Source: Octopus sinensis
Taxonomy: Eukaryota
Direction: 5' to 3'
Length of the DNA stretch: 64,000 nucleotides
Assembly (NCBI RefSeq): GCF_006345805.1
Contig: NC_042997.1
Span: 39,494,001 to 39,558,000 of the forward strand
Positions 1 through 64,000 of the stretch are shown here, piece by piece (within the stretch, counting starts at the first letter, position 1; the number at the start of each line of letters is the position of its first letter). The position numbers were made by a program, and so were the translations under genes. The notes beneath the pieces are model-generated. The model saw only the letters and a program-made list of their open reading frames with translations, did no database searches and was not told the DNA's origin.

Positions 1-552
1 TGCAAGATCTTGTTTATGTTGAATGGAATTTGTACAGATTACTAAGTAAAATGCATGAATAGAGAATTTCTTAGCATAATGATTTTTCATTGCTCTTTAA
101 TCAGTACTACAGTACTGAATTGGATAAAGTTAATGTTATAATGTTTATTATGAATGGTAAGTTAGTATTTGGAAGTTAAAACTTGGATAAGAAGTTTTAC
201 TTCTAAGAAGAAGAAGAAATAATCAAAATGTTTATACTGGATTAAAGATCTAATACAAACATTTAATTACTTTAATGTTCTTGTATTATCTTAATTTTTC
301 ATTAATGTTTTCATGCAACTCTGTAAACACATTTGGAAAAGGTTCAGTATTTTGTGAAGCCATACCATAAGACTACATGGTCAGATGTTTATGGTTTGAC
401 TTGTGGACATTGTTTTGCATAGCAGCTGTTTGATTGGTATTTGTTATGGACATTTCTATTTTTATTTTTTAAAGTTAAGGTTCATATAACTTGATTCATT
501 AACAACTTTTATAAGTTTGGTGTATGAAATTTGAGATTTCTTTTAAATTCAG

Positions 553-621
553 AGATAAAACAGAAGATCTAATGGAACTGTCCAAAGAAAAGAAGGAAGA
601 ACTATCTCAGAAAGAAAACAG
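553..621 (+). CDS. Penultimate coding exon of an unidentified + strand gene (DKTEDLMELSKEKKEELSQKEN)
   Basis: Acceptor ttttaaattcAG before 553 and donor AG|GTgaat after 621. The 69-nt exon is open, purine-rich and charged, and its phase-2 end joins the 2585 exon in frame (AG+G = Arg). Confidence 0.7.
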
Positions 622-1696
622 GTGAATTAAAAAAAAATTTTTATCATATTTTATTAGCTGATCAATGAATGAATTGTATCCTAAAAATAATTGAACTTTT
701 AAAAATGTATGTATAGTGGCTGAAAAGAGTTAGTTGATGTTCTCTATTAAACTTGTGAAAATAATTGGTAGAAAATCTGGGATATTATTCCAGACAAAGT
801 TCCAAATAGTTATAAGAAAGATGGTGGTAAATCCAAATAGTTTTGGGAAAGTTTGATTCAGAAGTTAGTTTTTGATGGGGTTGGGATGAACTGACAGTTT
901 CATAGAAGCAGAATTTTTTTTGTTGTATGAAACTAAAATAATCAAAAGTAGTTACTAGTGTGAAAATTTTGTCAGAAAGTTTATTATTTTTCTAAAATAC
1001 AGTACAGTTTATTGCTTTTTCAAGGTCTCTTATATGAAAGCAATTTTTTCATGGTGAAGTAGATTTCATTGCTTACATATTATACTTATTTGTGAATGAG
1101 ACACATTTCCCCCCCAACATTTTTAAACTTAAAAATTGTGGATGCACGTTATTTATGACACAAGTTACATCCAGTGTCAAAATTAACCAATGTATAATGA
1201 AAAGATGAAATCACTAAAATAATGTTACACTTTTCTATATAAGTGATAATATATTAGTCATTCATTTGATATATTAAGTAGACATCACACTAGCATATTG
1301 AAACTAGTCAGAGGTAAAATCTGAAACGGCAAAAAGAAAAAAAAAATTTCTATTTATAGTCTGTTATGTACTTCAGTTTGTGTATATGTGTTACAAGAAC
1401 AAACACTTAAAATTTTGTTTCAATAATCTTTTATAATAGACTTTCCAGCTGTGACCATCAGTCAATATATCATCATCATCTTTCAATATGTTAAACTGAT
1501 TTGATGAATATATAATTTATATAAAAATATTTTATTCTGCTAAATGATTTTAATGTATTAAACAGTATGTATATCACATAATCGAAAAACATTTTTTTAA
1601 TTAAAGAAATTGTCAGATCCTAAACTTCTGACAGTTAAAACAAAAAAAAAACAGACAATTTATTTTAAAAAGGAATTTAAAAAAAAGAATTTAAGC

Positions 1697-1885
1697 TAAA
1701 ACCTTTAGCATTCAGATTATTCTTTCATATGTAATGCTTATTTATTCACATTGTTTTGAATTATCTCATAGCTTTGAGATTTCACTGTTGTGGTTGTTTA
1801 TTTTCGGAATAACATGGTAGGGCAGGTATGAGAGGCTAGGACTGGCCAGTTTGAATATAAAACAGAATATTTGGGCCTGATATGT
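1697..1885. mobile_element. Partial piggyBac-like MITE
   Basis: Starts with a degenerate TTAA-CCCTTTAGCATTCAG-like terminus (taaaacctttagcattcag). The other end was not found. Confidence 0.35.
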
Positions 1886-2236
1886 AGTAATATTGACAAT
1901 ATATAGTATTATAAAAATCAAATTGATTTTCTAGATAAAAATATAATTATGAGATTTCTACTACAATGTTGACCTTATTCAACAAATGTACTTTTTATAA
2001 AATATTATACAGCAATTATAATAAATCTGGCTAAACTGTTACCAAACATCATAATATTAAATATATATGCATTCAGCATTTCATTGCCTTTAATTAGTGT
2101 TCTACATGAATGCATATTATATGCAAATAAATGTAGTACGCTTTTTAAGGAAAAAAACTTTTTACTAAGTAATGCATGAAGAGGGTATTTCTCAGATTTC
2201 AAAAGAGTTCTTTCCATTAAGAGTTTGAATGAAATA

Positions 2237-2377
2237 TTAGGTTGTCCCAAAAGTTCGTAAACACTTACGAAAATTGAATTTTTACTCGCCAAGTACTAAC
2301 AAAAACAACAAAAATTATTCCTCAAAATAAAGACAATTATTTTCCAAGACTTTCTACGAACTTTTGGGACAACCTTA
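2237..2377. mobile_element. Tc1/mariner-type MITE
   Basis: Terminal inverted repeats aggttgtcccaaaagttcgta / tacgaacttttgggacaacct, flanked by TA dinucleotides. Confidence 0.75.
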
Positions 2378-2584
2378 TATGTGATTCAGTTTTCAAAACT
2401 AAATTTACCTGGGAATAGAACCTCTAAGGAAAATACTCTGAGTTAATGTAAATTTTATTGAATAAGTTTAAAAGTATTTTTTTAACATTTTAAATTGAAA
2501 AGTTGTTTTTTTTTATAAAGAAAAAGATTGACTATTAACTGATAATTTGTTAATTATTCTATTTGTTTTTTTTTTTTTTGACAG

Positions 2585-2729
2585 GGTAACCAACCTGGTG
2601 CATAAGATCTCCAATTCTCCCAGGAAAGAAAGAGCTTTGAAAATTTACACCGAAGATTTAAAATCGACCAGACTTTTGCCATCTCCTGTAGTTCCCTCTG
2701 CTGCTGGTGCTGCTTCTGGGCTAGACTAG
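2585..2729 (+). CDS. Terminal coding exon of the same gene (R-VTNLVHKISNSPRKERALKIYTEDLKSTRLLPSPVVPSAAGAASGLD*)
   Basis: Strong poly-T tract plus gacAG acceptor at 2583-2584. Phase is compatible with exon 553-621. TAG stop at 2727-2729, followed by about 3 kb of AT-rich, TE-poor, 3'UTR-like sequence with AATAAA candidates (e.g. ~3852, ~4494). Confidence 0.7.
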
Positions 2730-5700
2730 TATAATAATAATATCAATAATAATAATAATGAGTTGCTGATCTTCATTTGTCTGTCTTCTCTTGTGATGTA
2801 AATAGAAACAGAATGAGAAGAAAAAAAAAACCGACAGTGTTATAAACTGTTAAAAAGAACATGTTCTGGTTGTTGTGCAATGACTATATTTCCTTCCTTA
2901 GCTTTTGAATGGATGTTTCTGCTTCATTTTAAAGAGATTTCTGCCCTTTTGATCTTTCCTCGATTCTTTTCTTTCCTTTTACTCGCAGGGAATGACAATA
3001 CAACTTTATGAAGCAGTTGCTGTCTTCGCAGCAATAATCCAGTAGTTTATTGTTATATTATAAAGGAAATATCTCTGATGTTTTCGTATCTTTTCCATTG
3101 CAAATCCTGATGTACATAGGTTCTATGTGCATTTGAAACTTACTATTAATGAATAGCTTTTATTTGTGAAATCCCATGCCATAATTGAACTCTCAATGAA
3201 ACAACAAAATAGCAATATTTTAAATGCATGCATACATAATGTGCTAATGTATATGCACACACAAACACACACATTCGTGTGCATGCACACACACACATAC
3301 TTATGCATAACATTCTTACATCAAACAAGCAAATGTTAATTTTGACCAATAGAAATTAGTTTGTTTCACTTTCACTTTCTGTTGGAATGAACCAGAGGTT
3401 GCAAAGAAGTCTGTCCAAGTATCAATGCCTAATTCTTCCCCCCAACAATTATTTATTTTATTTTTCATTAAAAAAAAAAGTTGTCTGTGATTGATTGTAT
3501 ATTAAGAAACAGGCAGATTAACTCTGAGATCATTAGACTCACAGTTGCTTAGCATATTTTTAATAATTTGCAAGGTACAATTGCTTTACAAACCAACTGG
3601 TTAATCTGTTATTTAGTAACTGGATTGTGTGATCTTACCTTTATAGGTAATGTTTTAGATTGTCTATTGAGGAAAAAAAACCCCCCCAAAAAACGTGGTA
3701 GCTGCTACAGACATTTCAACCTGATTGTTAATCTGTACAGATGAAATTGAATTGCTTTTCCTTTATACTGTATATTTTGTTTTGGTTGCTTTAGCAATGA
3801 CTGTTGTTGTACTTTTGTTGTTATTAGTTTTACAGTATGTGTTTTAAAGTAAATAAAAACCCACTATTTGAGTACTGCTGCCATTAGTCTAGAAAATTAG
3901 ACAAATTTATTATTGTTAAATTTTGAGGTGATAGCAACTTTAATATATATTATATTATATATCATTATTTCACCCTCACCTTTTCAACCCGTTCACTTCT
4001 CTCTTTCAAATCTGTGTGTGTGTGTACATACATATATACACACATATATATATATATATATATATGTGTGTGCAAATACACATGCAATATGAATTACTGG
4101 TGTGTTAAGTGTTCCATTATTTTGTTGCTACAATGCACTGTAGAACTTATAGGTTTTTCAGTCAGCACTGCATGTAATGACAACTGTAAACAGCCTGCCT
4201 GTACTATGTGCGTGCGGGCAAAACTGTATATCCCTATCCATTGAAAGCACTTGTATACATATCTATCTAAACATAATCTCTTGTATAACTATTTACATAA
4301 TGCGAAAGCAAAAGTTCTTATTCAGTTAAATATTTACTGGTGGATGTGCCTGTTAAGCAGCTGTGTGTAACATTTATGAAATCTTCTAGAAGATAAAAAA
4401 AAAGTATGGGATTGATTGCTAGGTTGTTGTGAAACGTTGAACTCAATTCGGGATAGACAAATAAATAGGTGAAAAAAAAAAATCCCTCCAGTGAATAAAA
4501 AAGGGTTAAATGACATGTTTTACTTCTACATTTGTTTTGAGTCTCTTGTGCCTGTTAGTGTATGTCTTGAATACAACATGACTGTATTACAGAACTGAGA
4601 TATTGTTATGATTAATGAAGAAAGTAAGATCATTACAGTGGATATAAAATTTTGAAATAATTTGGTTCAAATGTGTTAACCGCTTTGCCAATTACTCTAT
4701 TGTCTAGTAAATATTATTTGAACTATTAGTTTTGTTGTTGTTTTTTTTTTCCTCTCATTTCAACTGCTGTAATCCCAATCATCCTCATGTTATATTATTA
4801 TGTTGTATAGTCTCCTGTATTCTACTTTAATTCCAAAATAAATAAAATGAAATATATAGTAAAAATAAAAAAAAAAAAAAGACCCTTATAAACCCGAGAC
4901 TATTAGGATAAATTTTTATATGAACTTGAGGATAATTGTAAATTGCTCCAGCTGAAATTTGTAACAAAAAACAACAATAAAATGTTAAGTTCACTAATAA
5001 TCTGAATATTTTCATGCTTTGTTTTTAAAAATTACTCAAATGCAACTCTCTGTTGCCTTAATCTTAGTATAACAACCTTGGCTTTTTCTACAAGGAACCG
5101 TTTAATTGATATATGAAATGTTTATGATCAAATTACTATTCACACACTTGATTGGTTAAGAAGACCTCATTGCTTGGCTTTTTTCATATTTCATTGCATA
5201 ACTTCCTTTCAGAAGAGATTGTGCTCATTGACTGGCATGTATTATTTTGTTCATCTCTGGAAATAGATGGTTGCTGAACACTTATCTAGAGGAACAATGA
5301 AGGTGTTGCAAAGGTTTTACAAGTTCAATTCTTGGATCTAGTTATTTAAGTGTATATAAAAATATGGCATCTGAAGATGCTCTGATAGACTAATTGCTAC
5401 ATTTGTGTAAATAAAAATACAAAATATCCACGTAATCTGCTGTATTAAACTTTATTTAATGTATTGTAACAATTTCTGTAACAAAAACAATCTAATGCTC
5501 AGAACTTAGCAATATTTAAAAGTTGCTTTTTACCTCACCATATTAATGCTGTGATTTTGTTATTTGGATGATGGAGTCATTTATTATTTCCTTTACATAC
5601 TGTGTTTCCATCATCTTCTCTCTCTTGTGTGTGATATAATAATTTTCAGGAGATTGTGTGATGATCAAGTGGACTGGGATGTGGAATTTCACCTATTAAT

Positions 5701-6010
5701 TTATTCAAATATTATACCTTTTTAATCACCTTGTGTACGATGCAATTTGTGTGAATTTTACTGTGTATGATAGTCTTCTTGAAGTAAAAACCAACAGAGG
5801 CATTGGCCAGTCAAGTTATCAGCAATAAGTCGATAGGGTGATGGAGGATATAAATGCCAGGAAAGTAGCTGACCCATCAGAAATTGTCATTGCGATGCTT
5901 AGAATATCTGAAGTAGGACAGAAATAGTTGCAGAAATAGTCAATACTAGCATGGAAGGTGGATGTTAAATGATGATGATGTAATACAGAAAGATATTATA
6001 TTCAATGACT

Positions 6011-6222
6011 TATGAGGGAACGCTGGAAAGTTTTGGGTATCACGAAAGGCCTGGCTGGAGGTGCAACCCTCCAAGTTCTTTTACAGGGCTTAGAAAAACT
6101 GCAGGAACACTGCAGTAAATGTGTGAACCTGTGAGGGGAATATGTTAAATAAAATCGTGATTAACTGATCCTTCTGTATTTTTTCTTACCCAAAACCAGG
6201 AACTTTTCAGCACCCAGTTGTA
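6011..6222. mobile_element. Mariner-like MITE nested in the RTE LINE
   Basis: Imperfect TIRs (tatgagggaacgctggaaagtt / aacttttcagcacccagttgta). Same family, opposite orientation, as 14295-14924. Confidence 0.6.
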
Positions 6223-6430
6223 TATAACAGTATTATTGTAAACTGTTACAAAGCTAAAGGAGATGTACTAGAGAAGGAGAACTACAGGAGCATCAAAGTG
6301 TTGGACTATGTCATGAAAGTTACAGAAAGTTATTGCAAAATTGATTTAGTTAATATGCTGTTTGGCTTTATACCAAGAAGAGGTACTACCAATGCCATCT
6401 TCCTTGTAATCTAACTGTAAGAGAAATACT

Positions 6431-6953
6431 GCGTCCATGCTGCCAACAAAGCACGCGGAGTTCTGTTCTTGATTTGACGGTCATTCGGAATGCTCATAGC
6501 AGCCATATTCCTACCGCTCTATGTCACATATTCCTACCACTCTTTCTTATGAAGAAAGGCTGAAGACGCTCGACCTTTATTCTCTAGAAAAACGACGACG
6601 CCGTGGTGATCTCATTCTTGCTCACAACATCATAAGCGGAAAGTGTATCCTCTCGAAAGAGCTGTTCTTCACTCCTGTTCCAGAGCGTCGGCTGCGGGGT
6701 CATTCCGAAGCTCTATCTGCAACGATTTCATCTCAATCGAAGGAGAGGGGCTTTCTCCGGCCGGGTTGCGGATCCGTGGAATAAGCTGCCAGACGAGATG
6801 GTGAAGATGCAGACGACCGCTCGGTTCAAAGTCTCCCTTGACCACAAGTGGCCTGAACTCTTTGCATGAACACCACCCTGTACATAACTCCATGTCCCTC
6901 TACATGGCCTTGCTTTTTGCTTTTTGAACCAAAAAACTAACTAACTAACTAAC
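6431..6953 (+). mobile_element. CR1/L2-group LINE 3' fragment inserted in the RTE LINE
   Basis: Translation LSYEERLKTLDLYSLEKRRRRGDLILAHNIISG...RRLRGHS...RVADPWNKLPDEMV is typical of a CR1 ORF2 C-terminus. Ends in a (CTAA)n tail. Confidence 0.75.
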
Positions 6954-9495
6954 TTAGCTAGTATCCATAGATTTATTAAAAACCTTTAGTAAAGGCTCAC
7001 ACTCTGACATCTGGTAGGCATGACTGGCTAGTGAGGACCGTACAAGCTATGGACAGAAATGCAGTCAGCAACGGAATGAGTTAACAATACATACAATGAT
7101 GACTTTGAGCAACGTGAGGGGAGCATCAGTGCTTTGCCCTCAGCTTTCTGCTTATTGTAGTCCTTCAAGCCATAACATAAGTTTAAGGCTAACTGTCTGG
7201 GAACACATATGTTGGTAACCTTGATCTTATACCAGAATCTGAGGAAGATTTAGAGAAATTCTAGACATGGAAGCTTCAACTGGAATTGAAAGGCTTTGAA
7301 GTAAACTTGGCCAAGATTAAAGTTATGCTGAGTAGAAAAGATGGTTTTGCTGCTATCAAGGAAAGGGATGTGCTCAGCATGCAGTAAAGGAGTAGAAAGA
7401 AACTGTACACAGGATGCTTAGTGTAGACAATGGACTCACAAGAGGTGCTGTGGGATTACAGATAGACTAAAAGCAAAGGTGTCCTTGACAAGCATGATGA
7501 ACACTTGATGAATTGATTCCCTCAACTGCTCAGAAGGATCCTAGAAATAGTTTGTTACTTGGTAACTAACTGATAGGAGGGATGGGTGCTTTGAAAGCAT
7601 ACTAGCTATAGTAAGAATGAGATAGAAAAAGCCAGAGAACTATAAACTACTGCTGGCAAAGAAAGGTTTCTCTTCAGAGTGAAGGACAAAGTGTATGATG
7701 TTTGTTTGCAAATGGTAGTGGAATGTGGATGCTGTATTTGTGGAGGTTCGAAAGAAATGAGGCAAGTTTGTTTTGCTGGATGTGTAATGTCAGTGCATGA
7801 ACAGCATTGTACAAATGACCCGAGAGAAAAGTTATTATAAGAAGAATGAAATCTAGTTTGTAAGGGAGAAGACTGATGGTGTGGGCATGGGAATGACGAC
7901 AAGCTGCATCAAAAGTGTTAAGGGCTCAAAGTGGATGAAACTTCAGGTAGCACAGCACCTAGAAAGAAATGGAATGAAGTGGTGAAAACTGATTTTGTGA
8001 TGCTGGACCTCAGAAAAGAGATGTCGGTTGGTGACAGGCAAGCATGGTGGACAGAAAACCAGCCAAGGGAGCGCTGGTGGTTGGGACGCTCTCACTTCAC
8101 ATCCTCTTTGCTTGGTGTGCTTTCGCAGCATTCATCCTCTGTTCTTCCCCTCTACTTCTATGGAACTCTAAAGCCACACTCTTCTCCTTTATGGCCAACC
8201 TCCATGACTCCCCACACACCTCTCTTTCCTTCAGTGGTCCTCTCCCCACATCTCTGCAGGTCCACGTTGCTCATTTCTTTTATGCCCCTCTTCCCAACTT
8301 CCTGCTCATGATCACCCTACTCAGCCAACCCCGTCACCCTTACTACTCTGTCCCTTTCTCACCCTGCCACACATCCCTCCTGTTTCTTATATACCCTCAC
8401 ATCAGAATATACTTTGTTACCACCCTCTTGCAGTACTAAGTGTGCTCCTCAATACATTAACCTCTCATAACCTTACCTCACCTGCTGCTATTCTCATTTT
8501 GATAATGGTGGTTCTTTAGCCTTGTAATTGACGAAGTGACCTTGCTAGTTCTGGTTCCATGCAAAAAGTTTCTAGTACACTCTGTAAAGTGGTTAGCATT
8601 AGGAAGGCCATTCAACCATAGAAAGCATGACAAAACAGATATTGGAGCAAGCTGGGGTCCTCTATCCTGTTGGACAATCCAACCCATGCCAGCATGGGAA
8701 ACGGTTGAAAAATGATGATGATATATAGGTATGTATGAAAACTTCAATAAAAAAATCAGTGCAACTAGGAATGCAAATGAAGTTCAATAAAAGCTATACA
8801 GATTCCTGTAGAGTGAATAGTTATATTTTACAGATATAGATTTAGCTATGAATTATTGCTATTAATAATTCCAAAAGCTTTTTGGAAACTGCTGAAACTG
8901 TAAATCTGTTATAGGATGATTTAAGTAAGACAAATGCAAGATCTGTGAAGAGGACAAATCCAGTATAGGGACAACTATCTAGCAACTGTGTATGGGACAT
9001 AGAAATACTTAGGACTGTGAGTGAGTGCACTGTAAGATGACTCGGGGTAGTGATAAGCCATTGGAAGAAGGAAAACCCTGAATTCAAACCCTTGCTATAT
9101 TGTGGGACTCTTTGAAGGAGTTGGAGTACTCTGGCATAAATCTTGAAATGTTGGTATATGGTTGGTTTATCTTTGTGGCATCAGAAACTCCTTGCCTTAC
9201 TCAAAAAATGGATTGCATGTAGTACAATCTCAGTTCATTATAAGCAAACTTATGCACAAGTACCTTTTTGGAATGTGTCATGCTCATGTGATTTCCAACT
9301 CTAGTGGGATATTTTTTCTCAAGCCCTTTGGCAACAGGGTGGTTTTGATGGTGTGTTTAAATTTAACTGACTAGAAGTATGTAATTAAAACACTGTTCAT
9401 GGGTGGGCTTGAGAGGTTACCATGCTGTTCAGGAATTGAGGTTATTCACATTTGAAAGTGAACAGACAATCATCACATATATATATATATATATA

Positions 9496-9884
9496 CTAGC
9501 AGTATCACCCGGTGTTGCTTGGGTTTGTTTCAACCCTTTAGAATTGGAATTTTTGAAAAGTAAAAATTTTGCATTATGCAACTTGTTATTCTCTTCAAGT
9601 GAAAATTTTTCCAGTTGAAATACACTGAAAAATGGTGACACAGCAGTCAAAAATCGTAAAAAATAGGGATTTTCATTGAAAAAAAGTACCTTTTTGATGT
9701 AAATAATTTTTGGTGTTAACATGGTCCGATTTGAATTTTATCTTCTACAGAATGAAGAGCAAGCCTTCTTCTATCATACTCTCAATTTTAGTCAACTTGC
9801 GCTGGAGGGTCTCGAAGGAGATAGTGTTAGTTGAAGGCTACCAAACCTGCCACACACAGACAACTTCAGCTTTATATATATAGA
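9496..9884 (-). mobile_element. Non-autonomous Helitron-like element
   Basis: The - strand starts TCTATATATATAAAG and ends with hairpin cccaagcaacaccggg followed by CTAG. Same 3' terminus as 49991-50496 and 52852-53246. Confidence 0.7.
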
Positions 9885-9929
9885 TTTGCTACACACTACT
9901 TGCCATCCTTAATAATGAAACTTGGTAGA

Positions 9930-10577
9930 TCCAAAAGTTAAACACACAGACACACACATAGATACACACACAGACACACAAGTTGAGTTTTATATATATA
10001 GATTTCTCAACGGGGATTTCAGGGGAGAGTTTCAGGGAGTCGCTGGCGATGTATCGTGATGATCAAAAATCTGGCCTGCTAAAATTTGGTTAAAGTGATT
10101 CAAACTGCAGACTCAACGCAAAATGGTCACATTTAATTCAAAGCGTTAAAAATGTTATGAAAACAATTGGTATGTGTTCACAAAGTCCAAACGATTAATA
10201 CGAAAAAACCCTCCAGGCTACATCCCGAAAATGAATTTCTTTGCCAAATTTCTACAATGTTTACGGCGATTCGTTTTTATATTTTGATTTTTTATTTTTC
10301 ATGCAATTTACGCATGCTTGCACGCGTGGTGAACACAGTTCACGTCAAACAGCTGACTGAGTAAAGTTCACTATTCAATGCATGGGACAAGGCCTAAACA
10401 AACACATTATCGATTTTTGCACTTGCGAGATGAATTTCGGAACAGAAATAGCGCAGTTCTATTTTCATTCGCCTAAACTTTAAGTGACCCATTTTTGGTG
10501 GTTCTACGATTTGTTGGCTAGGAGATGTGCCGGGAAGTTAAACACAGACACACAAGTTGAGTTTTATATATATAGAT
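9930..10577 (-). mobile_element. Two truncated Helitron-like 5' ends
   Basis: Repeated terminus tctatatatataaaactcaacttgtgtgtctgtgt on the - strand at ~10003 and ~10577. Confidence 0.5.
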
Positions 10578-10821
10578 ATATATATATATAGTTAATCCAA
10601 ACATGAAAACACAAAGAGAAAACGCGAAGACGTGGAACAAGTATAGTGTTATTGGATGCTCAGGAAAGGAAAGAAAGAAGGAGGATTTAACATTTTGAGC
10701 GGAGCTCTTTGTCAGAAACATAGGAAAAGGAAAGATCCAAGGAAGGGAAGACGGAGGAAAAAAATCGCCAACGGTACACATGCGGTCACATTTTGAATAT
10801 ATATATATAAATAATCTGTGA

Positions 10822-11071
10822 GTGGAGGCATGTGGCTTAGTGGTTAGGGTGTCAGCATCATGATCATAAGATTGTAGTTTCGATTCCTGGACTGGGCGAT
10901 GCGTTGTGTTCTTGAGCAAGACGCTTCATTTCACTTTGCTCCAGTCCACTCAGCTGGCAAAAGTGAGTAACACTGCGATGGACTAGCATCTTGTCTAGCT
11001 GGGGAACACATACGCCATAGAAACCAGGAAACCATGCCCATGAGCCTGGCTAGGCTTTAAAAAGGGCACAT
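10822..11071 (+). mobile_element. tRNA-derived SINE (family B)
   Basis: A box tggcttagtgg, B box gtttcgattcc and a conserved central domain. Second copy at 51647-51878. Confidence 0.75.
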
Positions 11072-11144
11072 TTATTATTTATATGTATATATGTATATGT
11101 ATTGTGATGGAAATCAACTCAATAAATAGTATGACCATTGCCTG

Positions 11145-11900
11145 TTAATGAGCTGCAAAATGAAGATGACATTTTAGTTCAGCTGATGATCTACAGCATT
11201 TACCATGACTATGAAATAAATATTTCTTTGTGAAGTACAACATAGAATCATGACATTTGGCATTGTGTACAAACAATTGTCTTGTCAGACAACCAATAGG
11301 AAGATAATGCTTATTATATGATTGGCAGATATGCATTCCTTCAGGTGGGAAAGATTTATAATTAGCTTGCTTTAGTTCATGTTCCCTTGAGCTGTTAATA
11401 AGACCAGCCTTAGGTAGACAAATCTGGTTACAAATTGAACATTTAAAATTTTTTTTTTTACATCTATGAGGTTGCATTTCCTTGCATCCTGTTTTAATTT
11501 TCGGTGTTGAATGTGATACTCTTCAAAATACATGGATGCATTGAGTATAGTTTTTCTTCATGTTGCCTCTTCAATTGCAGTTATTTCCCCACTCTGTGTG
11601 GATGTTACCTTTTATTTTTTTTTGTTCAGATCAGATTCAAGGCAGTCTTTGTAGCTTAACTTTGGTTTGTAAAGAAGTTTTTCCCAGAACATAGTTTTCC
11701 ATAGAGTTGACACTAAGAATTTCTTTCATCTTCCATACAGACTACAAGTAAGCAAAAGATCTCTGCTTACGGTATTGGTTTACCACAAGACCTTGACATC
11801 ATTCGTATCTTTCCAAGATGTATGCAAAAATTTGCCAAAGACACTTTTGCAGAAAACACTCCCACTGTTTAACATGGGTTGAATATAATGTCCATTTTCC
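11145..11900 (-). mobile_element. Degraded RTE/BovB-like LINE 3' region with C2H2-like motifs
   Basis: Decayed MEDER...LYG.L...KPKL.YKDC motif followed by CSICNQICLPKAGLINSSREH zinc-finger-like tail. Confidence 0.5.
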
Positions 11901-12012
11901 ACAGTCATACTACAAAACATGCTTTGAAAATACATATTTGAGTGTCATTATTTTAATATTGATATCATTGAAAATTAATATCTTCACTAAGGTCTTGACA
12001 AATATGAAAGAT

Positions 12013-12419
12013 AGGCACAGGAGTGGCTGTGTGGTAAGTAGCTTGTCTACCAACCACATGATTCCGGGTTCAGTCCCACTGCGTGGCACCTTGGGCAAGT
12101 GTCTTCTACTATAGCCTTGGGCCGACCAAAGCCTTGTCAGTGGATTTGGTAGACGGAAACTGAAAGAAGCCCGTCGTATATATGCATATATATATATGCA
12201 TGTGTGTGTTTGTGTGTCTGTGTTTGTCCCCCTAGCAGTGCTTGACAACCGATGCTGGTGTGTTTATGTCCCTGTTACTTAGCGGTTCGGCAAAAGAAAC
12301 CGATAGAATAAGTACTGGGCTTCCAAAGAATAAGTCCTGGGGTCGAGTTGCTCGACTAAAGGCGGTGCTCCAGCATGGCCACAGTCAAATGACTGAAACA
12401 AGTAAAAGAGTAAAGAGTA
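12013..12419 (+). mobile_element. tRNA-derived SINE (family A) with internal (TA/TG)n tract
   Basis: A box tggctgtgtgg, B box gggttcagtcc and (gtaaaaga)n tail. Near-identical copies at 14371, 39258 and 13772 (-). Confidence 0.85.
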
Positions 12420-13354
12420 TATACTATCTATTTATCTATCCATCTACTTACCTATCTACTCTCCTATCCATTCAACCATCCATCAATCTGTTGAGTTCCA
12501 TTATAATGAATATTGACATAATGACTTTATCAATTGTTCAGAGTTGGCAGTGTGGGGCAGGATGTTTATTGTATCACTATTTTAGTAGTATCAAATGTTA
12601 CCAAATTGTTTGATGAGGGCATTTGAAATTAGTAATCTAAAGAATATTGGATTGGACTTGCTGTCACTTCTAACAATGCCTCTACTCTTCATAATTAGCT
12701 AACTGTACACTATTTTTCTTTTTACCTGCTCACATCTATCTATTCTGCTTTTGTCACTTCTATCTCTCCACTATTCACTTTTTCAGATTCTTCCAACCTA
12801 GAATGTCGACCCTTCCCCCCCCCCCTATTATTTCTGCAGACATCGGTGTGCAGATGTTCAAACAAACAGTTACAATTTCAATCTTACTTATTAAAAAAAC
12901 AAAACAAAATGAGGGCCTAAAAAGTTTAGCTGATGAGTATAAGGTCATCAAAGCTGAGCGCCTCTTTACATTTATATCATTTACATAAGTATTGCTTAAA
13001 ATTCTTTAAAAAAGAGGAGTTGGGATTTATCCAAAGTTAGTGATATTAATGTTTCCTACTAGGAATTGACATTTGGCAATGTATTCAGTTTACATAATCT
13101 TAATGTGTAAGAATAGACAAATAGATGTTCATGAATAAAAAGAAATCATTGCTCTTAACTTACTCCATCTCAAAGTAAACAGATTCAAATCTGATGGGCA
13201 CCAGATAAAAAAGAAAAAAGAGCCCACATTTTTGTTCTCTCATCAATGAAAAGTGCCATTTGATTCTTCTTCCATCACTTCCACCTATTTCTGCTTATTA
13301 CACTATATTACACTTACTATGTGACAAGAATTTTAACAATATATTTCAGTTGTA

Positions 13355-13582
13355 TTAACCCTTTCGTTACCACCTCAGCTGAAACCGGTTCTGGCTCCAA
13401 GTACAAATGTCTTGTTTTCATAAGTTTTGAATAAAAATTTTCAACCAAACCTTAGTCACAATATATGTTCCTAACACTAGCTGAATGATAACTAAGTTAT
13501 TTTACTAAATCCTTTGTTATATTTAAAGTAATTGAAAGAAACACAGAGCATCTCAAAATAAATACAGTAATGAAAGAGTTTA
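13355..13582. mobile_element. piggyBac-like MITE
   Basis: TTAA-CCCTTTCGTTAC ... GTAATGAAAGAG-TTTA imperfect TIRs with a TTAA-type target. Confidence 0.65.
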
Positions 13583-13768
13583 GGTAGTAAGTTGGCAGAA
13601 TTTTTAGCATGCCAAACAAAATGCTTTAGTGGTATTTTGGCTGTCTTTATATTCTGAGTTCAAAATCTGCTGAGGTCGACTTTGCCTGTCATCCTTTCAG
13701 AGAAATGAAATAAATTACTTGTGGAGTACTGGGGTTGATGTAACCGACTAACACCCTCCCCCAAATTT
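13583..13768 (+). mobile_element. tRNA-derived SINE (family C), degraded
   Basis: gttggcagaa...gagttcaaa...gaggtcgactttgcct.tcatccttt. Same family as 16341-16551 and 55725-55957. Confidence 0.65.
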
Positions 13769-13771
13769 TTA

Positions 13772-14063
13772 ATTCTATCGGTCTCTTTTGCCGAACCGCT
13801 AAGTAACGGGGACATAAACACACCAGCATCGGTTGTCAAGCAATGCTAGGGGGACAAACACAGACACACAAACACACACACACATATATATACATATATA
13901 CGATGGGCTTCTTTCAGTTTCCATCTACCAAATCCACTCACAAGGCATTGGTCGGCCCGAGGCTATAGTAGAAGACACTTGCCCAATGACCACGCAGTGG
14001 GACTGAACCTGGAACCATGTGGTTGGTAAACAAGCTACTTACCTCACAGCCACTCCTGCGCCT
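13772..14063 (-). mobile_element. SINE family A, 3'-truncated
   Basis: Reverse complement of the first ~290 bp of 12013-12419. Confidence 0.85.
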
Positions 14064-14294
14064 ATGAAATTATGAACTAATTATTAAAGAGATTCATGTC
14101 ATACTTTGACAATCACCAAAACAATTTTCTAAGTTTGAATTGAAACCTTGGGAAAGTATCTACTTAGTGCCAAAAGGCATAATTCAATGCTCATGTTCAA
14201 TATCAATAATATGAGATACCAATGTTCAGTTGCTGAATAAACAAAATCTCCACTCCAGTATATAATCTAATACGTCTAAATTATATAACATTAA

Positions 14295-14924
14295 TCCTGA
14301 TGAAAAGTTCCTGGCCTTGGATAAGAGAAAATACAGGCGGCTCAGTTAATTATGATTTTATTCAACATATAGACGCAGGAGTGGCTGTGTGGTAAGTAGC
14401 TTGTTTACCAACCACATGGTTCCGGGTTCAGTCCCACTGCATGGCACCTTGGGCAAGTGTCTTCTACTATAGCCTTGGGCTGACCAAAGCCTTGTCAGTG
14501 GATTTGGTAGACGGAAACTGAAAGAAGCCCGTCGTATGTATATATATATATATATGCGTGTGTGTGTTTGTATGTCTGTGTTTGTCCCCCTAGCATTGCT
14601 TGACAACTGATGCTGGTGTGTTTATGTCCCTGTCACTTAGTGGTTCGGCAAAAGAGACCGATAGAATAAGTACTGGGCTTACAAAAGAAAAAGTCCCGGA
14701 ATCGAGTTGCTCGATTAAAGGCGGTGCTGCAGCATGGCCGCAGTCAAATGACTGAAACAAGTAAAAGAGTAAAAGAGTAAAGAGATATTCCCCTCTTAGA
14801 TTCACACATTGTTGCAGTGGTCCTTCAGTTTTTCTAAGCCCTGTAAAAGAACTCAGAAGGTTGGGCCTGCAACCAGGCCTTTCATTATACTTTAAACTCA
14901 GGAGCTTTTCAGCAGCCCCTCATA
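14295..14924. mobile_element. Mariner-like MITE split by a SINE family A insertion
   Basis: The halves 14295-14370 and 14786-14924 join into the reverse complement of the 6011-6222 MITE. Confidence 0.6.
14371..14785 (+). mobile_element. SINE family A, full length
   Basis: Near-identical to 12013-12419. Confidence 0.85.
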
Positions 14925-16012
14925 TATGATATTCATGAAATGTATATTAAGTTCATGCATGGTGCAGACATAGTTATGTGGTTGAGAAACTTGCTTCCCA
15001 ACCATGTGGTTTCTGATTCAGTCACACTGTGTGGCATCTTGGGTGTCTTCTTCAAAAGTCCTGAGCTGACAAATGTAAGTTTTGTAACAGGATTTAGTGG
15101 ACAGAAATTCTGTGTGTTTCAATTCCCTAATCTCGATATTGCACGATAGATGTTAATAAACATTATCATTATACAAGTAGTGTCTTTTTTTTGCAGTCTT
15201 CTTTGAAAACATGTCCTACTATTATGGTGCTCATGTTCAAAGGACAAGGAGAAATATTACCTCTCTTGGAAACTAGTGAGGGTTGGCAACAGTGAGGGCA
15301 TCTGGCTTAGGAAATCTGCCTCACTGAATTCTGTTTGACCCACGCAAGCAAGGAAAAGTTGGCATTAAAACAATGATAATGCTGCTACCAGTATTTGAAA
15401 TTTATTTCATTTGTAACTTTTCCTGTTAATTCCCACAAGTTAGATTTAGTACTAAAAATGAGTTACTGTGATTTTTAATGTCTTCATAAAAGAATTGAAA
15501 AACGTATGATTTTAATATTCTTTCCTCAATAACGAGGGAAAGAAACAAGGCCGTAATGTCTGAAAGTTGAAAAAAGACACAATTAACAGCTGTCTGGTAT
15601 CTCTCCAAGATTTATAAATATAACATTTCTGTCTCTCTCTACCACTTCTTGTAAGTTGGCATCAATTATGAATGTACACATAAATACACTCATAAAACAG
15701 AGATGTATGTAAATATGTGTGATTTCATTTCGAAGTTTAAAGAGAGAAATTGACTGATTAGTTAACTCCGGTGTGATTATTCAGCATTGAAAAGTTTATA
15801 TGATATTAAACCTGAAAAAAAAAATTTTTATTAGGTATCAATAAAAGCAATTTTATGTCATCAAAAAGATGAAACCAAAAAAACAGAAACCAAAATTGTT
15901 TTTTTTTTCCAAGGCAATTTCTAATAATTTAATGTATTTAATTTTTCATATTTTAGACCAAAAGAAGCATTAAAATTTCTTATTTCAGACATTCTTTAGG
16001 ATTCACCAATGA

Positions 16013-16017
<5 letters not shown>

Positions 16018-16049
<32 letters not shown>

Positions 16050-16097
16050 AATCGTCGTCGTCGTCATCATCATCATCATCATAATCATCGTCGTCAT

Positions 16098-16138
<41 letters not shown>

Positions 16139-16140
16139 GC
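16018..16140. repeat. Compound (ATC)n/(GTC)n/(AGC)n microsatellite
   Basis: Read directly from the sequence. Confidence 0.9.
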
Positions 16141-16340
16141 GAGGTAACAGAATTGTTAGCACATCAGACAAAATGCTTAGTAACATTTCTGTTGGCTTTT
16201 TTACATTCTGAGTTCAAAAATAACTGCAGTTAACTCATCCACCTCCCACCAGACTGCTGCCCTTGTGGCAAAATTTGAAACCATTATTATTATTATTATT
16301 ATTATCATTATTAATATTCTGCCACTTCGCTTCCCTTAAT

Positions 16341-16551
16341 GGGCAACGGTGTGGCAGAATTGCCAGCATGCTGGATAAAACGCTTCATGGCGTTTCGTCT
16401 GTCTGTACGTTCTTAGTTCGAATACCACTGAGGTTGACTTTACCTTTCATCATTTTGGGGTCGATAAAATAAGCATCAATCGAGTACTGGGGTTGATGTG
16501 ATCAGCTTACCCTCTTCCCATAAATGCTGGCCCTCTGCCAAAATTTGAAAC
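16341..16551 (+). mobile_element. SINE family C within (TAT)n tracts
   Basis: Similar to 55725-55957 and 13583-13768. Confidence 0.6.
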
Positions 16552-16557
16552 CATCAC

Positions 16558-16588
<31 letters not shown>

Positions 16589-17044
16589 TGATGAAACCAC
16601 TCAGCCTATTTTACTGGATGTGATGCAAAGTGTCAGCTATCCACATCCAGCAGACTAAGATAACATGTTTACTGACCGTGCTTCAAGAGCTCTGATTCTT
16701 GTAGGCGTTCCATCTTTATCTGGTAACTGAGTGCTGATACTTCCAAGCATGCCTATTAATGTTGGTATCAAATTTATCACTCAAACAAATAAAATTATTA
16801 TCATTATTATTATTATTATTTTTATTTTTATTATTATTATTATTCGTTTTTGGATTTGGTTTGCAAGATTCTTTATATGAGTTCGTGTGTTGAAGCATAT
16901 TCTGTTGTGTCTGAGGAGAGTAATTTTCTTTTTGGGCCTTATAATGTAAGGAAAATAAAAATAAGAAAAAAAGTGGAAATTTTACCGGTGAGTGCGTTAC
17001 ATTATAAGGCACAAAAAGAAACTGACTCTCCCCAGAGACAACAG

Positions 17045-17090
<46 letters not shown>

Positions 17091-17144
17091 GGAGAGTATT
17101 GTAGTTTGCTTGAAGCATTGTGTATTGTTTGTAAAGAACAAATT

Positions 17145-17433
17145 TTTTGAATGGCACAACAATGCACTATAATACAAACAATGGTTTATAATAACTTGTA
17201 ATTTAGTCATCCATAGTCTGATATGATATTTCGGAATAAAATTCCTTTTTCAGATATCCCTAGGAATTGATGGAGTCGCTGGAAAACCGATTATAGTAGC
17301 AACTCCATCAATTCCTAGGGATATCCGAAGGAATTTTTATTCCAAAATAACATATCAGACTATGGAGGATTAAATTACAACAGTTATCATAGTCCCTTGT
17401 TTGTATTATAGTGCATTGTTGTGTCATTCAAAA
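17145..17433. repeat. ~290-bp fold-back palindrome between (ATT)n tracts
   Basis: Arms tttgaatggcacaacaatgcactataatacaaacaa...gatatccctaggaattgatggagt and their reverse complement around a ~20-nt spacer. Confidence 0.85.
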
Positions 17434-17461
17434 TATATTATTATTGTTATTATTATTATTC

Positions 17462-17893
17462 TGTAGTCTTATTTTTATCACATGCTTTCACTGCATCACC
17501 AAGCGCAGCTCTGTGTGTCTTGAGTATCTGCTGTGGTTTGTTGTGGTGCTCTTATTTTCACTGTATTGAAAGTGCTTTACACAGGATGTGTGCAGTACCT
17601 GGTAGTGCTATTTTCTGAATGTTATATATAGTTGTAAGTCCTAGTGTTTTGGTTACGTATTTGTCTGAATATTTTTTAATCATACCTAATGCATCTATTA
17701 TCATAGGGATTGTTTCTGCTTTTAGGCTCCATATTTGGGTTACCTCTATTTCCAGATCTTTGTATTTTGAGAGTTTCTCTTTTTCTTTTAGAGATACATT
17801 GTCATCTGTTGGTATTAATACATTGATTAGAAGGCATTTTTTTTTCTTGGTGATCTCTGACAGCTATATCCAGTCTATTAGCCTTGATTTCTC
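17462..17893 (-). mobile_element. R4/Dong-clade non-LTR retrotransposon 3' fragment (RLE domain) in (TAA)n
   Basis: Translation across a frameshift gives REIKANRLDIAVRDHQEKKCLLINVLIPTDDNVSLKEKEKLSKYKDLEIEVTQIWSLKAETIPMIIDALG...IQKIALPGTAHILCKALS. Flanked by (ATT)n, the known Dong target. Confidence 0.8.
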
Positions 17894-17912
17894 TATTATT
17901 ATTATTATTATT

Positions 17913-18473
17913 ACTGAGTGAGAGAGCAGTGCATGCCATCAAAGTGACACTGGGGTAAAATATACGAAACCTAGTATACCCATCATTACTACACATCTGA
18001 TAAGGGTACAACAGGCACATGCATCACAACCGGATGTGCATGACATGGTGATCTAATATCAAGATAAACAGCACATGACCTTGCAGGTGGGATTCAGTTA
18101 GAATTTTCTTCTGGTCGAGTAACCCATCCCACTCAAAAGGTCCCTGAATAAGGGTTGTTTAAGGATGTTGAACGAAACACCCATGTTTCCAGAGGTGAAT
18201 TATTCAAACCCCAAAGAATCCCTCTCAACACATGGCTATGATGCTCCCCCACTACTTCTGCTTGTGATCAGAAATGCACATATCGTCAGCCACCAAGGGA
18301 TATGCTCAACTGGTGAAGGTCAAACAACTGACAAGCAAATCTGTGGTATTGAGCAGAATATTTGCTGTAGCCTATCGTTTATACCAAGACAAAACAATGT
18401 ACATGATAACACCTCCAATCAGTTAAGATCAGAAGCCATGAGAGCCAATGCCTGGTGCTGCATCAGGGCATTT
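17913..18473. mobile_element. Probable non-autonomous interspersed element inserted in (TAT)n
   Basis: A discrete, GC-richer 560-bp block bounded on both sides by (ATT)n. Class not determined. Confidence 0.4.
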
Positions 18474-19513
18474 ATTATTATTATTATTATTATTGTTATT
18501 ATTTAATTTTAAAAATACAAATATTGGGTGGTCTTTTACAATATTTTGTTTGTTCTTTTCTAAATAACTTTATCATCAAATACATTATCATCATCAGTAA
18601 CTCTGTCTTTCTAACTTGGTGCCATTAGTTGAGAAATCGGTAGAGAATGTATTTCTCTTGCTTTTTTTTGTTCACTCTTTTCAATTGTTCTATAAAGTTT
18701 CTTAGACTAGATACAGTTACTACATTCCTCAGCTAACTGTTTGCTACTTTAGTTTCACAACACAGATCCAAGAAATACTTTATTTTACCAGTAATAAAGA
18801 TCAGGTGCCAAACCATTGTGAAATTTATCTATAGAAAAACCTGTTATCACAAGAAGAGATTATTCTTAGAAGAAAAACACCAGTCATATCATCTGTTTGC
18901 TAACACCATTCATACCTTTACTGCAGTCAAAAGAATCTTATCTAATTTTGAATGAGAAGTCTATCTCGTTGCATAGCATGAATGGTAATTACGTAGTTTC
19001 TTGCTTAAGAAGTATATGTCCCTAAAAAGTACATGTCTTTGTGTGTATTTCAAAATATAGCTAACTGGAATATTCTACTGGGAGATTATTTGAAATTAAG
19101 AATACAAGGGATGAGATATATATATATATATATATATATAATATAATATAATGTAATATCTGGTGCTGGTGCCACATAAAAATCACTCAGTACACTTTGT
19201 AAAGTTTTTGGCATTAGGAAGAGCATCCAGCCACAGAAATCATGCCAGACCTGACAATGAAGCCTGGTGTGGCCTCCAGCGTTACCACCTTGAGTCAGAT
19301 CATTCAACCAAAGCCAGCATGGAAAATGGATGTTAAATGATGGTGATTATATATAAATGTGTGTGTGTATGTATATATATATATGTTCAGCAAAATTTAG
19401 ATTCAAATGAATATGGTACTTAATTTAGACGCACCAGAATTCTGTATGATGTTATCCATATAAATCCATGGGGTGTTTATAATCAAAATAAGCAACAAGA
19501 ATAACTTTGGTAA

Positions 19514-19601
19514 TTTAGTACGATCGTTTCACGCTACATCATTTTATTAAACGTTGTAAATATTACACCACTTTTAAAATGTTGAGCAATCATCAGCCAT
19601 T
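19514..19601 (-). ncRNA. Penelope-type hammerhead ribozyme motif (long stem II, weak stem I)
   Basis: - strand: UGG CUGAUGA UUGCU...AGCGU GAAA CGAUCG UA CUA. Confidence 0.55.
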
Positions 19602-19957
19602 AATAGAGGTTTTCCATTAATGCATAATTTTCATATCAATTGATAACATTATAGAGAAGGTAGATTTATAGACAAAGATGTCGATTTAAATTTTAAGAAC
19701 ATTAAGGTAGTAGATATATATATATGTAATGATTCCCAATCAAGGTGCAGAAATGGCGTAATCCGAATGAACAGGAACAGTTATCCGAAGGTAGAAGAAT
19801 TCCGTGAATTAGGTACTCCAAAGTCAGAAGGCTGGGGTCTGTGTGAGCATGCGGTATATAGTGAATACAAACAAAGAAGAACAAACAAGAAAATAACAAC
19901 GCGAGGACATGGTACAAGTACTGTATTATCAGATGCACAGGAAAGGAAAGAAAGAGG

Positions 19958-19992
19958 ATTTTATGTTTCGAGCAAAGCTCTTCTTCAGAAAT
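19958..19992 (-). ncRNA. Minimal hammerhead-like motif in a Penelope-like pseudo-LTR fragment
   Basis: AUUU CUGAAGA A GAGC UUU GCUC GAAA CA UA AAAU. Confidence 0.5.
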
Positions 19993-20235
19993 AGAACAGC
20001 CAAAACCACGCACAGACACACACATACACACATACACATGCTATTATTACATACATGCACACACACAGAACTGCACGCATGCAAATACCTACACATACCT
20101 CCTTATCTTGCACTCTCCTGTCTTAGAAATAACTTTTTCTTCACCCATTCCCTTCCAGTCATTTCAAAAATATAACCATGTGTGTATCGTTGGCAATTTT
20201 CCTCTTCCGTCTTCCCTTCTTTTGGACTTTCCTCT

Positions 20236-20270
20236 ATTTCTGAAGAAGAGCTTTGCTCGAAATGTAAAAC
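20236..20270 (+). ncRNA. Minimal hammerhead-like motif (inverted partner of 19958-19992)
   Basis: UUU CUGAAGA A GAGC UUU GCUC GAAA UG UA AAA. Confidence 0.5.
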
Positions 20271-20498
20271 CCCCTTTCTTTCCTTTCCTGAGTGTCTGAT
20301 AATACAGTACTTGTACCATGTTTTCGCAATGTTTTCTTTTGTTTGTCCTTCTTTGCTTGGATTCACTATATATATATGTATATATATATTATACAATATA
20401 TATATTAAAATACATATATGAATATAATATGCATGTATACAAATAATATATATATACATACACATACATACATATAAATACACACACACACACACATG

Positions 20499-20552
<54 letters not shown>

Positions 20553-20563
<11 letters not shown>

Positions 20564-20737
20564 TTAGAGACAAAACCACTATTTTGCAAAACAAACAAGG
20601 AAAGACTTAATCAATACATAAAATTTTATAAAAAGTCAAAACATTTTTTGACTTTTTATTAAAATTTTATGTATTGATTAAGTCTTTCCTTGTTTGTTTT
20701 GCAAAATAGTGGTTTTGTCTCTAATTAATATTATATA
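20553..20737. repeat. Near-perfect ~185-bp palindrome (Penelope-like fragment family)
   Basis: attagagacaaaaccactattttgcaaaacaaacaaggaaagacttaatc... and its reverse complement. Same family as 21820-22205. Confidence 0.85.
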
Positions 20738-20858
20738 ATATTTTACTATAAAATTGGATTTAATCCTAAATCTGATTTTTTTTCCCTGTAAATTTGGATT
20801 TATTCCCTAATATTTATTATTATATATATTATATATATATATTATATATATATATTAT

Positions 20859-21180
20859 AGGGTGTGATGGGTAAATTGTCATCATTTTATATTTTTCATT
20901 TCATGCATGCGCATTGTTTGTTATTGATTTTGTCGACTACACAGTATAGTAGGGTCAGTTGGGCACCATCTGTGAAAGGAACAGCACCATGACACAATTC
21001 ACCCTTCCAGAAATTTGGAAATGATATGCTGTACTGCTTGGCATTCATGCCAGAAACTCCAGTACGAACATTTCAGAGTGTTTGGGTGTCAGTCTGAGGA
21101 CAGTGCAATCTGAAGATATGTACTGAGAATGATAAAAATCAAACATCCAGTCAACATCATGGTGTTTGGAGTGATCACCA
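20859..21180 (+). mobile_element. Internally deleted Tc1-like transposon remnant
   Basis: TA-TAGGGTG terminus. HTH-like MTQFTLPEIWK*YAVLLGIHARNSSTNISECLGVSLRTVQ fused to KHPVNIMVFGVIT (DDE-region motif). Confidence 0.55.
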
Positions 21181-21412
21181 CACAACTGTCCAATGAATGA
21201 GAATGTGACACTCTGAGTAGCAGTTTTTTGCGATACTTTTCATGGTGTTTTTTGCAGCTTTAATAATAAAGTGTGTATGCTTTACTCTAAGTTAAAAAAG
21301 TCACAAAAACTGAAACCGGTACTAAAATGTTCTTCATCATAAAATTATTTAAGCATTTTCTACCTTGTCTTACTTTTTTAATACATATCAACTCATGTGT
21401 TCCTTTTCAACC

Positions 21413-21440
<28 letters not shown>

Positions 21441-21457
<17 letters not shown>

Positions 21458-21531
21458 ATGGGGGAATATTATCCCAAACTTACAGAGAAAAATTCAATTT
21501 AGAAATACTAAATCAAATTTCACAAAATATA

Positions 21532-21570
<39 letters not shown>

Positions 21571-21659
21571 TATATAATATAATAATATGGGGGAATATTA
21601 TCCCAAACTTACAGGGAAAAATTCAATTTAGAAATACTAAATCAAATTTCACAAAATAT

Positions 21660-21706
<47 letters not shown>

Positions 21707-21778
21707 ATAATAATATGGGGGAATATTATCCCAAACTTACAGGGAAAAATTCAATTTAGAAATACTAAATCAAATTCA

Positions 21779-21785
<7 letters not shown>
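21441..21785. repeat. Three tandem ~85-bp units separated by (TA)n
   Basis: ataatatgggggaatattatcccaaacttacagggaaaaattcaatttagaaatactaaatcaaatttcacaaaat x3. Confidence 0.85.
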
Positions 21786-21814
<29 letters not shown>

Positions 21815-22002
21815 TAATAATAAATATTAGGGAATAAATCCAAATTTACAGGGAAAAATCAGATTTAGGATTGAATCCAATTTTATAGTAAAATATTATA
21901 TTAAATTAGAGACAAAACCACTATTATGCAAAGCAAACAAAGAAAGACTTAAGCCAATACATAAATTATTTATATAAATTTAGAAATTTAACAATTATAA
22001 AT

Positions 22003-22063
22003 AACCACTACGATCGTTTCATGTCTTATTTCAACACATCTTTGAGACATTCTTCAGGTGGTT
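22003..22063 (-). ncRNA. Intact-looking type I minimal hammerhead ribozyme (Penelope type)
   Basis: - strand: AACCAC CUGAAGA AUGUCU (18 nt) AGACAU GAAA CGAUCG UA GUGGUU. 6-bp stem I, full core, 6-bp stem II, palindromic stem III ACGAUCGU, GUA cleavage triplet. Confidence 0.8.
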
Positions 22064-22205
22064 TCAAAACCTTCTTGGCGAGTTTTAAACTATGAACTTT
22101 AAAACTCTTGTTAAATTTCTAAATTTATATAAATAATTTATGTATTGGCTTAAGTCTTTCTTTGTTTGCTTTGCATAATAGTGGTTTTGTCTCTAATTTA
22201 ATATA

Positions 22206-22242
<37 letters not shown>

Positions 22243-22275
22243 TACAGCTAAGATATGGGGATGTAAACACACACA

Positions 22276-22439
22276 TGTATAACAGATTTCTCTCAGTTTC
22301 TGCAAACCAAATCTACTCACAAAGCCTTGGTCAGCCTGAGGGTATAGCAGAAGACACTTGCCCAAGGTGCCACCCAGTGGAACTCAACCCAGAACCATGT
22401 GGTTGGGAGGCAAACATTTCACCATACAACCATACCTGT
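22276..22439 (-). mobile_element. SINE family A 5' part, diverged
   Basis: Reverse-complement similarity to 12013-12175. Confidence 0.65.
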
Positions 22440-23449
22440 ATATACATTCACATCCCTCTGCCCCCCCCCCCACACACATATAAAACCCATAAAATCTGGA
22501 AGTATGAGAGGGGATATGGGTAATTTCTTCTGCCTCAAGACTTTTTAGGAGATTCATATGCCTTGCAGTCTATATAAGATGTTCTTTGAAAGGAAAATGA
22601 GATACAGTATAAAAATTCAATGCAGAATGGAACTGATACTGAAATACCTGTTAGAAATCATCATCATCATCATCATTATGTTATATGTTTTTTTTTTTTT
22701 AAATTCCATTCTTGTGGTGTTAGATTTGGGTGGGTCTAGCATCCATTTATCTTTGGCAACATGATAGCTTGCATTTAGTGAGTTACTCTCACATTCCAAA
22801 TAGAGTTACTATACTTACCTGCTGCTTGAAAAATTGATTCTGCTAGACAGGTGACAATAGCATAATCATCATTATCATTTAACATCAATCTTACATGCTA
22901 GCATGGCTTGGATGATTTGACAGGATCTGAGAATCTGGAGGATTGTGTTGAGCCACAGTGTCTGTTTTGGCATGGTTTTGTTATAGTGGAATGCTCTTCT
23001 CAATACCTTTATAGAATACTCTGGGTGCTTTTTTTAGTGGTATTCATAATAATCATCATCATTGGTTGGCATTAGGAAAGGTATCCAACCCCAGCTGCAG
23101 AAGCCATGCTAAAACAGACATTGCTAAATGATGTCTCTGGACTCATTGGATTCTGTCGAACTATCCAACCCATGCCAGCATGATGGTTAGTCATTAAATG
23201 ATGTTGATGATGATGATGATATATAACATTGATTATGATGTTCTAATATAAAACAATCAATATGCTTTTTACTTGACTTTTTACATAAGTTCTATCACTA
23301 TGTTTTCATTTCCATGTATTTCATTTCTTCAGTAAAAACAATGAGTTCAATTATTTAGAAAGAGATTTTGTGTTTGAGAAAATAACTTGGTGAAATACTG
23401 AGATGAAATTTGAATAAAAACAAGGTTTCACAAGGCAAAGGTTTTCTCT

Positions 23450-23623
23450 TTCTTTTTTATTTGTTTCAGTCATTGGACTGCGGCCATGCTGGGGCACCAG
23501 ATGTAAATAAACCAACATTGACTGTCAAGTGATGGTGAGGGGCCAAACAGACATAGACACAGACAGACAGATAGACACACACACACACACATACACATGC
23601 ACTCACTCTCTCTCTCACACACA

Positions 23624-23709
<86 letters not shown>

Positions 23710-23897
23710 CACACATACACACACACACACACACGACTGACTTCCACACAGGCTCTGTTTACGAAATTCACTTGCAAGGCATTGGTTGGCTGGGGGCCAT
23801 AGTAGAAGGTACTTGCTCATGGTGGTGTGCAGTAGGACAGAACCCAAAACCCTGCAGTTGCAAAGTGAGATTCTTAACCAAACAGCCATAGCTGCAT
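23450..23897 (-). mobile_element. Diverged SINE family A with an expanded (CA/CT)n internal tract
   Basis: ttgtttcagtcattggactgcggccatgctgg 3' end and tRNA-like head at 23740-23897. Confidence 0.65.
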
Positions 23898-24222
23898 CTA
23901 CACAAATAAAGATGTACCTGGCATCAAAAACCTGTAGGGTACAATGGAATGTGACCATTGGTAATCAATTGGAGGCTCTTTTTTAACAGTTCAAAGACAA
24001 GTGAAAAATGTTTCATTACACAACTTGCTTCAATTCCATTTTCAGGCCATCTTAGTCAAGATAATATAATATTAAAATGAAATTTTGCAAAGAACAAGTA
24101 AAACATGATTTTCTTTTTGTAGCATTTGGAAATTTCAACAAAAAATTTAAGAAAAACACTAGGTTACTTTTTATATTAAGGATGATTTTACCATAAAGGC
24201 AACTATATATTTGGTATTGATC

Positions 24223-24493
24223 TGGGATCACAGATTTGAGATTTCTCACCAAGTGAAGAAAGCCAGATATTAGGACTTGGTTTCTAGGCTCTTGTCAAAG
24301 GATGGCACACAGCTTTATTCCCTGTTGAAGTTAACTGCTGTGGTTTTTTTAGCAAGAGTGGCACACTATTTCCTGTAGAAAAGACTAATATGAAAAACAA
24401 GCAATTGAAGAAAGCCATCAAGGAGACAGCCATAGTAGCTGAAACTAGTTCAAGGTGGTTGTTGTTGATGAGGGTCCATGCTAATGTGTGTTC
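24223..24493 (+). pseudogene. Decayed HERO/NeSL-like non-LTR retrotransposon, C-terminal RLE domain (continues at 39070-39097 after the array)
   Basis: WDHRFEISHQVKKARY*DLVSRLLS / KGWHTALFPVEVNCCGFFSKS...KKAIKETAIVAETSSRWLLLMR matches the recalled pattern W...E.AH..K..KY..LV...GW....FPVEVGCRGF...A.E..S.WLW..R of HERO-type RLE C-termini. One stop (24271-24273) and one frameshift (~24298). Confidence 0.7.
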
Positions 24494-27400
24494 TATAGGC
24501 ACTTCTGTCCATGCTAACGTCTGCTCTATAGGCACTTCTGTCCATGCTAACGTCTGTTCTATAGGCACTTCTGTCCATGCTAACGTCTGTTCTATAGGCA
24601 CTTCTGTCCATGCTAACGTCTGTTCTATAGGCACTTCTGTTCACGATAACGTCTGTTCTATAGGCACTTCTGTCCACGCTAACGTCTGTTCTATAGGCAC
24701 TTCTGTCCACGCTAACGTCTGTTCTATAGGCACTTCTGTCCACGCTAACGTCTGTTCTATAGGCACTTCTGTCCACGCTAACGTCTGTTCTATAGGCACT
24801 TCTGTCCACGCTAACGTCTGTTCTATAGGCACTTCTGTCCATGCTAACGTCTGTTCTATAGGCACTTCTGTCCATGCTAACGTCTGTTCTATAGGTACTT
24901 CTGTTCACGCTAACGTCTGTTCTATAGGCACTCCTGTCCACGCTAACGTCTGTTCTATAGGCACTTCTGTCCACGCTAACGTCTGTTCTATAGGCACTTC
25001 TGTCCACGCTAACGTCTGTTCTGTAGGCACTTCTGTCCACGCTAACGTCTGTTCTGTAGGCACTTCTGTCCATGCTAACGTCTGTTCTGTAGGCACTTCT
25101 GTCCATGCTAACGTCTGTTCTATAGGCACTTCTGTCCATGCTAACGTCTGTTCTATAGGCACTTCTGTCCATGCTAACGTCTGTTCTATAGGCAATTCTG
25201 TCCATGCTAACGTCTGTTCTATAGGCACTTCTGTCCATGCTAACGTCTGTTCTATAGGCACTTCTGTCCATGCTAACGTCTGTTCTATAGGCACTTCTGT
25301 CCATGCTAACGTCTGTTCTATAGGCACTTCTGCTCACGCTAATGTCTGTTCTATAGGCACTTCTGCTCACGCTAATGTCCGTTCTATAGGCACTTCTGTC
25401 CATGCTAATGTCCGTTCTATAGGCACTTCTGTCCATGCTAACGTCTGTTCTATAGGCACTTCTGTCCATGCTAACGTCTGTTCTATAGGCACTTCTGTCC
25501 ATGCTAACGTCTGTTCTATAGGCACTTCTGTCCATGCTAACGTCTGTTCTATAGGCACTTCTGTCCATGCTAACGTCTGTTCTATAGGCACTTCTGTCCA
25601 TGCTAACGTCTGTTCTATAGGCACTTCTGTCCATGCTAACGTCTGTTCTATAGGCACTTCTGTCCATGCTAACGTCTGTTCTATAGGCACTTCTGTCCAT
25701 GCTAACGTCTGTTCTATAGGCACTTCTGTCCATGCTAACGTATGTTCTATAGGCACTTCTGTCCATGCTAACGTCTGTTCTATAGGCACTTCTGCCCATG
25801 CTAACGTCTGTTCTATAGGCACTTCTGTCCATGCTAACGTCTGTTCTATAGGCACTTCTGTCCATGCTAACGTCTGTTCTATAGGCACTTCTGTCCATGC
25901 TAACGTCTGTTCTATAGGCACTTCTGTCCATGCTAACGTCTGTTCTATAGGCACTTCTGTCCATGCTAACGTCTGTCTATAGGCACTTCTGTCCATGCTA
26001 ACGTCTGTTCTATAGGCACTTCTGTCCATGCTAACGTCTGTTCTATAGGCACTTCTGTCCATGCTAACGTCTGTTCTATAGGCACTTCTGTCCATGCTAA
26101 CGTCTGTTCTATAGGCACTTCTGTCCATGCTAACGTCTGTTCTATAGGCACTTCTGCCCATGCTAACGTCTGTTCTATAGGCACTTCTGTCCATGCTAAC
26201 GTCTGTTCTATAGGTACTTCTGTCCACGCTAACGTCTGTTCTATAGGCACTTCTGTCCACGCTAACGTCTGTTCTATAGTAGCTTCTGTCCACGCTAACG
26301 TCTGTTCTATAGTCACTTCTGTCCACGCTAACGTCTGTTCTATAGGCACTTCTGTCCACGCTAACGTCTGTTCTATAGGCACTTCTGTCCATGCTAACGT
26401 CTGTTCTGTAGGCACTTCTGTCCATGCTAACGTCTGTTCTGTAGGCACTTCTGTCCATGCTAACGTCTGTTCTATAGGCACTTCTGTCCATGCTAACGTC
26501 TGTTCTATAGGCACTTCTGTCCATGCTAACGTCTGTTCTATAGGCACTTCTGTCCATGCTAACGTCTGTTCTAGAGGCACTCCATGTCCTGCTAACGTCT
26601 GTTCTATAGGCACTTCTGTCCATGCTAACGTCTGTTCTATAGGCACTTCTGTCCATGCTAACGTCTGTTCTATAGGCACTTCTGTCCATGCTAACGTCTG
26701 TTCTATAGGCACTTCTGTCCATGCTAACGTCTGTTCTATAGGCACTTCTGTCCATGCTAACGTCTGTTCTATAGGCACTTCTGTCCATGCTAACGTCTGT
26801 TCTATAGGCACTTCTGTCCATGCTAACGTCTGTTCTATAGGCACTTCTGTCCACGCTAACGTCTGTTCTATAGGCACTTCTGTCCACGCTAACGTCAGTT
26901 CTATAGGCACTTCTGGCCATGCTAACGTCTGTTCTATAGGCACTTCTGTCCATGCTAACGTCTGTTCTATAGGCACTTCTGTCCATGCTAACGTCTGTTC
27001 TATAGGCACTTCTGTCCATGCTAACGTCTGTTCTATAGGCACTTCTGTCCATGCTAACGTCTGTTCTATAGGCACTTCTGTCCATGCTAACGTCTTTTCT
27101 ATAGGCACTTGTCCATGCTAACGTCTGTTCTATAGGCACTTGTCCATGCTAACGTCTGTTCTATAGGCACTTCTGTCCACGCTAACGTCTGTTCTATAGG
27201 CACTTTTGTCCACGCTAACGTCTGTTCTATAGGCACTTTTGTCCACGCTAACGTCTGTTCTATAGGCACTTCTGTCCACGCTAACGTCTGTTCTATAGGC
27301 ACTTCTGCTCACGCTAACGTCTGTTCTATAGGCACTTCTGCTCACGCTAACGTCTGTTCTATAGGCACTTCTGCTCACGCTAACGTCTGTTCTATAGGCA

Positions 27401-30400
27401 CTTCTGCTCACGCTAACGTCTGTTCTATAGGCACTTCTGCTCACGCTAACGTCTGTTCTATAGGCACTTCTGTCCACGCTAACGTCTGTTCTATAGGCAC
27501 TTCTGTCCACGCTAACGTCTGTTCTATAGGCACTTCTGCTCACGCTAACGTCTGTTCTATAGGCACTTCTGCCCACGCTAACGTCTGTTCTATAGGCACT
27601 TCTGTCCACGCTAACGTCTGTTCTATAGGCACTTCTGTCCATGCTAACGTCTGTTCTATAGGCACTTCTGTCCATGCTAACGTCTGTTCTATAGGCACTT
27701 CTGTCCATGCTAACGTCTGTTCTATAGGCACTTCTGTCCATGCTAACGTCTGTTCTATAGGCACTTCTGTCCATGCTAACGTCTGTTCTATAGGCACTTC
27801 TGTCCATGCTAACGTCTGTTCTATAGGCACTTCTGTCCATGCTAACGTCTGTTCTATAGGCACTTCTGTCCACGCTAACGTCTGTTCTATAGGCACTTCT
27901 GTCCACGCTAACGTCTGTTCTATAGGCACTTCTGTCCACGCTAACGTCTGTTCTATAGGCACTTCTGTCCACGCTAACGTCTGTTCTATAGGCACTTCTG
28001 TCCACGCTAACGTCTGTTCTATAGGCACTTCTGTCCACGCTGACGTCTGTTCTATAGGCACTTCTGGCCATGCTAACGTCTGTTCTATAGGCACTTCTGT
28101 CCATGCTAACGTCTGTTCTATAGGCACTTCTGTCCATGCTAACGTCTGTTCTATAGGCACTTCTGTCCATGCTAACGTCTGTTCTATAGGCACTTCTGTC
28201 CGTGCTGACGTCTGTTCTATAGGCACTTCTGTCCATGCTAACGTCTTTTCTATAGGCACTTGTCCATGCTAACGTCTGTTCTATAGGCACTTGTCCATGC
28301 AAACGTCTGTTCTATAGGCACTTCTGTCCACGCTAACGTCTGTTCTATAGGCACTTCTGTCCACGCTAACGTCTGTTCTATAGGCACTTCTGTCCACGCT
28401 AACGTCTGTTCTATAGGCACTTCTGTCCACGCTAACGTCTGTTCTATAGGCACTTCTGCTAACGCTAACGTCTGTTCTATAGGCACTTCTGCTCACGCTA
28501 ACGTCTGTTCTATAGGCAATTCTGCTCACGCTAACGTCTGTTTTATAGGCACATCTGCTCACGCTAACGTCTGTTCTATAGGCACTTCTGTCCACGCTAA
28601 CGTCTGTTCTATAGGCACTTCTGCTCACGCTAACGTCTGTTCTATAGGCACTTCTGCTCACGCTAACGTCTGTTCTATAGGCACTTCTGCTCACGCTAAC
28701 GTCTGTTCTATAGGCACTTCTGCTCACGCTAACGTTTGTTCTATAGGCACTTCTGTCCACGCTAACGTTTGTTCTATAGGCACTTCTGTCCACGCTAACG
28801 TCTGTTCTATAGGCACTTCTGTCCACGCTAACGTCTGTTCTATAGGCACTTCTGTCCACGCTAACGTCTGTTCTATAGGCACTTCTGTCCACGATAACGT
28901 CTGTTCTATAGGCACTTCTGTCCACGCTAACGTCTGTTCTATAGGCACTTCTGTCCACGCTAACGTCTGTTCTATAGGCACTTCTGTCCACGCTAACGTC
29001 TGTTCTATAGGCAATTCTGTCCACGCTAACGTCTGTTCTATAGGCACTTCTGTCCACGCTAACGTCTGTTCTATAGGCACTTCTGTCCACGCTAACGTCT
29101 GTTCTATAGGCACTTCTGTCCACGCTAACGTCTGTTTAATAGGCACTTCTGTCCACGCTAACGTCTGTTCTATAGGCACTTCTGTCCATGCTAACGTCTG
29201 TTCTATAGGCACTTCTGTCCATGCTAACGTCTGTTCTATAGGCACTTCTGTCCATGCTAACGTCTGTTAGATAGGCACTTCTGTCCATGCTAACGTCTGT
29301 TCTATAGGCACTTCTGTCCATGCTAACGTCTGTTCTATAGGCACTTCTGTCCATGCTAACGTCTGTTCTATAGGCACTTCTGACCATGCTAACGTCTGTT
29401 CTATAGGCACTTCTGTCCATGCTAACGTCTGTTCTATAGGCACTTCTGTCCATGCTAACGTCTGTTCTATAGGCACTTCTGTCCATGCTAACGTCTGTTC
29501 TATAGGCACCTCTGTCCATGCTAACGTCTGTTCTATAGGCACTTCTGTCCATGCTAACGTCTGTTCTATAGGCACTTCTGTCCATGCTAACGTCTGTTCT
29601 ATAGGCATTTCTGTCCATGCTAACGTCTGGTCTATAGGCACTTCTGTCCACGCTAACGTCTGTTCTATAGGCACTTCTGTCCACGCTAACGTCTGTTCTA
29701 TAGGCACTTCTGTCCATGCTAACGTCTATTCTATAGGCACTTCTGTCCATGCTAACGTCTGTTCTATAGGCACTTCTGTCCATGCTAACGTCTTTTCGAT
29801 AGGCACTTGTCCATGCTAACGTCTGTTCTATAGGCACTTGTCCATGCTAACGTCTGTTATAGGCACTTCTGTCCACGCTAACGTCTGTTCTATAGGCACT
29901 TCTGTCCACGCTAACGTCTGTTCTATAGGCACTTCTGTCCACGCTAACGTCTGTTCTATAGGCACTTCTGTCCACGCTAACGTGTTCTATAGGCACTTTG
30001 CTGACGCTAACGTCTGTTCTATAGGCACTTCTGCTGACGCTAACGTTGTTCTATAGGCACTTCTGCTCACGCTAACGTCTGTTCTATAGGCACTTCTGCT
30101 CACGCTAACGTCTGTTCTATAGGCACTTCTGCTCACGCTAACGTCTGTTCTATAGGCACTTCTGTCCACGCTTACGTCTGTTCTATAGGCACTTCTGTCC
30201 ACGCTCGTCTGTTCTATAGGCACTTCTGCTCACGCTAACGTCTGTTCTATAGGCACTTGTGCCCACGCTAACGTCTGTTCTATAGCACTTCTGTCCACGC
30301 TAACGTCTGTTCTATAGCACTTTGTCCACGCTAACGTCTGTTCTATAGGCACTTCTGTCCACGCTAACGTCTGTTCTATAGGCACTTCTGTCCACGCTAA

Positions 30401-33400
30401 CGTCTGTTCTATAGGCACTTCTGTCCGCGCTAACGTCTGTTCTATAGCACTTCTGTCCACGCTAACGCCTTTTCTATTAGGCACTTCTGTCCACGCTACG
30501 TCTGTTCTCTATATGCACTTCTGTCCATGCTAACGTTGTTCTATAGGCACTTCTGTCCATGCTAACGTCTGTTCTATAGGCACTTCTGTCCATGCTAACG
30601 TCTGTTCTATAGGCACTTCTGTCCATGCTAACGTCTGTTCTTAGGCACTTCTGTCCATGCTAACATCTGTTCTATAGGCACTTCTGTCCATGCTAACGTC
30701 TGTTCTATAGGCACTTTGTCCCTGTACCGGTCTGTTCTATAGGCACTTCTGTCCATGCTAACGTCTGTTCTTAGGCACTTCTGTCCATGCTAACGTCTGT
30801 TCTATAGGCACTTCTGTCCATGCTAACGTCTGTTCTATAGGCACTTCTGTCCATGCTAACGTCTGTTCTATAGGCACTTCTGTCCATGCTAACGTCTGTC
30901 TATAGGCACTTCTGTCCATGCTAACGTCTGTTCTATAGGCACTTCTGTCCACGCTAACGTCTGTTCTATAGGCACTTCTGTCCACGCTAACGTCTGTTCT
31001 ATAGGTACTTCTGTCCACGCTAACGTCTGTTCTATAGGCACTTCTGTCCACGCTAACGTCTGTTCTATAGGCACTTCTATCCACGCTAACGTCTGTTCTA
31101 TAGGCGCTTCTGTCCACGCTAACGTCTGTTCTATAGGCACTTCTGTCCACGCTGACGTCTGTTCTATAGGCACTTCTGGCCATGCTAACGTCTGTTCTAT
31201 AGGCACTTCTGTCCATGCTAACGTCTGTTCTATAGGCACTTCTGTCCATGCTAACGTCTGTTCTATATGCACTTCTGTCCATGCTAACGTCTGTTCTATA
31301 GGCACTTCTGTCCATAACGTCTTTTCTATAGGCACTTCTGTCCATGCTAACGTCTTTTCTATAGGCACTTGTCCATGCTAACGTCTGTTCTATAGGCACT
31401 TGTCCATGCTAACGTCTGTTCTATAGGCACTTGTCCATGCTAACGTCTGTTCTATAGGCACTTCTGTCCACGCTAACGTCTGTTCTATAGGCACTTCTGT
31501 CCACGCTAACGTCTGTTCTATAGGCACTTCTGTCCACGCTAACGTCTGTTCTATAGGCACTTCTGTCCACGCTAACGTCTGTTCTATAGCACTTCTGCTC
31601 ACGCTAACGTCTTTTCTATAGGCACTTCTGCTCCGCTAACGTCTGTCCTATAGGCACTTCTGCTCACGCTAACGTCTGTTCTATAGGCACTTCTGCTCAC
31701 GCTAACGTCTGTTCTATAGGCACTTCTGCTCACGCTAACGTCTGTTCTATAGCACTTCTGTCCACGCTAACGTCTGTTCTATAGGCAACTTCTGTCCACG
31801 CTGACGTCTGTTCTATAGGCACTTCTGCTCACGCTAACGTCTGTTCTATAGGCACTTCTGCCCACGCTAACGTCTGTCTATAGGCACTTCTGTCCACGCT
31901 AACGTCTGTTCTATAGGCACTTCTGTCCACGCTAACGTCTGTTCTATAGGCACTTCTGTCCACGCTAACGTCTGTTCTATAGGCACTTCTGTCCACGCTA
32001 ACGTCTGTTCTATAGGCAATTCTGTCCACGCTAACGTCTGTTCTATAGGCACTTCTGTCCACGCTAACGTCTGTTTAATAGGCACTTCTGTCCATGCTAA
32101 CGTCTGTTCTATAGGCACTTCTGTCCATGTTAACGTCTGTTCTATAGGCACTTCTGTCCATGCTAACGTCTGTTCTATAGGCACTTCTGTCCATGCTAAC
32201 GTCTGTTCTATAGGCACTTCTGTTCATGCTAATGTCTGTTCTATAGGCACTTCTGTCCATGCTAACGTCTGTTCTATAGGCACTTCTGTCCATGCTAACG
32301 TCTTTTCTATAGGCACTTCTGTCCATGCTAACGTCTGTTCTATAGGCACTTCTGTCCATGCTAACGTCTGTTCTATAGGCACTTCTGTCCATGCTAACGT
32401 CTGTTCTATAGGCACTTCTGTCCATGCTAACGTCTGTTCTATAGGCACCTCTGTCCATGCTAACGTCTGTTCTATAGGCACTTCTGTCCATGCTAACGTC
32501 TTTTCTATAGGCACTTCTGTCCATGCTAACGTCTGTTCTATAGGCATTTCTGTCCATGCTAACGTCTGTTCTATAGGCACTTCTGTCCATGCTAACGTCT
32601 GTTCTATAGGCACTTCTGTCCATGCTAACGTCTGTTCTATAGGCACTTCTGTCCATGCTAACGTCTGTTCTATAGGCACTTCTGTCCATGCTAACGTCTG
32701 TTCTATAGGCACTTCTGTCCATGCTAACGTCTGTTCTATAGGCACTTCTGTCCACGCTAACGTCTGTTCTATAGGCACTTCTGTCCGCGCTAACGTCTGT
32801 TCTATAGGCACTTCTGTCCACGCTAACGTCTGTTCTATAGGCACTTCTGTCCACGCTAACGTCTGTTCTATAGGCACTTCTGTCCACGCTAACGTCTGTT
32901 CTATAGGCACTTCTGTCCACGCTGACGTCTGTTCTATAGGCACTTCTGCCATGCTAACGTCTGTTCTATAGGCACTTCTGTCCATGCTAACGTCTGTTCT
33001 ATAGGCACTTCTGTCCATGCTAACGTCTGTTCTATAGGCACTTCTGTCCATGCTAACGTCTGTTCTATAGGCACTTCTGTCCATGCTAACGTCTGTTCTA
33101 TAGGCACTTCTGTCCACGCTAACGTCTGTTCTATAGGTACTTCTGTCCGCGCTAACGTCCTGTTCTATAGGCACTTCTGTCCACGCTAACGTCTGTTCTA
33201 TAGGCACTTCTGTCCACGCTAACGTCTGTTCTATAGGCACTTCTGTCCACGCTAACGTCTGTTCTATAGGCACTTCTGCCACGCTAACGTCTGTTTAATA
33301 GGCACTTCTGTCCATGCTAACGTCTGTTCTATAGGCACTTCTGTCCATGTTAACGTCTGTTCTATAGGCACTTCTGTCCATGCTAACGTCTGTTCTATAG

Positions 33401-36400
33401 GCACTTCTGTCCATGCTAACGTCTGTTCTATAGGCACTTCTGTCATGCTAATGTCTGTTCTATAGGCACTTCTGTCCATGCTAACGTCTGTTCTATAGGC
33501 ACTTCTGTCCATGCTAACGTCTTTTCTATAGGCACTTCTGTCCATGCTAACGTCTGTTCTATAGGCACTTCTGTCCATGCTAACGTCTGTTCTATAGGCA
33601 CTTCTGTCCATGCTAACGTCTGTTCTATAGGCACTTCTGTCCATGCTAACGTCTGTTCTATAGGCACCTCTGTCCATGCTAACGTCTGTTCTATAGGCAC
33701 TTCTGTCCATGCTAACGTCTGTTCTATAGGCACTTCTGTCCATGCTAACGTCTGTTCTATAGGCATTTCTGTCCATGCTAACGTCTGTTCTATAGGCACT
33801 TCTGTCCATGCTAACGTCTGTTCTATAGGCACTTCTGTCCATGCTAACGTCTGTTCTATAGGCACTTCTGTCCATGCTAACGTCTGTTCTATAGGCACTT
33901 CTGTCCATGCTAACGTCTGTTCTATAGGCACTTCTGTCCATGCTAACGTCTGTTCTATAGGCACTTCTGTCCACGCTAACGTCTGTTCTATAGGTACTTC
34001 TGTCCGCGCTCGCGCTAACGTCTGTTCTATAGCACTTCTGTCCACGCTAACGTCTGTTCTATAGGCACTTCTGTCCACGCTAACGTCTGTTCTATAGGCA
34101 CTTCTGTCCACGCTAACGTCTGTTCTATAGGCACTTCTGTCCACGCTGACGTCTGTTCTATAGGAACTTCTGGCCATGCTAACGTCTGTTCTATAGGCAC
34201 TTCTGTCCATGCTAACGTCTGTTCTATAGGCACTTCTGTCCATGCTAACGTCTGTTCTATAGGCACTTCTGTCCATGCTAACGTCTGTTCTATAGGCACT
34301 TCTGTCCATGCTAACGTCTGTTCTATAGGCACTTCTGTCCACGCTAACGTCTGTTCTATAGGTACTTCTGTCCGCGCTAACGTCTGTTCTATAGGCACTT
34401 CTGTCCACGCTAACGTCTGTTCTATAGGCACTTCTGTCCACGCTAACGTCTGTTCTATAGGCACTTCTGTCCACGCTAACGTCTGTTCTATAGGCACTTC
34501 TGTCCACGCTGACGTCTGTTCTATAGGCACTTCTGGCCATGCTAACGTCTGTTCTATAGGCACTTCTGTCCATGCTAACGTCTGTTCTATAGGCATTTCT
34601 GTCCATGCTAACGTCTGTTCTATAGGCACTTCTGTCCATGCTAACGTCTGTTCTATAGGCACTTCTGGCCATGCTAACGTCTGTTCTATAGGCACTTCTG
34701 TCCATGCTAACGTCTTTTTGATAGGCACTTGTCCATGCTAACGTCTGTTCTATAGGCACTTGTCCATGCTAACGTCTGTTCTATAGGCACTTCTGTCCAC
34801 GCTAACGTCTGTTCTATAGGCACTTCTGTCCACGCTAACGTCTGTTCTATAGGCACTTCTGTCCACGCTAACGTCTGTTCTATAGGCACTTCTGTCCACG
34901 CTAACGTCTGTTCTATAGGCACTTCTGCTGACGCTAACGTCTGTTCTATAGGCACTTCTGCTGACGCTAACGTCTGTTCTATAGGCACTTCTGCTCACGC
35001 TAACGTCTGTTCTATAGGCACTTCTGTCCACGCTAACGTCTGTTCTATAGGCACTTCTGCTCACGCTAACGTCTGTTCTATAGGCACTTCTGTCCACGCT
35101 AACGTCTGTTCTATAGGCACTTCTGCTCACGCTAACGTCTGTTCTATAGGCACTTCTGCTCACGCTAACGTCTGTTCTATAGGCACTTCTGCTCACGCTA
35201 ACGTCTGTTCTATAGGCACTTCTGCTCACGCTAACGTCTGTTCTATTGGCACTTCTGTCCACGCTAACGTCTGTTCTATAGGCACTTCTGCTCACGCTAA
35301 CGTCTGTTCTATAGGCACTTCTGCTCACGCTAACGTCTGTTCTATAGGCACTTCTGCCCACGCTAACGTCTGTTCTATAGGCACTTCTGTCCACGCTAAC
35401 GTCTGTTCTATAGGCACTTCTGTCCACGCTTATGTCTGTTCTATAGGCACTTCTGTCCACGCTAACGTCTGTTCTATAGGCACTTCTGTCCACGCTAACG
35501 TCTGTTCTATAGGCAATTCTGTCCACGCTAACGTCTGTTCTATAGGCACTTCTGTCCACGCTAACGTCTGTTCTATAGGCACTTCTGTCCACGCTAACGT
35601 CTGTTCTATAGGCACTTCTGTCCACGCTAACGTCTGTTCTATAGGCACTTCTGTCCACGCTAACGTCTGTTCTATAGGCACTTCTGTCCACGCTAACGTC
35701 TGTTTAATAGGCACTTCTGTCCATGCTAACGTCTGTTCTATAGGCACTTCTGTCCATGTTAACGTCTGTTCTATAGGCACTTCTGTCCATGTAACGTCTG
35801 TTCTATAGGCACTTCTGTCCATGCTAACGTCTGTTCTATAGGCACTTCTGTTCATGCTAATGTCTGTTCTATAGGCACTTCTGTCCATGCTAACGTCTGT
35901 TCTATAGGCACTTCTGTCCATGCTAACGTCTTTTCTATAGGCACTTCTGTCCATGCTAACGTCTGTTCTATAGGCACTTCTGTCCATGCTAACGTCTGTT
36001 CTATAGGCACTTCTGTCCATGCTAACGTCTGTTCTATAGGCACTTCTGTCCATGCTAACGTCTGTTCTATAGGCACCTCTGTCCATGCTAACGTCTGTTC
36101 TATAGGCACTTCTGTCCATGCTAACGTCTGTTCTATAGGCACTTCTGTCCATGCTAACGTCTGTTCTATAGGCATTTCTGTCCATGCTAACGTCTGTTCT
36201 ATAGGCACTTCTGTCCATGCTAACGTCTGTTCTATAGGCACTTCTGTCCATGCTAACGTCTGTTCTATAGGCACTTCTGTCCATGCTAACGTCTGTTCTA
36301 TAGGCACTTCTGTCCATGCTAACGTCTGTTCTATAGGCACTTCTGTCCATGCTAACGTCTGTTCTATAGGCACTTCTGTCCATGCTAACGTCTGTTCTAT

Positions 36401-39069
36401 AGACACTTCTGTCCATGCTAATGTCTGTTCTATAGGCACTTCTGTTCGCGCTAACTTCTGTTCTATAGGCACTTCTGTCCACGCTAACGTCTGTTCTATA
36501 GGCACTTCCGTCCACGCTAACGTCTGTTCTATAGGTACTTCTGTCCACGCCACGCTAACGTCTGTTCTATAGGCACTTCTGTCCACGCTAACGTCTGTTC
36601 TATAGGCACTTCTATCCACGCTAACGTCTGTTCTATAGGCACTTCTGTCCACGCTAACGTCTGTTCTATAGGCACTTCTGTCCACGCTGACGTCTGTTCT
36701 ATAGGCACTTCTGGCCATGCTAACGTCTGTTCTATAGGCACTTCTGTCCATGCTAACGTCTGTTCTATAGGCACTTCTGTCCATGCTAACGTCTGTTCTA
36801 TAGGCACTTCTGTCCATGCTAACGTCTGTTCTATAGGCACTTCTGTCCATGCTAACGTCTGTTCTATAGGCACTTCTGTCCATGCTAACGTCTGTTCTAT
36901 AGACACTTCTGTCCATGCTAATGTCTGTTCTATAGGCACTTCTGTTCGCGCTAACTTCTGTTCTATAGGCACTTCTGTCCACGCTAACGTCTGTTCTATA
37001 GGCACTTCCGTCCACGCTAACGTCTGTTCTATAGGTACTTCTGTCCACGCTAACGTCTGTTCTATAGGCACTTCTGTCCACGCTAACGTCTGTTCTATAG
37101 GCACTTCTATCCACGCTAACGTCTGTTCTATAGCACTTCTGTCCACGCTAACGTCTTTTCTATAGGCACTTCTGTCCACGCTGACGTCTGTTCTATAGGC
37201 ACTTCTGGCCATGCTAACGTCTGTTCTATAGGCACTTCTGTCCATGCTAACGTCTGTTCTATAGGCACTTCTGTCCATGCTAACGTCTGTTCTATAGGCA
37301 CTTCTGTCCATGCTAACGTCTGTTCTATAGGCACTTCTGTCCATGCTAACGTCTGTTCTATAGGCACTTCTGTCCATGCTAACGTCTTTTCTATAGGCAC
37401 TTGTCCATGCTAACGTCTGTTCTATAGGCACTTGTCCATGCTAACGTCTGTTCTATAGGCACTTCTGTCCACGCTAACGTCTGTTCTATAGGCACTTCTG
37501 TCCACGCTAACGTCTGTTCTATAGGCACTTCTGTCCACGCTAACGTCTGTTCTATAGGCACTTCTGTCCACGCTAACGTCTGTTCTATAGGCACTTCTGC
37601 TCACGCTAACGTCTGTTCTATAGGCACTTCTGCTCACGCTAACGTCTGTTCTATAGGCACTTCTGCTCACGCTAACGTCTGTTCTATAGGCACTTGTGCC
37701 CACGCTAACGTCTGTTCTATAGGCACTTCTGTCCACGCTAATGTCTGTTCTATAGGCACTTCTGTCCACGCTAACGTCTGTTCTATAGGCACTTCTGTCC
37801 ACGCTAACGTCTGTTCTATAGGCACTTCTGTCCACGCTAACGTCTGTTCTATAGGCACTTCTGTCCGCGCTAACGTCTGTTCTATAGGCACTTCTGTCCA
37901 CGCTAACGTCTGTTCTATAGGCACTTCTGTCCACGCTAACGTCTGTTCTATAGGCACTTCTGTCCATGCTAACGTCTGTTCTATAGGCACTTCTGTCCAT
38001 GCTAACGTCTGTTCTATAGGCACTTCTGTCCATGCTAACGTCTGTTCTATAGGCACTTCTGTCCACGCTAACGTCTGTTCTATAGGCACTTCTGTCCACG
38101 CTAACGTCTGTTCTATAGGCACTTCTGTCCACGCTAACGTCTGTTCTATAGGCACTTCTGTCCACGCTAACGTCTGTTCTATAGGCACTTCTGTCCACGC
38201 TAACGTCTGTTTAATAGGCACTTCTGTCCATGCTAACGTCTGTTCTATAGGCACTTCTGTCCATGTTAACGTCTGTTCTATAGGCACTTCTGTCCATGCT
38301 AACGTCTGTTCTATAGGCACTTCTGTCCATGCTAACGTCTGTTCTATAGGCACTTCTGTTCATGCTAATGTCTGTTCTATAGGCACTTCTGTCCATGCTA
38401 ACGTCTGTTCTATAGGCACTTCTGTCCATGCTAACGTCTTTTCTATAGGCACTTCTGTCCATGCTAACGTCTGTTCTATAGGCACTTCTGTCCATGCTAA
38501 CGTCTGTTCTATAGGCACTTCTGTCCATGCTAACGTCTGTTCTATAGGCACTTCTGTCCATGCTAACGTCTGTTCTATAGGCACCTCTGTCCATGCTAAC
38601 GTCTGTTCTATAGGCACTTCTGTCCATGCTAACGTCTGTTCTATAGGCACTTCTGTCCATGCTAACGTCTGTTCTATAGGCATTCTGTCCATGCTAACGT
38701 CTGTTCTATAGGCACTTCTGTCCATGCTAACGTCTGTTCTATAGGCACTTCTGTCCATGCTAACGTCTGTTCTATAGGCACTTCTGTTTATGCTAACGTC
38801 TGTTCTATAGGCACTTCTGTCCATGCTAACGTCTGTTCTATAGGCACTTCTGTCCATGCTAACGTCTGTTCTATAGGCACTTCTGTCCATGCTAACGTCT
38901 GTTCTATAGGCACTTCTGTCCATGCTAATGTCTGTTCTATAGACACTTCTGTCCATGCTAATGTCTGTTCTATAGGCACTTCTGTTCGCGCTAACTTCTG
39001 TTCTATAGGCACTTCTGTCCATGCTAACGTCTGTTCTATAGGCACTTCCGTCCATGCTAATGTCTGTTC
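24474..39069. repeat. 33-bp tandem satellite/minisatellite array, about 440 copies, 14.6 kb
   Basis: Unit GTCCAYGCTAACGTCTGTTCTATAGGCACTTCT read directly. Recurrent variant units define higher-order blocks. Confidence 0.98.
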
Positions 39070-39257
39070 ACTGCCCAACTCAGGTGAAGCATACTGACTA
39101 AGAAGCAAAATACTTGTGACACTGATGCACTTACTTGTAAATATTGCAAAAAGCTTAGTACCAGAAGAGCCTGCAATATTATAAATTAGCTCCTGCAGTT
39201 TGTGCATGGGGCAAAGCATCTCTGGTGTTTATTTCACTTTATTTCTCCTTTAATATG

Positions 39258-39459
39258 AGGCGCAGGAGTGGCTGTGTGGTAAGTAGCTTGTTTACCAACC
39301 ACATGTTTCCGGGTTCAGTCCCACTGCGTGGCACCTTGGGCAAGTGTCTTCTACTATAGCCTCGGGTCGACCAAAGCCTTGTGAGTGGATTTGGTACACG
39401 GAAACTGAAAGAAGCCTGTCGTATATATATGTGTGTGTGTATATATATATGTGTGTGTA

Positions 39460-39502
<43 letters not shown>

Positions 39503-39716
39503 TTGTGTTTCTGTGTTTGTCCCCCCAACGTCATTTGACAACCGATGCTGGTGCATTTATGTCCCTGTAACTTAGCGGTTGGCAAAAGAGCCCGTTAGAA
39601 TAAGTACTAGGCTTACAAAGAATAAGTCCTGTGGTCGATTTGCTTGACTAAAGGTGGTGCTCCAGCATTGCCACAGTCAAATGACTGAAACAAGTAAAAG
39701 TGTAAAAGTGTAAAGT
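39258..39716 (+). mobile_element. SINE family A, full length
   Basis: Near-identical to 12013-12419. Confidence 0.85.
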
Positions 39717-41709
39717 GTGTATAGTGTATTATTTGCATAAAGATTAGAGAGATGAACTAAGTGATCTCAGAGGTCATTCTGGTTTGTCTTAAACATGTGA
39801 ATTCATTCTATTGAGGCTAATTCTACCAATTATCCTCCTCAGATAATAAATACTGAGATCATTTAATTACATAAAAAAGATAATCTCACTTATCATCTCA
39901 TGGTGCACCCTGTCTAGTTTCAGTGGACAAAGAGGAGATAACCACTCTGAAATGTCTTGGTAGGTGGTGCTGAGAGCTGATTTTGTTGTATTTACACCAA
40001 TTGTCTTCAGTAAGAAATCGTTTTCATAACAAAACACTGTGAATGGCTTTCTTATGGGTTTGAATATGCCCCGAGCATATTTGAACCAGTATTTAATCAA
40101 CTATATTATTTTTTTTAGAGTATAATCAATAAATAGTCTTATCAGCCTTTTTAAAAGAAGCTAATATGAATATAATTCCACATATGGATATAATTAATAT
40201 TTTTATTGGCTGTGACTTATACAATGTAATTATATATTTGACCGAATATATAGACACTAGGGTTAGAAAATTGTCAATTATAAGTTAAATTATTATATCA
40301 TTTATACACAAAAGGGAGTAATTTATTTGATGTTTTATCAGTCAAGCTCTCTCACAACAACTGACTGATCTTTTTTATTACCACTCATTCAATGTTTAGG
40401 CCTTTCAATACATAATGTAATTACAACATTAGCAATTATTATGTTATTAGAAATGCTGGAAAATAGAAAAAATAGAAAAATAGAAAAATATAGAAAAATA
40501 GAAAAAAGCCCCTGTAATAACGCAAAATTTAAAGCTGAATAATCATAAATGTAACTGAATTTTTAAAATATTCATATCTCAAAGCATTTGTTTTCCAACA
40601 ATAACAACAACAACAACTACATTCTGTAATTAACAACATATTTAATTGATCACAGTTTAATGGATTCTATTGAAAAACTGTCATTTTGGGCCTTTTAAAA
40701 GCACTACAAAAGAGGAAGATGCCTTCTCTAAAAATATTTCAATGAGCATAACTATAGATGCTAGTCAATATTATACATTGGTGAGCTGGCCAGAAAATTT
40801 ACATAACAGTCCTTGTAATGTTTAAAAATTGTTTGAATGTGACGTATTGTAGTTTTAGATTTAAATGAAGGGCTTCCTTTTATGACAGTAAAATTTGTGA
40901 AGTTTATCATGACAGGCATGTAATTCTCAATTAAGCAACAATAAATTCATGCAGACGAAATGTAAATTAAAAGGGTGTAGGAAAATCCATTTGTCATCTT
41001 GTGTGCTCTTGTATAACTGTTGCTTACTTAATTTCTGCCAATTTCTGTGAACGAAATATAGTTTGAGCATTATACATTTTATTTTATACATGCTATCAAA
41101 TAGCATTTTGTTTTTTTCGAAAACATTTTTCAATTTTTATAAAAAATAGTCCATTAGCAAATATTATTTTGCTATAGTATATATTATGAGTTATAGCTAC
41201 CTTACATACCTGTGTATAGATATATATATCATTCTTAATTACAGCTTTTTATATTTCAACAATAAACTACTTAATTTGTATTCAGGTTTACGAAAATTAT
41301 ATAAATATTTTCTTTAAGCATTTGTGCGCTTCTATTTTTATGTAAGTGTGCGTGTGTATATGCATGTGTGTGTATGTATATATATAAATATATATGTATA
41401 TATAAAAATTCAGGATTCAAGTAAATCAGGTCCTTAATTAGTAAAGCACCAAGGTTGGCCAGTCAAATTGCTATTGCGTACAAACAATATCTGAGGAACA
41501 AATATGTACTTACCAAAGTAAACACGCATTTATATTCCAGTTGTCTGTACAATCACAAATGGCTGACTGAATATACTGAGTCTCACGGCTGTACATCGGT
41601 ACAAACACTGCACCAATTGTACTGCACTCAAAAGACTCCAATTCCATGTGAACTGCAGGTACCAAGTAAGGTGAATAATAAACAACTAACAACAGATGGA
41701 TTGTGGTTT

Positions 41710-41801
41710 ACTCACTACAACTGTTTCAAACATGTTTTTTATTCATGAATAGAATTATTATGTCATGCAAAAAAAAAAAGAGACGCTTTCATCAGGTGAA
41801 T
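41710..41801 (-). ncRNA. Penelope-type hammerhead ribozyme motif (left arm of fold-back)
   Basis: - strand: AUUCAC CUGAUGA AAGCGU...AUGUUU GAAA CAGUUG UA GUGAGU. Confidence 0.65.
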
Positions 41802-41944
41802 ATATGTATGAATTAAACATTTCAAAACATCTTAAATTCCAAAGTAAATGCCATTTCATGATACTCTGAATAAAATTTAGAGAGTCACAAAATAGCATTT
41901 GCTTTGGAATTTAAGATGCTTTGAAATGCTTAATTCATACATAT

Positions 41945-42029
41945 ATTCACCTGATGAAAACGGGTTTTTCTTTTGCATGATGTAATAATTCTTTTCAATA
42001 AATACATATTTGAAACAGCTGTAGTGAGT
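41945..42029 (+). ncRNA. Penelope-type hammerhead ribozyme motif (right arm of fold-back)
   Basis: AUUCAC CUGAUGA AAA...UUU GAAA CAGCUG UA GUGAGU, with palindromic stem III ACAGCUGU. Confidence 0.65.
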
Positions 42030-42112
42030 GAAACACAATCCATCTGTTATTTGTTTATATATCTACATCTATATCTATATCTATAGCTATCTATCTATCT
42101 ATCTATCACTCT

Positions 42113-42151
<39 letters not shown>

Positions 42152-42192
42152 TATAGTAGAACAAATAAGAAATAGAACTCAATACATGAATG

Positions 42193-42370
42193 TATATACT
42201 TATTTTATTTTTAATTGGCAGAAAATTACAAAAGTAACTCAAGGGCCAAGGGTTTCATGCATGGCACTTGGCACTTATCAAACTAGGTTTGATAAGTGCC
42301 ATGCATGTAACTATCAGCCCTTGAGTCACTTTTGTAATTTTCTGATGATTAAAAGTAATGAAAGTATATA
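42193..42370. repeat. ~175-bp fold-back palindrome
   Basis: cagaaaattacaaaagtaactcaagggc...tggcacttatcaaactaggtttgataagtgcca...gcccttgagtcacttttgtaattttctg. Confidence 0.8.
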
Positions 42371-42618
42371 TACACATACATATATTTATATATATATACA
42401 CACAAACACACACATATATATGCATGCAAATTCTCGTGCTTATCTAGTCATTTATTTCTACATTTAAAAAATACAAAGAATGAACTAAACTAACAAGCTT
42501 CCACTTTCCTCCTTTTTGTTACTTAAATAGTTAAAAAAAACCTCCCAAAACTATTCACAACCTGCTGCAAAAGAACTTTCCTATCCCTTAATTGTTATCC
42601 TTAAAAAGAGGATTAGGA

Positions 42619-45600
42619 TTAGTCAAATCTTTTGTTGCCTTTATTTATACTATCACGTAAGTCTGGTTCTGAATGAAAAGTATGCATTTTACCATTTTCT
42701 TCCTCAGCTGCTTCTTCCGAAGCGGATTTTTGTAATTGCTTCAGTTTGTCAATACGCTTTCGATCCGGTTCAAAAGAAGCAAAAAGTTCATGAAAACTAT
42801 GACATCTTTCAGCATGATCATTGACTTCGTTTTCAGCAACTTTTTCAAATGATATAGGACTGTCATTAGCATTGACAAATTCCCTTGCGGATGATATACT
42901 CCAGCGACTTCTACTTTTATTTGATGAAGCTGGCGATGACTTTTCTCTTTGCTTTTCATTATTAGAAGATTCATTTGGAGTTTCTCTACCTTGTTCATCT
43001 CTCACGTTATCATCAGACGAAGAGGGGCACTTCTCAGAGCTTTGTGACCGTTGTCTAGGTATGGGTAAAGGAGGTTTTGAAGCAGTGGAACTATCTTCTG
43101 TAGCTAAATTTTCATCAGAGAGTAATGGCTGAGGACTCTCGTTTTCTTGCATCATCATTTGTTGAGCTATTACTATTTTTTGTCTTGCTTTCGCTTCATG
43201 TCGTTGTTTTACATTTCGTGGAGTCATAACCTTAGAAGATGATTGACTTTTTGGAGAAGATTTTGAGCTCTGTGAATCATCAGAAAACTTATTTCCTTGT
43301 TCTTCACTAATTTCACTGATTGGTCGTCTCTCATGTCTCGACCTGGTCCTAACTTTACGATGACGATCTTCATCACTTGAGCTGAAAAGATCCAACATTT
43401 TGGCTATACTCTTTGAAACTGGTCGTTTTTTCTGTTGTACCATTTCAGCCGAACTGTCACTTGAACATGATTGTTCTTGCCTTAATTGTTGCTGGAAGTT
43501 CTGTTTTGAAATATTTCCATTTTCCAGAATTTCTTTGTTTCCATTACTGCTCTGGGATTGGCTACTAGAAGTAGTGTGTTTTATATCAAAATCAGGTGGT
43601 GTTGACTTTCTGTGATTCCTGTCGTCATCTCGTCCTGATTTACGATGTAGACTAGAAGATCGTGGCGGAGGTTTGGGTCGAGGAGTACCATTAATCTGTC
43701 TTGAACTACCATCTGAAGTGTCAGATCGTGCGGAAGATTTTGACCGTGATCCTTTTTCTACTGTTATTGAGGACAAATATACTCTTGGACCATCATTACC
43801 TTCTTTTCCACTATTTCTACTCTGGTGGAATTTCTTACTTTCATGGTTCATTTCATTTGCTAGTGACCTCCTTTGGCGTCTTGTTCTTGCCCGCCGTGTA
43901 GGAACATCAGAAGTAGACAATACTGAATCTCCTGATGCATCTTCAGTTTTGATTAAAGGTGATTCAGTAACTGAAGGAGAATTTGATGTCTGAGATTCAG
44001 TTTTTACTGGGTATTTGCTACCAATATCTTTCACTGGAACTTGCATTAATTCTCGGTATCTTTGACTAGTGGTTAATCCATGGTCGGATGCTGACAAGTA
44101 GCGCATGTCAGAATGAAATGAGTCTGAACTGACATGTCCAGCTGTATTATCATACAGCTGGGAAAATGAAGAAGATAATCTAAAACAATGGCTTTCTTGG
44201 CTTGAATACGGAGAAGAAAAATTGCTTGGTTTGTTGCAGTCCAATAAGGTTTCATTGCCGATATTAAGTTGGGTGTAAATTTTTTCCAATTCATTAAGCG
44301 CTTCACTAAGTTTAGCTTTCCTGTTTACAAAATGTTCCGTACCAGGTTTTTTGCTGCTTGAAGATTTAACATCAGCTGAAAGCATTGCACTCGTTGCAGG
44401 AGAGAATTTCTTGAGAGTGTTGAGAATTCTGTCAAGATTTGATTCATCTGCTTTGAGTATCTTTGATTTAATTTCTGAAAGCTTATCTTCGACTTGACTT
44501 GCAAGAACTTTAAGTTCCTCTATATTTTCTTCTGGTTGAGCAGGTGTGTAGGTAGTTGGCTTTTCACTGTCTCTAAAAGCAAACATAACATTATTATTTC
44601 CTTCCTGGATATTCTTAATTAGAATGGCTAAATCATCACCAGATGGGGAACGTTCCACCAATCCTGTGTTGATGAGTTTCTCTTTCAGCACGGAGGGATC
44701 TAGTTGATAGTTACCATTGACAACATTCTCATACTGTTTCTCTCCCAGTTTAGTCATAGACTGGTACATCACATTTCCATGGTTGCCTTCTTGAAGTTGT
44801 AAAAGATTTTGTTGGGAAGAAAACTCAGGACGTTCTGCAGAGGGACCGCTACTACAAGCAGCCTTTAACATTTGAGAATGAACTTCTAATTGATCTCCAT
44901 GGTAAGACCCTGAATGATAAGACAGGGGCCTTTTTGGTGAACTTGCTTTGTGAGACATGTCCACATGGCTGCCAAATATCTTTCTTTGACTATTTGACAT
45001 TCTGTTACCAAGGACTGGCTGTAGATCCAAAAGAACTTCATCTAATGCATTCATGTTAGCAATCTTGTTTGAAGATTTGAGACTTGAAGTTGAATATGGT
45101 TTCGATTGAGGTTTATTATCAGCATTAGATGCTGGAAAAGAAGGTAAGGAAAAAGGTTTTATATGCTGAGTAGATGCTGCATCCATTTGACAAGAAGTAA
45201 ATGCTTTTGTAGAATCAATTTCAGTTGAGTTCTTTCTTTCTGAAGGAATTTCTTTCATAAGATGATCAAAGTTTGTTAATTCCTCAATTTCTTTCCAAAA
45301 AGGGTCTTCAGAAAAGGGGATTGTTTCTAGAGTTCTGGCTGTAACTCGTTCAATACTAACTGGTCCTTGATGACTGTCCATTTGAGGTGACCATATCTCT
45401 GAATCTTTGAGTTTTTCTTGCATTCCACCAATCAAATTTTTCCAGTTACCATGTTCTGCATTTCTTCTGTTTGATATCATTTGACTAATGCTATGGTCAG
45501 ATGATATATCACTTTTCCTTCTGAGGAAATTTCCAGCTGGTATGTTGGTATTGTTTATATCATGAGGATACAGTACAGTTTTCTTCTCATTTGCTTTCAA

Positions 45601-48528
45601 TTCCAAAGTAGTAGATCCACTATTTGGCGCAGAAGCAGTGGTATGATGCTTTGGAATAAAAAACTGATAATCTTTGTTTGTCAGTGGGCTGGAGGCTGGT
45701 ATAGCTGTATCACCTGTGTTATTACTTGAAAAATTTTTTACTGGAAGGAAAAGGGGGCTGTCTATTGTCGGTGATTTATTTATTCCTTCATGATAGCTAT
45801 GGCTGAGACCATTTGCAGTTGTGTTATTTACATCTGGTGATATTTGGAGAAGACTTTTGTTTATATCGACCATAATTTTTGAATGGGTTTTACCTTTAAA
45901 TAAGTCACCATCAGATATAGACCCGGTTTGTGAAAGACTTCTGGTCATATTGCTTTTACTCATATTTTTATTTACATTAACTGGTTTGGTAGGTACATCT
46001 GAAGAATAAGGCTTTGTTGCTACAGTATCTTCATCGATAACAGCTAAATATTTTGACCACTCACTCGCCATATGTTTTACAGTTGTTGGCAAATGGTTCT
46101 CCCCAATGTCAGGAATTTCTCCTGTTTTAATGTCTACTGGTAGATTTTTGTGTGACGTTTTCATTTTAGTTTCCCACTTTTTCACTCTTTCAGCTACTTC
46201 AATGTCATATTCTACATCAGAAAACATTCCAGTATCTTTTATTGGTAAGGCTAACTCATTTTCTTTCATACTAGCGTTAGTTGCGCTTACTATTGAGGGT
46301 GCAGAACAGCTTAAAGATTTTTTAATTACCTCAGGAGAGTTTTTTATTTTGTTAGATTCTGACACCAAAATACTTTCTGAAATAGTTATAAGTGGTTTAT
46401 ACTGGGCCATGTTTTCAGCATTTTCCAATGGCTTTGATGGCTGATTATCTCTCTGGTTTTGGTTGGCTGCTTGTTGGGCATTATCATGAGATTTTAGCCA
46501 AGACATACAAGATTGGAATGCACTGCTCTCACAGACAGGGGATTGTGTAATTAAAACTGGCTCTGAAATTCTAATTGGGGTTGGGCGATGAATTGGCTTT
46601 CTATCTTCAGTATAAATTTGTGAAGATGTAATGGGTTGTTTGTTTCTAGGAGTAACGGGAATTAGATTTGAACCTGTACATTGTTGCGACATTAAGACTG
46701 GTTCAGAGGACATTTTTAGTAGAACAGGTTTTGAAGTAGTAACTAATTCTGGAATTTTAGGCATAACTGGCTGTAACATCGGAATTGGTTCTGAGACCTT
46801 TGGTAAACCAGATGTTTCTGATGCTGATATAGGTTTCTCATTCTGTGAGTTTGAATGCTGTGTTAATTGAAGAGTATTAGTGACACTCGTTGGTTCTATG
46901 TATTGCTTATTTGATTCTAACAGCTCATCAAGTGAATCTCCATCACTGTAACATTTTGATGAATAATTCGTTGTCTGTTTTATATTCGATTCTTTGGAAA
47001 TTGAATCTATGCCTGTCTTAGATCTACGACTTTTTTGTTTTTGCTCGGATTTGGATTTTTCCTTTTTTTGTTCTTGGAAAGGATGTTGATCCATTTTGGC
47101 AGGTAATTGAGGTGATTCTGGTTGTGTTGGAACATACGGCTGAAAACTCAATGGGCGAGTGTTCAACTGAGGATTATGCCCATTCGATAAGAGAAAAGCA
47201 TTTTGCAAGGAACTATTTGTTTCAAAGTTTCTGTTTTGATTAATGAAATTTTCAGGTTGTTGTTGCTGAAATGTTTGTTGCTGAAATGTTTGTTGTTGTT
47301 GCTGCTGCAGCTGAGGAGGAGGAGGAGGACTGATACATTGGATATTGTTCCCAAAAGCAAAGGCTGTGGAATTTCTATTTGGATTGCTTGCAGCTGCCTT
47401 CCTGTTTTCACACTGAAAATTTGTATTTATTATTTGAGAATCTGTTCCATTTTTATTTTCTTTCTGTAAAGAATTGTTGAAATTATTTGTTAAACCAATA
47501 TTTTGGTTATTTTTGCGAGGATATTCAACAACAACCATTCTTGGTTTTGGTTTTTCCGGTTGGCTTGGAGGTTTGTTATCTCTTTTGAATGTGAGAGGTG
47601 GAGACAAGCTTCCACTTGCAGGAAATCCTAGAGACATAGGTCGGTAGCAAGGAAAAGAAGCTGTCATTTGAGCTGGCTTTGAAACTTCTGTCTTCAGTTT
47701 TGGTTCTAGAACAATTTGATCACCTGAAATATTAAGATAATTTGTGTACTCTTGACCAGATCTAGCGGTTACACCTTCATATTCCCCTATGGAGGCTTTT
47801 CTACCTCTTCCACGGCCTGCTTGAACTTGGGAAAGTCTCTGACGAATTTGGTTTGAAATTTCAGAGTGTGGGTTGGTTTCTTCATCAGATGTGGGATAAT
47901 TTTCCATTCTCTGTTGTCTTATTTCTTCTAACCGCTGAAACTTAGCTTTTTGAGGAATGGCTGCATTAACTCTGTTAGGATTACTCCATGTATTTTGATG
48001 GTCCTGCTTGTTTCCACTTGAAGGTGATGGAATACCTGAATGTGGCCGATTGATTGAATTTGGCATGGTTTGGCTTTTGTTTTCTTGTGGTGGTGGTGGA
48101 GGTGGTGGAGTGATTAGTTTCCATTCTGTTGCTTTGGTTTTATCATGCCGTTTTTTCTTTTTTATCAAAAGTGGGTTCCGTGTCCATCGCTTTGGTCCAC
48201 TATCTCCCGAATCAGTGTCGCTGTCCGATAGATTAATGTTAACGATATCATCATCGGAGAACTGGCGCAAACATAATGGACGAGGACTTTTGCGTGGTTC
48301 ATGACTGATAGCCCATTGTGGTCCAGATGTATCTTGTCTACTAGGGCTCAGGTGTCGTCGAGGACCTTCACTTCTTGAACGATGTCGTGCTTTGGCTTGA
48401 CTGTCACTAGGCACAGCAACTCTTCTTCCTTGTCTTTCATGTCTTTCCGTCAAAGGGTCTTCTGTTGCTTGACTGGGTGTTCTTGACCCTTGACCTCTAG
48501 ACAGACTTTTCAGTTTCTCATCTGCACT
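42619..48528 (-). CDS. Giant terminal coding exon (5910 bp, ~1969 aa) of an unidentified large scaffold-like protein, mostly disordered with short coiled-coil or helical islands
   Basis: Uninterrupted 1944-aa ORF that extends upstream in frame (SADEKLKSLSRGQG...) to the acceptor tttttttatataatttcAG at 48529-48530 (phase 0). S/P/Q/N-rich with polyP and polyQ tracts. Stop at 42619-42621. No TE insertions despite TE-dense flanks. Confidence 0.92.
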   Translation of the reverse strand, partial: SADEKLKSLSRGQGSRTPSQATEDPLTERHERQGRRVAVPSDSQAKARHRSRSEGPRRHLSPSRQDTSGPQWAISHEPRKSPRPLCLRQFSDDDIVNINLSDSDTDSGDSGPKRWTRNPLLIKKKKRHDKTKATEWKLITPPPPPPPQENKSQTMPNSINRPHSGIPSPSSGNKQDHQNTWSNPNRVNAAIPQKAKFQRLEEIRQQRMENYPTSDEETNPHSEISNQIRQRLSQVQAGRGRGRKASIGEYEGVTARSGQEYTNYLNISGDQIVLEPKLKTEVSKPAQMTASFPCYRPMSLGFPASGSLSPPLTFKRDNKPPSQPEKPKPRMVVVEYPRKNNQNIGLTNNFNNSLQKENKNGTDSQIINTNFQCENRKAAASNPNRNSTAFAFGNNIQCISPPPPPQLQQQQQQTFQQQTFQQQQPENFINQNRNFETNSSLQNAFLLSNGHNPQLNTRPLSFQPYVPTQPESPQLPAKMDQHPFQEQKKEKSKSEQKQKSRRSKTGIDSISKESNIKQTTNYSSKCYSDGDSLDELLESNKQYIEPTSVTNTLQLTQHSNSQNEKPISASETSGLPKVSEPIPMLQPVMPKIPELVTTSKPVLLKMSSEPVLMSQQCTGSNLIPVTPRNKQPITSSQIYTEDRKPIHRPTPIRISEPVLITQSPVCESSAFQSCMSWLKSHDNAQQAANQNQRDNQPSKPLENAENMAQYKPLITISESILVSESNKIKNSPEVIKKSLSCSAPSIVSATNASMKENELALPIKDTGMFSDVEYDIEVAERVKKWETKMKTSHKNLPVDIKTGEIPDIGENHLPTTVKHMASEWSKYLAVIDEDTVATKPYSSDVPTKPVNVNKNMSKSNMTRSLSQTGSISDGDLFKGKTHSKIMVDINKSLLQISPDVNNTTANGLSHSYHEGINKSPTIDSPLFLPVKNFSSNNTGDTAIPASSPLTNKDYQFFIPKHHTTASAPNSGSTTLELKANEKKTVLYPHDINNTNIPAGNFLRRKSDISSDHSISQMISNRRNAEHGNWKNLIGGMQEKLKDSEIWSPQMDSHQGPVSIERVTARTLETIPFSEDPFWKEIEELTNFDHLMKEIPSERKNSTEIDSTKAFTSCQMDAASTQHIKPFSLPSFPASNADNKPQSKPYSTSSLKSSNKIANMNALDEVLLDLQPVLGNRMSNSQRKIFGSHVDMSHKASSPKRPLSYHSGSYHGDQLEVHSQMLKAACSSGPSAERPEFSSQQNLLQLQEGNHGNVMYQSMTKLGEKQYENVVNGNYQLDPSVLKEKLINTGLVERSPSGDDLAILIKNIQEGNNNVMFAFRDSEKPTTYTPAQPEENIEELKVLASQVEDKLSEIKSKILKADESNLDRILNTLKKFSPATSAMLSADVKSSSSKKPGTEHFVNRKAKLSEALNELEKIYTQLNIGNETLLDCNKPSNFSSPYSSQESHCFRLSSSFSQLYDNTAGHVSSDSFHSDMRYLSASDHGLTTSQRYRELMQVPVKDIGSKYPVKTESQTSNSPSVTESPLIKTEDASGDSVLSTSDVPTRRARTRRQRRSLANEMNHESKKFHQSRNSGKEGNDGPRVYLSSITVEKGSRSKSSARSDTSDGSSRQINGTPRPKPPPRSSSLHRKSGRDDDRNHRKSTPPDFDIKHTTSSSQSQSSNGNKEILENGNISKQNFQQQLRQEQSCSSDSSAEMVQQKKRPVSKSIAKMLDLFSSSDEDRHRKVRTRSRHERRPISEISEEQGNKFSDDSQSSKSSPKSQSSSKVMTPRNVKQRHEAKARQKIVIAQQMMMQENESPQPLLSDENLATEDSSTASKPPLPIPRQRSQSSEKCPSSSDDNVRDEQGRETPNESSNNEKQREKSSPASSNKSRSRWSISSAREFVNANDSPISFEKVAENEVNDHAERCHSFHELFASFEPDRKRIDKLKQLQKSASEEAAEEENGKMHTFHSEPDLRDSINKGNKRFD

Positions 48529-48944
48529 CTGAAATTATATAAAAAAAGTAATACTTAGAGAAAATGACTAAAAGTGAAACAAATCATATATATCTTTCAA
48601 TTAAAAAAGAATTACAAAAATATAACATTTGAAAACATAATTCTTGAAAGTATTTTAAGTCGCATGCAATCTTGAGATCATGGCTGTTGGAAAATGATTA
48701 ATGTGGTGTATCTAAAATTATCACTTTTGATCAAATTATAAAGAATTCAACTGTATATTTCCTGTCGTAGTATTTGCACAGAATATGCAACATTACTTCT
48801 TTCTAACAAATTAAACATGTCTGTGTGATTAAGAAATTTCCCTATTACAGCCCTGGGTTGATCAGTGCCTTGTGGATGAATCTGGTAGATGGAAACTGAT
48901 GTATGTTATTGTCATTGTCGTTGTTATTGTTGTTGTTGGTGCTG

Positions 48945-49303
48945 TTGAGCGTAGCAGTCTTCGTCCAGTGGGAGAAGTCCGAAACGTGGTCCTTTGCTAT
49001 TCGTAAGACCTGCAGAAGAGAAAGTAGGCCAACCCCCGACACCGAGAGCATCGACGGATGGATGAATGCGCATCCAGGCTCAGCGGTTGCGTAGGAAGTT
49101 GGGGACAAGAAACAGGAAGAAAGAGTGAGAGAAAGTTGGAGCGAAAGAGTACAACAGGGGTCGCCACAACCCCCTGCTGGAGCCTCGTGGAGCTTTAGGT
49201 GTTTTCGTTCAATAAACACACACAACGCCCGGTCTGGGAATCGAAACCGCGATCCTCCTACCGCGAGTCCGCTGCCCTAACCATTGGGCCATTGCGCGTC
49301 CAC
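48945..49303 (-). mobile_element. Young CpG-rich tRNA-derived SINE (family D) with a 14-bp TSD
   Basis: tRNA head tggcccaatggttagggcagcggactcgcgg...ggtttcgattccc. TSD tgttgttggtgctg at 48931-48944 and 49304-49317. Confidence 0.8.
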
Positions 49304-49590
49304 TGTTGTTGGTGCTGCTGTGCAACTATTGCCATCATTGTTGTCATCCTCTTGTCCTCATTGTCCTTGTCATTATACTGAAAGTCAGTTTTGGAAATTT
49401 CTGTTGTCTCATCAGTAAGGACTGGCTCAACTTTGGCAGATTGTGGACTTAATTCTCTATCAGTATATATGTTTTTACCATGGAAGTGTATGGATGATTT
49501 AGCAAATTGTTAATGTGTATACATTAATGTAGACATCGGTTTGCAATGTTTCACCAAAATGGAAAACTATAACCGTCACTAAATGTGACT

Positions 49591-49729
49591 AGGGTATTAG
49601 AAAGACCTACATTGCTAGAAATAGGAGCCAAAATGCTCTAATGCATTTTTGTAATTTTTATGTGCTTTGAATACAGCATTAGAGCATTTTAGCCCTTATT
49701 TCTTGCAATGTATGTGTTTCTAGCACCCT
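49591..49729. repeat. ~140-bp imperfect palindrome
   Basis: agggtattagaaa...aaaatgctctaatgc / gcattagagcatttt...tttctagcaccct. Confidence 0.7.
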
Positions 49730-49739
49730 ATTCACATTT

Positions 49740-49798
49740 ATATATATATATAATATATATATATAATGTATATAAGAGAACAAAGTGTACGCATGCCG

Positions 49799-49871
<73 letters not shown>

Positions 49872-49990
49872 ATATATATGTATCTATGTATATATATATG
49901 TATGTATATATATATATGTATGTATATATATATGTATGTATGTATATATATGTATGTATGTATATATATATGTATGTATATATGTGTATA
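49740..49990. repeat. (TA)n/(TATG)n microsatellite tract
   Basis: Read directly from the sequence. Confidence 0.9.
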
Positions 49991-50495
49991 TCTATATATA
50001 TAAAACTCTAGTTGTGTGAGTGTCTGTCCCCTTCGATTTAGATTCCTAACTCCTCCCACATTTTGCGGTGCAGTTTAACCAAATTCGGGTATCTTATAGT
50101 CGTGATTCATATCGAGCCCGTCTGACTATTAGCGCGCGTCAACGATGAGTCTACGATTTTAAAAATAATTTAACATCATTTTTTATTCCATTTTAATGCA
50201 TAAAATGCATCGTATGTCGATGGCGGCGGAGTTGGCGTCCACGCTCACAGCTGCACCTGTTTGCTTCTCCCCCTTCCCTCCCTCGTGAAGCTGTGGGGAA
50301 GGGAGTGTAAAGAAATCAACGTCGTAATGCGTTGTGAAGGAAACCAGCGTTCTTTTAGAACAACGACTTCATGGCTTGAAGACACCAAAACAAAAATGGC
50401 TAAGAAAGCCCGAATTTATAAGGGAAGTAACTCTCTAAAAATGCTTATATAGTTATTTCCCTTACAAACCCGAGCAACGCCGGGCGATACTGCTA

Positions 50496-50496
<1 letters not shown>
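49991..50496 (+). mobile_element. Non-autonomous Helitron-like element
   Basis: 5' TC, 3' hairpin cccgagcaacgccggg followed by CTAG, inserted between A and T. Confidence 0.75.
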
Positions 50497-50532
<36 letters not shown>

Positions 50533-50544
50533 TACATATATATG

Positions 50545-50587
<43 letters not shown>

Positions 50588-51646
50588 CAAAATGGGGCAA
50601 GAACACAAAACATCCGGACAACTAGGTGATACAAAAAGGGACAACAAAACATCCAGATAGACAATGCAAAAAAATAAGAAAAAGGGACAGGTCATTCGAA
50701 GCTTTCTATCCTCAGTCAAGAACCGGATCATCCTTGCAATTTCGGCTGATTAATCTTGAGATTGCTCCAATCTGGCCAGCCCCAAGGAAAAACTAAGCTA
50801 AGAACATTAGATTCCTTGGAAGAAAGCATTGAACGTATACAACACCAAGGACGGAAAAACGGACAATGTTGCACAAATATAAATATAATATAAATACAAT
50901 AATATATATATATTTATTATTATATTAAGGGCATTACTATATGTAAATGCCTCACACATATACACACATAAAAAAAACAAGAAGAAAGTGCTGAAAATAT
51001 GCTAAATCCTTATACATATATTTGTTTGAATAAAACAAGTTTTATTTTTTAACATAGGAGATAAATATTTTTATCACACACACACACACTCACACACACA
51101 CATCAAATAAAAATGCAAAAGTTTTCATATACCAGTTTTACAGTATAAATATACACTAGTGAATATTTTCAGAATGTGAGTTGTACATACACAACATGAA
51201 AACAGAGAGAGTAAAAAAAAAAAAAAGAAATCACATATTACTGAAAAGTTTTTGTAGAACAGAAGTTTTACTGAATAAATTTTAGTACATGTTGTCACCC
51301 AGAGGCATTTTGCAGAGGAAGAAAAATCTTATTGTACTAAGAAAAGTCATATTTCATTGACTGGGTCTGTTTTTACTGTTGTTCAGCTTTGATCCTAAAA
51401 TGCATTGACAAAACAGACTTTGAACTTTGATAAGCTGAATGACAATGAACAAAAAAATTTACAAACAAATGAGAAGCATTATAATCACTGGTTCATGTTC
51501 ATCAGGAACTTTAAAACAAACCATACATGTTGTGTAATATTGTGGAAATAATGGAAAGAGCTATATCATTTTGGATAAGCAATGAAAACCAATAACACAA
51601 CAGCATATATATACATTTCAATAAACATTTGTATGATTTTTGTGTT

Positions 51647-51878
51647 GTGGAGGTGCGTGGTTTAGTGGTTAGGGTGTCAGCACCATGATTGTAAGATTGT
51701 GGTTTCGATTCCTGGATTGGGCGACAGGTTGGGTTCTTGAGCAAAACACATTTCATGTTGCTCCAGTTCACTCAGCTGGCAAAAATGAGTAAAGCTGCGA
51801 TGGACTGGCGTCCTGTCCAGCTAGGGAATACATACACCATAGAAACCGGGAAACCTGGGCCCATGAGCCTGGCTAGGA
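51647..51878 (+). mobile_element. SINE family B
   Basis: Highly similar to 10822-11071. Confidence 0.75.
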
Positions 51879-52851
51879 TTATCCACTTAAAGCAGTCAAA
51901 TCAGTAGTCTGTTGCCAAGAATGCAAGGGTCATCTCTGTGTTAAAAGAGGATCAACATACTGGACTAATTGGCATACTAAGGTGGAATATTGGCACTAGG
52001 AGCCAGGTAGCCATCTCTGTTGTATGTTTTTGTTGTCAGATTTGTTTTGAGAGCTGTAATTGATGCTAATCCAATTTTCAGCTTATTTTGTTCAGGAAGC
52101 CAAGTATATAGTCAAATAAAGTTCAGGAGGTCAGAGCTCAAAGGGTTAATAATATCGATATAACTACTGGATTTTATCAGTTATGTAAGAATGAGTATAA
52201 AGATTAGAAAGAATAAAGAACTCGAATAATCCTCATTGTAAAATGTCCACTTTTTCATGCTTGCATGGGTCAGATGGAATTTGTGGAAGAAAAGTTTCTA
52301 TAGTTGGACGCCCTTCCTATTGCGAATGCTCACCTGTTTCCAAGTAAGGTAATACTTGCTCCCTATGGCCAGACATGTTTTTCTCAGAAGAATGGAAACG
52401 AAGGACACTGCTGGCATCATGGTGACATTTGTTTACGGTATCACATGTAGTCTAAGTAAAGAGACATTAACACACACACACACACACACACATGCATGCA
52501 TGTATGTATGTATGTGTGTGTAAGGCTTTGGTCATCTCTGGTCTATAGTAGAAGACACTTGCCCAAGGTACCTTGCTGTGGAACTGAGCCCAAGGTCATG
52601 TGGTTGGGAAGCTAACTTCTTACCACACAGTCGTGCATTTGCCCAGTAATTACATGTAGTATTATAAAATAGTGTAAAGTGATAGTGTAGAATGAGGTAA
52701 CCATATAATAATACAACTAAATAGACGAGGAAATAGTAACTTTCAAGATAGGAAAGTGATATGATTATAAGTATAAAGAGGTTATGACATAAATATCATT
52801 ACAATATGCATGAAGTAAAAATAACTTTTTTTTACTAGATGTTAATTCAAA

Positions 52852-53246
52852 TCTTTATATATAAAAGTGAGGTTGTGTGCTGTCTGTCTCCTACGATTTA
52901 GATTCCTAACTACTCCCACATTTTGCGATGCAGTTTAACCAAAATCGGGTGTCTTATAGTCGTGATTCATATCGAGCCCTTCTGGGTATTAGCGCGCGTC
53001 TACGATGAGTCTACGATTTAAAAAAAATTTACCATCAATTTTTCCCATTTTTAATGCATTTTTGGCATATATAAGGGAAGTAACTCTCTAAAAAATTATT
53101 ATTAAATCTCAGAACGTAAAAAGCTACAGTAACCCCCCCCCTTTGTGGTTAGCCATATTGAGATGGCTATTATATTTTACATCTCTAAAAATGCTTATAT
53201 AGTTATTTCCCTTACAAACCCGAGCAACGCCAGGCGATACTGCTAG
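52852..53246 (+). mobile_element. Non-autonomous Helitron-like element flanked by an ~87-bp direct duplication
   Basis: Same family as 49991-50496. TC...hairpin-CTAG termini. Confidence 0.75.
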
Positions 53247-54279
53247 TTATAAGTATAGAGAAATTATGACATAAATATCATTACAATATGGATGAAGTAA
53301 AAATAACTTTTTTTTTACTAGATGTTAATTCAAATGACAGTATAAAGTGTTAATATAGTATGAAATGACAAAACAATGTAAAATGATTTAAAATTTTAAA
53401 GTAAAATAAAAGAATATGTGATGTGATATTTTGGGTACTACCCTGATAAAGTAGAGATATATATAAAAAAGTAAAAATACTATAAAAAGTAAAAGATATA
53501 TAGGTTAAGAGTAGGAGAGAAATATATGAGAAGGAAAATACTAAACAGAATGATTCCAGGTGGAAGGTTCCACTCTACCATATGTTGGTTTATTGTTACT
53601 TTGGTTCTAAGACGTGTGTGTTGTTCATGTACAACATATATGTTTCATTCCAGTTTGTGATAACCATCTGGATATTATTAGAAACGGTGTGTTCATGAAG
53701 AAGATATGAGTTGTGTCTTTGGTATATACATTGCACTGTGTTCTATTGCCTTAGACAAGATCTTCCACTATATGTTGTATCCTTCAAATACCAAAAATAA
53801 GAGAACTTTATGTTTCTCCTAGAAGGGTATCTGAATGAATGGGGATGTTAATTATATTTGAACTTGAAATCATTTGCAGTGAGATCAATATATACTTTTG
53901 AGAAAGAGTTGGTCATAACATTACATTAATAAATAAAACTTCTTATTGGTAATTTTATTTAATAGTCTGGGAAAAGTACAATTACAACCTGATCCATGTC
54001 CTGTTTACATTACGGATATTGTTTCTAGGTCTATCAGTTCTCTCTCCTTGTTTCTCTCCTTTTTTTTTCTGTGTATCTTTCTGTCGAAGAGCGTAGGCTC
54101 AAAACATAAAAGACTTTTTCTATTCCTGAGTGCTATACTAATACATTTGTTTGTTTGTACACCACTTGTCTTCATCTTTTGTTTATTTTCGTAAACCTGC
54201 CTTCGTCCTTTGTTTATTTTCACAAACCTTCCCGTTCTATATCTATTTAACTTAGGTAAATTAGAAGAAGCAATACTTC

Positions 54280-54900
54280 GAGAAGTGCAGTTATCTATGT
54301 TGCAGTTGACTTTTGGAGAGTGGGTTCATTCTAAAAAACAACAGCTCATGTTTTGTATTAATAGTTATATTTTGAGTTGACTCATTGAATCTATCAGTAT
54401 AGAACTTGTGTTTAAAATACTAGAAAATAATAACTATTATGAAAAACTTGACAACTATAAACACTCAGAAGTAATAAGGAATCTGACCTTTATTGACTAA
54501 ATACTGAAAATGTTTGACACTTAAAGAATTTCAGATGCAAAAGCAGCAAATTCTATGAGCTGCCCAAAATACACAACAATGAAACTATAAGTGATGATTG
54601 TAAAAAATCTAAATACAAGCATATCAAAGTAACATCTGAAGACAATTTGATACTCAGAGTGATCATAGCACCCCCTCCATATGAAACACAGACTAAGAAA
54701 CTTACTAAAACCTTTCTTAAAGCACATACAAAGCTTTTTTCAAGATGACCTGGATTTACCTGATCACTTATCAAACATAGTGAATCAAAATACAATTATT
54801 ATTTCTTTTTACATTATTAATCTAAATACCAATATTCCCCATGACTATAGAACAAATGCTATAAAATACTGGTTAGAAAGCAAGTTAAAAAGGTTTCACA
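54280..54900 (+). pseudogene. Penelope-like element reverse transcriptase remnant
   Basis: KPFLKHIQSFFQDDLDLPDHLSNIVNQNTIIISFYIINLNTNIPHDYRTNAIKYWLE resembles the PLE RT motif SFDVxxLYTNIP. A decayed HHR-like motif lies upstream at 54076-54113. Confidence 0.65.
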
Positions 54901-55047
54901 CATCAAAATGAAATGTTACAATTTCTTTTTGTCTCTTAATATTTCTAAAAATATTACAAGAATTCTTTTAATGTTATTGTGAATTTTCATTCATTTTTTG
55001 CTTTTATATACATCTTGTATGGAAACCATTATTCATTATGTATATAT

Positions 55048-55585
55048 ATCATCATCATTGTTTAACGTCCGCTTTCCATGCTAGCATGGGTTGGATGATT
55101 TGACTGAGGTCTGGCGAACCAGATGGCTGCACCAGACTCCTATCTGATCTGGCAGAGTTTCTAAAGCTGGATGCCCTTCCTAACGCAAACCACTCCAAGA
55201 GTGTAGTGGGTGCTTTTACATGACTCCGGTACAAGGACCAGTCAGATGGTACTGGCAGCGGCCACACTCAAATGGTACTTTTTATGTGTCACCTGCACAG
55301 GAGCCAGGCCAACGGCACTGGCAATGACCTCACTCGAAAGTTTTTTTGTGTGCCACCAGTACAAGTGCCAGTAAGGTGACACAGGTAACGATCACGCTTG
55401 AATGGTGCTTTTTACGTGCCATCAGAATGGAAGCCAGTTTGCTGCACTGGCAACGATCACGCTTGGACGGTGCTCTTAGTGCTCCACTAGCACAGATGCC
55501 AGTCATCGAATTTGATTTCGATTTCACTTGCCTCAACAGGTCTTTGCAAGCAGAGTTTAGTGTCTAATGAAGGAAAGGTATGCAC
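55048..55585 (-). mobile_element. RTE LINE 3' UTR fragment with a few diverged ~62-bp repeats
   Basis: catcatcattgtttaacgtccgctttccatgctagcatgggttgga is near-identical to the 3' end at 61733. Confidence 0.75.
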
Positions 55586-55724
55586 ATATGTATGTATAAA
55601 TGTATATATATTCGTATATATGCATGTATATGCATTCATGAAGAGCTATAACACTAAACAAGACCAAGCTGGACAAAAGTGCTTGCTGATAAGACAAATT
55701 ATCTTATATAGAATTCTTCAATAT

Positions 55725-55957
55725 ATATTTCTTTATTGTCCACAAGGGGCTAAGCATAGAGGGGACAAACAAGGACAGACAAACGGTTTAAGTCGTTTAC
55801 ATTGACCCCAGTGAGTTAACTGGTACTTTATTTATCGACCCTGAAAGGATGAAAGGCAAAGTCGACCTCGGCGGAATTTGAACTCACAACGTAACGACAG
55901 ACAAAATATGGCTATGCAATTCGCCCGGCGTGCTAACGTTTCTGCCAGCTCGCCGCA
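55725..55957 (-). mobile_element. SINE family C, full length
   Basis: Head gcggcgagctggcagaaacgttagc, B box gagttcaaattcc. Confidence 0.75.
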
Positions 55958-56826
55958 TATATCTTCAATATAACTTGACTATAGAACCTATATTTATAAC
56001 AAAATATGGCACAGAATACATTGCCTCGTTCCTCAGATCCCATACTTTTTTCTGAAACTGCTATCTTCTGAAGATCCTTTTCTAATTCTTCATATTCTTG
56101 CAGTTACAGACTTAGAGAAATGTTTATTATCTCAATCTCACTAGCTGAACAAAAAACAGAACATACACACATGCATGAGTAAATGGTTTAGGAATTAAAT
56201 TATACTCGAGAAATGTAAGAATTGAGAAATGTGTTTTTACTCTTTGTCTCCAAGATCATAATAAGTGATAACAAATACGATCAAAAGAAAGGTATGTTGC
56301 TTCAACTAATGAGATTAAATTCTCTATGAACAGAAGCAGAAGAGTAATTTTTGAGATTAGCTATCATTACAATGTGTGTGTGTGTGGTGTGTGTGTGTGT
56401 GTGTGTGTATGCCACGCATGTCTACATGCATGTGTATGTGGGTTTGTATCTGCTTGTTTTCGTATGTACACTGCTTTAGCAATGGTGACACTTGTTTATG
56501 TTTACTGTAAACAATATGTCATGTCGCTATGCAATTTGTTGTGTGATTTCCACTCAAAGTACAATTTTTGTTTGACTACTATATCAAAGGTACTCATTAT
56601 CCTAAACCCAGGTAAATATAGTATACACAAAGGTGTGGTTATGTTGCCCATATTTTTCCTTCTCACATTAATTATCTATTCACAATTATTTTTGACCGTG
56701 GTAAAATGACAAAACAACACGATCTTAATGGTAAAATGACAAAACAACACGATCTTAATGGTAAAATGACAAAACAACATAAAGAAAATTTGTGCATATA
56801 CATCCCTCAGTTTAATGGCACTAGAC

Positions 56827-57211
56827 TCATCTTGAAAAAAGCTTTGTATGTGCTTTAAGAAAGGTTTTAGTAAGTTTCTTAGTCTGTGTTTCATATGGAG
56901 GGGGTGCTATGATCACTCTGAGTATCAAATTGTCTTCAGATGTTACTTTGATATGCTTGTATTTAGATTTTTTACAATCATCACTTATAGTTTCATTGTT
57001 GTGTATTTTGGGCAGCTCATAGAATTTGCTGCTTTTGCATCTGAAATTCTTTAAGTGTCAAACATTTTCAGTATTTAGTCAATAAAGGTCAGATTCCTTA
57101 TTACTTCTGAGTGTTTATAGTTGTCAAGTTTTTCATAATAGTTATTATTTTCTAGTATTTTAAACACAAGTTCTATACTGATAGATTCAATGAGTCAACT
57201 CAAAATATAAC
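56827..57211 (-). repeat. 385-bp inverted duplicate of 54364-54748
   Basis: Reverse complement matching at both ends. Identical ORFs 54521-54727 (-) and 56848-57054 (+). Confidence 0.92.
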
Positions 57212-57669
57212 ATGAATGATACAAGATCAAAATCTTTGAAATGACTACAAAGCCAACCTTTACACTCACTGAAGATCTGTTGTGATGATATGACATTATG
57301 ATATATATAATATTATGATATCTGCAACCAAAAGACTGCATTTGCTTTTCAGTGTGAGAAAATATTTAGATCTCTAATAAGTTCCTGACTATCCACAAAT
57401 CACAAATGCAATCCATATTGGAATAATGTTCACATGTATGGAATGTTGCAACTGCCATATTCATAAGTAACCTAAATTACTTGTAAATATAAAGATATTT
57501 GTTTATTTGTCAAAGATTCCATTACCAATGCACTACACCTATCTCTTTCAAAAACGTACAGTTTTTCTCCTTTGCCTCTTTTATCATTGTTACATGGGGT
57601 GCTATGAGTCAATGTCAAAACACCTACATGGTCAACTGACCTGATAGAATTATAATAATATAATAATAA

Positions 57670-58032
57670 TACTAATGAAATTATTGTATACAGTGCTCAT
57701 GTGCACCACAACTTGTCAGAGTATATGCAGTAATGTACAAATGTCTGGGAAGTGAACAGTGTATGAGTCAGATACATGCTTGTGTGTGTATGGAGGGGAG
57801 AAAATCAGGTGTAGTGTTGGTGAATCTCAGTAAGCATGGAAGTTTTGAAGGATGCAGAGCTCCGACAACTAACAACTGATGCCGGGGGTTTGTTCCATAT
57901 TTCAGCAACTCTTAGCACGAAAAAATGTTTCTGAAAGTCATGGGAGCTGTGCTGTTTTCTGACTTTGTAAATATGTCCACGGGTGTTAGATGGGTGGAGT
58001 TTGAAAACAGCCAAATCATCTTTAAAAATCAC
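57670..58032 (-). mobile_element. CR1-group LINE 3' fragment
   Basis: NTRGHIYKVRKQHSSHDFQKHFFVLRVAEIWNKPPASVVSCRSSASFK is typical of a CR1 ORF2 C-terminus. Confidence 0.7.
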
Positions 58033-58985
58033 ACTATATTGTCTTTAAAATAAATCACGATGGGAAAAATGCTGCTTTGGATACGTTGTATCAGAAAAGA
58101 TGACAGGATGACCACAACTAGAAAATTAGTCAAACAACGAAGACTCAACTAAGAAAAATACAAATCAACATGCATATCAATAGCAAATATAACAAAATTC
58201 AGAGGTGTAACTATGCAAAACAGACAAAAAGAAAATTGAAGAGGTACGGAGACTTTAAGCAATAAGATTAGCATGGAGGCCCTTGTTCCAGACACGAATA
58301 AAAGTTTTATGATGTCAAGGGAAATCACATATGTTTAGTTAGCAAAATATTAGGAAATTCAGCTATTAAAGCTGAACAAGTTGGTTGTATGAATCTACAA
58401 GCACAGTTCTAAGTTACTAATCATGATACATGTGCTACCATATTCTTTCCATTATTTCCTCTTGTTATTTTGCCAAAAGAATTCTTCAGACATGAATCAG
58501 AAAGTAATGCACACCAAGATAGTATTCTTTCTTGCATGTGAACTGAAAGTATAAGTAATTGTTTTGGCTGTTTTTTTCCTTCTGCTACCTTATTCCATCA
58601 TAACATGGAAAATTTAAAAGAAAAGCATTTTTCTAGGTTTAAACCTAAATAAATTTGAATTAAGCATTCCTTCTCCTAGTCTACAAGAATGTTCATAACA
58701 AAACAAAAAATGCTTATATCTACATTGGCAGCTGCTTCTTCTGCTCACTTTGGGATGGAGTCTTTTATATAACAATAAGCAGCTGATAATATTAAGTTGC
58801 AGATATAACATTACCTGAGCTTTGATTCTAATAAAGGGATACTTTTAAATTTATTTTAAATAATGTCTAAAGTCTACTAATTTTGATAACAATAACTGTT
58901 TAATAGCAGTAGTCATGATTATAGATCATGGATAATGTTATCAAACATACAAAATAAGTAGCTCTCATGGAACAGTACAATATAT

Positions 58986-59204
58986 ATATAATCAAAATAA
59001 GCAACAAGTATATCTGAGGTAATGTGGTACGATCGTTTCATGTGGTACGAGGTAATGTGGTACGATCATACCACATTACCTCAGATATACTTGTTGCTTA
59101 TTTTGATTATAATCACCCCATGGGTTATATGGATAATACCATACAAAATTCTTGTGCATTTGACTTAAGTACCATATTCATCTCAATCTAAATTTTGCTG
59201 AACT

Positions 59205-59205
<1 letters not shown>
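58986..59205. repeat. Fold-back Penelope-like fragment inverted at the HHR stem III palindrome
   Basis: ataatcaaaataagcaacaagtatatctgaggtaatgtggtacgatc... and its reverse complement. Same family as 19385-19530. Confidence 0.7.
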
Positions 59206-59252
<47 letters not shown>

Positions 59253-59826
59253 ATTTTATTGATATTTAGCAGAATCAACAGGGTGATTCCAGGTCCAAGA
59301 GTTTTGTGCACTGGTACTTATCAAAATGTTTGAACCAACATACCTGTATATATGTATATATATATCTTGCTTCTCAACTACATGGTTTCGGGTTCAGTCC
59401 CACTGCGTGGCACTTTGGGTAGGTGTCTTCCGCTATAGCCCCGAGTCGACCGAAGCTTTGTGATTGAATTCGGTAGGTGGAAGTTACTGCTGTGTGTGTA
59501 TGTGTGCGTATAGCTGCACAGTGCCTCTCCGAAAGAGAGAGAGGGATATACATTTTCTATCATATATTATGCAAACCTGAAATGCATGTATTAAATGATT
59601 TCAAAATATCACTAATTGGTTTGACTTCATTATTACGACTAATATGACTCAATACCAGCACAAACTAGCCAATCTTGACTCCACTCATGTGGATACACTG
59701 ACAAATATTTGGAGTAGTTTTTTAAATTTCGTTTGAGCTGAAAATTCTGGTACTGTGCACCACTTTTTCATGAAATAGCTACACAAACACACACATGCAC
59801 ACACACACACACCCACACACAAACAA

Positions 59827-59863
<37 letters not shown>

Positions 59864-60132
59864 GGAGTAAACACATAAATGTGAAACAAGGTGGAAAAAA
59901 AGAGTACTCAAATACCAGTGGTAGAGTAATATGCTTTATTTAAAGCAGCAGAAAATTCTACAAAACCTGTTACTCTGAACATACATACATGCATACATAC
60001 ATACATACATACATACATACATACATGCATGCAAGCATGCATACATACATGCCAACATATATACAAACATACATACATACATACATACATACACACATAC
60101 ATACATGCATACATATATACATGCATACATAT

Positions 60133-60600
60133 GTCTTGAAATAAACTTAGAAGATCCTTCTGTTATGGAATACATTCATAAATACCAACTTAAGGAATAC
60201 TGGTGGAATTCTCCCATCAAAACTTCTGTCAAATATAAACATAACAGGCCAGAATATTGTTGTTTGAGACAGAGGGGCAAATGTATGTACCATCATGGAG
60301 GACAGCTGCCCTGCAAATATAAATATCAAAGGAAAAGGGGATATCTGTGGATAACTGCTTCAAAACCTCCAGTTTCTATATCCAGACTATGATTTCATAT
60401 TCATACCTACAATGATTGGAGCACTAGGTTTCGTTAGTGAATGCTTAAAGGAGAATCTGGATAAACTGGGATTTTCAGAAAGAGAAATCAACTGGCTAAT
60501 TCGTATATTACAAGTGCAATCTATGAGTGGAACAGTAAAAATATGCAAGAATTTTCTCAAGTTCCAAATGTGAATTTGTCTGTGTTAACTACATCTCTGT
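60133..60600 (+). mobile_element. R4-like non-LTR retrotransposon 3' fragment (RLE domain) in (CATA)n
   Basis: EYWWNSPIKTSVKYKHNRP...SCPANINI...LLQNLQFLYPDYDFIFIPTMIGALGFV...VQSMSGTVKICKNFLKF, with frameshifts. (ATAC)n on both sides. Confidence 0.7.
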
Positions 60601-60822
60601 TGGAAACCAGCTCCGATAGAAGAGACATACATACATACATACATGCATGCAAGCATACATACATACATACATGCATGCATGCATACATACATACATACAT
60701 ACATACATACATACATACATGCATGCATACATACATACATACATACATACATACATACATACATACATACATGCATGCATACATACATACATACATACAT
60801 ACATACATACATACATACATAC

Positions 60823-61067
60823 ATAAAAAGTAAACATGGATGGCATTTTAAGTTTATGACAGCTGTTTTTGGTAGAATTTTATTTATTTAATGCAGTCAT
60901 AAAAGACTACATGATAATATATAATCCGCCATCATCAGGTAAACCTTTACCTGATGATGGCAAATTATATATTATCATGTAGTCTTTTACGAATGCATTA
61001 CATAAATAAAATTCTACCAAAAACAGCTGTCATAAACTTAAAATGCCACTTGTATTTACTTTTTATG
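60823..61067. repeat. ~245-bp palindrome carrying two inverted, core-mutated HHR-like motifs
   Basis: Centre catcaggtaaacctttacctgatg. Each arm reads CUGAUGA UGG...CCA AAAA CAGCUG UC (GAAA changed to AAAA). Confidence 0.7.
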
Positions 61068-61306
61068 CCTATGCTACACCAAAGCCCACCCCTGAGTTAG
61101 CTCCATGGGTTAAATTGGATTTGGTACTTGCATATCTATGGGGTCTCCTGTCAGCACTTGATGTAGTCAATGCTTATTTCAATGTGAGGTCTATGTTATT
61201 GTACATAGCAATTTTTGGCATTCTACAAGTTAATGTGCTTTGATTCTTATGAAGTCATATAATATATGTGTGTATGTGTGTGTGTGTATGTGCATGTATA
61301 TGTATG

Positions 61307-61352
<46 letters not shown>

Positions 61353-61371
61353 TGTGTAAATATGTCTATAT

Positions 61372-61407
61372 CTATATCTATATCCATCCATCTATCTATC
61401 TATCTAC

Positions 61408-61490
<83 letters not shown>

Positions 61491-61506
61491 CCTATCTATC
61501 TATCTA
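61372..61506. repeat. (TATC)n microsatellite
   Basis: Read directly from the sequence. Confidence 0.9.
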
Positions 61507-61732
61507 ATATCTGGGCATTGGGTACCCTTTAAAATCCTTCTCTTAGTCAGGCACAACCTGACACAACCTGCTGCTATTGAAGTATGGTTTACATTTCTCC
61601 AGGATCTTCCAATTCATGTGGTACTCTGTGGTGCTTTCTTCAAAGAGCAAATGTGCTTGGCAAGAGTTGGGGTGTTGTGTCTCTTCGGGATATTGAAAGA
61701 GGACTTATGTTTGTTAATATATGTATATATAT

Positions 61733-64000
61733 ATCATCATCATCATCATCATTTAACGTCCGCTTTCCATGCTAGCATGGGTTGGACGGTTCAACTGGTG
61801 TCTGGGGAGCCCGAAGGCTGCACCAGGCCAGTCAGATCTGGCAGTGTTTCTACAGCTGGATGCCCTTCCTAACGCCAACCACTCCGAGAGTGTAGTGGGT
61901 GATTTTATGTGCCACCGACACAGGTGCCAGACGAGGCTGGCTAACGGCCACGCTCGGATGGTGTTTTTATGTGCCACCGACACAGGTGCCAGACAAGGCT
62001 GGCAACGACCACGCTCGGATGGTGTTTTTATGTGCCACCGACACAGGTGCCAGACGAGGCTGGTGAACGGCCACGCTCGGATGGTGTTTTTATGTGCCAC
62101 CGACACAGGTGCCAGACAAGGCTAGCAGACGACCACGCTCGGATGGTGTTTTTATGTGCCACCGACACAGGTGCCAGACGAGGCTGGCGAACGGCCACGC
62201 TCGGATGGTGTTTTTATGTGCCACCGCACAGGTGCCAGACAAGGCTAGCAGACGACCACGCTCGGATGGTGTTTTTATGTGCCACCGACACAGGTGCCAG
62301 ACAAGGCTGGCAGACGCCACGCTCGGATGGTGTTTTTATGTGCCACCGACACAGGTGCCAGACGAGGCTGGCGAACGGCCACGCTCGGATGGTGTTTTTA
62401 TGTGCCACCGACACAGGTGCCAGACAAGGCTAGCAGACGACCACGCTCGGATGGTGTTTTTTTTTTTTTTTTTGTGCACCGACACAGGTGCCAGACGAGG
62501 CTGGCGAACGGCCACGCTCGGATGGTGTTTTTATGTGCCCCCGACACAGGTGCCAGACAAGGCTAGCAGACGACCACGCTCGGATGGTGTTTTTTTTTTT
62601 TTTTTTTATGTGCCACCGACACAGGTGCCAGACGAGGCTGGCGAACGGCCACGCTCGGATGGTGTTTTTATGTGCCACCGACACAGGAGCCAGATTAGGC
62701 TGGCGATCGGCCACGATTGGATGGTGATTGTTACGTGCCCACAGCATGGAGGCCAGTCGGTGCGGTACTGGCTACGCCCACGTTCGGATGGTATTCTTGT
62801 GTGCCACCGGCACTGGTACCACAAAGATACAAATTCCATTGATGTTCATCTATTTTGATTTTGTTTGATTTTCACTTGCCTCAACAGGTCTTCCCAAGTG
62901 TCACAAGAAGGCAGGTATGCACAGGTGGACTGACTACGTCCTAGGTAGGGGCCACAGGTTATGGCCTGACTAGTCTTGCCGGGTCTTCTCACGCACAGCA
63001 TACTTCCATAGGTCTCGGTCTCTAGTCATTTCCTTGGTGAGACCTAAAGTTCGTAGGTCGTGCTTCACCACTTCGTCCCAGGTTTTCCTGGGTCTACCTC
63101 TTCCACAGGTTCCCTCAACTGCTAGGGTGTAGCACTTTTGCACACAACTATCTTCAGCCATTCTCGTCATATGACCATACCAGCACAGCCGTCTCTCTTG
63201 CACACCACAACTGACGCTTCTTAGGTTCAACTTTTCTCTCAAGGTACTTACACTCTGACATTATGAACACTGACATTACACATCCATCGGAGCATACTGG
63301 CTTCATTTCTTGCGAGCTTACGCATATCCTCAGCAGTCACGGCCCATGTTTCACTACCATGTAGCATGGCTGTACGTACACATGCATCATAAAGTCTGCC
63401 TTTTACTCTGAGCGAGAGCCTTTTGTCACCAGCAGGGGTAAGAGCTCCCTAAACTTTGCCCAGGCTATTCTTACTCTAGCAGTTACACTTTCAGCACACC
63501 CACCCCCGCTACTAACTTGGTCTCCTAGGTAGCGGAAGCTATCAACTACTTCTAGTTTGTCTCCCTGGAACGTGGTAGAAGTTGGTCTCTGCACATTTCC
63601 AGTGTTTATTTCTCCTGAGCATCTGCCACATACGAAAACTATCTTCCCAGTTAGCCTACCTTTGACATTGCTGCACCTCTTATGTGTCCATAGCTTACAC
63701 TTGGTGCACCTTATAGAGTTTCTACCTACACCTTTTTACAGATCGAGCAGGGCCATCTACCTGAAGTCGTTTGTGGTTGGTCCACCTTCCTACTTATTAG
63801 GACTTTGGTTTTGGCTAGGTTGATTCTAAGGCCCTTCGACTCTAATCCTTGTTTCCACACCTGAAACTTCTCCTCCAGTTCTGATAGTGACTCAGCAATT
63901 AGAGCAAGGTCATCAGCATATAGGAGCTCCCAGGGGCATCCTGTCTTAAATTCTTCCGTTATTGCCTGGAGGACTATGATAAATAGGAGGGGGCTGAGGA
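61733..64000 (-). mobile_element. Relatively young RTE-clade LINE (3' UTR plus RT C-terminal half), continuing beyond the window
   Basis: GCPWELLYADDLALIAES (YADD at ~63910-63921), DSFRYLGD, RLCWYGHMTRM...GRGRPRKTWDEVVKHDL. (GAT)n tail. A few frameshifts. Confidence 0.9.
61905..62815. repeat. ~62-bp VNTR (about 13-15 copies, alternating variants) in the RTE 3' UTR
   Basis: Unit gtgccaccgacacaggtgccagacRaggctRgc...ccacgctcggatggtgtttttat. Confidence 0.92.

Follow-up and report, generated by a model that had tools for sequence, protein, structure and literature searches.

The window analysed here is a stretch of 64,000 nt from Octopus sinensis (GCF_006345805.1, NC_042997.1: 39,494,001-39,558,000, forward strand) in which there are no N bases, and all the features described below lie on its + strand. 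The most conspicuous of them is a single-locus 33-bp minisatellite at 24474..39069, composed of 443 units and a 20-bp partial unit, which had already been recognised in a preliminary description of this DNA. The tandem-repeat call covers 14,596 bp with a period of 33, 443.6 copies and 96% matches, and the optimal parse also gives 443 units plus the 20-bp remainder: 398 units of 33 bp, 20 of 32, 16 of 31, five of 34, two of 30 and two of 38, with 30 odd-length singleton units in the array. The mean identity to the commonest unit is 96.4% and the mean pairwise difference among units is 5.6%. The GC content of the unit is 45-48%, and three of its six reading frames are open. A 20-mer stands at the left end (24474-24493) and at the right end (39050-39069) of the array, as had been reported, but the version found there carries a T at unit position 12 that is present in only 14 of the 443 units.

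On both sides of the array there is sequence that supports its being the C-terminus and the 3' end, respectively, of one RLE non-LTR retrotransposon. The left flank (24205..24473), identified by tblastn and by paralogues, is a 5'-truncated and decayed C-terminal part of the ORF; it reaches from just past the PD..E motif, via KKARY (the KxxKY-equivalent), to RWLLLMR, and its reading frame is disrupted near 24270-24288 by an internal stop as well as a frameshift. In tblastn with full-length RT+CCHC+RLE proteins, their last ~98 residues align at this place with E values down to about 7e-16 which, together with the matches of a protein profile (A1), bears out the earlier proposal that the upstream part fits the C-terminus of an RLE element; the translations quoted for it are also found in the sequence. 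The right flank (39070..39238), identified by paralogues, corresponds to the 3' UTR and 3' end of the same copy and, compared with the family, shows a 17-bp gap at 39144. Genome searches matched the left flank at 40 of 40 scored places, 39 of them paralogues (68-89%), and the right flank at 39 paralogous places (70-94%) among 40 scored candidates. Both flank anchors are found in the same order at 99 of 122 paralogue loci, which supports one element on both sides; this set leaves out, besides the window's own loci, seven duplicates and L041-L061, and its extra loci are 80 taken from 126 genomic places with protein matches. The element piece, array included, spans about 24205-39238 instead of the 24223..39097 first given. 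What remains here is some 480 bp from the 3' part of an element of an old family, reduced to ~90 final codons and the 3' UTR. It differs from the paralogue majority by 23.6% in the left flank (229 columns) and by 22.2% in the right flank (162 columns), that is, by 22-24% for a family whose copies have a median of 18%. Inspection of the element ends by eye showed no target-site duplication.

The hallmark of RLE elements (R2 superfamily) is one ORF with a reverse transcriptase, a CCHC knuckle and a C-terminal PD-(D/E) endonuclease with KxxKY (PMC5678591). Relatives in the protein database were reached with a 13-row profile (A1), which matched 36 proteins among 8,000 scored. CCHC and RPD are present in 13 of the 13 relatives inspected and the C-terminal KxxKY in 9 of them; the best matches of one protein (P0064) are R2 structures (E 4e-22), and the paralogues L067, L007, L012 and L017 extend back into the RT/linker region. 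Judged by its motifs, the family is a member of the R2 superfamily, the window copy itself being truncated, with KKARY at the place of KxxKY. Several searches gave no result: Pfam has no family for the 69-residue fragment or for the 1,971-residue ORF, profile A1 had 0 matches against PDB sequences, none of 20 candidates scored when the lone window fragment was compared with the protein database, and no orthologous product was found among the collected proteins (best identity 52%). The representatives search gave 1,441 unnamed proteins.

The HERO clade is not known to have a fixed target sequence, and the NeSL clade inserts into spliced-leader or other fixed small-RNA targets. The exact 3'-end motif is present in 12 of 51 paralogues and the sequences after it are unrelated, which points to the lack of a fixed target expected of HERO; related to this, the 126 protein matches to the family are scattered across many contigs. 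The motifs of the family presumably resemble those of HERO, and the family is likely to be HERO, an assignment made by motif likeness. NeSL was considered and rejected on the unrelated 3' flanks of the paralogues and on the lack of any Rfam match at gathering score in 23000-41000. The available text of two sources places the HERO clade in Octopus (PMC13282606, PMC10294476). The family relatives are like that clade in having one ORF with RT, CCHC knuckle, RPD..E and KxxKY and in the absence of a fixed target, whereas of the window copy the 3' UTR and ~90 terminal codons are left.

In the 2.7-Gb Octopus assembly, all 333 exact matches to a 23-mer of the unit are inside the window. When two mismatches were allowed in the unit pattern, 418 of 435 matches were inside it, and the 17 outside compare with 15 for a backwards control pattern. 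The 33-bp repeat is a single locus in the assembly and not an old dispersed satellite, so the locus count that had been left to a genome search comes to one. Because of its unit size and its single locus the array is a minisatellite, and not the satellite that it was first called: a satellite family would occupy several loci or be very large in size, and here there is one assembled locus of 14.6 kb with a 33-bp unit. In the usage found in the available text of PMC3389668, a satellite has a unit over 100 bp.

The position of the array within the element is informative about the source of the unit. The two anchors are separated by 50 bp in 35 of 99 paralogues and by 49-51 bp in 51 of 99, and the family ORF terminates within this gap as WNPSVGED* (L010). 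The array stands in place of ~46 bp containing the last 11 codons and the stop, and the translation of unit 1 (24474..24506), VHANVCSIGTS, aligns with the last 11 residues of full-length relatives. Since the family ORF ends inside the gap, the downstream LPNSGEAY is 3' UTR with a chance read-through. The clearest element-derived part is unit positions 18-28 (24491..24501), which are colinear with the family and score 10.9 bits against a 35-paralogue profile (P 5e-5, 1 draw in 20,000 random); positions 1-5 are also colinear (P 0.006), and at positions 6-17 a family match is absent (-31 bits). This best match takes in 3 bases from the end of the 20-mer and 8 from the start of the remaining 13-mer, contrary to the earlier view that the 20-mer belongs to the element and the 13-mer is foreign. 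Positions 29-33 together with the next unit's 1-9 (24502..24515) are likely to be element-derived as well, after a 7-bp deletion that would have removed the family stop codon: offset 7 is the best at all three lengths (P 0.001, 0.009 and 0.03), the lengths being picked post hoc. With this one 7-bp deletion, ~25 of the 33 unit bases can be placed on the family and 8-12 have no source. When the whole unit was compared ungapped, it fitted the family no better than random DNA (P 0.08). Under the alternative criterion in the available text of PMC3389668 for transposon-derived minisatellites (unit >=70% similar to the transposon consensus), this similarity is not reached without gaps; with the 7-bp deletion it would rest on the ~25 bases that can be placed. 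Pieces of 9, 12 and 16 bases searched at all positions did not exceed the 95th percentile of shuffled units, so the unit-family matches rest on position. A templated copy, inverted or direct, from elsewhere in the element was rejected as origin of positions 1-17, as 51, 61 and 105 of 150 shuffles scored equally. The claim of a retroelement-derived seed is retained in part, for positions 18-28 and 1-5 and not for 6-17; these comparisons support a seed that would be at least partly derived from the element.

The array has a higher-order structure. Two modules defined by rare variants and mapped by variant positions, X (six times) and Y (five times), extend over 26915..38700 and follow one another as X X Y X X Y Y X Y X Y. 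Unit-level local alignments within the array scored 343, 277 and 250, while two block-shuffled controls reached 64 and 75. Differences between blocks are 0.5-3.7%, and an identical 2-bp deletion is found in 13 units spread across six blocks. One regular higher-order period, as a single rolling-circle burst would give, was rejected in favour of irregular blocks, the autocorrelation peaks being weak and scattered (best 0.36, shuffle maximum 0.32). As rare variants come back in nested blocks, the array probably grew stepwise. In such a layered array the uniformity of the units, from which recent amplification had been deduced, is a weak sign of recency, and comparison among organisms dates the array better.

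Unit contigs were found in bulk in organisms A (X1), B (X3, X4), C (X7) and D (X8). Among the runs listed as containing this sequence none is of RNA, which has no bearing on expression. The left flanks differ from the window in 2 of 569 letters in B, 6 of 539 in C and 1 of 530 in D; since no contig bridging the left junction in B, C or D is among those listed, their units are assigned to this locus by analogy alone. Organism E is ~7% divergent from the assembled Octopus. Its 978-letter X14 contig aligns to 23900-24501, where it differs in 43 letters and shows 6 gaps, and continues with 203 other letters, so that the first 28 bases of unit 1 are present once. There is no depth in X14 at 24516-24540 at 80% likeness and none on the units at 88% in X14 and X17 (two runs of two studies, on which the absence of units in E rests, the other E runs, with shares of 0.05-0.07, being left aside). 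No long orthologous right-flank piece was found in X14, X17 or X4, whose contigs are filtered, so that this is no proof of absence. Because the sequence after the seed is unseen and the right flank is missing, the empty allele in E, which the preliminary description had proposed to look for, is deduced rather than read beyond its 28-base seed. The comparison indicates that the array probably grew after the lineage of organism E had split off, and the recency of the amplification is upheld on this ground instead of on unit uniformity.

The explanation that we consider quite probable is that a minisatellite arose in place from the ORF-end of a dead RLE fragment and grew by repeated unequal exchange or slippage. 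In a first step, which would precede the divergence of E, a stretch of about 12 bases in the final codons would have been replaced, so that an imperfect short direct repeat (GTCC..CT) came to stand at the seed start and just behind the stop codon. In the lineage of organisms A-D the stop would then have been lost through a 7-bp deletion, which put the short repeats 33 bp apart, and their misalignment could have produced the first duplicate. Single-unit slippage or conversion, with duplications of blocks of ~15-90 units, would have led to 443 copies, and a ~19-bp deletion via a 2-base microhomology may have trimmed the right end and left the partial unit (39050..39069, 20 of 33 bases), of which no more than the last two bases agree with what the family has ahead of the right anchor. 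The 7-bp deletion, the first duplicate and the right-end deletion may also have occurred in another order. A published model, according to the available text of PMC6947457 and PMC3389668, also starts from short direct repeats, followed by slippage, conversion or unequal crossing-over. The origin proposed by Haber and Louis supposes a seed with direct repeats of 5-10 bp on its flanks, one unit apart; an imperfect repeat of 4-9 bp fits here once the presumed 7-bp deletion is allowed, and the right end requires another deletion. At least three small lesions are needed besides amplification, and "clean snapshot" was too strong an expression. The array is likely to be without function, and the retrotransposon probably gave sequence only and no enzymes.

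It would be improbable, although less so than the other alternatives, that the duplication predates the split from E, with E keeping a one- or two-unit precursor (for instance a 40-bp unit with the 7 bases) or having lost the array, so that at most the bulk expansion is younger. The first nine bases of unit 1, present in E, resemble family sequence behind the stop and could already be a duplicate; the within-array difference of 5.6% is close to the A-E difference of about 7%, and the remainder of the E contig is unseen. Nevertheless, E has one 28-bp piece and, in a pair of runs from different studies, shows no other depth that resembles the unit, and its contig continues for 203 letters where a uniform array, from the way contigs are built, would normally break it. 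An error in the assembled length or layout, by which the array is collapsed or inflated or its end and the right flank are repeated in the animal, is very improbable. The 30 odd-length singletons resemble long-read indel errors, and the X1 right-junction contigs have depths of 434 and 355 against 20-85 for other listed contigs (~4-5x, contig depth, single or summed, being no measure of copy number) and diverge from the window at 39144-39152, a junction for which our explanation does not account. On the other side, the window lacks N, nested shared variants are unlike an assembler artefact, and no near-identical second copy of the right flank or of the DNA beyond it was found among 40 scored candidates per search; such an error would alter size and not origin.

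Even less can be said for the insertion of a foreign repeat, or of a unit from an old satellite, into the element with later amplification, in which case the likeness to the element would be chance. It would explain the 8-12 sourceless bases and the ungapped whole-unit score, but no other locus exists in the assembly, the 11-base match is at the exact colinear place and the first 28 bases of the seed are in the E orthologue without an array. The exact model first proposed, with a native 20-mer, an added 13-mer and an ORF end restored by removing the array (RWLLLMR-VHANVCS-LPNSGEAY*), is hardly tenable: the 20-mer at both ends and a frame that happens to continue to a stop speak for it, but collapsing the array to the 20-mer leaves 24 bp between anchors, against the paralogue gap of 49-51 bp within which the family ORF ends. 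The rejoining is then an operation on paper; taken in full, the 20-mer fails to match the family (P 0.19), and it is absent from 40 of 40 scored paralogous places. Equally little credit can be given to a coding repeat, the element remnant being in frame with (VHANVCSIGTS)n and kept for a protein. An open frame of 564 residues runs from 24288 through the first 45 units, with a stop in that frame in 1 of the 398 33-bp units; however, in a unit as short as 11 codons it is nothing unusual for three of six frames to be open, and in this frame TGT to TGA is the sole single-base change that creates a stop. Blocks also have frameshifting units in common, and the upstream element frame is broken.

Ahmed and Liang, in the available text (2012, PMC3389668), count at least 7,276 human transposon-derived arrays, 23% of mini/satellites, with units >=20 bp, GC >=40%, >=2 copies, >=95% alike and a transposon overlap of at least one period; the octopus array has 33 bp, GC 45-48%, 443 copies and 96%, inside one element copy. 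It resembles the human arrays in its unit (20-100 bp), its high identity, its place within a transposon copy and its presumed growth by local duplication, as well as in the incomplete terminal unit that the first model of that source predicts; those arrays lie in Alu or L1, whereas the octopus host is an RLE element and the unit a mosaic partly matching it. Satellites derived from LINE ORF2 or 3' ends are listed in the available text of PMC9659126 (chicken HinfI from CR1, Phodopus PROsat and the cetacean common satellite from L1, Drosophila 18HT from HeT-A/TART). They share a unit taken from a non-LTR ORF end or 3' region, but they are described as satellite families, and the octopus array is one 33-bp locus with both parent-copy flanks retained.

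The array is, then, of a well-known kind, a single-locus transposon-derived minisatellite, and it is a long one (443 copies and 14.6 kb at one locus). A further comparison is the mouse minisatellite Ms6-hm, likewise a long single-locus array grown inside a retroelement remnant. Its unit, within an LTR element, is 5 bp long, as against 33 bp and higher-order blocks in the octopus array. MaLR is named as the origin of Ms6-hm in the available text of PMC6947457. Transposons give rise to tandem repeats commonly, and reviews cover such cases well, so the transposon origin is ordinary in itself. The value of the locus lies in its retained flanks and its probable pre-expansion allele, considering that the formation of the first duplicate of a minisatellite is still poorly documented and that current models account for only 6% of human cases, according to the available text of PMC3389668. 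Both flanks, about a hundred family copies and the probable pre-expansion orthologue make a direct test of the short-direct-repeat model possible. Open-access PMC and bioRxiv yielded no publication that describes this locus or an array of this sort within a HERO element of an octopus.

Within the close organisms A-D, the array would probably also serve as a variable marker. It is possible, although we would rather doubt it, that tandem repeats arise time and again where ORF end and 3' UTR meet in this octopus RLE family, and that the locus records a whole birth, from the one-copy seed in the sister lineage through the lesions that fixed the length of the unit to growth in blocks from 1 to 443 copies, within roughly 10 million years. 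Related to this, a second family copy (L032) has four 64-bp units starting at the same family position, and another (L082/L117) has a 268-bp duplication spanning the ORF-end/3' UTR boundary; if that reading were true, both would be stalled early stages.

The minisatellite forms one array at 24474-39069 (period 33, 443.6 copies and 96% matches according to Tandem Repeats Finder), which an optimal parse resolves into 443 units plus a 20-bp partial unit, 398 of the 443 being exactly 33 bp long. The units show a mean identity of 96.4% to the commonest one and a mean pairwise difference of 5.6% among themselves. The 20-mer that opens the unit is present at both ends of the array, as the preliminary description had proposed. 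At position 12 the two end units have a T that occurs there in 14 of the 443 units overall, and it is likely that this T is the ancestral state retained at the array edges. As to whether the repeat is dispersed, it is confined to a single locus as far as the assembled sequence (2.7 Gb) goes: the 333 genome matches of a 23-base unit motif all lie inside the window, and the 20-mer, with two mismatches allowed, matches the assembly 421 times in forward and 14 times in reverse orientation, 418 of these matches lying inside the window and 17 outside vs 15 for a backwards control pattern.

The flanks of the array (24205-24473 and 39070-39238) are repetitive. Other genomic places match the left flank in 39 cases among the best 40 scored of 131 candidates, and the right flank also in 39 among the best 40 scored of 222, and the translated left flank gives 126 genomic matches among the best 150 scored of 695. 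A profile made from 13 family copies matches 36 proteins, a reverse transcriptase domain being present in many of them. The CCHC knuckle and the RPD motif are found in all 13 matched proteins inspected and a C-terminal KxxKY in 9 of them, motifs which mark elements with a restriction-like endonuclease (RLE) according to a passage of PMC5678591. Positions 24205-24506 align to the last ~98 residues of the inspected full-length relatives, and one full-length relative has R2 structures as its best structural match. Of the HERO/NeSL-type RLE element originally claimed, the RLE assignment is thus borne out, and the HERO clade is likely because HERO elements are reported from Octopus (in passages of PMC13282606 and PMC10294476) and the family is without fixed target. 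The window copy differs by 22-24% from the paralogue majority, the median for 51 paralogues being 18-19%; on the rough clock in a passage of PMC13282606 (distance 0.2 equals 56 million years) the family would have an age in the tens of millions of years.

Both flanks occur in order at 99 of 122 paralogue loci, where the gap between them is 50 bp in 35 loci and 49-51 bp in 51, the remaining gaps being mostly shorter by private deletions. The family ORF end, WNPSVGED* (WNPSAGEG* in relatives), falls within this gap, therefore unit 1 (24474-24506) extends over the final 11 codons, the family stop codon is missing and the sequence right of the array is 3' UTR. If the array is collapsed to the 20-mer, 24 bp remain between the flanks, so the protein end previously obtained by removing the array and rejoining its borders is not native.

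The origin of the unit was analysed by scoring it in place against a profile of the 35 paralogues with a 50-bp gap. Positions 18-28 match the family (P 5e-5) and positions 1-5 do so weakly (P 0.006), there is no in-place match to this profile for positions 6-17 and 29-33, and the score of the unit as a whole is at the level of random sequence (P 0.08). If the unit is allowed a single deletion behind position 28, the best fit of the following 9-14 bases to the family is at offset 7 (P 0.001-0.03, with lengths chosen afterwards). A 7-base deletion of this kind would take out the stop codon, and it would leave two imperfect GTCC..CT repeats at a spacing of 33 bp. Given this deletion, about 25 of the 33 bases can be traced to the family, judging from the alignment, 8-12 being without source; copying of these from another part of the element as template was rejected. 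In the terminal partial unit (39050-39069) just two bases fit the family sequence before the right flank, and thus a further deletion must be assumed at that end. The proposed retroelement-derived seed holds for at least part of the unit.

Variants shared per unit pair fall from 0.59 between neighbours to about 0.24 at lags 8-10. Rare variants return as two modules, one six times (T>G at position 2, followed by a 2-bp deletion and then a series of CT variants) and the other five times (five single markers), both absent from the first ~53 units. Unit-level alignments within the array score 343, 277 and 250, two block-shuffled controls reaching 64 and 75; the aligned blocks differ by 0.5% to 3.7%. 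The pattern is consistent with slippage or unequal exchange in many successive rounds rather than with one burst, so the uniformity of the units, formerly taken as a sign of recent amplification, does not by itself date the array.

The left stretch is partly present in twenty sequencing runs. Unit contigs occur in bulk in the runs of four organisms (A to D), and in three of these (B to D) the left flank is 0.2-1.1% different from the window. In organism E (run X14) one contig of 978 letters can be aligned with the window from 23900, in unique DNA, as far as 24501, the two differing by 43 letters and 6 gaps; a 7% divergence is about 10 million years on the clock excerpted from PMC13282606. The alignment reaches 28 bases into unit 1, whereas the paralogue contigs listed stop at 24467-24473, and the contig leaves the window where the family runs on into bases absent from the window, its 203 further letters not fitting the array. 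Depth in E is zero for later units at 80% likeness (X14) and for units at 88% likeness (X14 and its second run, X17). The point of departure fits an unexpanded allele in E, the array-free orthologue that the preliminary description had proposed to look for. However, no long right-flank piece was found for X14, X17 or X4 (organism B). Also against so tidy a reading, right-junction contigs of organism A (run X1; 39040-39255) reach depths of 434 and 355 vs 20-85 for the others among the contigs listed (4-5 times) and diverge from the window at 39144, the site of its 17-bp gap relative to the family; this may reflect a different allele, a repeat that was collapsed or unevenness of the library.

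Tandem repeats in other family copies were surveyed in 119 oriented loci, picked by these same flanks. Locus L032 (1268-1520; G000:C26) holds four 64-bp units (82% matches) from the ORF-end/3' UTR region; this array begins at the same family position as that of the window and shares the TATAGGCA variant, and it is independent of it. L082 and L117, 96.6% alike over 618 bp, share a 268-bp tandem duplication that spans the ORF end, probably one event. L091, L094 and L137 contain 13-14-bp dimers in the 3' UTR with scores at threshold, and the gap of L074 has 21 bp inserted, among them a short word that is duplicated. These 2-3 events in about 118 copies, from loci chosen by their flanks, hint that the ORF-end/3' UTR boundary is prone to tandem duplication. 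Passages of PMC3389668, PMC9659126 and PMC6947457 document well transposon-derived minisatellites and satellites, LINE ORF ends and 3' UTRs included; the window array is a further case of this known kind. No paper on the locus was found in open-access PMC and bioRxiv. As a study case it is somewhat above average, being long and single-locus, with both flanks kept and a probable pre-expansion orthologue.

Regarding the neighbouring sequence, a minus-strand open frame of 1,971 residues at 42619-48534, a single exon that encodes almost the entire protein, has 95% identity to LOC106879036, an uncharacterised protein of Octopus bimaculoides, and stops at the residue where that protein ends, so the array lies ~3.5 kb past that stop codon, outside the coding exon. 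The protein is conserved blockwise across molluscs, two gastropod relatives being labelled 'HP domain-containing' by the source, and a Pfam search of the frame gave no family. A GC-rich 62-bp array at 61898-62739 (13.3 copies, 263-residue open frame) is resembled by a 65-bp dimer at 55343-55474; Pfam matches are below cut-off only. Similar translations in L011, L013, L026 and L037 make it likely that these repeats belong to a dispersed octopus element as its internal tandem repeat. A common SINE-like repeat (39258-39480) lies ~20 bp past the retrotransposon 3' end and has six more matches in the window. The dispersed repeat at 39865-40090 has many copies at 71-82%; terminal inverted repeats are suggested by several of these, which stand in opposite orientation as pairs separated by some hundreds of bases. 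At 21416-21811 there are 3.1 copies (96%) of a 129-bp unit that contains a (TA)n run, and an open frame with a C2H2 zinc-finger run adjoins a paralogous element copy at L027:2390-3185.
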